64,000 nucleotides of DNA, taken from contig OY760175.1 of the NCBI GenBank assembly GCA_963663165.1, positions 5,792,001-5,856,000 of the forward strand, in the 5' to 3' direction. Positions 1-64,000 of the stretch are shown here, piece by piece. Source of the DNA: an uncultured Desulfospira sp. GTDB taxonomy: Bacteria; Desulfobacterota; Desulfobacteria; Desulfobacterales; Desulfobacteraceae. The position numbers and the translations under genes were made by a program. The notes under the pieces were generated by a model. The model made no database searches, was not told the DNA's origin, and saw only the letters and a program-made list of their open reading frames with translations. Within the stretch, counting starts at the first letter, position 1. Every line of letters begins with the position of its first letter.

Positions 1-555
1 ACGGGCCTGTTTTCCGATCACCGGAATACCCGGATGATGGTTAGGGACCTTTCAAAGGGTAAGGCTGTCCTGAACCTTTACTGTTACACGGGCGCATTTA
101 CCTGTTACGCCGTTAAAGGGGGCGCGGTACGGACCGTGTCCGTGGACCGGTCTAAAACAGCGGTCAAATGGGTGAAACAGAATCTTGAACTCAACGGTCT
201 TTCCGGCCCGGAACACCGGGTCATCCAGAAAGATACCCTGGACTTTCTGGCCCGGGCCGGCAATGAATTCTCCAATTTTGACCTGGCCGTGGTGGACCCG
301 CCGTCCTATTCCACCACAAGGACAGCGGGAAAGCACTTTGACATTGCCCGGGACCACGTGGATATGCTCAACCTTGCGTTTCAACGAATGAAACCCGGCG
401 GCCTGGTCTTTTTCTCCACCAACCACCAGAGTTTTGAGTTAAAGGAAAACCAACTCAAGGCATCTCAATTTGAAGAGATTACCGACACCACCATTCCCGA
501 AGACTATGTGAGCAATAGAAAAAAGATCCACCGCTGCTGGCGGATTGTGGTGTGA
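1..555 (+). CDS. Class I SAM-dependent methyltransferase, RlmI/RlmK-like (5'-truncated by window edge)
   Basis: Frame is open from base 1 (TGLFSDHRNTR, the TGLFxDxR motif); VLNLYCYTGAF SAM-binding motif; VVDPPSY motif. Confidence 0.85.
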   Translation, partial: TGLFSDHRNTRMMVRDLSKGKAVLNLYCYTGAFTCYAVKGGAVRTVSVDRSKTAVKWVKQNLELNGLSGPEHRVIQKDTLDFLARAGNEFSNFDLAVVDPPSYSTTRTAGKHFDIARDHVDMLNLAFQRMKPGGLVFFSTNHQSFELKENQLKASQFEEITDTTIPEDYVSNRKKIHRCWRIVV

Positions 556-724
556 GTATACCGGATGATCCGGCAAAATGTATGATTTCCTGTGCCCGGG
601 CCTGGGGAGATGGGGACCCCCTTAACCCATTAACTTAATATCGGCATTTCAGGTCTACGCATTCCGGTCTCCAGTCTTTCGGCTTCCAGTCTCCTTTCAG
701 TTTCATTGTGCTTGCTTTAGGGCG

Positions 725-828
725 GCACAGCTGATAAACATCAATTATAACTGTTCAGCAGTGCCCCACCTTCACTCATTTAAGACCTTCCCACGTAGCA
801 CAGCACAGCTGATAAACATCAAGTTATA
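725..828. repeat. Duplicated ~25-bp motif upstream of the secreted protein gene
   Basis: gcacagctgataaacatcaa-ttata at 725-749 and gcacagctgataaacatcaagttata at 803-828. Confidence 0.8.
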
Positions 829-896
829 CATTGTGAGTTGGGGCGTTATGAACTCTAAAATCGGAGTCTTAGCCTTAAAAAAAAGGGGGAACGATT

Positions 897-3044
897 ATGG
901 TGAAGTTATGCACCGCTTTCTGGCTGGTGGTACTGGCCTGTCTTTGGGGTCCCGGGGTGTTAACGGCCATGGCCGATGATCCGGATATTGACGTGACTTA
1001 TATTGAAAGGCTGCCCAGATACGATTATGATGCAGATAAAAATAATCCCGAGCCGGGCGACACCGTCACCTTTAACGGGCATATCCGGTATTGGGGCCAT
1101 GAATCGCTTTCCGGGGCGGATTATGCCTGGTACCTGGATGATGATTTGGTGTATAGCGGCACCCTGACTGGTATGAGTGCAGGAGAGGAGCAAATCGTCA
1201 CTTATGAATGGACCTGGGAATCCGGCAGCCACCGGATCAAACTGATGGTTGATCCTGAGGACAAGCTTGACGAGGCAAGCGAAACCAACAATTCGGTAGA
1301 AGATCTGACCAATGCCCTGAGTGTCGGATTCTGGGTTGAACAGACGGTTTATGATTACTTTCACCAGTATCAAAAAGAGCTTGGGGACGGGGCCAACTCC
1401 TGGGAGGATTGGGCCCGGCGGCAGATTGCCCGGTGGAACCTCATGTGTGAAGAGGCAGTTTGGCCCACGTCTCCAAATGGTGTGATCGACCGTTTCCGGC
1501 TTGATAAAGTCGTGATCGTATCGGACGGTGCCCTGCCGCTGTCCTGGGGGGGGCTTGCGACCAACTATCCCAATGCCGACGACAAGACCGTGGACCTCAT
1601 GTGGGGTTTTCCTGCGACCTCGGACATGACCGACTTTTACGGCGATCACACATCCACTGAGGATGACAACGCCTTTTATATAGAAAAGTCCCTGCTTCAT
1701 GAACTCGGGCATGCCCGCTACCTGATCGATAATTACGGGTTTGATGTCCACAATACGTCAAGCCACCACGCGGTTCAGATTTATGAAGGCGATACCTATG
1801 TGGCCGGCAGCCATTATATGCCCTTTCTGGCATACGATGAGGTCCTGTATTACAACACCAGCGGCGGCGTTATGGAAGGGCCTTACGATTTTGCCTGGTC
1901 ACCCTATGAAGCGGCCGCGCTCAACCTCATTGCCGGCCGGCGGGCCACCTGCGGAAATTATAACGCCCCTTGCAATATCGGCGTGTTTTTGCAGGATCTG
2001 CCCGGAAACAATCACATCCTCATTGTGGACAAGGCCGGGGAGCCCATGCCGTTTGCCGGTGTGACCGTTTATAATGTTGAAAGCGGCTCAGGCTGGTACG
2101 GTAAAACCATTGACAATATACCGGATCAAACCTATACCGCCGATGCCGACGGGTACATTCACCTGCCCCGCAACCCCTTTAACCCCGGTGGGGACATCAT
2201 CCATGGCTATGGGCATGCCAATGGGACCATGATTCTGCGCATCGAATATGAAGATCATGTCTGGTACCGCTTCCAGGAAGTCACGGACTACAACATGGAA
2301 TACTGGAAGGGCAACACCGAGGATGCTTATTATACCGTTGCAACGGACCTGGTGCCCGAACAGGCCTGCCCGCCGGCCGACATGGCTGAAAATAATGCCC
2401 AGGACTGGGAAGGATGGGCTCAAGAGCCCATTGACTGGGACTCCTACTTTGAAAACGATACAACCCTTACGGTCTCAGGCGATGCTTCGGTTAAATTCGT
2501 TACCGATGGGGGATGGGAGACTTACCTGCGGTACCCCGGTGCCTATGAGGCCCATTGGGACCTGAGCGGTTGTGATTATCTTTATATCAGCTTTTACGCC
2601 GAAAATCCCAGCGACTATAATTTTCAGGAGGGTCCGAAAGTCCGCCTGGTGGACCAGGACGGGAATTATTATGAATACAATTTCTATGACAACGGGAACG
2701 TACAGACCCTGCTCAATGATGCGGTAGGCCAGTGGATCCACCTTGAAATTCCGCTGGATGCCCCTGAAAGTCGGGAATACGGCTGGGGCCGCAGCGCCAA
2801 AGGCACCCCCGATCTCACCGACATCCGCTATCTGGAGATCCATGCCGATACCTGGGACAGCGGCTTTATCCTGTGGGTTGATCAGGTCTATTTTGATCCA
2901 GCGCCGCCCTGCTGCCAGAGCGACCTGGACGGTGACGGTGACGTAGACGGCAAAGACCTGCAAATGCTTACGGCAGATCTTTCCAAAGTGACTTTGTCTG
3001 TGTTTGCACAAGAATTCGGAACTGAAGCCTGTTCAGGGCTTTAA
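897..3044 (+). CDS. Secreted multidomain protein: CARDB-like Ig domain, HExxH zinc-metallopeptidase-like domain, possible carbohydrate-binding domain, C-terminal dockerin/EF-hand-like motif
   Basis: Hydrophobic signal peptide ending AMA; DPEDKLDEASETNN CARDB-type end; LLHELGHARY; CQSDLDGDGDVDGKDL; RBS aggggg. Confidence 0.7.
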   Translation: MVKLCTAFWLVVLACLWGPGVLTAMADDPDIDVTYIERLPRYDYDADKNNPEPGDTVTFNGHIRYWGHESLSGADYAWYLDDDLVYSGTLTGMSAGEEQIVTYEWTWESGSHRIKLMVDPEDKLDEASETNNSVEDLTNALSVGFWVEQTVYDYFHQYQKELGDGANSWEDWARRQIARWNLMCEEAVWPTSPNGVIDRFRLDKVVIVSDGALPLSWGGLATNYPNADDKTVDLMWGFPATSDMTDFYGDHTSTEDDNAFYIEKSLLHELGHARYLIDNYGFDVHNTSSHHAVQIYEGDTYVAGSHYMPFLAYDEVLYYNTSGGVMEGPYDFAWSPYEAAALNLIAGRRATCGNYNAPCNIGVFLQDLPGNNHILIVDKAGEPMPFAGVTVYNVESGSGWYGKTIDNIPDQTYTADADGYIHLPRNPFNPGGDIIHGYGHANGTMILRIEYEDHVWYRFQEVTDYNMEYWKGNTEDAYYTVATDLVPEQACPPADMAENNAQDWEGWAQEPIDWDSYFENDTTLTVSGDASVKFVTDGGWETYLRYPGAYEAHWDLSGCDYLYISFYAENPSDYNFQEGPKVRLVDQDGNYYEYNFYDNGNVQTLLNDAVGQWIHLEIPLDAPESREYGWGRSAKGTPDLTDIRYLEIHADTWDSGFILWVDQVYFDPAPPCCQSDLDGDGDVDGKDLQMLTADLSKVTLSVFAQEFGTEACSGL

Positions 3045-3073
3045 GAGAATTTTGGGGACGTTATTTGATTTTA

Positions 3074-3295
3074 TATAACGGCCACGGGCCGTCTTGGTTA
3101 TCCAACCAAGCACCGCCCACAACAAATATTGAAAGTCTTCTCAGGACCTTAGTGAGACTTTCTTATAAACGGCCACGGGCCACAAGCCCACAACGAATAA
3201 TGAAACTGAAGATACCAGCAACGGTAGACTATAAATTGGGCACCGCAGGTGCTTCGCCCTCTTGTCTCTTGTTTCTTGTCTCCAGTTTCTTATAA
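3074..3295 (-). repeat. Two-hairpin repeat array, units D (3164-3295) and B (3074-3167), reverse orientation
   Basis: Reverse complement matches units at 23544, 37605 and 57109; 3186-3295 is the reverse complement of 37604-37713. Confidence 0.9.
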
Positions 3296-3507
3296 ATTAG
3301 ATATCGTCCCCGGATTTTCAGCGGTTATCAGACGGCTTTGCCGGTGTTTTCAAGAATTTGCCGGTCTTTTGTCAGCAATTGGTTTTGGCTTACTGCGGCG
3401 GCCTGTCCCTTAACGGTGTTAAACTCCTTAGTGCCTGGTTATTTTTCCACCAGACACAGAATTTTCGTTCAGACACAAATTATGGTGTGACAGGTGAAGG
3501 GGGCTGT

Positions 3508-3789
3508 TTAGTATGGCCTTCTCCTGAAAGACTTCTTTTTTTTCTTTCCCCCGGAATCGGCGTGGTTCACCTTGATGGGCTTTTTATCCACCACGTTGCC
3601 ATTCAATGCCTTGATGGCCTTATCCGCTTCAGAATTGCTCGGCATTTCCACAAAAGCAAATCCTTTTGGGTATCCTTTAAACCGGTCCTTTATAATTTTA
3701 ACACTTTTCACTTCGCCAAAGGCTTCAAACATCTGTCTGAGTGTATCTTCCGTCGTCTGTACCGTTAGATTGCCAACATAGATATTCAT
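3508..3789 (-). CDS. RNA-binding protein (RRM domain)
   Basis: RNP2 NIYVGNL and RNP1 KGFAFVEM motifs, basic tail. Confidence 0.95.
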   Translation of the reverse strand: MNIYVGNLTVQTTEDTLRQMFEAFGEVKSVKIIKDRFKGYPKGFAFVEMPSNSEADKAIKALNGNVVDKKPIKVNHADSGGKKKKKSFRRRPY

Positions 3790-3847
3790 TTGTTTGTCCT
3801 TTTCATGTGAAAGTCTTGCATTTTTTAAGTCACAGCGTTACAGCCGT

Positions 3848-4972
3848 TTAAGCGGGAAGTAACGACTCCTGGGTCATCTTTTTTCCAATTGCTTTTTCAA
3901 TTAAGGCAATGGTTTTATTGTCCGCCATGGTTGCAAAGGTATAGGCCTGGCCTGACTGGTTGGCCCTGCCGGTTCGGCCGGTTCTGTGAATATAGGTTTC
4001 AACCGTATCGGGCAGATCATAGTTGATCACATGGGAAACCCCGGATACATCAATTCCCCTGGCAGCGATATCCGTTGCCACCAGAATTTTAAAAGCGCCG
4101 TTTCGAAACCCCGTCATTGCCCTTTGCCGCTGGTTCTGGGATAAATTCCCCTGCAAAGAGACCGCGTTGAATCCTGATTTTTTTAATTGAACGGCAAGGC
4201 TTTTGGCCTTGTGTTTGGTTCGGGTAAACACAATGGTGCTGGCCATGCCGTTTTTGGCAAACAGCGTCTTGAGCAGGGCCGTCCGGTTTTCTTTTTGGAC
4301 ATTAAACCGGCCGTGGGCGATGCGGGGTGCCGGCTGTGTGTGGTTGACCTGAACCTTAACGGGGTGGTGTAAAATGTCCTGAACCAGATTTTCGATCATT
4401 TTTGGCATGGTCGCAGAGAAAACCAGGGACTGGCGGTTTTGGGGAAGGACCCGGATAATCCGCTTGATGTCGGGCAAAAATCCCATATCAAGCATCTGAT
4501 CCGCCTCGTCCAGAACCAGAATTTTGATCCCTTTAAGCGTGATGGCCTTTTCATTCATAAGATCGAGCAGCCGCCCCGGGCATGCCACAATGATATCCAC
4601 GCCTTTTTTAAGGGCATTTATCTGAAGGTGTTTTCCAACCCCGCCGTAAACGGCCACACTTTTAACAGAGGTGTGACGGGCCATCATTTTAATACTTTCA
4701 TGAATCTGCTCGGCCAGTTCCCGGGTGGGGGCCATGACCAAGGCTGACGGTGATCCCGAAGTTTCGGTAGAAGATCTTTTGAGCAGGTCCTGGAGAATGG
4801 GCAGTACAAAGGCAACGGTCTTTCCGGTGCCGGTCTGGGCCAGGCCAAGGATATCTTTCCCGTCAAGAATGGGGGGGATGGCTTTTTGCTGGATGGGACT
4901 TGGGCGGGTGTAGCCCGCATCGTGAATGCCTGACTGGATGTCAGGGTGAAAATTAAACTGGGTAAAATGCAT
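3848..4972 (-). CDS. rhlE: DEAD-box RNA helicase (RhlE-like, short C-terminus)
   Basis: Q motif, AQTGTGKT, PTRELA, DEAD, SAT, ARGID, HRTGRTGR. Confidence 0.9.
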   Translation of the reverse strand: MHFTQFNFHPDIQSGIHDAGYTRPSPIQQKAIPPILDGKDILGLAQTGTGKTVAFVLPILQDLLKRSSTETSGSPSALVMAPTRELAEQIHESIKMMARHTSVKSVAVYGGVGKHLQINALKKGVDIIVACPGRLLDLMNEKAITLKGIKILVLDEADQMLDMGFLPDIKRIIRVLPQNRQSLVFSATMPKMIENLVQDILHHPVKVQVNHTQPAPRIAHGRFNVQKENRTALLKTLFAKNGMASTIVFTRTKHKAKSLAVQLKKSGFNAVSLQGNLSQNQRQRAMTGFRNGAFKILVATDIAARGIDVSGVSHVINYDLPDTVETYIHRTGRTGRANQSGQAYTFATMADNKTIALIEKAIGKKMTQESLLPA

Positions 4973-5058
4973 TAAAGCTCCTGAAAGCAGACTTTTTTAG
5001 TCCAAGCTGGACTGACCGCATGTGTTTTGAAGGTGTATGGTCTGCTTATAATTTTGTT

Positions 5059-5098
5059 AAAATAAAAAGCCCCTGAGAACAGAATCCTCAGGGGCTTT
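5059..5098 (-). terminator. Intrinsic terminator downstream of the cold-shock gene
   Basis: Minus strand: aaagcccctgag-loop-ctcaggggcttt followed by a T-rich run. Confidence 0.75.
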
Positions 5099-5109
5099 AT
5101 TGACTGTTC

Positions 5110-5200
5110 ATATGAAAGGCACCGCAACGTTCCGGCATTCTTTCATGTTGGTTGCGGGCAGGCCTGAAAATAAAGGTCAGGCTGGCCCATGGACCGTATA
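5110..5200 (+). repeat. Diverged single two-hairpin unit (type E)
   Basis: atatgaaag..ctttcatgttggttgcgggc..gcccatggaccgtata keeps the family linkers with different hairpin interiors. Confidence 0.7.
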
Positions 5201-5215
5201 AGAAAAAGTGGTTTC

Positions 5216-5419
5216 CTACAGCACGGTGACATTTGCAGCAGACGGCCCTTTGGGGCCCTGCTCGATTTCAAAAGTGACTTGATCACCTTCGTTCAATGAC
5301 TTGAATCCTTGTGCGTTAATGCCGGAATGATGGACAAAAACATCTTTGCCGCCATCTTCTACTTCGATAAATCCAAAACCTTTAGCCTCGTTGAACCACT
5401 TTACAGTACCTTTTGCCAT
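5216..5419 (-). CDS. Cold-shock protein (CspA family)
   Basis: GTVKWFN, KGFGFI, DVFVH motifs; 67 aa; RBS aggag. Confidence 0.97.
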
Positions 5420-5602
5420 ATTGGCATTCTCCTAAATAAAAAAATAAAAATTTGCTTCTAACTTTGGGGAGTACCCGCATAAATGGGGATTACACCTTTG
5501 GGAAGGAACATAAGTACATACAAAATGCACATCCTTCGTATAATACCGGAAAAATAAAGAATGTCAAGAACATTGATCTGCAGGGTCAGGGTAACCGCAG
5601 AA

Positions 5603-5820
5603 TCCGGCATGATATTTGGGTGTGGTTGGTGAATTTTATAATGTAAAAAAAGGAAACCGGAGAAAAGGAGACGGGAGACCGGATGAGGCGGTGTTGTTGG
5701 GTCGGCCGTAGGGGCGATTCATGAATCGCCCCTACACCGTCATCACATGTAATGTGAAAATCCAAGATTCAATTTTATTGGAGATGCAGTGTTCCATTTC
5801 AAATGCCGGTACCCTGGAAA
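5603..5820. repeat. Composite dispersed element containing REP-like palindrome gtaggggcgattcatgaatcgcccctac (5708-5735)
   Basis: Colinear with 29592-29958; 28-bp perfect palindrome with GTAG end. Confidence 0.8.
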
Positions 5821-5825
5821 ATTGA

Positions 5826-6992
5826 TCATTTGGGCGGGGGAATTATTTTTTCAAATATTTCGTCTGCCACGCTGATGACATCCATAGATGGATCATAACC
5901 GATCGCTTTGGCGGTTTCCAGGTTAATGGCGATTTTGGAGGGCGCCTCAAACAGCTGGTCAATGTCCCTGGGTTTGGCCCCGTTGAAAATCTTGGCCATG
6001 GTATCGGCATAAAACCGTCCCACATATTGAAAATTGGCCCTGGAAATGCTCATTAAAAATCCGTATTTCACCTGTTCGGAATGGGACTGGGTAAAGGTGG
6101 GGATTTTGCATTCATTGGCAATGTTTACCAATTCCGGAATACTGTTGGCATGGACACCGTTCTGGGCGGTGACATAAATGGCATCTGCGGTTTTGCAAAG
6201 GGTCTTAAAGCATGTTTGAACACTTTCTTCATCTTTTTTGATATCACCACTTTCGTCTGTGGTAAAACAGGGCACAATTTGGAAACCGGTTTCAGCGGCC
6301 ACTTTTTTTACGCTGTCAAGGGCGGCGTAACTGCGGCCCTGCTCGGTGTCCTGGTAGGCGATGCCAAGTCTGTCAAATCCCACAAAGTGGTGAAATACCC
6401 GGATTTGCCGTTCGTGGCGATAGGGATCTACCCGGGCATGGACGTGGTCGTAGCCTGAATCTTCCACACTCTTGATGATCCCTGCGGCTAAGGGGTCTGT
6501 GGTTGAAATGACAAGGGTGGGGACATGATGGTCGTTTGTAGCTAAGCTTAACCCGGCCCGGGTGCCGGCCGCAATGATCAGGTCAATATCCTTTTGGTTG
6601 TTCAGCCGGGCAATGATCTGAGGGGCCATTTTTGCGATAACGGCTTTGTCCCAGTTTCCGGTATAATGGCCGTCGGCAACGAATTCAATATATTGGCTTT
6701 GGGTGTCGGCGCAAAGCCATTTCCACAGGCCGGCGGTCTGCTCACCGGTCTGCTCCGGGATGGTGGCTCTTTCCATCCACCCCATATCCATCAATGCCCT
6801 GATAATCCCCAGAAAGTTGAGCTGGTAATTGATATAATCCCCCCCTTCAAAATACCCGATCCGCCATTTTTTGCCGTTATGGGTGACCGGGGCGGTGGAA
6901 AAATCCCCTTTGTCGGCCGCCAGGGCCAGGGCGCAGCCTAACAGGGAAAAAAGAAGCAGGGTTGACGCTGTGATCTTATGAAACATTTTCAT
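5826..6992 (-). CDS. ABC-type substrate-binding protein (ABC_sub_bind-like)
   Basis: Signal peptide; TDPLAAGII and C-terminal IAINLETAKAIG motifs. Confidence 0.8.
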   Translation of the reverse strand: MKMFHKITASTLLLFSLLGCALALAADKGDFSTAPVTHNGKKWRIGYFEGGDYINYQLNFLGIIRALMDMGWMERATIPEQTGEQTAGLWKWLCADTQSQYIEFVADGHYTGNWDKAVIAKMAPQIIARLNNQKDIDLIIAAGTRAGLSLATNDHHVPTLVISTTDPLAAGIIKSVEDSGYDHVHARVDPYRHERQIRVFHHFVGFDRLGIAYQDTEQGRSYAALDSVKKVAAETGFQIVPCFTTDESGDIKKDEESVQTCFKTLCKTADAIYVTAQNGVHANSIPELVNIANECKIPTFTQSHSEQVKYGFLMSISRANFQYVGRFYADTMAKIFNGAKPRDIDQLFEAPSKIAINLETAKAIGYDPSMDVISVADEIFEKIIPPPK

Positions 6993-7044
6993 CAGTGATG
7001 TTCCTTTTGCTAAATTGCCGTTGTCCCTACGTTAAAACGGCTGA

Positions 7045-8490
7045 TCAGAAAGAAATCGAAGTTTTCAGCTGGTACAGTATCCAGTGCTTTTCCAGCTCAT
7101 CATCCTGCTGAAAGCTGTATCCGGTGCCAAAGCCCTCATTGAAGTTTACCCCGGCTTTGATGATCCAGTAATCATTGATATCAAACCGGGCATTGAACGA
7201 CAGGGTATTCTGGTAGCCGTACAATCCGATGGGGACTCCGCTGGCGTTGAGGGTCTCGCCTTTTTTGTCATTTTGATCGGTCCAGTATTCAGAGTAGGAT
7301 GCCTCAGCAGCAAACCAGTCGGTAAATCGATAACTGCCAAGGACGTACCATCCGGCCGGTTTGATCTCATCCATTTGCTGGTCGTAAAGGGTGGTGTCCC
7401 CGCTGTGGAGACTGTAGTGATAGCTGAGCCTGGCGACTCTGTATTCCGCAGCCAGGACCAGATTTCCCCATGTGTATTCAACGCCTGCAGCGATGTTGCT
7501 GAAGCTCTTGTCCATGACGCTGGCCGAAGGGGTGATGGTGTTGCCGGATCCGGGCGGGAACTCAATGGTTTTGGCCCCATTGATCTCAAGCTTGCCAACC
7601 TGGTAATTGAGGTTGAGATTCAGCCCCTCAAGCGGGGTCTGCCATGTCAGGGCACCGGCCAGAACATCGTCTATCCGCACCGTTGTAATGGAGTCTTCAT
7701 CCATAAGTCCGGTGGTGGAAAAGGCCATGGCAATCTCTCCATCGGAATCGGCGTCATTACCGCCGTAAAGAAGGCTGTAACTCAAGGTGCCGAGCATGTT
7801 TAAATCCAGGGTGCCGTATAAGGAAACCCCCAGTAAATCATTGGTCATCTCCCGGATATTTTCGCTGTAGAACCCCTGGGGCAGCAGCACTCCGATACGG
7901 GCGGAATCAATATCCCGGCTCTCATTGTAAAGCCCGAAAGGGATTTTAAGGATACCGGCCCGGAACCCGAGTTCATCCTGCCAGGTATAATCCATATTTG
8001 CCCAGTCAACACGGATCTCATTGTTGACAAAATCTCCCATATCCCGGGACATGAGCTGAATGCCCGCCCGCAGTCTGTCGGTCAGGCTGGATGAAAAGTT
8101 TACGGTAAACTCATTGTAATCCAGCATCCCGTCACTGGAGTCCCCAGACCAGTTGTTGTGGTCTGAATATAAAAATCCCTGGGCCAGGGACGCATGGATT
8201 TCAACCCGGTCCATGACGCGTTCGTCCCGGGCTTTCATTGCCGCTACCTCTGTATGGACGAGTTCCCGGACACCCTCGCCGCCCAGATGTTTGCCGGGAT
8301 CCGACAGCTGCTCCTTGAGCCGGGAAACCTCCTTTTGCAGGTCCTGGATCATCCGGTACAGATCCTGTTTTGTCATCTGGTCTGTTTTATCTTTGGTGTC
8401 ATTACCGGTATCCCCGGAAAAGGCCGGGCCTGCAACGAACAACGAGGTCAGAATTAAACATACCACCCCACGGATGAACCGCTTCTTCAT
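7045..8490 (-). CDS. Putative outer-membrane beta-barrel (porin-like) protein with N-terminal coiled coil
   Basis: Signal peptide, coiled-coil segment, RAGILKIPFGLYNESRD motif, terminal Phe. Confidence 0.7.
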   Translation of the reverse strand: MKKRFIRGVVCLILTSLFVAGPAFSGDTGNDTKDKTDQMTKQDLYRMIQDLQKEVSRLKEQLSDPGKHLGGEGVRELVHTEVAAMKARDERVMDRVEIHASLAQGFLYSDHNNWSGDSSDGMLDYNEFTVNFSSSLTDRLRAGIQLMSRDMGDFVNNEIRVDWANMDYTWQDELGFRAGILKIPFGLYNESRDIDSARIGVLLPQGFYSENIREMTNDLLGVSLYGTLDLNMLGTLSYSLLYGGNDADSDGEIAMAFSTTGLMDEDSITTVRIDDVLAGALTWQTPLEGLNLNLNYQVGKLEINGAKTIEFPPGSGNTITPSASVMDKSFSNIAAGVEYTWGNLVLAAEYRVARLSYHYSLHSGDTTLYDQQMDEIKPAGWYVLGSYRFTDWFAAEASYSEYWTDQNDKKGETLNASGVPIGLYGYQNTLSFNARFDINDYWIIKAGVNFNEGFGTGYSFQQDDELEKHWILYQLKTSISF

Positions 8491-8527
8491 TTTTCCCTCA
8501 CTTTTTTTATATATCGGACAGGGCTGT

Positions 8528-8944
8528 TCATTGAATGTGTATTATCTTTACATTTACGGTATCCGCAGCTTCGGCGACGTAACCGATGGCTCCCGGGGTG
8601 TTGGCCACATAGGAGATCATGGCCTTGTCGTTGGCCACACGCTTGGGGGCCTGGCCCCTGCCGGTGAAGATCAGCTTTTTGTAATAGCTTCTAAATTGCG
8701 AAGATGACTTTTTCACAAAGTTTCTCAAAAATGCGTCATGGATGGTATCGTCTTCCTGGATCACCAGTTTAACGGCACCGCCTTCAAGCGTTTTTTTCTT
8801 GCTCAAGAAAATTTTTTTGATATCATTCTGACTGAGTGAATTTTCCTTCACGCTTGGGTTGGCTATGATTGTGACATCGCCGGCGAGGCAGGCCCCCGAG
8901 GAGCAAACCAATGACAGCAATGTCAGCCAGAAGATAATTTTCAT
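8528..8944 (-). CDS. Small periplasmic protein (PstS-like fold, usually paired with such porins)
   Basis: Signal peptide; IIANPS, IFTGRGQAP, VANTPGAIGYV motifs. Confidence 0.75.
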   Translation of the reverse strand: MKIIFWLTLLSLVCSSGACLAGDVTIIANPSVKENSLSQNDIKKIFLSKKKTLEGGAVKLVIQEDDTIHDAFLRNFVKKSSSQFRSYYKKLIFTGRGQAPKRVANDKAMISYVANTPGAIGYVAEAADTVNVKIIHIQ

Positions 8945-9143
8945 CTCTCTTCCTCAAGATGACAGTTGAATTTGTAAACCACGATGCTGATCCGGCTTTT
9001 GAACGTGTTGGCCATATGATCAAGCGGTTTTTAAAAACAGCACATCATAGAAAATGAAAATCCCTGGGCCGAAAGATAGAAAAGTTTAAGATTTAATCTG
9101 CTGTTAGATGAAGTGTATGGCCAATAACATTATGGATTAAAAT

Positions 9144-9203
9144 AATTTAAATGGGTTTGATTCGTCAAGAAAAAATTTAAATGAGTCTGATTCGTCGAGA
9201 AAA
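9144..9203. repeat. 30-bp tandem duplication (3 mismatches) in divergent promoter region
   Basis: aatttaaatgggtttgattcgtcaagaaaa then aatttaaatgagtctgattcgtcgagaaaa. Confidence 0.85.
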
Positions 9204-9637
9204 AATGTGAAAATTGTTTCGTAAAGATGGCTTAGCAAATCTTTGTGCATCTCAAGATGTTAGTGAGACTTTCGTATAAAAAATTGAAGGAAATTGAGGA
9301 CAGCAGACAGCTGGCCGGAATGCGTAAACCCGAGGGCGTCGCAATATCCGGTCTCCGGGTTTCCTTCTTCCGGTCTCCATTCTTTTCTTTTCTAACCGCC
9401 TTTTTTATTTTATAATCGATTCAAATTGATCAGCATGTTCCCAAGAATGAATTAATATATAACAGGCATGTCCTGACGAACATGACAAATCATGAAAGCC
9501 GTGAAGGTCACCGAAACGGCAGCTCTGACGGCCTTCAGCCTAAACACCTTCAGTCTTTCATAAAAAACAGAATAAACGAATCATTCGCAAGTCGGAACCA
9601 TTTTCAAAAATACTCTTTTTGCCCGAAGGAAGAGACA

Positions 9638-12600
9638 ATGGGGGCCATTCTAAAGAATATAAAAATCAGCCACAAAATAATGGGCCTTTTCGCCCTGACC
9701 ATCATGGTGATTGTCGTGGTGGTCCTCACGGCCATTCCCAGAATCAACAAAACCATGATTGAGCGGGCCAGGCAGGACCTGAAGCTGATGAACACCCTGG
9801 TCTGCATTATGGCAGAAGCGCTTTTTGTTGAGGATTCCCAGCTGGTGGATCAGATCAGTGAAAGTCAGATTATGGCCTGGGTGCAGGTGTCCAAGGCCAA
9901 AGGGGCCAATGCGGTGATTTTTGATACCCGGGGCAAGGTGGTTTATCATCCGGATTATGATGAGGGCGAAAGCCTGTTGGGGTTACAGGATCAGCGGACT
10001 AAAAAATATTTTATCAAAGACCTGCTTTCGGATGTTGCCGGCGCCGACCCTGATGTCCCCGTGGAGGGGTGGCTGGATTACCGGATTCAGGATAAAGATA
10101 CCGAAAGCGAAACCCTTACCGACAAGATCATGTATTATAATTTTCTACGTGAACGCAACTGGGTGGTGGCCACGGCGATTAACCGCAAGTCGCTGATGAA
10201 ACCGTTTCGCAAACTACAGCAGGACCTTACCCTGGCCGCCCTGGTGATCTTCGGCGTATGGGGCATGATTGTGATCATGTTTTCCAGAAACCTGGGCAAA
10301 TATGAAGAGGAAACCGGTGCCATATTCCACAACACCCAGGTCGGTCTCATGCTGCTGCGCGACGGCCGGCAGCTGGTCCGTGCCAACCAGCGCCTGGCAG
10401 ATATCTTCGGGTATGAGACCTCTGATGCTGTAAAAAGAGTCACCATGGCGGATCTGTATCCCTCTAAAAAGGCTTTCAGGGCATTCATGGACCAATATCA
10501 TCAGAAAATCGTACACGGGGGCAGGGTGCAGGCGGAGGCCAGGCTCATGCGCAAAGACGGCACACTCATCTGGTGTGCCATTGCCGGCAAAGCCCTGGAT
10601 GCCAGGCCTGAGCCGGACCTGAACAAGGGGATCATCTGGGTGGTGGATGATATTACCCCGCGCAAGGCCATGGAGCTTGAGATCGTCCAGCAGCGGGAAG
10701 AGGCGGAACAGGCCCGGCATGAGGCAGAAGGGGCCAACCGCTTTAAAAGCGATTTTCTGGCCAACATGAGCCATGAGATCCGGACCCCCATGAACGCCAT
10801 TATCGGCATGACCTATCTGTTGAAGCAGCAGGCATTGAACGATGATCAGAAAAATTATGTGGACAAGATCGAAGGCTCGTCCAACTCCCTGTTAAACCTG
10901 ATCAACGATATCCTGGATTTTTCCAAAATTGAAGCCGGCAAGCTGGACATTGAACAGGTGGAGTTTGATCTGCACACGGTGATTGAAAATGTCTCCACCC
11001 TGATTGAAATCAAAGCCATCGGCAAGTGCCTTGATTTCATCGTCTACTATTCACCCGGCATGAATATGATCCGGTTTGGAGATCCCTTACGCATCGGGCA
11101 GATTTTGACTAACCTTGCCAACAATGCGGTCAAGTTCACCGAACAGGGCGAGGTCGGGATCTACATTGAACAGACAGACAGCGGGCTGATCCGGTTTCAG
11201 GTCAAAGATACGGGCATCGGCCTGACCCCTGAGCAGCAGTCCAGGCTGTTCCAGTCCTTTTCCCAGGCCGACACCAGCACTACCCGGAAATACGGCGGCA
11301 CGGGGTTGGGGCTTGCCATCTCCAAGCAGCTGGTCACCCTGATGGGCGGCCGCATCTGGGTGGAGAGCGAAGCCAATAAAGGCAGTTCCTTTATTTTTGA
11401 ACTTCCCCTGGAAGAAAAGCAGGGGGCCCGGGGCCATGAGAAGATCTTCAATGATAAACGGGTGCTGGTGGTGGATGATACCCGGTCCTGGCAGCAGGTG
11501 CTGGTCAACCTGCTCAGATACTACGGCATAGAACCGGATGTGGCGGCATCCGGCGAAGAGGCGGTCTCCCTGTCGTGCCGGGATAACCGGCAGTACGATC
11601 TGGTGTTTATGGACTGGCATCTGCCGGGCATGGACGGCATCGAAGCCGCAAACCAGATCCGGCAGCACAGCCCGGCACCGCCGACCACCATTATCATGGT
11701 TTCGGCCTACCGCAAGGAGACGGTTTTCAAGGCCGCCAGCGCCAGCGGGATTGATGTGTTCCTGGAAAAGCCCATCAGTCCCTCTTTGTTTTACAATGCC
11801 CTGGTGGAGACATTTGAAGAGGGGGTCAAAAAGGATTACCATCGCCAGGTGGACACCTCCTTACTCAGGGACCAGCTGACCACCCTGAAAGACAGTTCCA
11901 TCCTGCTGGTTGAAGACAACGCCCTGAACCGGGAGATCATCCACGGCATGCTCAAGGAGAGCGGGATTTTGATCACGGATGCGGAAAACGGCCAACTGGC
12001 CGTGGACACCTACCTCGGGGACCCGGACCGGTTTGAACTGATCCTGATGGACCTTCAGATGCCGGTGATGGACGGCTATGGCGCCACGCGTCTGATCCGG
12101 CAGCAGGATACCGATGTGCCCATTATCGCCCTGACCGCCAATGCCATGGTGACCGATATCCGGCGCACCCGGGATGCGGGCATGAATGAACATCTGAACA
12201 AGCCCATTGATGTGGAAAAGCTGTTTGCCACCCTGCTGAAATATATCCGTCAGAAATGTGATCCCCAGTCATTGTCCGGGTCCCCGGATCAGAACGAACC
12301 GTCCGGGAAAAATCCGGACATGGAAATCCCTGATTTCATCAGTATTGACAAAACCCGGGGGCTTAAACACATCATGGGGAATACCGACCTTTACAGCACG
12401 CTGCTCAGGGATTTTGCCCGGGAGTATAAAAACGCAGCCCAGACCCTGAACGATCTGCTTGCCCAAGACCGGGCCGCAGCCGAACGGCTAGCCCACACCA
12501 TTAAAGGGCTTTCCGCCAATATCGGGGCCATGGACCTCAATGCCGTGGCCGAAAAAATGGAGCAGGAACTGTCGCAGGATTTCATGCCGGGATTTGCCCG

Positions 12601-12895
12601 GGAGATAGACCGGGTGGTCACAGAGATCGAAGCCTGTGAGGTCCTCTATCAGACGGTGGACAACCCGTCGGCCCCGCCGCTTGATCCTGACACCCATGAC
12701 CGGTTGATCCGGGAACTGACAACGGCGATTGAACGCAAGCGCCCGGCCCTGGTAAATCCGGTCCTTGAACAGCTTGAGTCTCATGAACTGCCGGATGAAG
12801 AAAGACAGATCCTGGCCCATGTCCGCAACCGGGTAAAAAAGTACAAGTTCAAAGAGGCCCTTGAGGCCCTTCGGCCGCTATCGAACGGGTCTTGA
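9638..12895 (+). CDS. Hybrid sensor histidine kinase (Cache, PAS, HisKA/HATPase, 2 REC, Hpt)
   Basis: FLANMSHEIRTPMN, GGTGLGL, two receiver domains (DLVFMD, ELILMD), AHTIKG Hpt; start set at ATG 9638 after aaggaag (ORF track start 9482 lies in repeat DNA). Confidence 0.92.
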   Translation: MGAILKNIKISHKIMGLFALTIMVIVVVVLTAIPRINKTMIERARQDLKLMNTLVCIMAEALFVEDSQLVDQISESQIMAWVQVSKAKGANAVIFDTRGKVVYHPDYDEGESLLGLQDQRTKKYFIKDLLSDVAGADPDVPVEGWLDYRIQDKDTESETLTDKIMYYNFLRERNWVVATAINRKSLMKPFRKLQQDLTLAALVIFGVWGMIVIMFSRNLGKYEEETGAIFHNTQVGLMLLRDGRQLVRANQRLADIFGYETSDAVKRVTMADLYPSKKAFRAFMDQYHQKIVHGGRVQAEARLMRKDGTLIWCAIAGKALDARPEPDLNKGIIWVVDDITPRKAMELEIVQQREEAEQARHEAEGANRFKSDFLANMSHEIRTPMNAIIGMTYLLKQQALNDDQKNYVDKIEGSSNSLLNLINDILDFSKIEAGKLDIEQVEFDLHTVIENVSTLIEIKAIGKCLDFIVYYSPGMNMIRFGDPLRIGQILTNLANNAVKFTEQGEVGIYIEQTDSGLIRFQVKDTGIGLTPEQQSRLFQSFSQADTSTTRKYGGTGLGLAISKQLVTLMGGRIWVESEANKGSSFIFELPLEEKQGARGHEKIFNDKRVLVVDDTRSWQQVLVNLLRYYGIEPDVAASGEEAVSLSCRDNRQYDLVFMDWHLPGMDGIEAANQIRQHSPAPPTTIIMVSAYRKETVFKAASASGIDVFLEKPISPSLFYNALVETFEEGVKKDYHRQVDTSLLRDQLTTLKDSSILLVEDNALNREIIHGMLKESGILITDAENGQLAVDTYLGDPDRFELILMDLQMPVMDGYGATRLIRQQDTDVPIIALTANAMVTDIRRTRDAGMNEHLNKPIDVEKLFATLLKYIRQKCDPQSLSGSPDQNEPSGKNPDMEIPDFISIDKTRGLKHIMGNTDLYSTLLRDFAREYKNAAQTLNDLLAQDRAAAERLAHTIKGLSANIGAMDLNAVAEKMEQELSQDFMPGFAREIDRVVTEIEACEVLYQTVDNPSAPPLDPDTHDRLIRELTTAIERKRPALVNPVLEQLESHELPDEERQILAHVRNRVKKYKFKEALEALRPLSNGS

Positions 12896-12913
12896 GGCCG
12901 ATTTCGATTTTGG

Positions 12914-12960
12914 GTTGGAGCGGGCCATGCCCGCGAATCGCGGGCATGGCCCGCTCCAAC
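12914..12960. repeat. REP-like inverted doublet gttggagcgggccatgcccgcga/tcgcgggcatggcccgctccaac
   Basis: Perfect 23-bp arms between convergent genes; second copy at 29694-29748. Confidence 0.9.
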
Positions 12961-13041
12961 AAGGCTGATTCACAAGACGATGAGCATGGGCCGGATTAAG
13001 AGCCAGATGCCGTTTTCCGGATTCGGCTCCCGGTCTTCCCC

Positions 13042-15864
13042 TTATTCCTTCAGAATCTGAGCCAGAACCCGGGCAAAGTCGCCGGTGATGATGGGTTTCA
13101 TCAGCACCTTCTGGATACCGTATTTTTCAAGGATTTCATCGGTTAAGTCTTCGCTGAAACCGGTGCTGATGATAATGGGGATATCCGGCCGCAGGGTTTT
13201 GGCCGCCCGGGCAAAATCCAGACCGGACATGCCGGGCATGGTCAGGTCAGTAATAATCAGGTCCACGGAATCAGATTCTTTTTCAAAGGTTTCAAGGGCC
13301 CTGGCCGGATCCGTAAATTCAATATGGCTGTATCCGAGCCGGCCCACGAACTGGGACATAAAACTGATAATGGCCGGTTCGTCATCCAGCAGAAGAATCC
13401 GCCCTTTTCCTTTGGGGAGGTCATCATTTGCAACCCTGACCTCTTCTCCGAGGTCACCGGACTGCTCGGGTATCAGCACCTGGAAAGTCGATCCCATGCC
13501 CGGTTCGCTGTAAACCGTGATATGGCCGTCCATATCCCGGACAATGCCGTAGGTTACGGCAAGCCCCATTCCGGTTCCCTCTCCCCGGGCCTTGGTGGTG
13601 AAAAAAGGTTCGAATATTTTTTCCTGAATGGTTTTGTTGATTCCGCATCCCGTATCTTTGACCAGTATCCGGACATAGGTCCCGGGTTTGAGTTCTTTCG
13701 GGGACAATTGGGGGGCTGATGCGATGACGGTGGTATCCAGCTCAAGGGTCAGGGTCCCGCCCTTGTCTTTCATGGCGTGGGCAGCGTTGGTCAACAGATT
13801 CATGAACACCTGGTGAAGCTGGGTGGGGTCTGCGAGAACCACACAGCGGGTTTCCCTGATATCCCGCTTAATTTCAATATCAGCGGGTATGGATGCCCGG
13901 ATAAACTGGAGGCATTCTTTTACCAGGGGGACAATTTCCATCCGGTTTTTCTGGATATCGTTTTTCCGGCTGAAGGCCAGGATATGACGGACCAGGTCCC
14001 TTGCCCTTATGCCGGCGGCCAGCACCTTGTCCATGTGGCTTTTCATGGGATCATCGTCCCTGGCATCCAGCCGGGCAAGTTCCGTGAACCCCATCATGGA
14101 GGAGAGAATATTGTTGAAGTCATGGGCAATCCCCCCGGCCAGGGTGCCCAGGGCTTCCATTTTCTGGGCCTGCATGATGCGCGATTCCATGGATTTTCGC
14201 TGGGAAATGTCCCGGGTAATTCCCAGGATCCGGTCCGGTTTCCCGTTTTCATCCCTTAAAAACCGGGCCGTGGCTTCTGCCCAGACGGTTCCCCCCTGTT
14301 TTTTGTTAATTTCAATTTCCATGTTCCTGAACCGGGCAGGGTCTACGCCGGGGGCACCATCCTGTTTGAGTTCTTCATTAATGATGCCCATGGCCGTATC
14401 CAGGGAGGATTTGGTCAGATCCTCTCCCACAGACATGGCTTCGTATTCTTCAGGGGCATATCCGGACAGGTTTTTAATTGACGGACTGATATAAATGTAC
14501 TTACCATTTGAAATATCCAGCACCCAGATCACATCGGTGGCATTGTCCGCTAAAAGGCGGTACCGCTCTTCGCTTTGCTTTAGCTGCTCCTGGTCCTGTT
14601 TCCGCTGAAGGATCTTTAACATCTCTTCCATGATCAGGCTCAACTGCCGGATATCCGATAAGTTGTAATTTTCTTTTTTGTTTCCCACCCCTGCCAGGGC
14701 CACCATCTGGCCCTGTTCAAATACCGGAACCAGCGCCATCCGGGTAACGGGAACATGTCCCCTGGGCATCCCTTTTTTTAACGGGGAGGTATAGGCGTCA
14801 TAGTTGTTGATGATTTCCGCTTTCCGGGTCCTGGCGGCCAGGGCCCACAGTCCGGTATCCTTTACATCAAATGAAAGGGTTTTATCCTCAATTTCACATT
14901 CTTTCATGGTCTGTCTTGACCAGGTGTGCATGGTCAGCACGGATTCGTCAGGGTTCAAAAAGGCCAGGTAGCCGATGCTGCTTTCGGTCAGGGTAATGGC
15001 GTTTTCAAGGGCAAGGGCGGTAATATCACCTACGGGCTCCTCGGTCATCCGGCTCAGCCTGAGCAGTTTTTTTATCCGAAGGTCCTCTAACTTCTTGGCT
15101 TTTTCCGCCCGTTTTTCCTTTTTCCGGATAAAAAGGACCTGGGCTGATATATAAATGGAGATGAATACGATAACAATGAGCAGCCCGATCAAAATCTGGA
15201 TGAACCGTGAGGTGACCAGGTTGGTTTCCCGGGCAATGTCATCCCTGTATAGCCCGGTTCCGATAACCCATCCCCATGGTTCAAAGCTTCTGACATAGGA
15301 GATCTTGGCGGAAATTTTCCCCGGGGTATCTTTCCACTGCCAGTAGTAATCCACATAGCCGGACTGATTTTTCTTCACCGTTTCAACCATGGAAACAAAG
15401 GGGTAGTTCCCGGCTTTGTCCTGGAAGTGGCTCAGGTCTGCGCCCTCCAGGTCCGGCCGGTAGGGGTGCATGATCATAAACGAGTGCATATCCGTGATCC
15501 AGAAATAGTCTTTCCCCTCAATGCCGTATCTTAGCCCCCGGATAATTTCTGCGGTCCTGGCCTTGGCCCTGGTTTCAGTCATCTCGTTTTGCCGGACCTT
15601 GGATTCATACTCGGATAAAAGGCTTAGCACACTGTCGGTTAAATGCCGGATGGTGAGTTTTTTCTGGTTCAGCAGCTGCTTTTCAAACTGGGGCACAAAC
15701 ACGAAAAAAAGGCTTAAGGCAAAAAGCAGATAGGTAAAGTACATGGGGACAAGAATTTTAGCGGAGCCTGAAAGAAATGTCATTCCGGCTGTTTTGTCAT
15801 GGGCGCTTTTTTTCAAAATAAGATGGTCTCCGGGAAAATATGGGGTTAATTCCTGATGCCGCAA
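13042..15864 (-). CDS. Hybrid sensor histidine kinase (Cache_2, GAF, PAS, HisKA/HATPase, REC)
   Basis: YFWITD..MIMHP Cache motif, LAGGIAHDFNN, PFFTTK..GTGMGL, C-terminal REC; real start may be ATG 15783. Confidence 0.92.
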   Translation of the reverse strand: MRHQELTPYFPGDHLILKKSAHDKTAGMTFLSGSAKILVPMYFTYLLFALSLFFVFVPQFEKQLLNQKKLTIRHLTDSVLSLLSEYESKVRQNEMTETRAKARTAEIIRGLRYGIEGKDYFWITDMHSFMIMHPYRPDLEGADLSHFQDKAGNYPFVSMVETVKKNQSGYVDYYWQWKDTPGKISAKISYVRSFEPWGWVIGTGLYRDDIARETNLVTSRFIQILIGLLIVIVFISIYISAQVLFIRKKEKRAEKAKKLEDLRIKKLLRLSRMTEEPVGDITALALENAITLTESSIGYLAFLNPDESVLTMHTWSRQTMKECEIEDKTLSFDVKDTGLWALAARTRKAEIINNYDAYTSPLKKGMPRGHVPVTRMALVPVFEQGQMVALAGVGNKKENYNLSDIRQLSLIMEEMLKILQRKQDQEQLKQSEERYRLLADNATDVIWVLDISNGKYIYISPSIKNLSGYAPEEYEAMSVGEDLTKSSLDTAMGIINEELKQDGAPGVDPARFRNMEIEINKKQGGTVWAEATARFLRDENGKPDRILGITRDISQRKSMESRIMQAQKMEALGTLAGGIAHDFNNILSSMMGFTELARLDARDDDPMKSHMDKVLAAGIRARDLVRHILAFSRKNDIQKNRMEIVPLVKECLQFIRASIPADIEIKRDIRETRCVVLADPTQLHQVFMNLLTNAAHAMKDKGGTLTLELDTTVIASAPQLSPKELKPGTYVRILVKDTGCGINKTIQEKIFEPFFTTKARGEGTGMGLAVTYGIVRDMDGHITVYSEPGMGSTFQVLIPEQSGDLGEEVRVANDDLPKGKGRILLLDDEPAIISFMSQFVGRLGYSHIEFTDPARALETFEKESDSVDLIITDLTMPGMSGLDFARAAKTLRPDIPIIISTGFSEDLTDEILEKYGIQKVLMKPIITGDFARVLAQILKE

Positions 15865-16013
15865 GGTTTGGGGAAAAAGGGATGTCCCACAGTTTCTGTT
15901 TTCTGCTGTTGATGAAAATATTGTACCAAATGACGGTAGAGAGTCAATGTAAAATATGGAGACCGGAAGAAAGGAGACCGGAGACCGGATCGCGCATTCT
16001 TAGGGGTTTCGCA

Positions 16014-17320
16014 TTAAAGCCTTTGGATGATGTATAGGTACATGGGCAGCCGGCTGGCAGACTTCAGCCGGTAAAAATCGTAAAGGATCTCCCTGGACGG
16101 GCTGCCGAATTTTAAGGGCGACAGGTAAATGGAGCCCTTGGGCATGGTATGGCCAAGCTGCTCCCTGACCAGGTCCATCATGGCCCCGGTGTGGCCGCTG
16201 GCCAGGGACTCGTCCATGACAAAGTTGCCGGTGATTTCAATGTTTAAAAACTGCTGGTTGATCTGTTGTGCCAGGAAAAAAGCATTTTCCACTTTCTCAG
16301 TGGTGATGGGCTTGCCTAAAATGTCCAGGGTGTTCTGGTCACAGGATTCAAACCCGACGTTGATATAGGTCTCAAAGGGCAGCCGGTTTAACCGTTCAAA
16401 AAAGGCCAGGGGCTTTCCCAACAGGGCATCCACGCTGCCGAACAGGTAGAGTTTGGGGTGGGTCATGAAAGAACGGGTAAACTCAAATTCGTCAAAGCCT
16501 GCCCGGGCAGCGGACAGGATCAGCTCCTCCGGGGCGTTCAGGGCGTCATGCTCGCCAAGGTACAGGCTGTTGACATTGACAAGGTCCGGGCCGTACAGCT
16601 GTTTAAATTCCCGGATCTGTTCCATGATATCGGCCATGGGCCGGGGCGCGAAAGGCTTTTTGTTTTTTATCCGGCAGAATTTGCACTTATACAGGCAGCC
16701 GTCGGCGATGTTCAAGGGGATAACATTATAATCTGAATGCCGGGCATCCGGGGGCAGCACGCTGACCCGGCCTCCCGGGATCCGGAACAGGCTGCGGGCC
16801 TTTTGATCCAGATATTCCGGGGTGACCTGTTTAATACGGTCAATAAAATCCTCGGCCCATTCCGGCATCCCCGGAACCTTTTCGGGCACCTGGGCAATCA
16901 TGTCCTGCCAGCGGCTGCATATCCGGGCGATTTCTTTTTCCCTGAAGGGCTTTCCCCCCAAAAGGGAATTGGTGGTATAGGACAGATTGGGCAGGTAATA
17001 TTCGCCAATGGATTCGTACACGCCGGAATACCCGCCGCTGGAATAGTAGATCCAGTCGTTGCCGATGGTCCGTTTGAGCCACTCGGAGGGGTGGAGCCAG
17101 TCAGGGGATTTTGACTTGGCATGGGTAATCTCATGGTTTAAATTAAATTCAAACACGGCTTGAGGGGTTTCCAGTTTTGAATACAGCCCGTATTTTACCG
17201 GATAACTGACCTTGACGTATTCATGGCTTCCCCGGCAGTTGATTTCCAGGCTTAAATCTTTTCCCTGGTATGTCAGGTTGGGGTGAACAGCCGTTTCTTC
17301 TGGTTTGATCATCACGTTCA
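16014..17320 (-). CDS. Radical SAM protein of unknown function
   Basis: CLYKCKFC (CxxxCxxC); the track's TTG at 17387 coincides with a TTGACA -35-like hexamer, so ATG 17320 is preferred. Confidence 0.85.
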
Positions 17321-17406
17321 TATATATTTTAAGGTCCCTTTCAAAACCGGTTGAGTATCTTTTTAAAGAAATATGAATTATTGTCAAGGGGGATTGCGGT
17401 TTCCTG

Positions 17407-17415
17407 TGGTATAAT
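17407..17415 (+). promoter_or_regulatory. Extended -10 promoter for the macrodomain-glycosyltransferase pair
   Basis: TGgTATAAT about 110 bp upstream of ATG 17524. Confidence 0.55.
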
Positions 17416-17523
17416 CAACAGCAAAAATCATAATAAGCAATTAGCCCTTAGCGATTAGCCGTTAGCTTTTGGGGTGTGCCAGCCTGCTAACAGCTAATAG
17501 CTTTACAGAAAGGATAATTCGTC

Positions 17524-18060
17524 ATGAAAGGAATCAAATCAACCGCAAAAGAGCGTATCAGAATTCAACAGGGTGACATCACCACTGTTGATGCGGATGC
17601 CATTGTCAATGCGGCCAATTCCGGCCTGGTCGGCGGCGGGGGCGTTGACGGGGCCATTCACCGGGCCGCAGGGCCTAAGTTAATGGAAGAATGCCGGATG
17701 ATCGGGGGATGCCCCACAGGCCAGGCCAGGCTGACAAAGGGGTATGATTTAAAAGCCCGGTATGTGATCCATGCGGTGGGCCCCATTTACAGCAACGCTG
17801 CAGATGATCCGGTCCTGCTGGCCGGATGTTATAAACAGTCATTTGATCTGGCCAGGGAAAACCAGATCAGAACCCTGGCCTTTCCGGCCATATCCTGCGG
17901 GGTTTATGGTTATCCCATAAGGGATGCCTGCCGGGTTGCCCTTGAAACCACCCTGGAGATATTGAACAATGATGACAGCTTTGAATGGGTGGCCTTTGTC
18001 CTCTTTTCCCGGGATTATCATGAGGTCTATGCCCAGACCCTGGCGGGTTTGCCGAATTAA
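17524..18060 (+). CDS. Macrodomain protein, O-acetyl-ADP-ribose deacetylase (YmdB/MacroD-like)
   Basis: GDIT, AIVNAAN, GGGGVDGAIH, VIHAVGP, FPAISCGVYGYP. Confidence 0.95.
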   Translation: MKGIKSTAKERIRIQQGDITTVDADAIVNAANSGLVGGGGVDGAIHRAAGPKLMEECRMIGGCPTGQARLTKGYDLKARYVIHAVGPIYSNAADDPVLLAGCYKQSFDLARENQIRTLAFPAISCGVYGYPIRDACRVALETTLEILNNDDSFEWVAFVLFSRDYHEVYAQTLAGLPN

Positions 18061-18075
18061 GGAAAGTCTTGTATC

Positions 18076-19170
18076 TTGAAAATTCTGTTTCTTGAGCCTT
18101 TTTTCGGCGGCTCCCATAAGGATTTTGCCCTGGGGTTTTCCGGGCATTCCTCCCATGATGTAGACCTTGTAACCTTGCCGCCAAGGTTCTGGAAATGGCG
18201 CATGAGAGGGGCGGCCCTTTATTTTTTAAAGAAGATTGAGAACCTTTCCGGCTATGACCTGATATTTGCCACGGACATGCTGGATGTGACGGATTTCAAG
18301 GCCCTGGCCGGCCCGGATGTGCCGCCGGTGGTCCTTTACTTTCATGAAAACCAGCTCTCCTATCCGTTGGAGCCGGGTGAGAAAAGAGACCTTCACCTGG
18401 GATTCACCAATATCATTTCCGCTCATGCCGCAGCAGCCGTATGGTTTAATTCAAAGTTCCATCTGAATGATTTTATGACTGCGGCCCGGCGGCTGGTCCG
18501 GCAGATGCCTGATTTCAGACCCGGCTGGGTGGTAGACGAGATTGAGGCCAAGGCAAAAGTCCTGTATCCGGGCTGTTGTTTTCCCAAAGATAATGGGGGG
18601 GCGATTTCCGCCCCCCTTGCCCCACCATTAATTATCTGGAACCACAGATGGGAGCATGACAAGAACCCGGCCGCCTTTTTCGGGGCACTGGACAAGCTCA
18701 AACAGGCTGGAACGGCCTTTTCCCTGGCGGTCTTAGGCGAGCGGTACGACACCGTTCCGGAACCGTTTGCATGGGCCGGCGAAAGGTTCAAAGAGGAGAT
18801 TCGGGCCTGGGGATATGTGGAATCCAGACCGGCATATGAATCCTGGCTTAAAAAAGGCACCCTTGTGGTCAGCACGGCCATCCAGGAAAACTTTGGCATC
18901 TCAGTTATGGAAGCGGTCCGGTACGGCTGCTTTCCCCTGCTTCCCAACCGGCTGTCCTATCCTGAAATCATGCCGGAAGAATATGGGGAACAGATCCTTT
19001 ATACCTCTGAAGACGAACTTTTTCAAAAACTTCACGAAGGCCTTGCCCGGCCGTCTTCCCTTTCAGAAGCCCGCCTTGAGTTGTCCGGTCATGCGGCCCG
19101 GTTTTCCTGGGAGACCATGATAAAGACCTATGACACGGCCCTGGAAAAATTTGGCCGGGGGGCCGGCTGA
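18076..19170 (+). CDS. GT-B glycosyltransferase of the DUF3524 / GTDC1 (QTMAN)-like family
   Basis: ILFLEPFFGGSH, WKWRMR, YFHENQLSYP, WNHRWEHDKNP, ENFGISVMEA, PNRLSYPE; TTG start with RBS aaggaaag. Confidence 0.85.
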   Translation: MKILFLEPFFGGSHKDFALGFSGHSSHDVDLVTLPPRFWKWRMRGAALYFLKKIENLSGYDLIFATDMLDVTDFKALAGPDVPPVVLYFHENQLSYPLEPGEKRDLHLGFTNIISAHAAAAVWFNSKFHLNDFMTAARRLVRQMPDFRPGWVVDEIEAKAKVLYPGCCFPKDNGGAISAPLAPPLIIWNHRWEHDKNPAAFFGALDKLKQAGTAFSLAVLGERYDTVPEPFAWAGERFKEEIRAWGYVESRPAYESWLKKGTLVVSTAIQENFGISVMEAVRYGCFPLLPNRLSYPEIMPEEYGEQILYTSEDELFQKLHEGLARPSSLSEARLELSGHAARFSWETMIKTYDTALEKFGRGAG

Positions 19171-19214
19171 CCAGAGTGATCCTCAGGCCATGGCCTGTTA
19201 AGAACGGATGTCCG

Positions 19215-20606
19215 TCAGTTTCCGGCCGGCAGTATAAGGGTTGTCTGAATCATCTGTTCAGGTCCATTGCCGATATCTATGGTACCGTTGTGGAGCGCGA
19301 CGATTTTTTGGGCAATGGCCAGCCCTAAGCCTGACCCGCCAAGGGTCTTTGTCCTGGATTTTTCAACCCGGTAAAATTGTTCAAACAGGTGAGGGATATC
19401 CGGTTCCGGAATGGCCGGACCGGAATTGCTGATGTCAATGCGCACCCGGCCTTTTTTTAGCTCCACCTGAATGTGAATGATTCCCTGAACAGGCCGGTTA
19501 TACCGGATGGCATTGTCAATAAGATTGACGAAAAGCCGGAACAGTTTTTCATGATCCCCCGGTACCTGACAGGGGACATCCATCCGGGTTTGGACCTGGA
19601 TCTGTTTTTCGGCAATCACATCGGCATAGTCATCTAACACCTGGCCAATGACTTCATCTATGGCCACCGGGCCGATATGCAGGGTCTCCTGTTGTTCCAT
19701 TCTGGAAAGATCCAGCAGGTTTTTCACCAGATGGCTCATGCGCCGGCTGGTTTCAAGCTGTTTGATCAGTCCCTCTTCCACCGGCAGGGGCAGGTTTCCG
19801 GCCATGAGCATATCCTCCTGGGCCAGCATTAAGAGCGTAATCGGGCTCTTTAACTCATGGGAGGCGTTCCCGATAAATTCCCTTTGGCGGTTAAAGGAGT
19901 GCTGAATCCGGTCAAACATCTTATTCAGGGCCACGGAAAGTTCATAGAGTTCATCCTTGTTTTTTCCAAGGGGGATCCGTTTATCCAGGGACTGGTCGCT
20001 GATTTCACGGGACTGCCGGATAATGGTGGAAACGGGCTTTAAAATTCTGCCGGCCAGGATATGGCTTAAGATAAGAATGACCAGCGAAAACAGAAAAAGG
20101 CTGCCCCCGACGGTCAGAACAAGGGATATCAATTCCTCTTCAAGGTCTTCAATGGGTTTGGCAATGCGAATTTCCAGATGACGGCCGTTGATCGGCTTTT
20201 GGATCACCATGACCCGGAACATCACGTCGTCTTTGGCGTCCTGTTTTAACCAGATATCTGATCGGGGAATATGTCGCTCGATTATGTAGACGGATTTATC
20301 CGATGAATCGGAAAGGTCTGTAAACTCAGTGAGTTTGGACCGGTAAAGCACCTGACCCTGGTTATCCCTGGCCATGATCCAGTACTGGTCGGGATCATAG
20401 GGCATGTTGCCGGAATTAACGGCAGCGCCGGAAAATCCGGCTGATTTTATCCGGTCTGACAGGGCCATGGCCATGTGCTGGATCTCTTTGTCGATGAGCT
20501 TAAACGGCTGTTCGGTCATTTCCCAGAAAATGACGCCCGAGAATGCAATGGTGGACAGCAGGGCGGTGCCGGAAATCCAGAGGGTAATCTTTTTACGGAT
20601 TTTCAT
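19215..20606 (-). CDS. Sensor histidine kinase (HAMP, HisKA, HATPase)
   Basis: Two TM segments, NASHELKSP, NLIDNAIRY, GGSGLGL; ATGA overlap with the response regulator. Confidence 0.93.
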   Translation of the reverse strand: MKIRKKITLWISGTALLSTIAFSGVIFWEMTEQPFKLIDKEIQHMAMALSDRIKSAGFSGAAVNSGNMPYDPDQYWIMARDNQGQVLYRSKLTEFTDLSDSSDKSVYIIERHIPRSDIWLKQDAKDDVMFRVMVIQKPINGRHLEIRIAKPIEDLEEELISLVLTVGGSLFLFSLVILILSHILAGRILKPVSTIIRQSREISDQSLDKRIPLGKNKDELYELSVALNKMFDRIQHSFNRQREFIGNASHELKSPITLLMLAQEDMLMAGNLPLPVEEGLIKQLETSRRMSHLVKNLLDLSRMEQQETLHIGPVAIDEVIGQVLDDYADVIAEKQIQVQTRMDVPCQVPGDHEKLFRLFVNLIDNAIRYNRPVQGIIHIQVELKKGRVRIDISNSGPAIPEPDIPHLFEQFYRVEKSRTKTLGGSGLGLAIAQKIVALHNGTIDIGNGPEQMIQTTLILPAGN

Positions 20607-21280
20607 GCCTGCTCTTCGATAATGAACCCGATCCCCCGGATGGTTTTGATGATGGGGTCTTCTTTTTGGGGTCCCAGTTTTTTTCTTAAATTTTTAATAT
20701 GAACATCCACATAGTTGGACATTGAAAAGGGGTCAAACTCGTCTCCCCACACATGTTCAGCCAGGCTGAACCGAGATACGGCACTCCCCTTGTTGTGCAA
20801 CAGAAATTCAAGAATTGAAAATTCCTTGACGGTCAAATGAAGGGGTTCACCCTTGAGGGAAACCGTTCGGGCCACCGTATCCAGACAGACCTCGCCGGCC
20901 TCAAGCAGGGGGTTTTTGTTTCCCTTTCGCCGGAGCATGGCCCGGATCCGGGCCATGAGCTCGGCCATGGAAAAGGGCTTGGCCAGGTAGTCATCCGCAC
21001 CATAGTCCAGTCCCCGTACCCGGTCCTGGACATCGCTTCTGGCCGTGAGCATCAGGATGGGCATGTCCAGCCCGGCCTTGCGGACCTCTTTGAGGACGGT
21101 TAAGCCGTCCATCCGGGGCAGCATGATATCCAGCAGGACAAGGTCATAGGGCACATCAAAAATTTTATCCAGGGCGGTTTCCCCGTCGCCGGCCGTATCC
21201 ACCCGGTACTGCTTTCGTTTAAGGGTGGTTGTCAGCTGGTCAGACAGACCCCTGTCATCTTCAACAATTAAAATGTTCAT
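20603..21280 (-). CDS. OmpR/PhoB-family response regulator
   Basis: ILIVEDD, DLVLLD, GADDYLAKPF, winged-helix IKTIRGIGF. Confidence 0.95.
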   Translation of the reverse strand: MNILIVEDDRGLSDQLTTTLKRKQYRVDTAGDGETALDKIFDVPYDLVLLDIMLPRMDGLTVLKEVRKAGLDMPILMLTARSDVQDRVRGLDYGADDYLAKPFSMAELMARIRAMLRRKGNKNPLLEAGEVCLDTVARTVSLKGEPLHLTVKEFSILEFLLHNKGSAVSRFSLAEHVWGDEFDPFSMSNYVDVHIKNLRKKLGPQKEDPIIKTIRGIGFIIEEQA

Positions 21281-21368
21281 ATTAAAAATTTTATTGGGCC
21301 AAATCTGTTTTGAAGATACCCGGAAATGATGTAAATCACAAATGTTAAATTAAAACCCAGGGCAAGTC

Positions 21369-23396
21369 CTATGTATCGTCCCCGGGATCGGCTTTGTTCT
21401 GGACCAGATGGTCTGATGAAGAGGCACCCCACCGGTTCATCCGGTGGGAAAGGACATAGTCTGCTCCCTGGTAATAGGCCATCAGTGCCCTGACCCCGGG
21501 ATAATCTTTTCCGACGGTATCCAGTTTGACCTGGTCACGCCCTAAAGGGATCCGGCTTATCTGTCTGCCCGGGGACAGCAACAGCAGTTCTTTTTCGGTC
21601 AAAAGGCCGAGTTTCTGGTAGTTGGCGATCAGGGCCCGGCCTTGAAATTCCGGCGACAGAATATCTTGTCCGAAAAAAAAGCTTTCATAGGAAACATTTA
21701 AGAGGGCCAGAAGGGTCGGGGCCAGATCCATCTGGCTGGACAGGGCCGGGACCTCTTTGGCCGGGATATGCCGGGGGGAATAGATAAACAAAGGAATATG
21801 ATATTTGTCTACGGGCAGCCCAACCCTGCCGGCGCTGTGGGCGCAGTGATCCGCAACCAGTACAAACACCGTGTCATCAAACCATGGCTGGGATCTGGCC
21901 TGGCGGATCAACCGGGATATGGCATAGTCAGTATATTTCACGGCGCCGGCCCGGCCGCTGCCGCCGTGTCCCCCCTTTCCCGGGGACAGGTCAATTTTGC
22001 CTTCAGGAAAGGTATACGGGCGGTGGTTGCTGGTGGTCATGATGTGAAAGAAAAAAGGCCTGCGGGATGCAAAGGCCTGGTTGGCCTCCCGGATGGCCCG
22101 GTTGAACAAATCTTCGTCACAGACCCCCCAGGCATTTTTAAATGTAACCTCGCTGCTGCTCAGCCGGGGCTGATCCACAATCCGGTAGCCGTTTCCTGAA
22201 AAAAAGGCGTTCATGTTGTCGAAAAATCCCCTTCCGCCGTAGAGAAAGGCCGTATCATATCCGAGTTGGTTAAACACCTTGCCCAGGCTGTTCATCCGGC
22301 GGTTATCCGGCCGTTTGACAATGGACCGGCCCGGCGTGGGCGGGATGGACAGGGTAATGGCTTCAAGCCCCCGGGCTGTCCTTGTCCCGGTGGCATAAAA
22401 ATTGGTGAACAGCAGGCCCTGCTTAAACCATTGGTCCATAAAGGGGGTAATGTCCTTTTGCTGGCCAAACCGGGATAAAAATTGGGCACTCAGGCTTTCC
22501 ACGGTGATCAGCATGACATTGAGCTTTTTGGGGGGGCCTGCAGGGCAGATATACCGGTCAATATTATAGGTGCCCCTGCTGAAGGCGAATTTTTCACCGG
22601 CCACCTGGTTCTTCAGACAGATTGAGAGGGCCTGATCGTCGCCGGTGGCATAAAATTTTCGGTAATCCAGCCGGTTGTTCCGGAATGCGGCAAACAGCTG
22701 GTAAGGGCCGTTGGACGCCAGTTCATTGACATAGTTATTCTCCGAAAAACGTCGGGCGGACTGATTTAACAGGCCAAACGACAGCACCGGAAGCATCAGC
22801 AGTATCCCCGCTGTCACGGATTTTTTCTTGAAGGATTCGGTGGTATCAAGGGCCTTTACAATCCCCGGCCGGACCAGGAAAAATATCCCCCCGGCGACAA
22901 TAAGAATGACCGGCAGGATATAAAAGACCGGATAGGACTCCAGAATATTTTCGGTGACCTCCTGCCGGTATACCAGGTAATCCACTGAAATGAAGTTGAA
23001 CCGGACGCCGAACTCGCTCCAAAAAAACCATTCCGCCACCATTGAAAATCCGAGGACGTAGAGTATCAAAAATGACCCGGCCTGGACCAGGCCTTTAACG
23101 ATATGGGTGTGCAGCCACTTGTCGGGCAGCAGCCAGAAAAAAAGAACAAAGGGAATGCCGGCATAACTGAGAAAGGCCGTGTCATAGGCCAGCCCCATGC
23201 CGAAAATATAGACCCACTCACGGGCCGTGTGATCAATAAAGGGCCAGGAGCGGATCAAAAACAGGCCCCGGGTCAGGGCAAATCCGGCCAGGGCAATGAC
23301 CGAAAGCCGGCCGATCACAGCAAACCGGGTGGCGGGGTGTTTAAAAATTGTGGGGATCATTGAATAAGGTTCTCCATTCTTCAGCTTTTCATGCAA
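21369..23396 (-). CDS. LTA synthase / phosphoglycerol transferase family sulfatase-fold membrane protein
   Basis: N-terminal TM helices; ITVESL, RTARGLEA, TTSNHRPY, ADH motifs; start may be ATG 23360. Confidence 0.88.
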   Translation of the reverse strand: MHEKLKNGEPYSMIPTIFKHPATRFAVIGRLSVIALAGFALTRGLFLIRSWPFIDHTAREWVYIFGMGLAYDTAFLSYAGIPFVLFFWLLPDKWLHTHIVKGLVQAGSFLILYVLGFSMVAEWFFWSEFGVRFNFISVDYLVYRQEVTENILESYPVFYILPVILIVAGGIFFLVRPGIVKALDTTESFKKKSVTAGILLMLPVLSFGLLNQSARRFSENNYVNELASNGPYQLFAAFRNNRLDYRKFYATGDDQALSICLKNQVAGEKFAFSRGTYNIDRYICPAGPPKKLNVMLITVESLSAQFLSRFGQQKDITPFMDQWFKQGLLFTNFYATGTRTARGLEAITLSIPPTPGRSIVKRPDNRRMNSLGKVFNQLGYDTAFLYGGRGFFDNMNAFFSGNGYRIVDQPRLSSSEVTFKNAWGVCDEDLFNRAIREANQAFASRRPFFFHIMTTSNHRPYTFPEGKIDLSPGKGGHGGSGRAGAVKYTDYAISRLIRQARSQPWFDDTVFVLVADHCAHSAGRVGLPVDKYHIPLFIYSPRHIPAKEVPALSSQMDLAPTLLALLNVSYESFFFGQDILSPEFQGRALIANYQKLGLLTEKELLLLSPGRQISRIPLGRDQVKLDTVGKDYPGVRALMAYYQGADYVLSHRMNRWGASSSDHLVQNKADPGDDT

Positions 23397-23420
23397 AAAA
23401 GGGTGCGATTATATGCTGGC

Positions 23421-23456
23421 AAAATACCACCCTGTTTATGAAGAAACAGTGAAGAA
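23421..23456 (-). promoter_or_regulatory. Putative OmpR/PhoB-type direct-repeat box plus -10 for the LTA-synthase-family gene
   Basis: Minus strand TTCTTCActgtTTCTTCAt (11-bp period) followed 11 nt later by TATTTT preceded by TGg. Confidence 0.5.
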
Positions 23457-23543
23457 CCATGATGGGAAACAAGTGAACTTTCGGGGGGGGATCGCTTCGC
23501 CGCACAAATCCTGCCGGTAATTGTCTGAGAATCCCACATATTT

Positions 23544-23746
23544 TATATGAAAGTCTCACTAACCTCTTGAGAAGACTTTCATTATTTGTTGTGGGCGGTG
23601 CTTGGTTGGATAACCAAGGCGGCCCGTGGCCGTTATATGAAATACTCAGCAACCTGTTGAGTTCTTTCAATATTTGTTGCGGGCAGTTCTTGGTTGGATA
23701 ACCAAGACGGCCCGTGGCCGTTATAGTGACGGTCACGGGCCGTCTT
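23544..23746 (+). repeat. Two-hairpin repeat array, units B (23544-23633) and A (23634-23725), plus an inverted end fragment (23728-23746)
   Basis: Each unit runs tatatgaaa...tttca-attatttgttgYgggc...cttggttggataaccaag...gcccgtggccgt. Confidence 0.9.
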
Positions 23747-23908
23747 CGGACATTCCCCTTCCCGAATTCAGGACCAGTATTTCAAGATCCCGGGGCCTGA
23801 TCGAAAAGGGCCGGGTGGAAGATATCCGGAAAAAATGGTTTGGGAGTGAATAACGAAACGGGGGCGGAAGACGGGAACCCGTCAGACAGGAAGCCAGAAG
23901 GCCGGGAG

Positions 23909-25027
23909 TTACAGGGTTGCCCCGGCCACCTGGTTGCGGCCGTTGTTTTTGGCCTGGTATAAGAGCTGGTCCGCCTTTGACAGGAAGGTTTCCTTTTCAT
24001 CGGCCGGTCCCGGGGCCATGGTGACCAGGCCGATGCTCACCGTTGCCCGGATTTTGTTGTATTCAAAGTTAAGGACCGTGTTTTCCATTTCAATTCGAAG
24101 CTTTTCAGCCAGGTCTGAAATATAGCTGTTGGACCCGTTGGGGATCAGAATAAGAAACTCCTCTCCGCCGTACCGGACCAGGATATCGGTATCCCGCTGA
24201 AATACTTTTTTTATTTTGTCGGCGATGAGCTTTAAAAATTCATCACCGGCCAGGTGGCCAAAGGTATCATTGATTTGTTTGAATTTATCAATGTCGCACA
24301 ACAGCAGGGTAATATGCCCCTTGCTTCTCACGGCCAGCCGCCACTGGATATTGAATGCCGTATCAAAAAATCTTCGGTTGTGCAGGCCGGTCAGCCCGTC
24401 AAGGTAACTGAGCCTTTCCAGTTCTTTGGTTTTTTTCTTTAAAAGGGAGGCATTATTTAAAGCCTCCCAATATTCCCGGTTTCCCTTGAGGCTTAACTGG
24501 ATCATAAAAAAGGAAAAAATGCCGCAAAGCCCCACCAGGGGCAGATGGATTTTATGGACCGCCATGAAAAGGACCCCGGGCCAGATAATGAGAAAATTAA
24601 ACCCGATGGCCAACCCTAAAAACGGGGCATAGGAGACCACGCCTCCGGCACACAGGGCAATGGTGGTGGCCAGCATGAGCATATGGGTGACCGCTTCATC
24701 GGGCCGGCTCATCACCCGGGCAAAGGCCAGTCCCCAGATCAGGCTGTTTAACAGAACGCAGGCGATCAGATAATAAAAATCAAGGCGCTTGAGATGTTTC
24801 GGGACCCGGTCTTTAAACTGCCATAAGATCACCCTGAGCAGGCAGACCAGGCAAAGCCCCAATGCGAACATCTGGGAAAAATAAGAATCTCTGTAATAGT
24901 ACCCGTCCAGAAACAGGATACCGGCCATGGCGGCAAAATAATAGGGAACCCCCATCAGGGACTGTTTTTTCAAATCCGTGATGACCCTTGAATCCAAATC
25001 CTGCCGTCTGTTTTTGGTCTCAGTCAT
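23909..25027 (-). CDS. Membrane-bound diguanylate cyclase
   Basis: Multiple TM helices, DGLTGLHNRR, RDTD I-site, RYGGEEF. Confidence 0.93.
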   Translation of the reverse strand: MTETKNRRQDLDSRVITDLKKQSLMGVPYYFAAMAGILFLDGYYYRDSYFSQMFALGLCLVCLLRVILWQFKDRVPKHLKRLDFYYLIACVLLNSLIWGLAFARVMSRPDEAVTHMLMLATTIALCAGGVVSYAPFLGLAIGFNFLIIWPGVLFMAVHKIHLPLVGLCGIFSFFMIQLSLKGNREYWEALNNASLLKKKTKELERLSYLDGLTGLHNRRFFDTAFNIQWRLAVRSKGHITLLLCDIDKFKQINDTFGHLAGDEFLKLIADKIKKVFQRDTDILVRYGGEEFLILIPNGSNSYISDLAEKLRIEMENTVLNFEYNKIRATVSIGLVTMAPGPADEKETFLSKADQLLYQAKNNGRNQVAGATL

Positions 25028-25313
25028 TTTTGCTGTATGAAAAAATTTATTGAAGCCTGATCATAATTTTTTTTGGAGGACTATATCAAACTATCCGCGA
25101 ATTGGAAGTAAAAAATTATATTTCTTTAATTACCTGTTATTAGGGAATTTTTTTTACTAAATTTTATAAAAATAAGTGCCGGGGGGGGAGATATTTTGCT
25201 TGACTTGCCCCCGGCTTTATTGAACAGTAAGGCAGATACCCCTTACGATGCGAAAAGCCGGGTAACGGCCGGGAACCTTAGCGTAAAAGACCCGGTACAG
25301 GATAAGAGACAAA

Positions 25314-27092
25314 ATGAAATTAACGCAAAAAGAGAAATTGGACAGGGTCAGGGAACAGATGGCCCTTCACGACATTACGGCTCTGGTGGTCATGAGTTCA
25401 GACCCCCATCAAAGTGAATACCTTCCGGAGCACTGGCAGACCAGGCAATGGCTCACCGGCTTTACCGGATCCGCCGGCACGGCCCTGGTCACCCGGGACC
25501 AGGCCCTGTTATGGACGGATTTTAGGTATTGGATCCAGGCCCGGGACCAGATCCGGGAAACCGGGTTCGAGCTGATCCGCCAGGGGGAACCCGATGCCCC
25601 CGAGGTGGTCCAGTGGCTGCTTGAAAACCTGAAGCCCAGGGACCGGGTGGCCATGGACGGGCAGGTGGTCAGCCTTGAGTCGGTGAGAACCTATCAAAAA
25701 AAATTGGACCCGGGGGATATTCATCTGGTGCTGGATCTTGATCTGATTCAGGAGATCTGGACGGACCGCCCCCCCATGCCGTCGACCCCTGCCTGGGATT
25801 TCCCGGCGGCCTATGCCGGAAAGGACCGGCCGGCCAAATGGGACGACATCCATCGTAAAATGGCCGAAATAAAGGCGGACTGGGTGTTGATGACAGCCCT
25901 GGATGACATTGCATGGACCTTTAACCTCAGGGGCGAAGACATTCCGGCCAACCCGGTGAACCTGGCCTTTGCCCTTGTGGGAAAACAAGAGAAACGGTTA
26001 TTTATGGACCCGGTCAAGATTGATGAATCCCTTGGCCGCCTTCTGGCCCGGGACGGCGTCACCCTGTTCCCTTATCCGGATGTGGTAAAATGCCTTGCCG
26101 GGATGGATGCCGGGCAGCGGATATTGATAGATCCGGATAAAACGTCTTATGCCCTGTTTAATGCGGTGACCCCCGATTGCCGGATCATCGAGGGAAAGAT
26201 CCCTTCAGAACGCCTTAAAGCCGTAAAAAATGATAAGGAAATTGCCCATATCCGGCAGACTGCCGTAAAAGACGGCCTGGCCATGGTCACCTTTTTATAC
26301 CGGCTTGAGCATCCGGATGGGCCGGTGACCGAACTTGGCGCGGCCGAGCTGCTTTACGGCCTAAGGAAGGAACAGCCGGATTTCAAGGACATCAGCTTTA
26401 CGTCCATCATGGCCTTTGGCGAGCATTCTGCCCTTTGCCATTATTCGGCAACACCTGAAACCGATGTCCCCATTACAAACGGGAACCTGTTTTTGACAGA
26501 TTCCGGGGGAAATTACCTGACCGGCACCACGGACATCACCCGGACCCTTCATTTGGGAGCGCCCACGGCCCAGCAGATCCATGATTATACCCTGGTTCTC
26601 AAGGGGCATATTGCCGTGGCCACGGCCCTGTTTCCCGAAGGGACCAAAGGGTTTCAGATCGATACCCTGGCCCGGCAGTTCCTGTGGAAAGAGGGGATGA
26701 ATTTCGGCCACGGCACCGGCCACGGGGTCGGTTTTTATCTGAGCGTCCATGAAGGCCCTGCAAGGATCAGCCCCTATCCCACGGATATTCCTTTAAAATC
26801 AGGCATGCTCCTGACCAATGAACCCGGCCTTTACCGGGAGGGGCATTACGGCATCCGCCTGGAAAACATGGTCCTGGTCCGGGAGGCCCGTGAAACACAA
26901 TTTGGCAAATTCATGAAATTTGAGAGCCTGACCCTGTGCCACTTTGAAACCGCCCTTATGGACAAGGCCCTGCTGACCCCTGAAGAAATCGACTGGGTCA
27001 ATGCCTATCATCGGCGGGTATATGATCTATTAAGCCCGAAACTTGAGCCAAAGGTCAGGGACTGGCTTGCCCTCAAGACCCGGCGCCTTTAA
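25314..27092 (+). CDS. Aminopeptidase P family (M24) Xaa-Pro aminopeptidase
   Basis: DPHQSEY, GFTGSAG, DSGGNY..GTTDITRT, HGTGHGVG, NEPGLY, GIRLEN. Confidence 0.95.
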   Translation: MKLTQKEKLDRVREQMALHDITALVVMSSDPHQSEYLPEHWQTRQWLTGFTGSAGTALVTRDQALLWTDFRYWIQARDQIRETGFELIRQGEPDAPEVVQWLLENLKPRDRVAMDGQVVSLESVRTYQKKLDPGDIHLVLDLDLIQEIWTDRPPMPSTPAWDFPAAYAGKDRPAKWDDIHRKMAEIKADWVLMTALDDIAWTFNLRGEDIPANPVNLAFALVGKQEKRLFMDPVKIDESLGRLLARDGVTLFPYPDVVKCLAGMDAGQRILIDPDKTSYALFNAVTPDCRIIEGKIPSERLKAVKNDKEIAHIRQTAVKDGLAMVTFLYRLEHPDGPVTELGAAELLYGLRKEQPDFKDISFTSIMAFGEHSALCHYSATPETDVPITNGNLFLTDSGGNYLTGTTDITRTLHLGAPTAQQIHDYTLVLKGHIAVATALFPEGTKGFQIDTLARQFLWKEGMNFGHGTGHGVGFYLSVHEGPARISPYPTDIPLKSGMLLTNEPGLYREGHYGIRLENMVLVREARETQFGKFMKFESLTLCHFETALMDKALLTPEEIDWVNAYHRRVYDLLSPKLEPKVRDWLALKTRRL

Positions 27093-27118
27093 CCATCAGG
27101 GCAATCTTATGAATTGAC

Positions 27119-27236
27119 GGAGACCGGAAACCGGTGACCGCAGACCGGAGACGTAAACCTGAAGGAATCGCAACATCCGGTCTTCGGTTTCCAGCCTCCG
27201 GCCTCCATTTTTCCGGTCTACTGTCTCCGGTTTCCG
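27119..27236. repeat. Palindromic heptamer element, GGAGACC/GGAAACC family (related copies about 638-695, 9313-9380, 15958-16015, 38376-38545, 39884-39918)
   Basis: (ggaRacc)n arm, core cgtaaacctgaaggaatcgcaa, inverted (ccggtct/ccggttt)n arm; 9313 core is cgtaaacccgagggcgtcgcaa. Confidence 0.75.
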
Positions 27237-27802
27237 TCAGCCCATTTGCTGACTTGCGGGGCCTGATAGGTTGTAAATTGGTCCAGAAGGGCTGCCGGGT
27301 TGCTTTCGATCATGAGCATGGCGCGGTGGTCTTTTTTGATAAATCCCTGGGCGGCGGAGTGGGCCAGAAAGGACTCCAGGTGGTCATAGAACCCTTCCAC
27401 GTTGAGCAGGCCGCAGGGTTTCTGGTGGAATCCGAGCTGGGCCCAGGTCAGCACTTCAATGAGTTCTTCCAAGGTTCCCAGGCCGCCGGGCAGGGCAATA
27501 TATCCGTCGGCCAGGTCCGCCATCAGGGCTTTGCGCTCGTGCATGGACCCCACCACCTTGAGTTCCGTGAGCCCGGGATGGGAGATTTCTTTGTCCACCA
27601 TGGCTTTGGGCATGACCCCGATGACCTGTCCCTTTCCTTCAAGAATCGTGTCGGCAATAATGCCCATGATGCCGACGCTTGCCCCGCCGTATACCAGGCC
27701 GATCCCCCGGGCCAGAAATTCACGGGCCAGGGCTTTGGCCGCCATGGCGTATTCCGGGCGGTTTCCGGGGCTGGACCCGCAGTAGACGCAAAGGGATTTC
27801 AT
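27218..27802 (-). CDS. LOG family (TIGR00730) nucleotide phosphoribohydrolase
   Basis: CVYCGSS, LVYGG, MHERK, PGGLGTLEE. Confidence 0.95.
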   Translation of the reverse strand: MKSLCVYCGSSPGNRPEYAMAAKALAREFLARGIGLVYGGASVGIMGIIADTILEGKGQVIGVMPKAMVDKEISHPGLTELKVVGSMHERKALMADLADGYIALPGGLGTLEELIEVLTWAQLGFHQKPCGLLNVEGFYDHLESFLAHSAAQGFIKKDHRAMLMIESNPAALLDQFTTYQAPQVSKWADGNRRQ

Positions 27803-28470
27803 TTTATGTTCCTTTTAAGCCATTCATGGCAGGTGCCGACCACCTGGGTGTAGACTTCTTCCTGGGGCCGGGGCGTTGATTTGGGCAGGTCAAAACCGTG
27901 GTCGCCCCCCTCGATCACTTCAAGTTCTGCGCCAATATCTTCTATGACCGGTTTTAGAAAGGAAAGATCGCAGAACGGGTCCCGGGTCCCTTCACAAAAA
28001 AGCATGGGAACACGGATCTGCCGTAACGGCGCGTCGCGCAGTCTGTCTTTTCTGCCCGGCGCATGCAGGGGATACCCTAAAAAAATGATTCCCTGGGGGG
28101 TGATGTCGCCTTGGGCCGCTCCGGCAGCGGCTATTCGGGCGCCTAAGGATTTGCCGGCAACGATCATTTCCGTGCAGGGCTGTTCTGCCTTTAGAAAATC
28201 CATGGCCCTGGCCAGGGCATGAAGCAGGCGGTGATCAGGATCAGGGGAGTTTTTGCCCATTTCCCGGTAAGGAAAGTTAAACCGCAGGCAGGGGTAACTT
28301 TCTTGTGCAAGCCCCCTGGCCGTTGCCATGATGACGGGGTGGTTCATGTCATTGGATGAGCCGTGGGCAAAGACGATTCCCGTGGACTTGGCCGCTGTAT
28401 CCGGAACCGAAAGGATTGCCGAAATCGCATCACCCGTCTCCAGTTCAATGGCAACCTTGTGTTCTTGCAT
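27799..28470 (-). CDS. Alpha/beta hydrolase (KANL3/Tex30-like)
   Basis: FAHGS, RFNFPY, GKSLG nucleophile elbow, GYPLH, GTRDPF, GDH; ATGA overlap with LOG gene. Confidence 0.88.
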   Translation of the reverse strand: MQEHKVAIELETGDAISAILSVPDTAAKSTGIVFAHGSSNDMNHPVIMATARGLAQESYPCLRFNFPYREMGKNSPDPDHRLLHALARAMDFLKAEQPCTEMIVAGKSLGARIAAAGAAQGDITPQGIIFLGYPLHAPGRKDRLRDAPLRQIRVPMLFCEGTRDPFCDLSFLKPVIEDIGAELEVIEGGDHGFDLPKSTPRPQEEVYTQVVGTCHEWLKRNIK

Positions 28471-28551
28471 TGTCTAACACTCCATGGGTAGGTGAATAGG
28501 CCGAAGACTGAAGGCTGAAGGGGGGAACATGGCAGCCTTCAGCCTAATCCC

Positions 28552-29409
28552 CTAATCTCCGTTTTTGCTGTTTTTGATGAAGTCCTTGACCATCATATCC
28601 CCAAGTTCCTTGGACCGTTTGGTGGCCGACTCCACCGCATTGATCAGCGTGGTCCGCAATCCCCCCTGTTCCAGGGTATGAATCCCGGCAATGGCCGTTC
28701 CGCCGGGAGACGCCACCCGGTCTTTGAGCTGGCCCGGATGTTCCCCGGATTCCTGAAGCAGCTTGGCCGCCCCAAGCACGGTCTGGGTGGATAAAAACAG
28801 GGCGTTTTTCCGGCTTAATCCCATTTTTACCCCGGCATCGGCCATGGCGTCCACAATGGTGAAAATATAGGCCGGGCCTGACCCGCTCAATCCTGTAAAG
28901 GCGTCCATGAGAGTGTTTTCCTGGATAAAGACGGTCTTGCCCACAGAGTCAAAAATGGCCCGGGCCATGGCCACGTCATTTTCAAGGACAAATTCTCCGG
29001 CGGCGATGGCGGTGGCGCTTTCTTTTACAAAGGCGCAGATGTTGGGCATGACCCGGATCAGGCGAAGCTCCTTGCCAAGGCCTGCGGCAATGGCGGCCAA
29101 CGGCACCCCGGCGGCAATGGAGATGATCAGCTTGGACATGTCCAGGGCATCGGCGGTCTGCTTGAGGACCGAGCCCAGGATCTGGGGTTTGGTGGCATAA
29201 ACAATGATGTCCGAAGTTCTGGCCACCTCAATGTTGTCCGGGGTAACGCAGACCCCGTATTTTTCTTTGATCTCGTCTAAAAGTTCTGGGTCAATGTCCG
29301 AGCAGAGGATGTCTTCGGGTTGGGCGGCCTTGGACTGGACCAGGCCGCTGACCAGGGCCTCTCCCATGTTGCCGCTGCCGATAAAACCGATTTTTTTCCC
29401 AGTAAGCAT
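28552..29409 (-). CDS. proC: Pyrroline-5-carboxylate reductase
   Basis: GFIGSGNMG, ISIAAG, RVMPN, SGSGPAY, ASPGGT. Confidence 0.97.
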   Translation of the reverse strand: MLTGKKIGFIGSGNMGEALVSGLVQSKAAQPEDILCSDIDPELLDEIKEKYGVCVTPDNIEVARTSDIIVYATKPQILGSVLKQTADALDMSKLIISIAAGVPLAAIAAGLGKELRLIRVMPNICAFVKESATAIAAGEFVLENDVAMARAIFDSVGKTVFIQENTLMDAFTGLSGSGPAYIFTIVDAMADAGVKMGLSRKNALFLSTQTVLGAAKLLQESGEHPGQLKDRVASPGGTAIAGIHTLEQGGLRTTLINAVESATKRSKELGDMMVKDFIKNSKNGD

Positions 29410-29591
29410 GGCTTAACTCCCTGTTGTAAAAGGATAAAGGATGAATTCTGACGGGTGAAAGGGACTCATCCAACAGGTCTCATCATTTTCAAAGGTTGCA
29501 ATTGTTTCTTCATAGCCTGGCTATATTAAGATTAAGCTTTGTTTGGGTCAACAGGAAAATGAAGCTGCTGCAAGGATGATCGCATTGGTAG

Positions 29592-29958
29592 TCCGACATG
29601 ATATTTGGATGTTGTTGGTAAATGTAAAAAAAAGGAAACCGGAGGAAGGGAGACGGGAGACTGAAACCGTCAAGCTCCCTGGTTTGAGCGGTAAGGTTGG
29701 AGCGGGCCATGCCCGCGATCGAATCGCGGGCATGGCCCGCTCCAACCTATCATCTGCCGAAAATATGATGATGGATACCGGATGAGGCGGTGTTGTTGGG
29801 TCGGCCGCAGGGGCGATTCATGAATCGCCCTTTCATGAATAACATTTACGAGGGCAATTCATGAATTGCCCCTACACCTCCACTTGAAATATAATAATCC
29901 AGAAATTCAATTTTTTTTGGAGTTAAGTGGATTATTACAAATGCGGGCACCTCAGGAA
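29592..29958. repeat. Composite dispersed element with nested REP doublets (29694-29748 and 29807-29875)
   Basis: Colinear with 5603-5820 but with two extra internal segments. Confidence 0.8.
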
Positions 29959-30156
29959 CCCCTGTAAGGGACCACTTATCCCAAACCCGGGGGGTATTAT
30001 TTGAATCGTGTTAGAAAAATGAATGGCATTAACAAGAAAAATAAATATCATTGACATAATCTGATTTTTTGGATATCTGTGCACATTGAATCCCGTAGTT
30101 ATGTTTGGTAATTTGTTTTAATCGTACTTATCGCAACACAAAAATTGGAGGTATTT

Positions 30157-31200
30157 ATGAAAAGAAACAAAACGCTTGTTCTCGCTGTTCTGGCTATCAC
30201 TCTGTCCTTGGCATTATGTGTTAACGCTGCTTTCGCAAAGACGATAAGGCTCAGTCTGAATCACATTTTCCCCGCCTCCCATTTTGTTCATACCCGGCTG
30301 ATGACCGGGTTCGCCGCTGATCTCGAAAAAGCCACTGACGGAAGACTTAAAATCGATGTATTTCCCGGTGCGACCCTGCTCAAACCGGCTGAAACCTATG
30401 AAGGTGTCGTCACGGGAACGGCTGACATCTCCCATGGCATTACCGGTTATACCCGGGGCCGTTTTTTGGTGATGGAAGCCTGCGACATCTCGGGTATCCC
30501 CTTCAGCAGTGCTGCGGCGTCCACCATGGTAACGGTTGATGTCATCAAAAAGTTTAAACCCAAAGAGTATGATGACACCAAACTCCTGATGGTTAACAGT
30601 GTCGGCCCCGGCTGCCTCTTTACCAAGAAAAAAATCAACTCCCTTGATGACCTCAAAGATATGCGTATCCGTGCGACAGGTTCAACGGTTAACTCTATCA
30701 AAGCATTGGGCGCAGTCCCCGTCGCCATGCCCAATAACGATACCTACGAAGCGCTGTCCAAAGGGATTGTTGACGGCAATATCGGACCACCGGAAATGCT
30801 CAAAGGCTGGAAACAAGCCGATGTAACCGATTATATTACCATCATGCCGCCGGTTTATAACAGCATCATGTATGTGGTCATGAATCTGGATAAATGGAAC
30901 AGCCTTCCCAAAGATATCCAGGAGATTGTTGACAATGTCAGCGAAGGATGGAGCTTGAAATCCGGACAGATCTGGGACGATGAGCAAAAACGAAACGGTA
31001 TTGACTATGGGATTTCCCAGGGCATGAAAATGGTTCGCCTGCCGGACAGCGACTATGAAAAAGGCCTGAAACTGATGCAGCCGATAATTGACGACTATAT
31101 TGCCCGTATGGATAAAAAGGGGATTGACGCCAAAGAGATTGTCGAATTTGTTAAGGAAAAGTCAGCTGAATACTCCCAAAAATATCCGTCGACTTACTAG
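30157..31200 (+). CDS. dctP: TRAP transporter substrate-binding protein
   Basis: Signal peptide, DDLKDMRIR, LGAVPVAMP..YEALSKGIVDG, MNLDKWNSLP; RBS ggagg. Confidence 0.92.
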   Translation: MKRNKTLVLAVLAITLSLALCVNAAFAKTIRLSLNHIFPASHFVHTRLMTGFAADLEKATDGRLKIDVFPGATLLKPAETYEGVVTGTADISHGITGYTRGRFLVMEACDISGIPFSSAAASTMVTVDVIKKFKPKEYDDTKLLMVNSVGPGCLFTKKKINSLDDLKDMRIRATGSTVNSIKALGAVPVAMPNNDTYEALSKGIVDGNIGPPEMLKGWKQADVTDYITIMPPVYNSIMYVVMNLDKWNSLPKDIQEIVDNVSEGWSLKSGQIWDDEQKRNGIDYGISQGMKMVRLPDSDYEKGLKLMQPIIDDYIARMDKKGIDAKEIVEFVKEKSAEYSQKYPSTY

Positions 31201-31269
31201 GATAGACTGACCACCCATTATATTGACGGTTATCCCGATATCTATAGAATCCCGGTTTATCAAATAAGC

Positions 31270-31317
31270 AAAAAAGTGCTAAAGGGCCTCTTTCCGAGGC
31301 CCTCAAACCACTTTTTT
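31270..31317 (+). terminator. Hairpin with T-tract between dctP and dctQ
   Basis: aaaaaagtg..gggcctc-tttcc-gaggccc..cactttttt. Confidence 0.6.
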
Positions 31318-31473
31318 GCTTAATTTTGATACCCGGCACGGGGGGGCGTCGGCTCCGGCGGGTTTTAAACAATTTCAGGAGCCCCAAAAGAAGGATGACA
31401 ATGCAATTTATCAACCGGCTTGCCGGCCATTTGTTTTTTAAATTTAAGTGAAGTCAAATAGACCGAGGAAATT

Positions 31474-31962
31474 GTGATAGTGAAACGTGCAGAAAATTTT
31501 ATTTTTGGAGCCAGCCGAAAGTTAAACTATATCAGTGCCGTAACACTGACGGCAATGATGGGGCTGATTTTTATCAATGTTCTTTCCCGCATTATATGGC
31601 GCCCAATTCTCGGCACCTATGAAATTACAGCGTTCCTGGCATCCGTGACCATTTCTTTTTCCCTGGCCCAATGTGCTGCGGAAAAAGGTCATGTGGCCAT
31701 TACCCTTTTCACTGAAAGACTCTCCAGACGGGCCAGGGCCGTTTGCGAAACCATTGTGGCCATTATCGGCACCATTTTATTTGCAACATTGGCCTGGCAA
31801 TGCGTGAAGTATGGATTGGCCCTTCGGCGCTCCGGAGAGCAGTCCATGACACTTCTGATTTCTTTTTACCCCTTTGTTTTCGGCGTTGCGTTCGGTTTTT
31901 TAATGCTTTCGCTCGTGAACCTGGTTGATTTATTCAATTCTATTAAAAAGGTATTAAAATAA
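31474..31962 (+). CDS. dctQ: TRAP transporter small permease
   Basis: Four TM helices, GHVAI motif, located between dctP and dctM. Confidence 0.9.
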   Translation: MIVKRAENFIFGASRKLNYISAVTLTAMMGLIFINVLSRIIWRPILGTYEITAFLASVTISFSLAQCAAEKGHVAITLFTERLSRRARAVCETIVAIIGTILFATLAWQCVKYGLALRRSGEQSMTLLISFYPFVFGVAFGFLMLSLVNLVDLFNSIKKVLK

Positions 31963-33269
31963 TGGATCCAGTTGTAATTGGCCTGATTGGGTTGCTTATT
32001 CTGCTGTTACTGTTGACGATCAAACTGCCCGTGGGGTATGCCATGGCCTCTGTGGGACTGGTAGGATTTATTTACATGGTTTCCGCCAAGGGGGGGCTGA
32101 GCATGGCCGCCCGGGCGGCCTGGGATCAATTCGGGTCCTACGATTTCAGTGTTGTCCCCTTGTTTATTCTCATGGGACAGTTTTCTTTTGCTTCAGGTAT
32201 CTCCACACGCCTGTACGAGGCGGCGCATAAATGGCTGGGGCAGCTGCGCGGCGGTCTGGCCATGGCCACGGTAGGGGCCTGCGCCGGTTTTGCAGCCATC
32301 TGCGGATCCAGTACGGCCACCGCAGCGACCATGGGCATGGTTGCGCTGCCGGAGATGAAAAAGTATAAATATGATCTGGGGCTGGCAACCGGATGTATTG
32401 CGGCCGGGGGCAGCATGGGAATTCTGATCCCCCCAAGTGTTATCCTTATCGTATACGGCATTATGACCGAACAATCCATCGGCAAGCTCTTTGCCGCCGG
32501 TCTTATTCCGGGAATCATGGAAGCGGTTTTTTACATCGCCACCATTGCCATTGTGTGCAAAATCAATCCCAAGCTCGGCCCAAGAGGACCGAAAACCACG
32601 TTCAAAACCAAAATTTCCGGGCTTTGGGGAGGAACCATTGAGACCGTGATCATTTTTGTTCTGGTGCTCGGCGGTTTGTTCGGCGGATTTTTTACCCCCA
32701 CGGAAGCAGCCGGCGTTGGCGCGGCACTGGTCCTCATCCTGAGCCTGGTCACCAGAAATTTAAACTGGCCGGGGTTTAAAAATTCGCTTCTCTCTACCAC
32801 GACCACCACGGCCATGATTCTGATCATCGTTGTCGGTGCCATTATCTTTAATAAGTTTGTCGCGGTTACACGGCTGCCCTTTGCCCTGGCGGACTGGGTA
32901 GTGGCCTTGGATATGCCCCCTATGGCGGTCATGGGGTTGATCATTGCCGTCTATGTTGTGGGCGGCTGTTTCATGGATGCGTTAGGGCTTATTCTGCTCA
33001 CCGTGCCGATTTTTTTCCCGGTGGCGATTAAGCTGGGGTTTGACCCTATCTGGTTTGGCATCATCATCACCCGGGTCAGTGAAATCGGTGTCATCACACC
33101 ACCGGTGGGGATGAACGTTTATATCATCAAGGGGGTGGCGCCTGATGTCCCCCTGGGCACTATATTCAGGGGTATCGTTCCCTTTCTTATTGCCGATATT
33201 ATCGCGGTGATCCTGTTGCTGTTGTTTCCTCAAATAGCATTATTTTTACCGTCCATCGTCACTTATTAA
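31962..33269 (+). CDS. dctM: TRAP transporter large permease
   Basis: AICGSS, GILIPPS, FTPTEAA, FDPIWFG, ITPPVG. Confidence 0.95.
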   Translation: MDPVVIGLIGLLILLLLLTIKLPVGYAMASVGLVGFIYMVSAKGGLSMAARAAWDQFGSYDFSVVPLFILMGQFSFASGISTRLYEAAHKWLGQLRGGLAMATVGACAGFAAICGSSTATAATMGMVALPEMKKYKYDLGLATGCIAAGGSMGILIPPSVILIVYGIMTEQSIGKLFAAGLIPGIMEAVFYIATIAIVCKINPKLGPRGPKTTFKTKISGLWGGTIETVIIFVLVLGGLFGGFFTPTEAAGVGAALVLILSLVTRNLNWPGFKNSLLSTTTTTAMILIIVVGAIIFNKFVAVTRLPFALADWVVALDMPPMAVMGLIIAVYVVGGCFMDALGLILLTVPIFFPVAIKLGFDPIWFGIIITRVSEIGVITPPVGMNVYIIKGVAPDVPLGTIFRGIVPFLIADIIAVILLLLFPQIALFLPSIVTY

Positions 33270-33294
33270 CATATTTCAAACCCAGGAGGATAAA

Positions 33295-33774
33295 ATGACA
33301 GCCGGCACGTTTAACCCTGTAAAACCCAGTTTTGAATATATCTTCACTGCCAAAGTGAGCATTGCGGCCCCTCTGGAATTCGGCCGGACACCGGAAGGTA
33401 TACGCCGGATAATCAATATCACCGGCGGCCGTGTGGACGGTCCGGTGCTGTCCGGTGAGGTGCTGCCCGGCGGAGCGGACTGGCAAATTGTCCGGGAAGA
33501 CGGCAGTGCTGTTTTAGAGGCGCGGTACACCATTCGTTCCAGCGATGGCGCCCTGATTTATGTCCGCAACTTTGGATACCGAAACGGCCCGCCCGAGGTA
33601 TTGGCGCAGCTAGCCAAAGGCGAAATGGTGGACCCGGCGTTATATTATTTCAGGGCCACCCCATTCTTTGAAACCGCTGCGGTGCAATATGACTGGCTGA
33701 ACAAAACCCTGGCCATGTCTTCGGGTATTCGTGAGAAGGAACGGGTAATATTGGATTTTTATGCCGTAAGGTAA
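33295..33774 (+). CDS. DUF3237 (UPF0311) protein
   Basis: RRIINITGG, GEVLPGGADWQ, YYFRATPFFET; RBS aggagg. Confidence 0.88.
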   Translation: MTAGTFNPVKPSFEYIFTAKVSIAAPLEFGRTPEGIRRIINITGGRVDGPVLSGEVLPGGADWQIVREDGSAVLEARYTIRSSDGALIYVRNFGYRNGPPEVLAQLAKGEMVDPALYYFRATPFFETAAVQYDWLNKTLAMSSGIREKERVILDFYAVR

Positions 33775-33781
33775 GAAAGGG

Positions 33782-34918
33782 TTAGACATCCTGGAGAAGG
33801 GTCAGCCCAAAACTGCAGATGACGGTCAAAATGCCGATGATCAGAATGCCGGCCTGGAAACTCCAAACATCGGCCACGGCCCCTAGAAAAATAGGGGAAA
33901 GCCCGGGGCCGAAAACGCCGGCGGCGCTCATGACCACGGCGGTAAAAATGCCGCGATCGTTTTGACTCGTGACTTTGGATATGGCCGTTAATCCGGCAGG
34001 GAAAAAAACAACGCTGAAGGTGGCCTGAAAAAAAAGCATGATCATTAAGATCTGAGAATGGTGTATCAGAGCAATCCCGAGAGTGAACAATCCGGTAAGC
34101 AGGGTTATAAAAAAGCACAGCTTTTTTGTGCTGTACCGGTCCATCATAAATCCCATCACAACCATGGCAATAAAACCGCCGATGCGGGAAATGCCGAAAA
34201 TTGAATTGGCCGCATCCATTGGCATTCCCCGTTCTTTAACCAGGTAAAGGGGAATGATATTGAAAATGCCCATGCCGGCCACACCGCACGCGACAAACGC
34301 AAGGGTCAGAATCCAGAAATCTTTTCGCAAAAACAGACCGCGGACCCGGTAACTTTCCGCGGTTTCGGGCCTGTGGTCGGGCAGCCTATAGAATATCAAT
34401 ACGGTCATGATCAGGCAGCACATGCCCAGGGATAAAAAAAGAAAATTCCACGGCATTACCTTCAATGCCAGAAGGGTTATAAATGGTACGGTTAAAATGG
34501 CAAAGCCGGCTGCGGTTTCATGAATGGAAATGGCTTTTCCCCAATGGGCCCTTTCAACAACAATGGTCAGCAGCGGCGTGCCGCAGGGAATATAAATTCC
34601 TGAGCCCAAACCCAGAAAAAACAAAACAACAATAAATATGTGGTATGAGCCGGCGAATGTAAGTGTGATAAAGCTTAGGCCAAGAATAATAAAACAGAGT
34701 AAAATAAGTTTTTTGTACCCCAGCCGGTTGGAAAGAACGCCCGTAACAAGGACCGAAAACGTACTTCCGACATAAAAAGGCAAAAACAGCCCGCCGGCCA
34801 TGGCATGGTTGATGGCCAGTGAGTCCTCAATAACCGGCAAAAGGGGGGAGAGGATGGTGCGTGACAGATAATTCAGATACCAAAGCGACCAAAAAAACAA
34901 AAGGAGTAAAATAGGCAT
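33782..34918 (-). CDS. MFS transporter
   Basis: About 12 hydrophobic helices, GVLSNRLG motif-A-like loop. Confidence 0.88.
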   Translation of the reverse strand: MPILLLLFFWSLWYLNYLSRTILSPLLPVIEDSLAINHAMAGGLFLPFYVGSTFSVLVTGVLSNRLGYKKLILLCFIILGLSFITLTFAGSYHIFIVVLFFLGLGSGIYIPCGTPLLTIVVERAHWGKAISIHETAAGFAILTVPFITLLALKVMPWNFLFLSLGMCCLIMTVLIFYRLPDHRPETAESYRVRGLFLRKDFWILTLAFVACGVAGMGIFNIIPLYLVKERGMPMDAANSIFGISRIGGFIAMVVMGFMMDRYSTKKLCFFITLLTGLFTLGIALIHHSQILMIMLFFQATFSVVFFPAGLTAISKVTSQNDRGIFTAVVMSAAGVFGPGLSPIFLGAVADVWSFQAGILIIGILTVICSFGLTLLQDV

Positions 34919-35120
34919 AAGCTACCATTTCAACGGTTGGAAAAAAGCGTTAAAACTTAACAATCAATCCATTACAGGCTTTACAATATTCACTTTTCGC
35001 TGTTGTTTTTCGGCCCACCTTCTTTAAGATGGCATGATTGGCGGGGAGTATATCATCCCCGGGTCTGCACCGCAATACTCGGATGTGTCTGCTGACTGTC
35101 TGGGGTGTTGGTGTGGATGA

Positions 35121-35230
35121 TAATGTATATTGTTGAGACTTGGGATATGGGATATGGGACTTGGGGAGGCCGTGGATGCCGCAATCCCCAGGTCCCATAT
35201 CCCAAGTCCCAAGTCCAATTTTTTGGAGAT
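35121..35230. repeat. Palindromic heptamer element, GGGACTT family (copy 1)
   Basis: (gggactt/gggatat)n, core gccgtggatgccgcaa, (aagtccc)n; identical to 40891-40993 apart from one extra heptamer. Confidence 0.9.
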
Positions 35231-35249
35231 ATTATTCATTTTGCATAAG

Positions 35250-35879
35250 TCATCCCGCGGGAATAGCCAGTGTGATGACCGCCCAGGCCCCGAAAGAAAT
35301 CAGGATGATGCCGGTCAGGCGGTTAATACTGTCCTGAAAACCGGGCTTAAGGTGCCGGCCTATTATTGCCGTGCCAAAGGTCAGGATAAGCCACCAGAGG
35401 GCAGACCCGGTAAACACCCCGGCCACCAGTGTGGCTGAGGCCGCGTATCCTTTGTCTGTTACGCCAAGGCCCAGGCCTGCAAAGATCGCCATGAACGCCA
35501 TGATGGTCATGGGGTTGGTCAGGGTAAGGGCTAATGCCGACAGATAGGCTGAAACATATCCCTGAAAAGGCGTGTTGGCATTCTCCCGGGGGGGAGGGGC
35601 CTGCTTAAAAGTCTGCCGGCCCAAAAAGATAAGAAACAGCCCGCCTGCCAGGTGGAGCAGGCATTTAATGTCCAGTAAAAAGCCGGTGATAACGGTCAGG
35701 CCGAAACCGGCCAAACACCCGTAAACGGCATCGGCCGTGGCCGCACCAAGCCCTGTGGCAAGGCCGGCTAACGCCCCGTGGGTCAGGCTTCGATTAATGC
35801 ACAACAGGCCGATGGGGCCTACCGGGGCGGCAATGGAAAAGCCGATAACAATGCCCTTGATCAGGTATTTGATTTCCAT
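35250..35879 (-). CDS. LysE-family translocator
   Basis: APVGPIG, GAATAD, LTNPMTI. Confidence 0.92.
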   Translation of the reverse strand: MEIKYLIKGIVIGFSIAAPVGPIGLLCINRSLTHGALAGLATGLGAATADAVYGCLAGFGLTVITGFLLDIKCLLHLAGGLFLIFLGRQTFKQAPPPRENANTPFQGYVSAYLSALALTLTNPMTIMAFMAIFAGLGLGVTDKGYAASATLVAGVFTGSALWWLILTFGTAIIGRHLKPGFQDSINRLTGIILISFGAWAVITLAIPAG

Positions 35880-35993
35880 GTATATATCCTTGTGTTATGG
35901 TTTGTCATATTTTAGGCGCCGGGGCCGGGCAAGGCCATGGGAAAACCCTGGATTTTGGTTGAAAAAAAATTAAATTTTAAGAAAAATAAAGGC

Positions 35994-36461
35994 GTGGACT
36001 TTAAATTTGAAAATTTGCTGGACTCTTTGGGAAAAAAGATTCTCAAGGAGCTGAGCCAAAACGGCCGGATCAGTTTCAGCGAGCTTGGCCGGAAAGTGGG
36101 CCTGTCCAGTCCGGCCGTGACCGAGCGGGTCCGGAAAATGGAAGAGGCCGGGATCATAAAAGGATACCATGCCGCCATTGATCTGCCGGATAAGGCCCAA
36201 AAGGTCACGGCCTTTATTTTGATGACCACCCTTCCCCAGCATTATAAAAAGGTTAACCAGATCCTTGAGGAACTTCCCGAAACCCTGGAATGCCATCATG
36301 TCAGCGGCGAAGAGTCGTTCATGATCAAGGTGCTGGTGCCGGACTTAAAAAAACTGGAAAGCATTGTTGAAACCTTAAGCGCCTTTGGAAGGACGCGGAC
36401 GTCCATTGTCATGTCCACGGTTCTGGACAAAGGGGCGCCCTTGTTTGAGCAGGACCCGTGA
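35994..36461 (+). CDS. Lrp/AsnC-family transcriptional regulator, divergent from the LysE gene
   Basis: GRISFSELGRKVGLSSPAVTERVRKMEEAGIIKGY HTH; GTG 35994 preferred over ATG 35937. Confidence 0.92.
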   Translation: MDFKFENLLDSLGKKILKELSQNGRISFSELGRKVGLSSPAVTERVRKMEEAGIIKGYHAAIDLPDKAQKVTAFILMTTLPQHYKKVNQILEELPETLECHHVSGEESFMIKVLVPDLKKLESIVETLSAFGRTRTSIVMSTVLDKGAPLFEQDP

Positions 36462-36483
36462 AAATCCATAAGGACCCATCCCC

Positions 36484-37560
36484 ATGTCTGAAAATTTAAT
36501 GATTCTGGCCGGAAAATCGGCACACCACCACATCCGGGAAAACGGCCTTAAACCCGATGACATTGACGCCATGCTCGGGGCTTCCGGCGCAGCCAAGTGG
36601 CTGTCTATATGCGGGCTGGATAACATGATTTTTTCCCAGTGGTTTAAAGAAAGGGCCAGGCCGCTTCATTTATTCGGCACCTCCATTGGCGCCTGGAAAT
36701 TTGCCGCAGCCGCTCAGAAAGACTGCCGCCAGGCCTTTGAGCGGCTTAAACATGCCTATACCCGCCAGCGGTACAACGGTAAGGTTACCGCGGCCAAGGT
36801 GGCAACGGAAACCCATCGGATCATGGCGGAGTTCTTGACCCCGGCCGCCATTGACCAGATTCTGTCCCATCCCTTTATCCGCATCGGATTTTCGGCGGTC
36901 CGGTGCAAAAGCCTTCTGGCCTCTGAGATCAAGCCCGTTCAGGCCATCGGCATCTGGTCGGCCTTTGAGTTGAACGTCTTGTCCAGAAGCCTTCAGCGGT
37001 TCTGTTTTGAGCGGATTTTATTCCATGACCCGCGGTATGATACCCGGGTGATGACCGCCCATGATTTTGAGACCACCCCGGTGTCCCTAGACCGGGACAA
37101 TTTTGCAAAGGCCCTTTTGGCGTCAGGTTCCATTCCCCTTGTCATGGAAGGGGTCCGAAAGATTCCGGGCGCCCCCAAAGGCACCTTCCGGGACGGCGGC
37201 CTGCTGGATTACCACCCGGTATTTTCTTTGGGGCCGGACTGCAGCGGGTTTATTCTCTATCCCCATTTTTATCCTGAAATCACATGGGGATGGTTTGACA
37301 AAAAATTTTCCAAACGGCGGGCCACCGGCCAGGCCGTGGACCGGATCATCCTTCTGGCCCCGTCCAAAGAATTTGTATCCAGCCTTCCCTTTGGCCGGAT
37401 CCCGGACCGCCAGGACTTTATCCGGTTTAAAGGGCAGGATGATGACCGGATTGCCGCCTGGGACAAGGCCGCCGACATGTGCCAAAGCCTGGCAGATGAA
37501 TTTATGGAAGCTGTTGAAAGCGGCGCCATCAGGGACCGGGTCCAAAAAATCGGGGATTGA
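36484..37560 (+). CDS. Patatin-like phospholipase family protein
   Basis: GASGAAK, GTSIG nucleophile, ASGSIP, DGG. Confidence 0.85.
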   Translation: MSENLMILAGKSAHHHIRENGLKPDDIDAMLGASGAAKWLSICGLDNMIFSQWFKERARPLHLFGTSIGAWKFAAAAQKDCRQAFERLKHAYTRQRYNGKVTAAKVATETHRIMAEFLTPAAIDQILSHPFIRIGFSAVRCKSLLASEIKPVQAIGIWSAFELNVLSRSLQRFCFERILFHDPRYDTRVMTAHDFETTPVSLDRDNFAKALLASGSIPLVMEGVRKIPGAPKGTFRDGGLLDYHPVFSLGPDCSGFILYPHFYPEITWGWFDKKFSKRRATGQAVDRIILLAPSKEFVSSLPFGRIPDRQDFIRFKGQDDDRIAAWDKAADMCQSLADEFMEAVESGAIRDRVQKIGD

Positions 37561-37604
37561 TTTCTCAGTTAACAGGTGATTCTTTATAACGGCCGTGGCC
37601 ATTT

Positions 37605-37754
37605 TATAAGAAACTGGAGACAAGAAACAAGAGACAAGAGGGCGAAGCACCTGCGGTGCCCAATTTATAGTCTACCGTTGCTGGTATCTTCAGTTTCATT
37701 ATTCGTTGTGGGCGGTTCTTGGTTGGATAACCAAGGCGGCCCGTGGCCGTTATA
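37605..37754 (+). repeat. Single two-hairpin unit D with heptamer-containing insert, flanked by 11-bp direct repeat
   Basis: ttataagaaac at 37604 and 37750; family 3' half gttgtgggcggttcttggttggataaccaaggcggcccgtggccgt. Confidence 0.9.
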
Positions 37755-37787
37755 AGAAACCGATATTAAAATATCCCTGTTGAAGTT

Positions 37788-38222
37788 TCAGGATTTGAGT
37801 CCCCTGAGCAGGCTTGTCACGGCCTTGCCGCTGATAACGACTTTCCCGTCCTGATTTTCAATCCAGCTGTTGATGATGATCTCTTCTTTTTCCCGGTTGA
37901 TTTCCACAATTTCAAACCAGGCCGTGAGGGTGTCTCCAATGAAAACGGGCTTTAGGAACTCCAGGGTCTGTGATTTGTAGATGGCGCCCGTGCCCGGGAT
38001 GTGCATGCCCACCAGGGTTGAGAACAACGCGGCTGAAAGCATGCCATGGGCAATTTTCTGACCAAAAAAGGTTTGTCGGGCAAACTCGCCGTCAACGTGA
38101 AGGGGATTGGTATCGCCGGTGATGGCAATGAAATGGGACAAATCTTCCGGGGTAATGGTTTTGGTTAAGGATGCTTTCTGCCCTTCTTCAAGATCGTTGA
38201 AGGTTGTCAAGTTGCAGGTCAT
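37788..38222 (-). CDS. MaoC-family (R)-hydratase
   Basis: TGDTNPLH, IAHGML, FLKPVFIGD. Confidence 0.93.
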   Translation of the reverse strand: MTCNLTTFNDLEEGQKASLTKTITPEDLSHFIAITGDTNPLHVDGEFARQTFFGQKIAHGMLSAALFSTLVGMHIPGTGAIYKSQTLEFLKPVFIGDTLTAWFEIVEINREKEEIIINSWIENQDGKVVISGKAVTSLLRGLKS

Positions 38223-38432
38223 GGTCTACCCTCTCTTTTTTGGGTCCGTGGTGGTTATGTTATGGGTAGCATTAATTGGGGATTGAGGCAAATATCTGGT
38301 CTGGTTTTTTCGGCGGGGGCTGCGCTCATGATCCGGTGTAACGGATTGATATTGTAATTGAATTTAATTTAAAAAAGGAAACCGGAGAAAGGGAGACGGG
38401 AGACCGGAACCGTCAAGTTCCCTGGTTTGAGC

Positions 38433-38474
38433 GGTAGGGTTGGAGCGGTAGGGTTGGAGCGGTAGGGTTGGAGC
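38433..38474. repeat. 14-bp tandem triplication ggtagggttggagc inside a composite element
   Basis: Three exact copies; upstream 38371-38432 matches 29628-29690. Confidence 0.9.
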
Positions 38475-38773
38475 GATAGGTGTCGGATGCCGGGTTCCCT
38501 TGGAGGGCGCATCCGGTCTCCTTCTTCCGGTTTCCGGTCTCCCTCCGTTTCATTGGAGATAAAATACATTTTTTTAACTGCGGTTCCCCGGGGCGTCCAA
38601 ATCAAATTTCTGGCATATTGGTTTAAAAAAAGGTATACACAAAAATTTAGGTAATTCGGCTGAAGAGGGTCCGGCCCGGGTATTCATCCAAAGGGCCGTG
38701 CATCTTCAAATCCGCAATGGCTTTAATATTACAAATGTCTTGGGCGAAGTGGTTTGTCCCGGAGGAAAGAAGA

Positions 38774-39880
38774 ATGAAAAAAGTTGGTATTGTCGGCTGG
38801 CGGGGTATGGTGGGATCGGTCCTCATGGAAAGAATGAGGGCTGAGAATGATTTTCAAAAATTTACGCCCTATTTTTTCACCACCTCCCAGGCCGGACAGG
38901 CCGCACCGGATGTGGGAAAAGAAGTGCCGGCCCTGATTGACGCCCATGACCTGGGTGCCTTAATGGAAATGGATGTTATTGTTTCCTGCCAGGGCGGTTC
39001 CTATACCGAGGCGATCCATCCGAAACTCGAAGAGGGCGAATGGAAAGGGTACTGGATTGATGCCGCCTCCACGTTGAGGATGGCGGACAACAGCATCATT
39101 GTCCTGGACCCGGTGAACCTGAAAGTAATTGAAGACGGACTGGCCCGGGGCATTAAAAATTTTATCGGGGGCAATTGTACGGTGTCTCTCATGCTCATGG
39201 CCCTAGGCGGCCTGTTTGAAAATGATGCCGTGGAATGGCTCACCTCAATGACCTATCAGGCCGCTTCCGGGGCCGGGGCCAAGAACATGGAAGAGCTGGT
39301 GGCCCAGATGCGCGCCATTGGCCAGGCCGCCTCAAGTCTTTTGGACGATCCGTCAAGCCCCATTCTGGACTTGGACCGGAAAGTCACCAACACCATCCGA
39401 TCGGCCGATTTCCCGGTGGAAAACTGGGGGGTCCCCCTGGGGGCCAGCCTGATTCCCTGGATTGACCGGGCCATGGACAACGGCCAGACCCGGGAAGAGT
39501 GGAAAGGGTTTGTGGAAACCAATAAAATCCTGGGAAGATCAGATAATCCCATTCCCATTGACGGCCAGTGCGTCCGTATCGGCTCCATGAGATGCCACAG
39601 CCAGGCCTTTACCATTAAACTCAAGCAGGATATCCCGTTAGCGGATATCAACAGCATGCTTTCGGAAAATAACAACTGGGTAAAGGTGATTCCCAATGTT
39701 CGGCATGACAGTGCCACCGAGCTGACCCCGGCCGCCGTGACCGGAACCCTGACCGTGCCTGTGGGGCGGATCCGGAAGATGAACCTGGGAGATCGGTTTT
39801 TGACCGCTTTCAGTGTGGGGGACCAGCTGTTGTGGGGGGCTGCGGAGCCGCTGAGGCGAATATTGAATATTATACTGTAG
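38774..39880 (+). CDS. asd: Aspartate-semialdehyde dehydrogenase (E. coli-type)
   Basis: [43 protein letters not shown] ggagg before ATG 38774. Confidence 0.97.
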
Positions 39881-39938
39881 ATGGGGAGACCCTAGACCGG
39901 AGGCTGGAGACTGGAAATGAGGGGCAGGGAAGAAAACA

Positions 39939-40835
39939 GTGAGAACGAATGACGGCCAGGGGGCTTTGGCCGGGCTGATCGCCACGGCATCCGCCTTTTT
40001 GATCTGGGGGCTGTGCCCCGTTTTCTGGAAAATTATTGCCCATGTTCCCGCCCTGGAAACCATTAACCACAGGATTGTCTGGTCCTTTTTTTTTCTGTTG
40101 CCGGTGATCTGGCTCCAGGGGAACTTAAGGCTGCTGGCACAGACCCTGACCTCCCCGGTGCTTCTGGGGAAATTGAGCATTACCGCCATGCTGGTGGCAT
40201 CCAACTGGCTCGTATTTATCTGGGCGGTCAACAACGGGCATATCCTTGATACCAGCCTGGGATACTATATCAACCCCCTGGTGAATGTGCTTTTTGGCAC
40301 TGTTTTCCTCAAAGAGCGCCTCAGGAAGATGCAGACCATCGCCGTGGGCATTGCCACCGCCGGGGTGGCTTACCTGACCTGGCAGCATGGCAGCTTTCCT
40401 TTGATTTCCCTTTACCTGGCCGTAAGTTTCGGTGCCTACGGGCTGTTAAGAAAAATGTTGAACCAGGACCCGGCCGTGGGCCTGGCCGTTGAAACCCTGC
40501 TGCTGACCCTGCCTTGCGCGGTCTACCTGATGTTCCTTGAATATAAAGGAACCGCCAGTTTTCTCCATGTGAACAGCCTGACCGATGTTTGCCTGATCTG
40601 TACGGCCCTGCTGACCGCCGTCCCGCTGCTGCTGTTCAATATCGGGGCAAGGCTCTTGAGATTATGCACCGTGGGATTTCTTCAGTACATTGCCCCTAGC
40701 GTGTCCTTTTCCCTGGCCATTTTTGTTTATGGGGAACCCTTGTCCCACCACCAGCTGATTGCCTTTGTCTGTATCTGGACGGCCCTGGCCGTCTATACGG
40801 TGGATTCCACCCGGGCTTTCCAGGGAAGCGGGTGA
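39939..40835 (+). CDS. rarD: EamA-family transporter RarD
   Basis: HRIVWS, NWLVFIWAVNNG, SLGYYINPL, YGLLRK, GFLQYIAP. Confidence 0.93.
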   Translation: MRTNDGQGALAGLIATASAFLIWGLCPVFWKIIAHVPALETINHRIVWSFFFLLPVIWLQGNLRLLAQTLTSPVLLGKLSITAMLVASNWLVFIWAVNNGHILDTSLGYYINPLVNVLFGTVFLKERLRKMQTIAVGIATAGVAYLTWQHGSFPLISLYLAVSFGAYGLLRKMLNQDPAVGLAVETLLLTLPCAVYLMFLEYKGTASFLHVNSLTDVCLICTALLTAVPLLLFNIGARLLRLCTVGFLQYIAPSVSFSLAIFVYGEPLSHHQLIAFVCIWTALAVYTVDSTRAFQGSG

Positions 40836-40890
40836 AAAGAGACCGGAGGGGCAAAGCCGAACCAAAGGTTATGTTTTGTAGGGGTAATTT

Positions 40891-40993
40891 TAATGTATAT
40901 TGTTGAGACTTGGGATATGGGACTTGGGGAGGCCGTGGATGCCGCAATCCCCAGGTCCCATATCCCAAGTCCCAAGTCCAATTTTTTGGAGAT
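40891..40993. repeat. Palindromic heptamer element, GGGACTT family (copy 2; diverged copies at 42368-42435 and 59172-59274)
   Basis: Near-identical to 35121-35230. Confidence 0.9.
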
Positions 40994-41058
40994 TATCCGT
41001 ACTCTTTTTTGGGGGGGTAGTCTTACAATCTTAATCTTTGAGGCAAGAATAGCCCGGG

Positions 41059-42291
41059 TCAGGGCCTGTATACCGGTTTTTGGCCGGTATCCTCGTAAAA
41101 GGGTTTTCCAAACTGGTCCCTGGTTTTTGAAAAATACTGGACCTGTTCCGGCAGGTACCGGGCATGATCGGCAAACAGCCGCTGAAATTCCTCACGGCAG
41201 GGTCCGGAAAACAGATCTTGTTTCAGGCCGGAAAACCGGGTGTTAAGACAGGCAATAATCTGATCAAAAAAGTGGTGGCCCATGAATTTGTCGTAGGTAA
41301 TGCTGGCAAAGCGTCCGTCTTCCATCCGGTTATACGTGTTGAGATGCTCGCTTAAAAGGTTCAGGTCCCGGCGGCGTCTCATGTCAATGCCAAGGCTTAA
41401 ATCCCGGTGGACGGTTCTCAGGATTTTTCCATCCCGGTCGGTTTCCAGAATCAGGTTCTGGCCGTGGGGCTCCAGCATAAACCCGAAGTTGAGATAGCAG
41501 GCGATCCACTGGCGGACCACCGGAAGCATGATATGATCCAGAACAAATGTTACCGGATTGGCTTCCCCGATAAGCTCAAAAAGCAGTTCCGGTTTTTGAG
41601 GGTCAAAAAAATCCTTTCCATACAGGGCAAACCCTGGAATCATTTCAGAATTGTCCTTCTGCCCGGATAACAGGGGAAACGGTGTCAGGTCCCGTACCAG
41701 GAACCCCCAGTTTTCCCCCCGGCCGGAGCCGGGTTCAAGGTCCGGGTGGGTAATGCCTAAGACCTCTCTCATGATGGCAAAGTCCGGGTCAAAGGCGTCA
41801 ATCCCTGTTTCAAGTTCCATGGAAATGGCAATGGCCTGGGCCACCACTTCATCGCGCATTTTTCTGCCGTATCTGGATATTCTGAACGGAAAGTGGACTT
41901 TCAGGGCGTGGGGATGGTCCAAATCCCGGACATACAAGGTCCGGGTGGAAGAACTGGGAGAAACCAGAATGGGGCTTCCCAAGGTTCCCAACGCCAAGGC
42001 CCTTTGGGTATAGGGGTCGGTAAAACCGGATTCTCTGATCTGGGGGTGGACGGCAAACATCACCTTGTCCCCTTCCAGGTAACGGTTCTGTATGGCGCTG
42101 GGCGGGTTGGCCGCATATACGTTCATTTTCTCCCTGGGAAGGCTGAACAGGTCAAGCTTAAAATCAGGCTGTCCTGAGTTATGGCGAAAATGGGGCAGGG
42201 CCTCGGTGTATCCGGACTGATCGCTGTAAGTCCTTGTTCCTTCGTTCCGATACCGGTCAAGATAGATAAATGAAGTCAGATTGTAGCTCAT
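41059..42291 (-). CDS. IucA/IucC-family (NIS-synthetase-like) protein, compact form
   Basis: VHPQ, SSTRTL, KVHFPFRIS, EPHGQN, HRDL motifs; ATG 42291 after RBS ggaggg. Confidence 0.7.
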   Translation of the reverse strand: MSYNLTSFIYLDRYRNEGTRTYSDQSGYTEALPHFRHNSGQPDFKLDLFSLPREKMNVYAANPPSAIQNRYLEGDKVMFAVHPQIRESGFTDPYTQRALALGTLGSPILVSPSSSTRTLYVRDLDHPHALKVHFPFRISRYGRKMRDEVVAQAIAISMELETGIDAFDPDFAIMREVLGITHPDLEPGSGRGENWGFLVRDLTPFPLLSGQKDNSEMIPGFALYGKDFFDPQKPELLFELIGEANPVTFVLDHIMLPVVRQWIACYLNFGFMLEPHGQNLILETDRDGKILRTVHRDLSLGIDMRRRRDLNLLSEHLNTYNRMEDGRFASITYDKFMGHHFFDQIIACLNTRFSGLKQDLFSGPCREEFQRLFADHARYLPEQVQYFSKTRDQFGKPFYEDTGQKPVYRP

Positions 42292-42532
42292 TGTTAGTCC
42301 CTCCAAATTTTTATCCTACAAACTGAATTATGATCACGGTTTGGATTAAATCAAGCGCTTAATTTATGGACTTGGGATATGGGACTTGGGACTTGGGTAC
42401 GCCACGGTTGCTGCAATTCCCAAGGCCATTTTATTAAATGTATGATCTCAAATACGGTTACCCGGCATATAAACCAGATGCGCTTGATTTTGTACCAGCC
42501 CTCGGCTATACTTTGATTCGTTAAACAAGTTC

Positions 42533-45505
42533 ATGGCTAAGAAACAGGTTAAACCTTTCGGATTCCTTCTTTCTTTATATTGGGAAGGTCTTAACACAAC
42601 AGACCGGACATGGCTGTTATCAATTCAGGATCATTTTCGCATGCAGTCTTTCACAAATCTGCCAATAGGGGTTAAGCTTTTTATCGGGTATACGGTTATG
42701 GCTGTAACGGTTTTTTCTCTAGGCCTCTCCCTTTATTATATTTATGCCAGGGCCCACCTTGAAAACCGGATCCGTGCTGAACTTGACCGGTCCAACCAGG
42801 CCATTGCCGATATTGTCGAAACAACGGCCCAGCTTTCCATTAAAAATTACCTTCGGGCCATTGCGGAAAAAAACCTGGAAACCGTCAGGCATTTACATCA
42901 GGATTGCCGGGCGGGACGGATCACCGAAGACGAGGCCAAAAAAGAGGCCGCAAGGATTTTTTCTAAACAGAAAATCGGGACAACTGGCTATATTTATTGT
43001 ATAAACAGCCGGGGGATTCCCGTGATACATCCAGACCCGGAAATGATCGGCCAAAGCATGTCGGCCAGTTCAGTTGCCCATGATCAGGTTCAAAACAAAA
43101 ACGGCTACCTTGAGTATGTATGGAAAAATTCCAAAGAGACGACGTTACGTTCAAAAGCCCTTTACATGGTCTATTTTGAACCCTGGGACTGGATTATTTC
43201 AGTATCGTCATACAAATCTGAATTTTCCGAATTGATATCCATTGAAGATTTCAGAGAGCAGATCCGGTCCATGGCCCGCAGCGGCATAGGGTCTTCCTTT
43301 GTGATGGATATCGCCAGCAAGGCCGTGGTTCATCCCCAGGTTAAAGGGGACCTGGTGGAATATGCAAGGACCATTGGGGCCGACACCATTGAGACCATGA
43401 TCCGGGAAAAAAGGGGGGGGCTTGTCTATGAGTGGAAAAATCCCCGGGACTGCCGGTTTGAAAAAAAGATCATGATTTATGAAATTTTGCCGGATTTTAA
43501 TTGGATTATTGCCTCCTCACTGAACTTGAATGATGCCTTTGCCCCTTTAAAACAGATGCGGACCATTTTTATCGTCATTCTTGTGGTGACCATCTTTGTG
43601 ATGGCGGCTGGTTCATTTATTGTGGGCCGTGCCATTACCCGTCCCCTGATCCAGATGATCAGGCGATTTAATGCCGGCATGGAAGGTGCGTTAGAGCCAA
43701 TTTCGGTGACCAGCGGGCAGAAAAACGAAATCGGCCTGCTTGAATCCAGCTACAACCAGTTTGTCCAGCGCCTTGAGACCTACCGGAAAAATCTGGAGCA
43801 GGAGAATTCAATCCGTAAAGAGGCGGAGTCCCGCCTGCTGTTGTTTGAGAAAATTTTTGAACATGCCAATGAAGGGATTTACATTACCACGGCCAATGGA
43901 GAGATCCAGGCCGTTAACCAGGCCTTTACCACCATTACCGGCTATGAAGCCGATGAGGTGATCGGAAAGAACCCCCGGATTCTCAAATCCCACCGCCATG
44001 ACCTTGAGTTTTATGAAGCCATGTGGGCCTCCATCCACAAAGAGGGATACTGGGCCGGTGAAATCTGGAACAGGCGAAAGAGCGGAGAAGCCTTCCCCGA
44101 GTTTCTCAATATCAGCACCATTAAAGATGAGAAGGGCGAGACAAAAAATTTTGTGGCGGTGTTCCATGACATTAAGGAAATGAAAACCAAGGAACAGCAG
44201 ATTGAACACCTGGCATATCATGACCCCTTAACCGGACTGCCCAACCGGGCCCTGCTCAAGGACCGGCTCCAAAATGCCATTGCCGCTGCCCGGCGGGGCA
44301 ACGAGATGGTTCAGCTGATTTTTATTGACCTGGATAATTTCAAACTGGTCAACGACAGTGCCGGCCATGCAAAGGGGGATAATCTGCTCAAAGAGGCTGC
44401 CCAAAGGATGCTTTCCGTCACCCGGACCAGCGATACCGTAGCCCGGTTGGGCGGGGACGAATTTATCATCATGGCCACCAAGGTCACGGACATGATGGGG
44501 ACCATCCGGGTGGTGGAACGGATTCGTTCGGCTTTTTTACAGCCCTTTATAATTGAAAAAACCCCTTACCACCTGACGTGCAGCATCGGCATCGCCGTAT
44601 TCCCCAACGACGGAGAGGATGTGGACACCCTGGTCCGCAATGCCGACCTGGCCATGTACCATTCCAAAGCCAAGGGGAAAGACCGGTTTTTTCTGTTTGA
44701 GCCTGAAATGGCCCAAAAAATCAGCCGGCGCATTGAAATGGAGGCTGATATGCGAAAGGCCCTGGACAACAACGAGTTCCAGGTTTATTTCCAGCCTCAG
44801 GTCAACAATCAGACTTTAAAACCCGTTGGCATGGAAGCCCTGGTCCGGTGGGTCAAAGAAGACGGCACCATTGTCTCCCCGGGGCAGTTTATCCCCGTGG
44901 CCGAAGAATCCGGACTGATCATCCCCATTGGCCGGCAGATTTTTGAAAACGCCTTGGAAAATGCCGGCCGGATCTGTGGGCAGGTCGACTTTGACCTGGT
45001 GCTTGCGGTCAATGCGTCCACCCGGCAGTTTGATGAAAAAGGGTTTGAGTCCATGGTTTCGGAATTGCTGGAAGCAAGCGGTTTTCCGGCAAACCGCCTG
45101 AAAATTGAGATCACCGAATCCCTGCTGATGAAGGACATTGATACGGCCATGAACCGGCTTGCAAAACTGTCGGCCATGGGGGTAAGTACCGCCATTGACG
45201 ATTTTGGGACCGGGTATTCTTCCCTGGCTTATCTCAAACAGATGTCCATCTCCACGTTGAAGATTGATAAATCTTTTATTGACGATCTGCCTGGTGATCC
45301 GGACGCCCTTGCCCTGGTGGAAACCATCGTGGTCATGGCCGGCAAGTTGGGCATGGGGGTTGTGGCTGAAGGTGTGGAAACCGAAGAGCAGGTCAAAACC
45401 CTCCAGGATTTAGGCGACGTGGATATCCAGGGGTATGTCTTTGCCAGGCCCATGCCCTGGGAAGACACCATTCAGTGGATGCAGAACTGGCGGTCTGACG
45501 GTTAA
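42533..45505 (+). CDS. Cache-HAMP-PAS-GGDEF-EAL c-di-GMP signalling protein
   Basis: Cache motifs, PAS NPRILKS, RTSD I-site with GGDEF, MEALVRW, DDFGTGYSS; start may be ATG 42641. Confidence 0.93.
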   Translation: MAKKQVKPFGFLLSLYWEGLNTTDRTWLLSIQDHFRMQSFTNLPIGVKLFIGYTVMAVTVFSLGLSLYYIYARAHLENRIRAELDRSNQAIADIVETTAQLSIKNYLRAIAEKNLETVRHLHQDCRAGRITEDEAKKEAARIFSKQKIGTTGYIYCINSRGIPVIHPDPEMIGQSMSASSVAHDQVQNKNGYLEYVWKNSKETTLRSKALYMVYFEPWDWIISVSSYKSEFSELISIEDFREQIRSMARSGIGSSFVMDIASKAVVHPQVKGDLVEYARTIGADTIETMIREKRGGLVYEWKNPRDCRFEKKIMIYEILPDFNWIIASSLNLNDAFAPLKQMRTIFIVILVVTIFVMAAGSFIVGRAITRPLIQMIRRFNAGMEGALEPISVTSGQKNEIGLLESSYNQFVQRLETYRKNLEQENSIRKEAESRLLLFEKIFEHANEGIYITTANGEIQAVNQAFTTITGYEADEVIGKNPRILKSHRHDLEFYEAMWASIHKEGYWAGEIWNRRKSGEAFPEFLNISTIKDEKGETKNFVAVFHDIKEMKTKEQQIEHLAYHDPLTGLPNRALLKDRLQNAIAAARRGNEMVQLIFIDLDNFKLVNDSAGHAKGDNLLKEAAQRMLSVTRTSDTVARLGGDEFIIMATKVTDMMGTIRVVERIRSAFLQPFIIEKTPYHLTCSIGIAVFPNDGEDVDTLVRNADLAMYHSKAKGKDRFFLFEPEMAQKISRRIEMEADMRKALDNNEFQVYFQPQVNNQTLKPVGMEALVRWVKEDGTIVSPGQFIPVAEESGLIIPIGRQIFENALENAGRICGQVDFDLVLAVNASTRQFDEKGFESMVSELLEASGFPANRLKIEITESLLMKDIDTAMNRLAKLSAMGVSTAIDDFGTGYSSLAYLKQMSISTLKIDKSFIDDLPGDPDALALVETIVVMAGKLGMGVVAEGVETEEQVKTLQDLGDVDIQGYVFARPMPWEDTIQWMQNWRSDG

Positions 45506-46315
45506 TCAGGACCACAGATCGTAAAAATGCATGACCGGGCCGTGTCCGTTGCCTAAGGTATAGGCGGCCCCGGCTTCAAGGGCCCCATGGATATAGTCTT
45601 TGGCTTTTTTTACAGCACTTTCCAGGGCTTCACCCCGGGCCAAAAAGGCGGCGATGGCCGAGGACAGGGTGCATCCGGTGCCATGGGAGTTCGGGGTGTT
45701 GATGCGGGGGGCGTCAAGCCGGGTAAAGGTGTCGGTTTTTTTCTGGAACAGAAGATCAAAGGAGGCCTCGCCGGTCAGATGCCCCCCTTTGAGCAGGACA
45801 TTGTCGCATCCCAATGCTGCCAGGTCCCGGGCCGCGGTTTCCATGTCCTGATCTGACTGTATATCCCTGCCAAGCAGCACCGAGGCCTCGGGAAGATTCG
45901 GGGTGATCACCGTGGCCAGGGGAATCAGCGTTGTTTTCAGGGCAAGGACCGCATCGTCAAGGAGCAGTTTGTCCCCGCTTTTAGAGACCATGACCGGGTC
46001 CAGGACAATTTGCCCGCAGTTCCAGAAGGTCAGCCGGTCCGCCACCGCCTCAATAACGGCCGGTGAGTGGAGCATGCCGATCTTGACACTGTCCGTGCCC
46101 ATGTCTTCTAAAACCGTATCCATCTGCTGGGCGATAAATTCCGGCGGGGCCGGGAAAATACCGGTCACCACCCGGGTGTTCTGGGCGGTCAGGGCCGTGA
46201 TCACGGACATGCCGTAGCAGCCCAGGGCGGAAAAAGTTTTCAAATCGGCCTGGATTCCGGCGCCGCCGCCGCTGTCAGATCCGGCAATGGTTAATGCTTT
46301 AAAATAGGTTTTCAT
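45506..46315 (-). CDS. thiD: Hydroxymethylpyrimidine/phosphomethylpyrimidine kinase
   Basis: IAGSDSGGGAGIQADLKT, DPVM, TPNLPEA, KGGH, HGTGCT. Confidence 0.97.
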   Translation of the reverse strand: MKTYFKALTIAGSDSGGGAGIQADLKTFSALGCYGMSVITALTAQNTRVVTGIFPAPPEFIAQQMDTVLEDMGTDSVKIGMLHSPAVIEAVADRLTFWNCGQIVLDPVMVSKSGDKLLLDDAVLALKTTLIPLATVITPNLPEASVLLGRDIQSDQDMETAARDLAALGCDNVLLKGGHLTGEASFDLLFQKKTDTFTRLDAPRINTPNSHGTGCTLSSAIAAFLARGEALESAVKKAKDYIHGALEAGAAYTLGNGHGPVMHFYDLWS

Positions 46316-46329
46316 ATCAAATGTCTCTT

Positions 46330-46710
46330 TTACCATACGGCCTTGGCGTAAAAATCTAAAATGATGTTATCAGAGGTTACCAGTTCCATTTGTCTGGCGT
46401 CAGCACTGGTAACGATAACCCGGTCGGCTGGATCACGGTGGCCCCAGTCCAGGTTCAAAGAGTCCATCCATGTGTTTTCGTCAATGGGAAGGATGTGAAA
46501 ATGGTGAACCTGGTTGAGTTTGGAAATAAATTCTTCCAAGGGTATGGGAATATCCAGTTTGCCTTTTTTAATCTTGATTCCGATTTCCCAGATGCTGATG
46601 GAACTGATCAGAAAACCATCACTTTCTTTTATCTTTTGAACCGCTGTGGGAGATAACCGTTTCTTTTCAAAGGCATTGTACAACAAGGCGCATGTGTCCA
46701 GAAATATCAC
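46330..46710 (-). CDS. vapC: PIN-domain toxin (VapC)
   Basis: FLDT, SISIWEI, HRDPADR, TSD; GTG start overlapping the antitoxin stop (GTGA). Confidence 0.9.
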   Translation of the reverse strand: MIFLDTCALLYNAFEKKRLSPTAVQKIKESDGFLISSISIWEIGIKIKKGKLDIPIPLEEFISKLNQVHHFHILPIDENTWMDSLNLDWGHRDPADRVIVTSADARQMELVTSDNIILDFYAKAVW

Positions 46711-46940
46711 GCAAGATCTCCCCATTCCTCTTGAGTTCCCGCTTCAAGAGGTTCGGAATAGGTCATTTTGTTTTGATAGGGACCAAAAACATCATCAAAA
46801 GATTTCTTTTCTTTATAAGGGCTGATTTTTAATACAGGCTCATTATAGTTGAGTACAATCAATTCCTCGCCTGTCTCCTCGACCTCCCGGAAATAAGCGA
46901 GCATTTTTGCTTTTAAAACACTTTTTGTGACCGTTTTCAT
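46707..46940 (-). CDS. Phd/YefM-type antitoxin
   Basis: KSVLKAKMLAYFREVEETGEELIV..PV N-terminal Phd pattern; RBS ggagg; translationally coupled to the PIN gene. Confidence 0.85.
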   Translation of the reverse strand: MKTVTKSVLKAKMLAYFREVEETGEELIVLNYNEPVLKISPYKEKKSFDDVFGPYQNKMTYSEPLEAGTQEEWGDLA

Positions 46941-46949
46941 ATTGCCTCC

Positions 46950-46972
46950 GACTATAGTCCTAACCATGGTCA
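46950..46972. promoter_or_regulatory. Putative TA autorepression operator (two short palindromes)
   Basis: gactatagtc (46950-46959) and accatggt (46963-46970) immediately upstream of the antitoxin RBS. Confidence 0.55.
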
Positions 46973-46987
46973 TATTTTATGGCGTCA

Positions 46988-47617
46988 CTAAGGATTTGTC
47001 AATGAATCTTTAAACAGCCCGGCCAGGGTTTTGGCGGCCGCAAAGGGATCTGTGGCCGAGCAGATGGCCGATACCATGGCAATGGCATCGGCCCCGGCCC
47101 TGACAGTCGATTGTATGTTTTCTAAGTTCAGTCCGCCAATGGCCACCAGGGGAAGATGGGTTAGTGTCCGGATGGCTTCAAGTCCGTCAAGCCCCAGGGG
47201 CGCTTTGGCATCGGCTTTGGTCAGGGTGGGAAAGATGGGGCCGACCCCTAAGTAATCCACCCCGGTTCCTCTGGCGTTTTTTACATCTTCCAGGCTGCTC
47301 ACGGAAAGGCCGATAATTGCCTTGGGCCCTAAGAGCCTGCGGGCAATTTCAGGGGGCATATCGGACTGGCCCAAATGAACCCCGTGGGTATCTGCCGCCA
47401 GGGCAATATCCAGGCGGTCATTGATCAGCAGCGGGATATGGAAAGGTTCCAGAAGGGCTTTGAGCTTTAGGGCCCGGTCTAGAAAATCCCGGGTGGGGGC
47501 GGTTTTTTCCCTGAGCTGGACACAGCAGGCCCCGGCTTTGGCCGCCGCCTCAACCACGGATTCGAGGGGCCGGCCCAGGCAGGCCTTTTCGTCAGTGACC
47601 AGGTAAATTCCTTTCAT
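46988..47617 (-). CDS. thiE: Thiamine-phosphate synthase
   Basis: VQLREK, INDRLD, GVHLGQSD, PTLTK, VAIGG. Confidence 0.97.
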   Translation of the reverse strand: MKGIYLVTDEKACLGRPLESVVEAAAKAGACCVQLREKTAPTRDFLDRALKLKALLEPFHIPLLINDRLDIALAADTHGVHLGQSDMPPEIARRLLGPKAIIGLSVSSLEDVKNARGTGVDYLGVGPIFPTLTKADAKAPLGLDGLEAIRTLTHLPLVAIGGLNLENIQSTVRAGADAIAMVSAICSATDPFAAAKTLAGLFKDSLTNP

Positions 47618-47676
47618 GGCAGTATCCTTTAATTAAAGCCATTAGCTATTAGCCGTTAGTCTTTAGCCTCTATCGG

Positions 47677-48471
47677 CTAACAGCTAATGGCTGACAGCTC
47701 TTGCTCCGTTATATTATACAGGGCGTCAATAAAGTGCATTTGAAGGCTTCCAGGGCCCTTGGCGGTCCGGGCCGCCATTTCTCCGGCAATGCCCATGACG
47801 GCCATGGCATGGGCCGCGGCCCGTGAAGGGTCCGGGTTGACAGCGGCAAAGGCGGCGCAAAGGGCCGTGGCCGTGCATCCAAGACCTGTGACCCGGGGCA
47901 TCATGGCATGGCCGTTTTTAACGGTCAGGGTTTCCTGGCCGGTGACAATATAGTCGGTTTGTCCGGTAACACAGACCGTATTGCCAAGTTCAAGGCTTAA
48001 CGTCCTGGCGCTGTTGACCGCCGTATCCGAACCGCTGGTGGAGTCCACCCCTTTGGTGGCAATACCGTCTTTCAGCAGAGCCATGATTTCCGAGCCGTTT
48101 CCCCGGATGATAGCGGGCTTTATGTCCCGGATCAGGGACTGGGCGGTGGCGGTCCGGTAAGGGGTGGCCCCGGCCCCCACCGGGTCCAGGACAATGGGAA
48201 TGTTTTTTTTCTTTGCCGCTTGTCCGGCCTTGGTCATGGATGCCACCCAGGCGGCGTCCAGGGTGCCCATGTTGATGACCAGGGCGCCGGCCAGGCGGAC
48301 CATGTCCGCCACCTCATGCTCTGAATGGGCCATGACCGGCGAGGCCCCCAAGGCCAAGAGGGCATTGGCCGTATTGTTCATCACCACAAAATTGGTGATG
48401 TTGTGGACCAGGGGGGCCGTGGCCCGGATGGCCTCAATGTCTTTCCATATATCCGATGCCTGAATGCTCAT
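47677..48471 (-). CDS. thiM: Hydroxyethylthiazole kinase
   Basis: PLVHNITN, ANALLALGASPVMA, DPVG, IRGNGSEI, VTGLGC. Confidence 0.97.
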   Translation of the reverse strand: MSIQASDIWKDIEAIRATAPLVHNITNFVVMNNTANALLALGASPVMAHSEHEVADMVRLAGALVINMGTLDAAWVASMTKAGQAAKKKNIPIVLDPVGAGATPYRTATAQSLIRDIKPAIIRGNGSEIMALLKDGIATKGVDSTSGSDTAVNSARTLSLELGNTVCVTGQTDYIVTGQETLTVKNGHAMMPRVTGLGCTATALCAAFAAVNPDPSRAAAHAMAVMGIAGEMAARTAKGPGSLQMHFIDALYNITEQELSAISC

Positions 48472-48635
48472 AAGATATTTCCTTGATGGTTTAGGTGTTT
48501 CGGCTGAAGGGTTTCAAGTACCTTCTCTATCGCGATTCCTTCAGCCTTCAGCCTAAAAACCTTCAGTCTTTTTTATCTGTTAGCATCACCTTAAAGGCTA
48601 ACGGCTAAAGGCTAACAGCTGAAAGCTAAACGCTT

Positions 48636-49571
48636 TTACTTGCGCCATGTATGAATCAGTTCGGTAGCATCCACCGGCCCTTTAATCAGCCCATACTGAA
48701 GGGCAAAATCGGCAAAATCCTGCCATTTCCTCAAATCATGGCCGGTTTTTTCGGCAAAGTAGGGCCGGGTCAGGTCAAAGGCGGCCGTTTCGATTTCCTT
48801 ATCGGCCTGGGGAACGGCGGTTAAATACAGTTTCAGACATTGTTCAGGCTCGGCTTTGATCCGTTCAAACCCTTTTGCGATGGCCTTGACAAACCGGTGG
48901 AGCGCATACTGTTTTTCTTCAAGAATCTTGGCCCCGCATACAAAAATCAGTTCTTCATAATCGGGGATTCCGTATTTTTCCAGTTCAAAATACAGTCCTT
49001 TGTGGCCATGCTTGGCCATGCCCACGGTTTCATAGGTTTTAAAAGGGCCCATGATGGCGTCCACTTTGCCCGATACCAGGGAGGGCAGGATGGTGAAGCC
49101 CACATTGACCGGGGTGTAACCGGTGATGCCGTTAATGTCGGCAAAGGCTTTGAGCAAAATGTCCATCAGGCCCGGGACGGTATATCCGATTTTTTTATGG
49201 GACAGGTCAGCAGGGGATTTGATGTCGCTGTCCAGGTAGAGCAGGGTGGTCAAGGGGTGGCGCACCAGGGGGGCGACCACACGAAGCTTAAGCCCCTGGT
49301 CCGCGGCAATGATGGTCTGGGGCTGGTAGGACACGGCAAGATCCACGCTTCCGGCGGCGGCAAGCTTCAGTGCGTCCGAGGTTTCAGACGGGGTGATGAC
49401 ATCCACCTTGAGGCCATGAAATTTAAAGTATCCGGATTCCTGGGCCACATAAATGGGCATATGGTCCACGTTGGGGAACCAGTCCAGCATAATGGTGAGC
49501 CGATCTGCGGCCGATCCCGGGGATACAGCGGCCAGGACCGCCAGAATAATATAAAGCACCAGTTTTTTCAT
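48636..49571 (-). CDS. thiY: ABC substrate-binding protein, NMT1/THI5 family (ThiY-like)
   Basis: LDWFPNVDH, VSYQP, GIPDY motifs; signal peptide; operon context. Confidence 0.85.
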   Translation of the reverse strand: MKKLVLYIILAVLAAVSPGSAADRLTIMLDWFPNVDHMPIYVAQESGYFKFHGLKVDVITPSETSDALKLAAAGSVDLAVSYQPQTIIAADQGLKLRVVAPLVRHPLTTLLYLDSDIKSPADLSHKKIGYTVPGLMDILLKAFADINGITGYTPVNVGFTILPSLVSGKVDAIMGPFKTYETVGMAKHGHKGLYFELEKYGIPDYEELIFVCGAKILEEKQYALHRFVKAIAKGFERIKAEPEQCLKLYLTAVPQADKEIETAAFDLTRPYFAEKTGHDLRKWQDFADFALQYGLIKGPVDATELIHTWRK

Positions 49572-49582
49572 GATCGTTTCCT

Positions 49583-50323
49583 TTATGATTTCCAGTTAAT
49601 GATTTTTTTTTCCAACATTCCCACCAGGGTCCACATGGCCAGCCCCATGATGGTGAGGTAAAGAATGGCCGCAAACAAAAGATCCGTGGCCAGCCGGGCA
49701 TTGGACTGGATCATTAAAAATCCAAGCCCCTTCTGGGCCCCCACCCATTCGCCGATCACCGCCCCGATGGTGGCCACGGTTACCCCGACCTTAAGGCCTG
49801 AAAAAAACTGGGGCAGGGCCCAGGGCCAGTAAAGCAGGGTAAAGGTTTTAAAAAACGAGGCCCCCATGAGCCGGAACAGCACCCTGAACTCCGGGTCACA
49901 GTCTTTAAATCCCTGGAGCAGGCTGACGGTAATGGGAAAAAAGATGATGATCCAGGCCATGAAGACCTTGGAGGCCATGCCATACCCCAGCCAGACCACC
50001 AGCAGGGGGGCCAGGGCAAACACGGGAATGGCCTGGGAGGCCACCAGGAAAGGGGACAGCGCCTTTTCCAGGTTGGGTTTCGCAAACATGGCCAGGGCCA
50101 GGGGCAGGGCCGTTGCCACGGCAAATCCGATGCCAAGGACAATCTCGATAAAGGTTACCATGGCATGGGGAAAAAGAATAGGGAACTTTAATACGGCCGT
50201 GGTCAGAATCTGCCAGGGCGACGGCAGAATGAAAACCGGCACGGCCATCAGTTTAACCCAGATCTGCCAGATCCCCAGGATAAGGGCGATAATCCCCAAT
50301 GCCGTAAGGTTACTGCCTTTCAT
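49583..50323 (-). CDS. thiX: ABC permease (ThiX-like)
   Basis: FILPSP, SQAIP, GAVIGEWVGA..GLG; operon context. Confidence 0.85.
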   Translation of the reverse strand: MKGSNLTALGIIALILGIWQIWVKLMAVPVFILPSPWQILTTAVLKFPILFPHAMVTFIEIVLGIGFAVATALPLALAMFAKPNLEKALSPFLVASQAIPVFALAPLLVVWLGYGMASKVFMAWIIIFFPITVSLLQGFKDCDPEFRVLFRLMGASFFKTFTLLYWPWALPQFFSGLKVGVTVATIGAVIGEWVGAQKGLGFLMIQSNARLATDLLFAAILYLTIMGLAMWTLVGMLEKKIINWKS

Positions 50324-51056
50324 GGATCAGGTCTCCTTCCAGCCGGGACAGGCAGTATTCCTTGATGTCCATTAATTGCGGATCATTGAGTTTTCGGGGC
50401 TTGGGGGTGTTCAGCGGGATGGCCTGTTTGATTCTCATGGGCCTGGGGCTGAGCAGGTAAATTTCATCGGCCAGCACCAGGGCCTCGTCTATATCATGGG
50501 TGATCATGAGAATGGTTTTGCCAAACTCGGTCTGGAGCAGCAGCAGCAGGTTCTGCAGTCCCCTTCGGGTAATGGCGTCGAGAGCCGACAAGGGTTCGTC
50601 CAGAAACACCAGATCCCGGTCAAACATCAGGGTCCGGACCAGGGCGCACCGCTGGCGCATGCCCCCGGATACCTGGCCCGGCCGGTGGGATTCAAATCCT
50701 TCCAGGCCCAGGCGCCGGAACAGGTCCAGGGCCTTTTCCCGAAAGTCCCCGTTATTTTTTTTGACGGCTGATACCGGCAGCAGGGCATTGTCCAGTAAAG
50801 ACAGCCAGGGCAGCAACAGGTCCTTTTGCTGCATATAGGCGGCATGGGCCCCTAAGTGGGGCAGGGGCCGGCCCTGCCAGGAAATGGTCCCGCAATCCAG
50901 GCCCACCACACCGGTAAGGCCGTCAAACAGCGTGGATTTCCCGCAGCCCGAAGGACCCACCAGAACCTTGAACCGGCCCGGTTCAAGCTTAAGGTCCAGC
51001 CCGGAGAAAACCGGCTGGCCGTTAAATTGTTTTTCAAGCCCCAACACGTCGAGCAT
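50310..51056 (-). CDS. thiZ: ABC ATP-binding protein (ThiZ-like)
   Basis: GPSGCGKST, VSGGMRQR, LDEP, ITHD; first gene after the TPP riboswitch. Confidence 0.85.
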   Translation of the reverse strand: MLDVLGLEKQFNGQPVFSGLDLKLEPGRFKVLVGPSGCGKSTLFDGLTGVVGLDCGTISWQGRPLPHLGAHAAYMQQKDLLLPWLSLLDNALLPVSAVKKNNGDFREKALDLFRRLGLEGFESHRPGQVSGGMRQRCALVRTLMFDRDLVFLDEPLSALDAITRRGLQNLLLLLQTEFGKTILMITHDIDEALVLADEIYLLSPRPMRIKQAIPLNTPKPRKLNDPQLMDIKEYCLSRLEGDLIHERQ

Positions 51057-51166
51057 GCAGCAAAATCCTTAAAGAAGCGAACAGCTAACGGCTAATAGCT
51101 AACAGCTAAAGAAAAACCGATGATGCAAAAATCCGGATTGGAATATGAAAAGAAAATGCGGGGCCC

Positions 51167-51259
51167 GACTTTCCTACGCCAGAATAATCTGGATCAGGTT
51201 CCAAGGGTCGAAACTCTAACCAGTTTCCTCTCAGCCGGTGTTTGCCGGCTCCCCCAGTC
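51167..51259 (-). ncRNA. TPP riboswitch
   Basis: Minus strand gactgggggagcc..ggCTGAGA..gACCCttggaACCTGATCcagaTtATtctgGCGtAGGAAagtc, upstream of thi genes. Confidence 0.95.
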
Positions 51260-51287
51260 CGTTTTGCGGTTCATTAAAACGGGAAAA

Positions 51288-51317
51288 ACGGTATCACGGC
51301 CTCAAGCGGGCTGTCAA
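51288..51317 (-). promoter_or_regulatory. Sigma70-type promoter of the thi operon
   Basis: Minus strand TTGACA-N18-TACCGT with extended TG, about 30 nt upstream of the riboswitch. Confidence 0.6.
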
Positions 51318-51463
51318 CAAGAAACAAGAAACTGGAGACAAGAGACAAGAGACAAGAAACAGGAAACAAGAGACAAGAAACAAGAAACAAGAAACAGGAA
51401 ACAGGAAACAAGAGACAAGAAACAGGAAACAAGAGACAAGAAACAAGAAACTGGAAATAAGAG
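51317..51463. repeat. Heptamer tandem tract, 21 units of ACAAGAA/ACAAGAG/ACAGGAA
   Basis: Uninterrupted 7-bp period counted directly from the sequence. Confidence 0.95.
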
Positions 51464-51602
51464 TTTCAGTGCTGCGCACTGAAATTGCATTCGGTAGTCT
51501 TAAACAGTGGGAAAGTTACCTGTGATTGCCCTGATACTTTGCTTGACAAAAAGCGTCTTCCTATCCTACATGAAGTATACACATCGCTCATCGCTGGACT
51601 GC

Positions 51603-51650
51603 ATCGTGCTTGCAGATCGTGGAGAGATCGAACAGGTGCTGATCAACCTC
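51603..51650 (+). pseudogene. Short histidine-kinase N-box remnant
   Basis: Translates IVLADRGEIEQVLINL, like VVLADPTQLHQVFMNL in the kinase at 13042-15864; ends just before a long palindrome. Confidence 0.45.
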
Positions 51651-51657
51651 CAGGTCA

Positions 51658-51728
51658 GGGGTCAAACCTTGATTATGGCACTAGTAAGGGTCTTAGTGCC
51701 ATTAGTGCCATAATCAAGGTTTGACCCC
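51658..51728. repeat. Perfect 26-bp inverted repeat (REP/MITE-like)
   Basis: ggggtcaaaccttgattatggcacta (51658-51683) / tagtgccataatcaaggtttgacccc (51703-51728). Confidence 0.9.
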
Positions 51729-51784
51729 AGTTCCGGTAGCCCTAAAATTGAGCGCCCGTTTTTAAAGAAAATTTCACCGGCCCC

Positions 51785-51818
51785 AAAAAGCGGAAAGGGG
51801 CAGGCCAAGGCCTGCCCC
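51785..51818 (-). terminator. Probable intrinsic terminator of the porin gene
   Basis: Minus strand ggggcaggcc-tt-ggcctgcccc-tttccgcttttt. Confidence 0.6.
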
Positions 51819-51853
51819 GTAAAAGAAAAAGGGAAGCACAAAAAAGAGTTTCT

Positions 51854-53281
51854 TTAGAAGGTCAGCTCAATGGAAAAAGCCACTTTCCAGAAATCTTCCA
51901 CTGAACCATTGGCCGATTCGTTGTAATCGCCGTCTTCGTCAAACATGATGTATCCGAGTTCAGTAGCGAATACCAGGTTTTTCATGACTTGGTATTCTGA
52001 ATTAAAGTTGATCTCTATCAGGCTTTCGTCCTCGTTCATCAGGGTGTCGTCCGGAGACTGGAAAATGCTGTCATCCGCCGTTCCCTGGGCGTACATGATC
52101 TGGAATTCATGGGAAAGTTTTTCACTGGTTTTGATGTCCTTGAGCTTGAACCCGACAGCCCACATGGAAACGGCATAGGTCGTGTCATGGGAGTCAAACA
52201 TGTTGTCGTTGAACCGGCTGCCCCCGAAAAAGGACGTGGTATAGAGGGGGGCGCTGATCAGGACAGGCATCATGTCAATGTCGTTGTCATTGGCATCCGG
52301 ACCGTTCCCGTAGAATGCAAACAGTTCCGGCGTACACCATCCTGCCTTGTAAGTAACGACCAAATCAGTGAAAAACCCTGAGACAGTGATGTCCTCCCCG
52401 GTTGTTTCCCATTCCATGTTTCCGTAGGTGGCGCTTGCCGCAACATTCATGGGATCAATGGGGGAAAATTCTGCCTTCATGCCCAGATAATAGGCCGTAA
52501 CCCCGTCTGTGGGAGTGGTATTGGCAAGCCCGTTGGTACCGGCCAGAAGTGCCGGATAGTCAAAATAGGCATAAGTCCAGTGGCTGGCGGCATTGGCAAT
52601 GACATCTTCTTGAATATAGGCATAAGCTGCCCAGGGGGTTAGCTTGAAGCCTGCCATGCCCAGAGGGGCCTTGATAAGCAACAAGTCTGCCTGGTCATCG
52701 GTGTTGGATTCGGTGTCATCATATAGATCAGCCATCCTGAACCAGGCCGCTTCTATACCGGCAGATTCCCCGATAGGGGCTGAAAAAACAACCCCGGCAG
52801 GGACCTCATACATGAGAAGGCTGCCGTAACCGATTTCATGAAAGTTGTAAAACTGGGAGCCGATTTTAAAGTGCATGCCTGAAACAGTGGTGTAATCAAT
52901 ATACAATTCGTCCAGTTCAAAGATCAAATCCCCGTCCTCTTCTCCGCCTACCACGGCATCTGTGGAGCCAAAATAACCCCCGGTAGAGCCTTCACCAATC
53001 TGAAAACTGGCCACTCCTTTTAACCGTTCATTGATGATCCACTTGGTTCTCAGGCCCAGTTCTCGGGTGGCATCAAAATCCGCATCATCCCCAGTATCAT
53101 AATCATCCACAAAATCCAGGTACTGGGTGGCCCCGAAAGAGGCCTTGATGGCCCCGGTAATCTCAAATTCGCCCATGTCTCCAGCCTTGAATTTCATGGC
53201 TTGGGCAAAAGAAGCCGTTAAAATAATCACCAACAGGGTAAGGGCCTGAAAAAAGCGTTTCTTTCCAATCTTTTTTTTCAT
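51854..53281 (-). CDS. Outer-membrane porin (deltaproteobacterial homotrimeric porin-like)
   Basis: Signal peptide ending AQA, acidic beta-strand pattern, LKGVASFQIG, TPELFAFYGNG, terminal Phe. Confidence 0.75.
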   Translation of the reverse strand: MKKKIGKKRFFQALTLLVIILTASFAQAMKFKAGDMGEFEITGAIKASFGATQYLDFVDDYDTGDDADFDATRELGLRTKWIINERLKGVASFQIGEGSTGGYFGSTDAVVGGEEDGDLIFELDELYIDYTTVSGMHFKIGSQFYNFHEIGYGSLLMYEVPAGVVFSAPIGESAGIEAAWFRMADLYDDTESNTDDQADLLLIKAPLGMAGFKLTPWAAYAYIQEDVIANAASHWTYAYFDYPALLAGTNGLANTTPTDGVTAYYLGMKAEFSPIDPMNVAASATYGNMEWETTGEDITVSGFFTDLVVTYKAGWCTPELFAFYGNGPDANDNDIDMMPVLISAPLYTTSFFGGSRFNDNMFDSHDTTYAVSMWAVGFKLKDIKTSEKLSHEFQIMYAQGTADDSIFQSPDDTLMNEDESLIEINFNSEYQVMKNLVFATELGYIMFDEDGDYNESANGSVEDFWKVAFSIELTF

Positions 53282-53354
53282 CTTTTTCTCCTCATAAATC
53301 AGTTAAGTTAAAGGTGACAGCAATGGGTGCTTCCCGCTTACGATTTATGAAAAG

Positions 53355-53370
53355 AGCAATTGATGTGCCG
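53355..53370 (-). promoter_or_regulatory. Sigma54 (-24/-12) promoter of the porin gene
   Basis: Minus strand cGGCACatcaaTTGCt (GG-N10-GC) 74 bp upstream of the ATG. Confidence 0.7.
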
Positions 53371-53756
53371 GAAAGATGCCGGTCTGGCCTTCAAAATGGC
53401 GTTTAGCTTGCTTGATGCCTTTAAAATCAGGGCTGAACCATTATTAATAATTTCAAGGATTCTTAGAAACCCATTCAATTTAATAAAAAAACAGCTCAGG
53501 TAGCGTTATGGTAACGTTATCAACAGTAAAGGGTGACGGTGATACGAGGCTATTATTCGTACGATCCATTCGGAATCGAGATTGAGCTTTATGCCAGTTA
53601 TATGGCGATTGCCTTAGTGGCCGTCTGGCCGACTGACCTCTGGAATGGTTTTTGCTTTTTGCTTATTGTTTTACTGAATTTTTTAAATGATTAGAGAAGA
53701 ATTGTTTTTAAGCTTTGGATCCGGCCGGTATGGCAGGGTCCGATAAAAGGACAGAA

Positions 53757-56700
53757 GTGAGTTTAAATATCAAAAACAGATTAAAAATCCATGAAAATGA
53801 AGCCGGGCTTTTTTGGGGGGCTCTGGGCCTGATTTTTCTAATTCGGCTTGGAAGCCTTATCTTTAATAATTATACGCTGACCGTTTTTCTTAAAAGATTT
53901 GGTGTTGAGTCCCTTCCCATATTATATATGGTGAACCCTTTCATTACCCTTATTCTGGTTGGCAAGCTGGCCATGCTCAAGGAAAAGGTCTCTGCATACG
54001 ACCGCCTTTTGGGTATGCTGATGATTTCGTCTTTATTTGTATTGGCCTTTTGGGGCGGGGCCCTGGGAAAATGGGCCTGGATATACCCGGTTCTGTTCGT
54101 GGTTAAGGTTCAGTTCGAGGCCCTGCTCGGAATCCTTTTCTGGAATCTTTGCAATGATCTGTTCAATTTCAATCAGTCCAAAAGGCTTTTCCCGTTGATT
54201 ACGGCCGGTGGTGTTATAGGGGATTTAGCGGGAAATCTGATTTCCGTTGTTTTTTCATGGACCGGGAACATGAGCTATATGATGCCGGTTTACAGTTTGA
54301 TTCTTTTTTTGGGGGTCTACATTGTCCGGACTCTGGCCCCAAGATTTCCTTTGAAAGTAGTCCGTTCCCCTGGGCACTTTCAGGAAAAAGGTGGGCTTTC
54401 CCGGGTAGCCGCCGTGAAAACCCTGGCGAAAAAAGCCTCTTTAATTAAAGTAGTTGTGGTATTGACCTTTTGTGCCAATGTTATTTTACCGGTCATGAAT
54501 TATCAGTTCAATGCCGCTATTGATAACAGCATTGCCGGAGAAGAGGGGATGCTTCTTTTTTTGGGAACATTCAGAGGCATCATGAGCCTGGTTTCCTTGG
54601 TGCTGCTCTTTTTTTCCGGCCGGGTATATGAAAAATGGAGTATCCCTTCAGCCATGCTGTTTCACCCGGCCAATTACCTGTTTGTTTTCCTGGCCTTTTT
54701 GTTCCGGTTTGATTTGGTTTCAGCCATATATGCCAGATTTTCAACCAATGTGATTCGTACTACGTTTAATCAGCCGGTGAATAATATGCTGATCGGCATT
54801 TTTCCGGATCAGGTTAGGTCCTTGATCCGCCCGTTCCTGAGAGGCGTGGTTGCAAGGGCCGGGCTGATTACCGGATCAGGGCTGGTTCTTTTATTCAAGG
54901 AGTGGGTGCCGGCTGCATACCTATCCCTTATGGTCCTCCCGTTTGTTTTTTTTTGGATAGGGACGGTCGGTTATATGAAAATGAGATATTCAGGTCTCAT
55001 TGTCGAGCTTCTGTCATCAGACACCCTGGACCTTAAGTCCATAGAAAAATCTATTTTGAACAAGCTGTTCACCGAAAAAAAAGCCCAAAAGAAATTATTG
55101 GAAAACCTATCCGGATCCAAGGGAAAGGATGCCGTTCTTCATGCACGGGTCCTTCACTATGCCGGTGCAAAGGAACTGGATGAGTATATCCTTTCAATTT
55201 TGGAGAAACAGGACCGGGATACGAAAATCCGCCTGCTTGGTTTTTTGTCCGGAACCCGGGAGCGCAAAACCTTTGATGTTTTGAAGCGAATGATCAATGT
55301 CAGTGACAGGGATCTGACTTTGGCAATGATTCATACCGTAAAACTTTTAGACAAGGATGAGTGCCGGGACTTTTTTGAAACCCTGAAAAACCGTTGCCGG
55401 AATAACAGACTGGATACCGAATCCACCATGGAAATCCGGTCTTATACTCAGGCGTGTCTTTTGTTAAAGGGCGGGGAAAAAAGCCGAGTACAAATAGAAC
55501 GCCAATTAAATGGAACCGGCACGGAAGGCATTTATGCCGGCATCATCGCAGCAGGCGAATCCAAAGACCCCATCCATGGGGCGGTGCTGGCCGGGCTGTT
55601 AACCCGGGTAGAGGAATCCTTTCTAACGGCTGCTGTTTTAAAGGCCCTGCATCAGATTGATTACAACGAGTTGAACCGGACAGCCCGGCCTTTTCTGGAT
55701 CATCCGGATACAAACGTTCGCCTGGCTGCTCTGGCAGGCATTCAGGTGGACAGTGAAAATATGCAGCGCAAGGTGTTGGCCATGACAGGGGATGCTGCCC
55801 GGTCTGTCCGGGATCTGGCCGTAAAAAAGATTGAAACCGCCGAGTATTGCAGCAGCATGCTTTTATTTGAATTTTTAAATCGCCCGTCAAGACTGATCCG
55901 CGAAGGGGTTTTCAGAATTCTCAATACCCTTGATATAAAGAAGCCGGAACTCCATGCTTTTTTTAAAGCAGAAATGGCGGCGGCCAAAAGAAAGCTCCTT
56001 GATTTTATGACCTTGTCCCGCCTGATGGAGACCCCTTCCGGGAACCTGTTGAAGTGCCATTTAGAGCAGGCCCAGGCCGGTCATATCAAAACCATCCTCC
56101 GGGTGGCTTCATTGACCGACCATTCCGGCCGGATGCGAATCATTGCTAAAAATATTTTTTCAGGAGATTCCAGAAAAAAGGCCAATGCATTGGAGGCCCT
56201 TCAAAGTACCCTGATAACGCCCCTGGCCGGGGAACTGGTCGTTTTTCTGGAAAATTCAAGGCCAGAAAGCCGGTTTGAGCAATTGTTGGACAAAGGCTTG
56301 ATCCAGAAGACGGACAGTCCACCGGAAATGGTCCTTGACCAACTATCCCTGAACCATGACCGGGTAACTGCCAGGCTATCCAGGGACGTGGCGGCAGAAC
56401 TGGGCTTAGGCCGGGAATCTGAAGATAAAAGTTCCCCCCTTTTCATGGATACAGGGGAGAATAACGGCAAAAAAGGCCGTAACCTTGAAACATCCAAAAG
56501 GAAACACCTGAAAGCAGAGAAACACATGAAAGAAGAAATGAGCTTACAAGAAAAAATTATAGCCATCCAGAAAATAGATATTTTTAAAACCCTTGATGTA
56601 AACCAACTGGCCGCAGTCAGCGAAATTGCCCGGGAAAAAGTGTTCAAGCCCGGTATGGTTCTGTTTAATGAAAATGAGGCAGCAGACACCATGTATGTCT

Positions 56701-57014
56701 GTATCCAGGGCCGGCTTTCTATTTCCAGAAACCAGATTGAGGTAGGGGTGTTTAAGGAAGGCGACAGCTTTGGCATGAGTGCTTTTTTTGTTGACAGCAA
56801 ACGGCTGATTACGTGTAAAGCTGAGGCATCGACCCGGGTTTTGGAAATTCATAAGCATGAATTTGAAGAGATGCTCATGGAATATCCCCAGATTTCATAT
56901 GAAATTGCCCGGATCAGCACCCGAAGGATTCAACGGCTCCTCAAGCAAATTAAAAAAGGGGCCGCCCAGGAAGAATTGTTAAAAAATTTCTTCAGTCATG
57001 AGGAGCTGGTCTGA
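53757..57014 (+). CDS. NTT/TLC-like membrane domain fused to HEAT-like repeats and a C-terminal cNMP-binding domain
   Basis: FLKRFGVESLP, FW..NDLF..QSKRLFPLI..GG motifs; helical repeats (FLDHPDTNVRLAAL); Crp-type IDIFKTL..LFNENEAADTMY..G.SFG; GTG 53757. Confidence 0.75.
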   Translation: MSLNIKNRLKIHENEAGLFWGALGLIFLIRLGSLIFNNYTLTVFLKRFGVESLPILYMVNPFITLILVGKLAMLKEKVSAYDRLLGMLMISSLFVLAFWGGALGKWAWIYPVLFVVKVQFEALLGILFWNLCNDLFNFNQSKRLFPLITAGGVIGDLAGNLISVVFSWTGNMSYMMPVYSLILFLGVYIVRTLAPRFPLKVVRSPGHFQEKGGLSRVAAVKTLAKKASLIKVVVVLTFCANVILPVMNYQFNAAIDNSIAGEEGMLLFLGTFRGIMSLVSLVLLFFSGRVYEKWSIPSAMLFHPANYLFVFLAFLFRFDLVSAIYARFSTNVIRTTFNQPVNNMLIGIFPDQVRSLIRPFLRGVVARAGLITGSGLVLLFKEWVPAAYLSLMVLPFVFFWIGTVGYMKMRYSGLIVELLSSDTLDLKSIEKSILNKLFTEKKAQKKLLENLSGSKGKDAVLHARVLHYAGAKELDEYILSILEKQDRDTKIRLLGFLSGTRERKTFDVLKRMINVSDRDLTLAMIHTVKLLDKDECRDFFETLKNRCRNNRLDTESTMEIRSYTQACLLLKGGEKSRVQIERQLNGTGTEGIYAGIIAAGESKDPIHGAVLAGLLTRVEESFLTAAVLKALHQIDYNELNRTARPFLDHPDTNVRLAALAGIQVDSENMQRKVLAMTGDAARSVRDLAVKKIETAEYCSSMLLFEFLNRPSRLIREGVFRILNTLDIKKPELHAFFKAEMAAAKRKLLDFMTLSRLMETPSGNLLKCHLEQAQAGHIKTILRVASLTDHSGRMRIIAKNIFSGDSRKKANALEALQSTLITPLAGELVVFLENSRPESRFEQLLDKGLIQKTDSPPEMVLDQLSLNHDRVTARLSRDVAAELGLGRESEDKSSPLFMDTGENNGKKGRNLETSKRKHLKAEKHMKEEMSLQEKIIAIQKIDIFKTLDVNQLAAVSEIAREKVFKPGMVLFNENEAADTMYVCIQGRLSISRNQIEVGVFKEGDSFGMSAFFVDSKRLITCKAEASTRVLEIHKHEFEEMLMEYPQISYEIARISTRRIQRLLKQIKKGAAQEELLKNFFSHEELV

Positions 57015-57020
57015 AGTTTT

Positions 57021-57289
57021 TATATGAAAGACTCAGCAACCTGTTGAGTTCTTTCAATATTTGTTGTGGGCGGCTCTTGGTTGGATAACCAAGGCGGCCC
57101 GTGGCCGTTATATGAAAGTCTCACTAACGTCCTGAGAAGACTTTCATTATTCGTTGTGGGCGGTTCTTGGTTGGATAACCAAGGCGGCCCGTGGCCGTTT
57201 ATATGAAAGAATCTGCAAGCTGCTGTAATTCTTTCATGCTTTGTTGTGGGCCGAACCGGATTAACAATCCAATCGGCCCGTGGCCGTTA
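57021..57289 (+). repeat. Two-hairpin repeat array, units A (57021-57108), B (57109-57199), C (57200-57289)
   Basis: Three head-to-tail 88-91-nt units with constant linkers and variable hairpins. Confidence 0.92.
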
Positions 57290-57738
57290 GTGAACAGCAG
57301 AAAATAAAAATGACGCCAAGGGTAGACAGACTTATAAGTCCGGTATTAATGGATTCCCATTTCCCGGCCCCATTGGGGCTCCAGAAGACACCTTCCCAGG
57401 ACCCTAAATATAATATCTCAGGTGGTGTGGCGTTGTTAAATTTTATCAAAATATACAAAGCACATATCAAGCCCGCAAAAGCCTGTCAATCAGTGGCCAT
57501 TTTAAAATATAAAACGGCGTTTTTTAGTGGATTTCATTTCTCGCATTGAAAAAAACAACCCGGGTTGGTATAGGATAGCTGTGTCGCAAAAAAGTTGTAA
57601 AAGGGGCTGGCACTTATCTGATATTCCCCCTTCTCCAATACTGTGAGTTCAAATTTACAGTCAGCCGCCGCCGGACCGTAAGCCGATGAGAAGTTAAGTT
57701 GCGTTAACTGATCAATTAAATATAAAGGGGAAAGAAAA

Positions 57739-58221
57739 ATGGTTAGAATGGAAATTTCGCTTTTTTTAAAAAATGAACCCGGTGAACTGGCAAAACTCTC
57801 CTCTCTTTTATACCAGGCCGGCATCAATATTGATGCATTGACCATTCAGGATGCGTCCGCCTATGTCATAGAAATGTTTAAGGCAAGGGGTAAGTCCATT
57901 AAGCGGATTGCCTCGGTGGCCAACTACAACTCCATTACAAAGGACTCCCATGAGGCCGCTTTGATCCGCCTTCTTGTGGACAATTCAGACAAGGCGGTCA
58001 GCGTTCTTTCTGAACATAAATACATATTTGATATCATGCCGGTCATTGCCATTGAGCTTGAAAATCGCCCGGGCACCCTCACCGAGTTCGCCGAGAAATT
58101 CGGCAAAGCCGGCGTGAACTTAAATTATGTTTATGGCTCTGTTCAGTCGCCGGATGCCAAATGCCTTTTTGTTTTCTCACCTGACGATATGGATCAGGCT
58201 CTGGAGATATTTAAAGAATAA
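57739..58221 (+). CDS. Tandem ACT-domain protein
   Basis: ISLFLKNEPGELA..GINI and LENRPGTL..GVNLNYVYG. Confidence 0.88.
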   Translation: MVRMEISLFLKNEPGELAKLSSLLYQAGINIDALTIQDASAYVIEMFKARGKSIKRIASVANYNSITKDSHEAALIRLLVDNSDKAVSVLSEHKYIFDIMPVIAIELENRPGTLTEFAEKFGKAGVNLNYVYGSVQSPDAKCLFVFSPDDMDQALEIFKE

Positions 58222-58224
58222 ACA

Positions 58225-59088
58225 CTATCTATGGTTTTTTTTTAATTCCTCGTCAATTACCCGTTTGATTTCATTTATGGTCCTTCGTTTAATCTGGCGG
58301 CCGTTGATGAAAACAGTGGGGGTTCCCCGGACACCGGCGGTTTGTCCGGCCACCATGTCGGATTTGACCTGCCGGCTGGTTTCCGGGGCCAGGATATCGG
58401 CGGTGAATTTATCCATGTCAAGCCCGAGGCTTTCCGCATATTTTAATAGATTGTCCTCGTTCAGGTCAGCTGCGTTTTCAAACAAAAGATCGTGCATGGG
58501 CCAGAACTGTCCCTGTTTGTGGGCGGCCATGCCGCCGATGGCGGCGGACATGGCAAATTTGTGCATGCTCAAGGGAAAATTTTTAAAGACAATTTTTACC
58601 TTGTCCGGGTAAGCCTGTTCCACCTGGTCTAACAATTCAATAGCCTTGGCGCAGTAAAAGCACTGAAAGTCCGTAAAAATTACCAGGGTGACGGGGGCGT
58701 TTTCAGGCCCTTTAAACGGGGAACCTTTAATATTGATGTTCTGGATAAACTCCACATTAAGCTCATGGATGGCCCCTGTTTTTGAATCGCCCAGAAAAAG
58801 GGTGTCCCCGGTTTTGGTGGCCGTGACGGTGTCAGCAGAAAAATCAAGGGAAATGGTTTCTTTTAACCGGCCATTGGCGTCATATATCTCAACGGCCCCC
58901 TGGCGGGTGAGGACGAAGAAAAGAGTGCCGTCCAGGGACATGCAGGTGTCCACGGGGCTGCCCTTGGATTGAATTTGTTGGCCCTGGCTGACCACTACCC
59001 GGGCTGATGCCGTTTGTGTAAACCCGAAAAAGGCAATGGCTGCAGCCAGCCATATCAGGGGGTTGAACATAAATTTGGGGTGCGCCAT
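58225..59088 (-). CDS. DsbA-family thioredoxin-fold protein with N-terminal extension
   Basis: Signal peptide, GPENAPVT..FTDFQCFYC, GTPT cis-Pro loop. Confidence 0.9.
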   Translation of the reverse strand: MAHPKFMFNPLIWLAAAIAFFGFTQTASARVVVSQGQQIQSKGSPVDTCMSLDGTLFFVLTRQGAVEIYDANGRLKETISLDFSADTVTATKTGDTLFLGDSKTGAIHELNVEFIQNINIKGSPFKGPENAPVTLVIFTDFQCFYCAKAIELLDQVEQAYPDKVKIVFKNFPLSMHKFAMSAAIGGMAAHKQGQFWPMHDLLFENAADLNEDNLLKYAESLGLDMDKFTADILAPETSRQVKSDMVAGQTAGVRGTPTVFINGRQIKRRTINEIKRVIDEELKKNHR

Positions 59089-59425
59089 TGAAAAGATCTC
59101 CGTATGTTAAGGATGTTGGGAAATTGCCCCCTACCATACATCATTGAGGCCCCTTGGGCAAAATTTTTTATAGACCTGGGACTTGGGATATGGGACTTGG
59201 GGACGCCACGGAAACTGCAAGCCCCAAGTCCCAAGTCCCAGGTCCCAGGTCCCAGGTCCCAAGTCCATTTTATTGGATTAACCTGATTCCCCATTCCGGG
59301 GGTGGATTGTTCTTTTAACGCGATTGCCCCGGCAAAAGCGCTTCCCGGCCTTGATAAAAAAGACAGCCGGTGGTATGCCCCAACCATGGCACCGGTAAAA
59401 ACGGTTTTTAAGATAAAGGCTTTTC

Positions 59426-60661
59426 ATGCGGATCATCCATACCTCGGACTGGCACCTGGGCCAGAATTTTATGGGAAAAACCAGGGAGACAGAACATAAA
59501 GCTTTTCTGGACTGGCTGCTGGACCTCATTGAGGCGGAACAGGTGGATGCCCTGGTGGTATCGGGGGATGTCTTTGACACCGGTACCCCGCCGTCCTATG
59601 CCAGGGCTGTTTTTTTTGATTTTATCGCATCCCTTGACCGGACCTGCTGCCGGCAGGCCGTGTTTATCGGGGGGAATCATGATTCTCCGGCCACCCTCCT
59701 GGAGGGGCAGAATATCCTTGAACGGCTGAACACCAGAATCCGGGCCGGGATATCCGGGGAGCCTGCAGACCATCTGACCATCCTCAAAGACAGGCGGGAT
59801 GTCCCCGGGGCCCTGTTGTGCGCGGTACCATTTATCCGGCCCCGGGACCTGGTGTCAAGCTGTGCCGGGCAAACCGGGCAGGACAAGAAAAAAGCCCTGG
59901 CCGATGCCATCTCCCGGGTGTATGAAGAGGTTTACCACCAAGCCGGACAGATGCTGGAACAGCAAGGGCTTGACCTCCCCATCCTGGCCACGGGCCATCT
60001 CACCCTGGTGGGGGGAAAGGCCACGGAATCGGTCCGGGAAATTTATATCGGCTCTCTGGAAGCATTTCCCATATCCCGGCTGCCCCGGTTTGATTACATG
60101 GCCCTGGGCCATCTGCACAGGCCCCAGCAGATCAAAGGGGATTTTCCCTGTTTTTATTCCGGGTCTCCCATCCCGTTAAGTTTTGATGAGGGCAATGCCC
60201 AAAAACAGGTGATGCTTGTGGAAACCGGCCAAGGGGCCGTTGAGCAGGTGAAACCCATTCCCGTGCCCTGGTTTAGAAAGCTGATATCGGTTCAAGGAAC
60301 CCTGGCGCAGATCCGGGATCAACTGGCCCGGCCTGATTTAATCAAAGATCTGACCCCGTCTGATCCTGCCCCGTGGCTGGAAGTTGCGGTCCAGGGGCCG
60401 GCCCCGGATATCCAGGCCAGAATCCTTGACATGATCCGGGATACAGATATTGAATTGCTCAGGATCAAGCGCAAAGCCGTTCCCGGTGAGCGGGAGGCGT
60501 TTGAGGACCTAAACCAGACCCTGGAATCCCTGGGAACAAAAGAGGTGTTTTTGAAAAGGCTTTCATCTGAAGAATTTGATGAGCAGACCCGGGACAAGCT
60601 GGTGGGCCTTTTTCAGCATATTTTAGATCAGGTTGAAACCGGTCAGGGGCCAATCCCATGA
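59426..60661 (+). CDS. sbcD: Exonuclease SbcCD subunit D
   Basis: HTSDWHLG, GDVFD, GNHDS, ALGHLH, YSGSP. Confidence 0.96.
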   Translation: MRIIHTSDWHLGQNFMGKTRETEHKAFLDWLLDLIEAEQVDALVVSGDVFDTGTPPSYARAVFFDFIASLDRTCCRQAVFIGGNHDSPATLLEGQNILERLNTRIRAGISGEPADHLTILKDRRDVPGALLCAVPFIRPRDLVSSCAGQTGQDKKKALADAISRVYEEVYHQAGQMLEQQGLDLPILATGHLTLVGGKATESVREIYIGSLEAFPISRLPRFDYMALGHLHRPQQIKGDFPCFYSGSPIPLSFDEGNAQKQVMLVETGQGAVEQVKPIPVPWFRKLISVQGTLAQIRDQLARPDLIKDLTPSDPAPWLEVAVQGPAPDIQARILDMIRDTDIELLRIKRKAVPGEREAFEDLNQTLESLGTKEVFLKRLSSEEFDEQTRDKLVGLFQHILDQVETGQGPIP

Positions 60662-63600
60662 GAATTCTAACCCTCAGATTTAAGAATATAAACGCCCTTA
60701 AAGGGGAGTGGAAAATTGATTTTACCACCCCTGAGTTCGCGGACCAGGGGCTGTTTGCCATCACAGGACCCACCGGTGCCGGAAAAACAACGATCCTGGA
60801 TGCCCTTTGCCTGGCCCTGTACCACCGGACCCCCCGGCTGATGGTGTCGGGATCGGTGAATGAACTGATGACCCGGCATACCGGGGAATGCCTGGCTGAA
60901 GCCGAGTTTGAGGTACAGGGCCGGGCATACCGGGCTTTTTTTTCCCAGCGCCGGGCCCGGGGAAAGGCCGGCGGCAGGCTCCAGCCCCCCCAGGTGGAAC
61001 TGGCCGAGGGCAGCGGAAAGATTTTATCCAGCACCCTGGTGGACAAATTAAAAACCGTAACCCAGATCACCGGTCTTGATTTTGACCGGTTCACCCGGTC
61101 CATGCTGCTGGCCCAGGGCGGGTTTGCGGCCTTTTTAGAGGCCGGGGCCAATGAACGGGCCGAATTGCTTGAAGAGCTGACCGGAACCGGTATTTACGGG
61201 CAGATTTCCTGCCTGGTGTTTGACCGGATGAACGCTGAAAAAAAAGCCCTGGAACTGCTGGCCGCCGGCAGCGGCGGAATTGAATTTCTGGACAAAGAGG
61301 CCCTTGACAGTCTGTCCAAAGAAATGGAAGGCCTCAAGGAAAAAGAAGCCAGGATTCGCGAAAATTACCGGGCGTTGCTGGAGAACCGGCAGTGGCTCAA
61401 AGACCTTGAAGAAAGGAACAAAGAGATCCTTGGTGCGGCCTCCCGGGTTAAAGAGGCGGCGTTGTTCCGGCAGGCCCATGAAGCAGATCTGGAAAAACTG
61501 TTGGCCTCCGGCCCGGCCATGGAAATTAATCCCCTGTGGGAAACCCTCAAGGGGATTGGCCTTGGGCTGGAACGGGCCAGAGAAGAGGCCGTTAAGGTGA
61601 CCGAACAGATAGGCGCCTGCAGAATCCGCCGGGAAGACCTGGAAAAGAAGGCGGCCCAGGCCCTTGAAAATGAGAAACAGGCCAGACAGGAACAACAAAA
61701 GACCGAAGCCCTGATCACGGAAGAGGTACTGCCCCTGGACCATGAGATTCAGGCTCTGGAAAGCCAGGCCCGAAAGCTTGAACAATCAATCCGGAAGATT
61801 GGCGAAAAGCAGCTTGACCTTAAGGAAAATCTGGGCCGGCAAAAGGGCCTTGTTCAGAATCATGAAAGGGACCTGGAACAGGCCCGGGCTTATATTTCGG
61901 CGAATTCGTCCCATTCCGGGCTCGGGGAAATCCTGCCCGTTGTTGAAACCTTGTTTGAGCAACGGGGCGGGCAGCAGAAAGAACTTGACGCCCTTAACAA
62001 AGAGGAAAGAGGACGCCGGGAAATACTGGGGCAATTGGAGGCCCAGGCTCAGAAGCTTGAAACGGCCAGTGCCGGCCATATCCGGTCCGTCACAGGGATC
62101 AGGGAAAAGATTTCCGACCTGTCCCGGGAGATCGGGCAGGTTTTAGGGGAAACCTCCCGAAGCGATTTAACCCATGAGTATGAATCCCTGACCCGTGCCA
62201 TGCCCCTTTGGGTGGAGTTAAAGAATATTTCCCAGGGGATCCGCGAGGAGAAAAAAGAGAAAAAAAACCTTGAAATCCGGGTCAGTGAAGAGGAGAAAAC
62301 CAGGGATGAGCTGGTGTCGTCCTTAAGCGCACTGGAAACCGGAAAAAAACTGGTCCAGGACCACCTGAAAGACCTTGAACGGATCACTGAACAGGAACAG
62401 CGCATTCAAAGCCTTGCCCGGCATCGGGATTGCCTTGAAAAGGGCATGGCCTGCCCCCTGTGCGGATCAACCCGTCACCCGGCCATTGAGGCGTACCGCT
62501 GCCTGGACCTTTCGGAAAACCAGGTGAAAAAAGAGGCCAAAGCCATAGCGCTGGCCCGGTATGAAGCAGACATCAGCAAAGTGAACCAGCGGCTGGCCGC
62601 CTGCCGGGCAAACCTTACGGCCCAACAAGTTCAGCTTACGGCCCATGACCGGAAAATCCAATCCCTTGAGACCGCCTGGGATAAAACAACCGCTGGGTTA
62701 AAGGTCAGCCTTACCCCGGATCACGAGGTTCAGGATCTTATAGAAGAACAGGAACGGCAGATGACCTGGGTTAAGACCCGGCTGGCCGGTCTGGAAAACC
62801 TGGATCTTCAACAGCGGCAGCTGGAAATCCGGCTGCAGAAAACCCTGGACAACCAGCAGGCCGATGCCCACCAGGCAGATCTGGTCCAGTTTAAGATTAT
62901 GGAGCTCAAGGACCGGGCAGATGATATGTCGCGCAGGAAACAGCGCCTTTCCGAAAAGGCGGCCGGGTTAGCGGAAAAACTGGCCCGGATTCTGGCCCCC
63001 CTGGGCCTGGAACAGCCTGTCTTTGAAGACCAGGACGCCTGGGTTAAGAATTATCACCAATTATGGGAACGGTTTCAGCAGGCCGGGGACAGGGAAAAAC
63101 AGGCGGCTCAAAGCCTGGAACGGCTCCGGTCGGCCATGGGCCTGATTGAAAGAGACCTGGAACTTCAAGCCGAACAGGCCAATGACCTGGCAACGGATTT
63201 AAAAGAGGCCGGGGAAAGGGCCCGTACCCTCAAGACCACCCGGCAGCGGCTGTTTTCAGACAAGTCCGTGGCCGGGGAAAGACACCGGCTTTCAAGGGCA
63301 GTGGCTCAAGCCCAGGGGGTTCTCAAAACCCTGGAAAAGGAAAAAGAAGCGGTTCAATCCGCCGAACACCGGCTGTTGGGCAGCCTGGAAAATTTTGAAA
63401 AACAGGCCGCCCGTTTTGAAACCGACCAGGCCAATGCCCGAAAAGAATGGGCACAGGCCCTTGAAAACAGCCGGTTCAAGGATCAGGCCGATTTTGAAGC
63501 CGCCCTTTTGCCGGTTGATGAACGAAAGGCCCTGGAAATATTAAACCAGGCCATTGTCGACCGGGAAACCCGGACCACAGCCCTTTTGGAAAGCCTGAAA

Positions 63601-64000
63601 AAAGACCTGGAAATCCTGGAAAACCAGAAAAAGACGGACCAATCCGCCGGGCAGATTGCCCAGGCCCTGGAAGAGACGGACCAGGCGCTTATGGATATCG
63701 GCTCCCGGAAAGGGGAAATCCGCCAGACATTAACCCAGGAAAGCGAAAAACGGCTTCAGCAAAAGGCGCTGTTCCAGAAGATTGACCGGCAAAAGGAGAT
63801 TTATGACGACTGGGCCAGGCTGTCTGACCTGATCGGGTCAAGGGACGGGGCAAAGTTCCGGCGGTTTGCTCAAGGGTTGACCCTGGAGCATCTGCTGGTT
63901 CTGGCAAACCGCCGGTTATCCCTGCTGTTCGGCCGGTATATCCTGGTCAGAAAGCCTGGCGAGGATCTCGGCCTGGAAGTTAAGGACACCTGGCAGGCCG
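60658..64000 (+). CDS. sbcC: Exonuclease SbcCD subunit C (3'-truncated by window edge; absent from the ORF track)
   Basis: ATGA overlap with sbcD; MRILTLRFKNINAL, GPTGAGKTT Walker A, LAQGGF, in-frame zinc hook CPLCGS at 62452, KFRRFAQGLTL near the end. Confidence 0.95.
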   Translation, partial: MRILTLRFKNINALKGEWKIDFTTPEFADQGLFAITGPTGAGKTTILDALCLALYHRTPRLMVSGSVNELMTRHTGECLAEAEFEVQGRAYRAFFSQRRARGKAGGRLQPPQVELAEGSGKILSSTLVDKLKTVTQITGLDFDRFTRSMLLAQGGFAAFLEAGANERAELLEELTGTGIYGQISCLVFDRMNAEKKALELLAAGSGGIEFLDKEALDSLSKEMEGLKEKEARIRENYRALLENRQWLKDLEERNKEILGAASRVKEAALFRQAHEADLEKLLASGPAMEINPLWETLKGIGLGLERAREEAVKVTEQIGACRIRREDLEKKAAQALENEKQARQEQQKTEALITEEVLPLDHEIQALESQARKLEQSIRKIGEKQLDLKENLGRQKGLVQNHERDLEQARAYISANSSHSGLGEILPVVETLFEQRGGQQKELDALNKEERGRREILGQLEAQAQKLETASAGHIRSVTGIREKISDLSREIGQVLGETSRSDLTHEYESLTRAMPLWVELKNISQGIREEKKEKKNLEIRVSEEEKTRDELVSSLSALETGKKLVQDHLKDLERITEQEQRIQSLARHRDCLEKGMACPLCGSTRHPAIEAYRCLDLSENQVKKEAKAIALARYEADISKVNQRLAACRANLTAQQVQLTAHDRKIQSLETAWDKTTAGLKVSLTPDHEVQDLIEEQERQMTWVKTRLAGLENLDLQQRQLEIRLQKTLDNQQADAHQADLVQFKIMELKDRADDMSRRKQRLSEKAAGLAEKLARILAPLGLEQPVFEDQDAWVKNYHQLWERFQQAGDREKQAAQSLERLRSAMGLIERDLELQAEQANDLATDLKEAGERARTLKTTRQRLFSDKSVAGERHRLSRAVAQAQGVLKTLEKEKEAVQSAEHRLLGSLENFEKQAARFETDQANARKEWAQALENSRFKDQADFEAALLPVDERKALEILNQAIVDRETRTTALLESLKKDLEILENQKKTDQSAGQIAQALEETDQALMDIGSRKGEIRQTLTQESEKRLQQKALFQKIDRQKEIYDDWARLSDLIGSRDGAKFRRFAQGLTLEHLLVLANRRLSLLFGRYILVRKPGEDLGLEVKDTWQA

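Follow-up and report, generated by a model that had tools for sequence, protein, structure and literature searches.

Short gene-less repeats in an uncultured Desulfospira genome are probably miniature derivatives of an IS110-family insertion sequence

The window analysed here is a 64,000-nt stretch of contig OY760175.1 (positions 5,792,001 to 5,856,000) in assembly GCA_963663165.1 from an uncultured Desulfospira sp. At its right side, the stop codon of an open reading frame (ORF) at 53715..57014 is followed after 3 nt by the start of a short repeat unit at 57017, which begins with a run of five T (57017–57021) and opens a tandem array of three units, A-B-C. Nine such units lie at five loci in the window, as a sequence-only reading of this DNA had reported, and we re-derived their coordinates from the position rulers (Table 1). 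The units are 87–150 nt in length, typically about 90 nt, contain no gene, and follow the scaffold TATAWGAAA-hairpin 1-TTTCA-linker-GTTGYGGGC-hairpin 2-GCCCRTGGCCGT proposed in that reading; a T-run of variable length stands ahead of ATATGAAAG. The three fragments it had listed proved to be genuine partial units, one of which, at 37584..37601, is ambiguous in orientation because its sequence is near-palindromic. The D-B array (3077..3296) lies 33 nt downstream of an ORF at 897..3044 on the plus strand, and unit B at 57108..57197 has two further copies in the genome that are identical over all 90 nt.

Table 1. Repeat units and partial units in the window. Strand refers to the scaffold orientation given in the text; IS orientation is the reverse; a slash marks a junction.
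Feature	Position	Strand	Remarks
D-B array, unit B	3077..3169	-	core TT 3077-3078 included
D-B array, unit D	3170..3296	-	hairpin 1 long, carrying heptamer cargo; hairpin 2 in short 'm' form
Solo unit E, old diverged copy	5110..5196	+	also at orthologous site in congener G001
Truncated unit	9250..9284	-	only 5' part (scaffold orientation), equal to right end (IS orientation); on plus strand ...GTTAGTGAGACTTTCGTATAAAAAA
B-A array, unit B	23541..23632	+	
B-A array, unit A	23633..23722	+	core TT 23721-23722 included
Relic of unit 3' end, opposite orientation	23724..23746	-	GTGACGGTCACGGGCCGTC
Fragment, terminal mini-hairpin remnant	37584..37601		TTATAACGGCCGTGGCCA; abuts D unit at 37602
Solo unit D	37602..37751	+	standard hairpin 2; core TT 37750-37751 included
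A-B-C array, unit A (first)	57017..57107	+	hairpin 1 type A, standard hairpin 2/3
A-B-C array, unit B	57108..57197	+	internal junction CCG/TT/ATATG
A-B-C array, unit C	57198..57288	+	c-type left end (IS orientation); core TT 57287-57288, then AGT

The two-hairpin fold was more stable than all of 200 shuffled sequences for units A, B and C (z of -5.7, -4.9 and -5.1, respectively), and weaker for E (z -1.7) and D (z -2.75). A third hairpin of 5 bp, CGGyC-CRT-GxCCG, occupies the extreme 3' end of the units, and perfect pairing is kept across five variants of its stem, indicating covariation. TTATATGAAAG and GGCCCGTGGCCG, the two unit ends, do not form inverted repeats, so the earlier statement that terminal inverted repeats are lacking was borne out.

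We then surveyed the whole genome. A regular expression for hairpin 2 found 144 copies, and a profile hidden Markov model (HMM) built from seven of the nine window units, with the two long D-type units omitted, gave 311 matches at 243 loci. These loci comprised 184 single, 50 double and 9 triple occurrences; at 238 of them all units lay head to tail on a single strand, and five were of mixed strand. Multi-unit arrays thus occurred at 59 of the 243 loci, a count in which D-containing arrays are underrepresented because the left half of D-type units falls outside the HMM. Discrete types of hairpin 1 recur, as had been claimed from the window: regular expressions on both strands counted D about 50 times, A 34 times and C 12 times, and in the tally of HMM loci the commonest type was B. 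Unit order is likewise not fixed, since two-unit arrays read A-B in seven cases and B-A in three. Among 253 full-length units, 54 were identical to another copy elsewhere in the genome, and three inverted units were nested at ACTAA/C inside the loop of B-type hairpin 1. In total the units amount to about 26 kb (0.4%) of the 6.7-Mb genome and stand directly behind many genes. A search for a gene flanked by a unit's 5' end on one side and a unit's 3' end on the other (scaffold orientation) found none.

Elsewhere in the genome there are three full copies of a 1744-bp insertion sequence (IS) of the IS110 family, here called ISx, and a further, fourth ISx left end. Two of the copies are intact and 100% identical, and the third is interrupted near its right end by about 1.9 kb. 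The ISx protein carries a DEDD (RuvC-like) N-terminal domain and a Transposase_20 domain; it scored 82.7 bits against PF01548, 58.9 bits against PF02371 and 237.9 bits against NF033542, 'IS110 family RNA-guided transposase' (cut-off 140). Its subterminal inverted repeats, ATGAAACAC and GTGTTTCAT, are 9–10 bp long, with a right extension of 3 nt (ATA) ahead of the core and a left extension of 33 nt that places the left repeat behind a hairpin. Downstream of the transposase gene lies a non-coding region of 371 nt with a conserved stem, internal loop and hairpin. Compensatory changes at six pairs support the inner hairpin; covariation in the outer stem was judged by eye, RNAalifold having captured the inner hairpin alone because the 3' part of the region is misaligned. 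In the loop of this structure, CACAACGAA and CATATAAAAC, which rank with the best-conserved unit motifs, recur in the same sense, and on these sequence features the structure is a candidate guide RNA. An Rfam search of the ISx loci returned no matches.

Comparison of ends connected the two. Read on the reverse strand, a unit has the form TATAA/C..CAyG-hairpin-CACAACGAA..ATGAAA ... TTTCATAT-A(n), which is the ISx left end (TATAA/C-NNNN-CAyG, a GC hairpin, then CACAACGAA-NN-ATGAAA) followed by the ISx right end, with only a short variable filler between them that gives rise to types A to E. Hairpin 1 consists of both IS subterminal inverted repeats (ATGAAAs and sTTTCAT) joined, and hairpin 2 is the IS left-end hairpin. 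On the left, ISx starts TATAA/CCCCCATGTCCTAGCGGACACAACGAAGCATGAAAC and the reverse-complemented unit TATAA/CGGCCACGGGCCACAAGCCCACAACGAATAATGAAAC, the two agreeing in TATAAC-N17/18-CACAACGAA-NN-ATGAAAC; on the right, ISx ends in GTGTTTCATATAAAA and the unit in GAGACTTTCATATAAAA, the shared part being TTTCATATAAAA. Outside the units, a regular expression for the left end occurred at 15 places in 6.74 Mb, five of which were ISx left ends, and spans of 250–6000 nt from a left to a right end without an intervening left end were, out of five spans found, confined to the three ISx copies. The unit HMM hit the IS left ends in the correct place and orientation, though weakly (E 0.16–0.68 in 28 kb). The first bases of the left end differ, CGGCCACG and variants in units against CCCCCATG in ISx, so the ISx guide RNA may not recognise unit donors; judging from these bases, the true helper of the units may be a lost relative. 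A covarying terminal palindrome is present at the left ends of the units and absent from the autonomous IS. The link between units and IS emerged only when the IS copies of this genome were read at their ends.

We further looked for ISx and units in other genomes. ISx homologues with 59–90% amino acid identity were present in seven of them. Among the eight loci including that of the present genome, the left end was readable at six and the right-end motif at seven, with one substitution in G017; no right-end motif was seen at G034. The left-end hairpin of the homologues shows compensatory changes among genomes. IS ends were also conserved in genomes that were negative for the unit query: the left end in G004, G014, G039 and G034, and the right-end motif in G004, G014, G039 and G017. 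In G005, which belongs to a related genus, a homologue of ISx lies in register within a head-to-tail unit array, and its left end forms one more unit-type left end of that array. In G013, from another genus, there are at least 42 copies (167 candidates) of gene-less elements of about 270 nt, which bear the ISx-specific left end (88–95% identity) and the right end TTTTCATATAAAAA. In the congener G001, unit candidates are at least as numerous as in the present genome (325 in a first look), and searches of G001 with the ISx protein, PF01548 and ISx DNA gave no match; G001 and G013 are complete genomes, unit-rich or MITE-rich, in which no IS110-family transposase was found. The units of G001 are either orphans or moved by something else. 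Overall, co-occurrence is loose, with an ISx homologue in three of seven unit-bearing genomes and in five of 34 genomes negative for the unit query.

These distributions bear on the possibility that the units are independent, REP-like repeats that merely serve ISx as a preferred target, the IS ends being unit halves captured on insertion. Elements of the IS110/IS1111 type are described as targeting repeated palindromes in the passages cited (PMC12288879, PMC5896051), and both the IS within unit arrays of G005 and the units without IS in G001 would be expected of such repeats. Against this, the outer flanks of the two intact ISx copies are unrelated and are not units, and the unit-like ends lie inside the identical 1744 bp; the IS ends, where readable, are conserved in genomes negative for the unit query; and the ISx-specific left-end hairpin is found on the gene-less elements of G013. 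The roles of derivative and target are also compatible, and the data show both. We therefore regard an origin of the units as mere targets as quite unlikely.

Evidence of mobility came from the two congeners, which are about 91% identical. Seven sites, all with exact boundaries, were occupied in one and vacant in the other, four filled in the present genome and three filled in G001, in agreement with the earlier proposal that units move individually, whether by insertion or by precise excision. The scheme LT-AA-RT to LT-AA-unit-AA-RT, with a TT core on the strand of the scaffold, fits five or six of the seven; this 2-nt core is all that is common to both unit ends, and there is no longer target duplication. 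One of the polymorphic sites is the 23541 locus, where the orthologous G001 site is without the entire B-A array. The left flank there is unalignable between the two genomes; the relic at 23724..23746 also occurs at the empty G001 site and so predates the array. Several sites have T/A-runs of 7–8, exceeding the prediction of the insertion scheme. When four DNA sequencing runs were assembled over 37450–57400 of the window, the contigs broke at repeats.

Other insertion modes were considered. On the junctions of the polymorphic sites, a TA or TTA target duplication and an integron-like G/TT model were rejected. Poly(A)-type retroposition, prompted by the variable A-run, was dropped because the run also varies in the autonomous IS (3–6 A in the ISx homologues) and because a 2-nt core fits the run lengths. 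A classical MITE (miniature transposable element with inverted repeats) of a DDE transposon does not apply, as there are no terminal inverted repeats and only a 2-nt core rather than a target duplication of fixed length.

The flanks define the target. In 178 genomic flanks, the bases after ...CCG were T (100%), T (95%), A (88%), T or G (55% and 30%), T or A (58% and 34%) and any base, followed by 74–79% purine at positions +7 and +8 and 49–50% A at +9 and +10. This consensus is a degenerate copy of TTATATGAAA, and the motif adjoining the core, TTATWNRRAA, mimics the unit's own end. In IS orientation, the target's left half, TTTCnTATAA/, repeats the right end of the element itself in degenerate form, which makes resident units the best targets. 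The T-run was 2 at 39 and 3 at 15 of 65 internal junctions, and averaged 3.8 for solo units (n = 119) and 5.2 for the first unit of an array (n = 52). These lengths match insertion into TAT-AA-A of a resident end, the left-over A being pushed outward; together with the genomic flanks, they uphold the suggestion that an incoming unit inserts at a resident unit's end. Newcomers of any type stack head to tail in this manner, which gives both A-B and B-A. Insertion of the c-type subfamily is confined to ACTAA/ sites: TTAGT came next in 12 of 12 c-type ends across the genome, never another unit, and a c-type unit is therefore always the last one in scaffold orientation.

Taken together, we propose that a DEDD recombinase and a guide RNA from the non-coding region downstream of its gene, both supplied in trans by a full-length element, would excise a unit as a circle. 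The circle would re-insert by conservative recombination at the 2-nt core (AA in IS orientation, TT in scaffold orientation), which would end up on both sides. In scaffold orientation, N-TT-A would become N-TT-(T)ATATGAAAG...GNCSG-TT-A.

Could the units instead be genes or cis-elements for a structured RNA, such as a small RNA, terminator or stabiliser, that spread by duplication and selection? Their hairpins are stable (z about -5), the 3' mini-hairpin covaries, and units favour one orientation with respect to adjacent genes (93 to 38 among co-directional spacers, from crude ORF calls), their starts often falling within tens of bases of a stop codon. Rfam found no match to them at gathering or relaxed thresholds, leaving the structured-RNA part of the sequence-only reading without support: at the gathering threshold the whole window yielded a TPP riboswitch only, and at the relaxed threshold 56900–57400 gave only chance-level matches (E ≥ 0.79). 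No promoter-like site was found, and terminator-like matches numbered 2 against 0.8 expected. Orthologous units drift like neutral DNA, unit E and its flanks (15 nt on each side) being identical between the congeners at 98 of 116 aligned columns, and neither exact presence or absence with a 2-nt core nor homology to IS ends is expected of an RNA gene. This explanation is very unlikely, and the units may nevertheless have a secondary effect on transcripts.

An HUH Y1 enzyme that moved the units in single-stranded form, whether as RAYT REP/BIME repeats or as IS200/IS605-derived, PATE-like elements, would likewise leave no target duplication. Such elements share with the units the lack of terminal inverted repeats, hairpins at both ends and insertion beside a 4–5-nt motif, and the genome has 14 Y1_Tnp matches, RAYT-sized ORFs included. 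A unit lay within 3 kb at only three of 13 Y1 loci, about the chance level, and no locus was flanked by units on two sides; a three-copy IS200-like element has ends unrelated to the units; and the strands showed no replichore bias (92 plus and 74 minus against 74 plus and 71 minus, with origin and terminus placed from GC skew only). The units also run head to tail and not as inverted REP pairs, and we consider this route most improbable. There is next to no chance that the units are integron-like gene-less cassettes recombined at G/TT by a tyrosine integrase: the junction CCG/TTATAT does resemble a G/TTRRRY core and short gene-less arrays do look like cassette arrays, but the 243 loci are dispersed and mainly single instead of forming one array beside attI/intI, the 3' core has no inverse core (RYYYAAC) to pair with, and G precedes TT at the left junction in only four of seven polymorphic sites.

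We conclude that the units are probably miniature, gene-less derivatives of an IS110-family, IS1111-like, RNA-guided IS, that is, MITE-like elements without terminal inverted repeats. Both of their ends are homologous to IS ends, they have no transposase gene, and they insert site-specifically with a 2-nt core. By analogy, they would be moved in trans, through circles, by the ISx transposase and its guide RNA. The sequence-only reading had proposed an undescribed mobile cassette served by an enzyme encoded elsewhere, of HUH/RAYT, IS110 or tyrosine recombinase type. The match of the unit ends to those of an IS110-family element in the same genome removes 'undescribed'; the IS ends and protein profiles point to an enzyme likely encoded outside the window and of IS110 type; HUH/RAYT failed on Y1 proximity, IS200-like ends and strand bias, and the tyrosine recombinase was judged solely from the dispersal over 243 loci.

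If so, one RNA-guided IS family would explain a striking repeat landscape. About 300 natural donor-only substrates and landing sites would make readable the rules that an IS1111-like recombinase follows for donor and target, such as the AA core and mimicry of the right end by the left target, and a high-copy self-targeting family should be useful to those who study or engineer bridge-RNA or seekRNA recombinases. Genome annotators should mask the units as mobile DNA instead of calling them as small RNAs or ORFs. We also entertain, as unlikely, the idea that the units are more than passive hitch-hikers of a single ISx lineage and that their arrays act as landing pads. This idea was suggested by the strict subfamily targets (c-type at ACTAA), the covarying terminal palindrome and the lack of any IS110-family transposase match in G001 and G013. 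It could mean that more than one guide RNA or helper comes from outside the chromosome, perhaps from a transient plasmid- or phage-borne IS, or alternatively a second mobilising route that recognises the terminal hairpin, and unit arrays would then be self-renewing landing pads for RNA-guided recombinases.

REP/BIME and REPIN sequences with RAYT are, like the units, high-copy extragenic hairpin repeats in mosaic clusters that have no transposase of their own. REPs are palindromes of 20–40 nt with a GTAG head, arranged in inverted pairs and tied to a flanking Y1 gene; the units fail in palindrome size, head, pairing and Y1 flanking alike.

Our literature search found one described gene-less IS110-family element, MITEPpu9, a kind that is barely documented in print; a search with three unit motifs brought up unrelated primer matches only. 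MITEPpu9 (the ssr9 module) of ISPpu9, an IS110-family element of Pseudomonas putida KT2440, is the closest known element to the units. According to the passages cited here, its flanks resemble the two ends, left and right, of an IS110-family IS, as those of the units do, and some copies are in tandem or adjoin the IS; an invariant dinucleotide is present at both ends, AG in MITEPpu9 and AA/TT in the units (PMC12288879). MITEPpu9 is described there as carrying an sRNA gene and as present in eight copies, whereas the units number about 311, measure about 90 nt and carry short filler only; and ISPpu9 targets REP sequences, whereas the unit target mimics the unit's own end and mixed-type arrays are common (59 of 243 loci) (PMC12288879). 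The same passages report that MITEPpu9 forms minicircles and is thought to move with transposase supplied in trans, while the units are known from sequence alone (PMC12288879).

Repeat families also serve as IS targets in the portions cited of two reports, REPs for IS621 and ISPpu9 and QMITE2 for IS1111 (PMC12288879, PMC5896051). In Coxiella burnetii, QMITE2 resembles the units in being a small repeat joined to an IS1111-type IS and a hot spot for its insertion; as described in the cited part, it has terminal inverted repeats and direct repeats of 7–11 nt and does not derive from IS1111 ends, whereas the units share the IS ends (PMC5896051).

For IS1111-type elements, the cited account describes a long downstream non-coding region, subterminal repeats of 11–13 bp, left and right extensions of 7 and 3 bp, respectively, and movement of cargo between the IS ends by the transposase plus a seekRNA (PMC11187229). 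ISx agrees with this account in its DEDD transposase, 371-nt downstream non-coding region, subterminal repeats and 3-nt right extension, as well as in short non-coding stretches that match target and ends, and departs from it in the shorter repeats (9–10 bp) and in a left repeat that lies 33 nt, not 7, from the end, behind a hairpin (PMC11187229). By the features that agree, ISx is IS1111-like, and it may be of either IS1111 or IS110 type.

All nine two-hairpin units and three fragments claimed by the sequence-only reading (hereafter the reader) were found in the window sequence where it had placed them, and their limits were re-derived (table). In single-strand folding, units A, B and C gave z-scores of -5.7, -4.9 and -5.1 with both hairpins formed and 0/200 equally stable shuffles, and the z-scores of units E (-1.7) and D (-2.75) were weaker. 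Two features add to the reader's description: a third, 5-bp mini-hairpin at the extreme 3' end, with perfect pairing across five stem variants (CGGC/GCCG, CCGT/ACGG, CGGT/ACCG, CAGC/GCTG and CGGG/CCCG), and a T-run of variable length preceding ATATGAAAG. A variant with a further small hairpin, GGTTTCTGCCCTTTAGGGTAT, in place of the mini-hairpin loop occurs at 17 places in the source genome (G000) and also in its congener G001 (e.g., loci L028 and L031).

Positions and end sequences of units, ISx, polymorphic sites and other repeat families
Feature	Position or sequence	Strand	Remark
Array A-B-C	57017-57107, 57108-57197, 57198-57286	+	window; re-derived limits, reader's orientation
Array B-A	23541-23632, 23633-23720	+	as above
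Array D-B	3296-3170, 3169-3079	-	as above
Unit D, single	37602-37749	+	as above
Unit E, single	5110-5196	+	as above
Filled in G000, empty in G001	5815544, 5863257, 5957242, 6059939		contig; first is the window's B-A array
Filled in G001, empty in G000	G001:C1:2526371, 2551902, 2574894		contig; second has two units
ISx ends	left TATAA then CCCCCATGTCCTAGCGGACACAACGAAGCATGAAAC; right GTGTTTCATATAAAA
Unit ends	left TATAA then CGGCCACGGGCCACAAGCCCACAACGAATAATGAAAC; right GAGACTTTCATATAAAA		short hairpin-2 form, reverse complement
Second repeat family	35133-35230, 40903-40993, 42368-42462, 59173-59266		window; four copies
Third repeat family	5640-5684, 9346-9390, 15946-15990, 29622-29666, 38365-38409		window

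The window coordinates 5792001-5856000 fall on a single 6.74-Mb contig of G000. Genome-wide, a hairpin-2 regular expression found 144 copies, and an HMM built from seven window units gave 311 hits (summed length ~26 kb) in 243 loci: 184 singles, 50 pairs and 9 triples, with 5 mixed-strand loci. Since the left half of D-type units lies outside this HMM, the count of arrays containing D is too low. The hairpin-1 types do recur as reusable modules (regular-expression counts of about 50 for D, 34 for A and 12 for C), B being the commonest in the array tally, and both claimed array orders exist as pairs (A-B, n = 7; B-A, n = 3). By crude ORF calls, 55 units lie in divergent spacers, 28 in convergent spacers and 24 within ORF calls; in co-directional spacers the units are biased relative to the genes: read in IS orientation (that of the insertion sequence ISx, opposite to the reader's), 93 are sense and 38 antisense.

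Several other repeats share the window. The AAGAAAC/AAGAGAC/CAGGAAA heptamers carried as cargo by D-type units (37608-37639, 3260-3291) also form a tandem array at 51288-51476, adjoining a TPP riboswitch on the minus strand (51154-51265; Rfam RF00059, 70.4 bits, gathering score 54.3), and GCTAACA/GCTAATG runs occupy three intergenic places (47637-47705, 48587-48640 and 51073-51127). A second family, also present in G001, arranges GGGACTT/GGGATAT heptamers as a long palindrome around GGCCGTGGATGCCGCAA. A third consists of heptamer-like repeats, GGAGACCGG / GGAAACCGG, on both strands, sometimes joined to the hairpin GGGGCGATTCATGAATCGCCCC (5712-5738, 29811-29878).

The unit family is abundant in G001 (41 scored matches, 325 first-look candidates) and was not found in the congener G002 (0/8 candidates confirmed); five more genomes from this bacterial family (G005, G013, G019, G021 and G022) carry diverged forms, so that 7 of the 41 genomes searched, G000 counted, have a match. 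G001 shares synteny with the window (identity about 89-93%). Comparison of 400 kb of G001 with G000 in both directions revealed the presence/absence polymorphism expected by the reader, with seven orthologous sites occupied in only one of the two genomes (table). The exact boundaries, empty N-TT-A versus filled N-TT-(T)nATATGAAAG...GNCSG-TT-A, fit 5 or 6 of the seven sites without extra assumption; at window site 23541 the left flank is too diverged for G000-G001 alignment. These comparisons indicate that the units are mobile, each difference reflecting either an insertion or a precise excision. Identical twins elsewhere in G000 exist for 54 of 253 full-length units (17 classes), and the two alignable G000-G001 orthologous pairs have drifted (98/116 and 102/117 columns identical), which suggests that units were active after the two species diverged, or that gene conversion has taken place. 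Window positions of about 51374-57521 have no syntenic match in G001, where the flanks map to regions about 290 kb apart; a 1099-aa ORF in this stretch (53715..57014) stops 3 nt before the A-B-C array.

None of the 14 Y1_Tnp and 4 IS110-type protein matches in G000 has units nearer than chance predicts. Several of the Y1_Tnp matches have RAYT-like size; a 592-bp IS200-like element with its own hairpin ends is present in three copies (L001-L003; one at G000:C1:804854-805445), one of which precedes a second, longer Y1-like ORF (252 aa). Among the multi-copy elements of G000 whose ends were read, those of the three-copy IS110-family element ISx match reverse-complemented units (table). ISx is 1744 bp long (e.g., G000:C1:4366462-4368205) and encodes a 419-aa protein matching PF01548, PF02371 and NF033542, 'IS110 family RNA-guided transposase' (237.9 bits, cut-off 140). 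Outside units, the left-end regular expression matched 15 places in the whole genome, 5 being ISx left ends, and of five left-to-right-end spans of 250-6000 nt, three had no further left end in between, and these were the ISx copies. About 1.9 kb of DNA that is not ISx interrupts the third copy (G000:C1:4960275 onward, L013/L065) close to its right end, and a fourth left end stands isolated at G000:C1:4913761. As the ends match, hairpin 1 is both subterminal inverted repeats of the IS (ATGAAAC/GTTTCAT) juxtaposed, separated in units by a short filler; hairpin 2 is the IS left-end hairpin.

ISx homologues with 59-90% amino acid identity were found in G004, G017, G014, G039, G005 (6 copies), G034 and G021 (broken). 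Of eight loci including G000, 6 yielded a readable left end and 7 the right-end motif. The left end reads (T/A)A(T/G)AA, then C..CATG-yCC-loop-GGr-CACAAC.AAG.ATGAAAC, with compensatory changes in its hairpin (TGTCC/GGACA, TGCCC/GGGCA and TGCC/GGCA), and the right end reads GTGTTTCATAT, then 3-6 A. In G005, one IS copy sits in register among reverse-complemented units arrayed head to tail, and its left end is another variant of the local unit left ends. In six IS homologues the unit HMM hits the left end, always at one position and in one orientation; its scores are weak (E 0.16-0.68), and the homology therefore rests on motif architecture and context rather than on any single strong score. In G013, which has no PF01548 match, ISx nucleotides 1-40 are matched with 85-95% identity by at least 42 copies (167 candidates), of which the four read (L078-L081) are gene-less, ~270 nt long and terminate in TTTTCATATAAAAA. 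These ~270-nt elements carry long palindromic cargo in a genome without an IS110-family transposase.

The counts suggest conservative recombination at a 2-nt core, like that described for IS110-family elements: in IS orientation, left target (LT) and right target (RT) would go from LT-AA-RT to LT-AA-[left end ... CATATA]-AA-RT. In ISPpu9, each end bears an invariant AG (PMC12288879). After ...CCG, 178 genomic flanks read T 100%, T 95%, A 88%, T55/G30, T58/A34 and N, then purine at +7 and +8 (74-79%) and A at +9 and +10 (49-50%), a consensus that repeats, in degenerate form, the unit's own 5' end, TTATATGAAA. The ISx copies have left flanks of this same kind (TTATTTCATATAA, CCTTTCCATATAA and GCTTTCCTATAA). 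Because the target resembles the unit's own end, a resident right end, CATAT-AA-A, would be an ideal target. The model predicts a T-run of 2 at internal junctions, where 2 was found in 39/65 and 3 in 15/65, and displacement of the surplus A to the outer array end; the mean T-run is 3.8 in solo units (n = 119) and 5.2 in first units of arrays (n = 52), with some runs of 7-8 exceeding the prediction. Standard left ends are followed by a unit (45 cases), TTATA (31), TTAGT (24) or TTATT (17). The c-type left-end subfamily precedes TTAGT in 12/12 cases and never a unit, which accounts for the terminal place of C in the A-B-C array of the window. ACTAA-C also occurs in the B-type hairpin-1 loop, and precisely that site holds three nested units in inverted orientation.

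Downstream of the ISx transposase gene lie 371 nt of non-coding DNA. IS1111-type elements have the same arrangement, and movement of the IS, or of a cargo placed between IS ends, requires their seekRNA (PMC11187229). Across eight homologues, the non-coding region shows a conserved outer stem, an internal loop and an inner hairpin; 6 pairs of the inner hairpin show compensatory changes, and outer-stem covariation was judged by eye from the homologue sequences. The loop of the ISx structure contains same-sense copies of CACAACGAA and CATATAAAAC, and the corresponding motifs TTyGTTGTG (199/253) and TATAWGAAA (202/253) are among the units' most conserved parts. We infer that RNA from this region may guide recombination.

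As for the enzyme, searches of G001 for the ISx protein, the PF01548 profile and ISx DNA all came back empty. The opening bases of the unit left ends are not those of ISx, and co-occurrence is loose, with an ISx homologue in 3/7 unit-bearing genomes and 5/34 others. ISx is thus best regarded as the closest autonomous relative of the units and a candidate helper.

The unit family is real, and the explanation is good in outline. Among described elements, MITEPpu9 of ISPpu9 comes closest: it is gene-less, has IS-like ends with a dinucleotide at both, makes minicircles and has some tandem copies (PMC12288879). In contrast to MITEPpu9, the unit family is larger (about 311 copies), and its members are about 90 nt long, lack an sRNA gene and target their own end.
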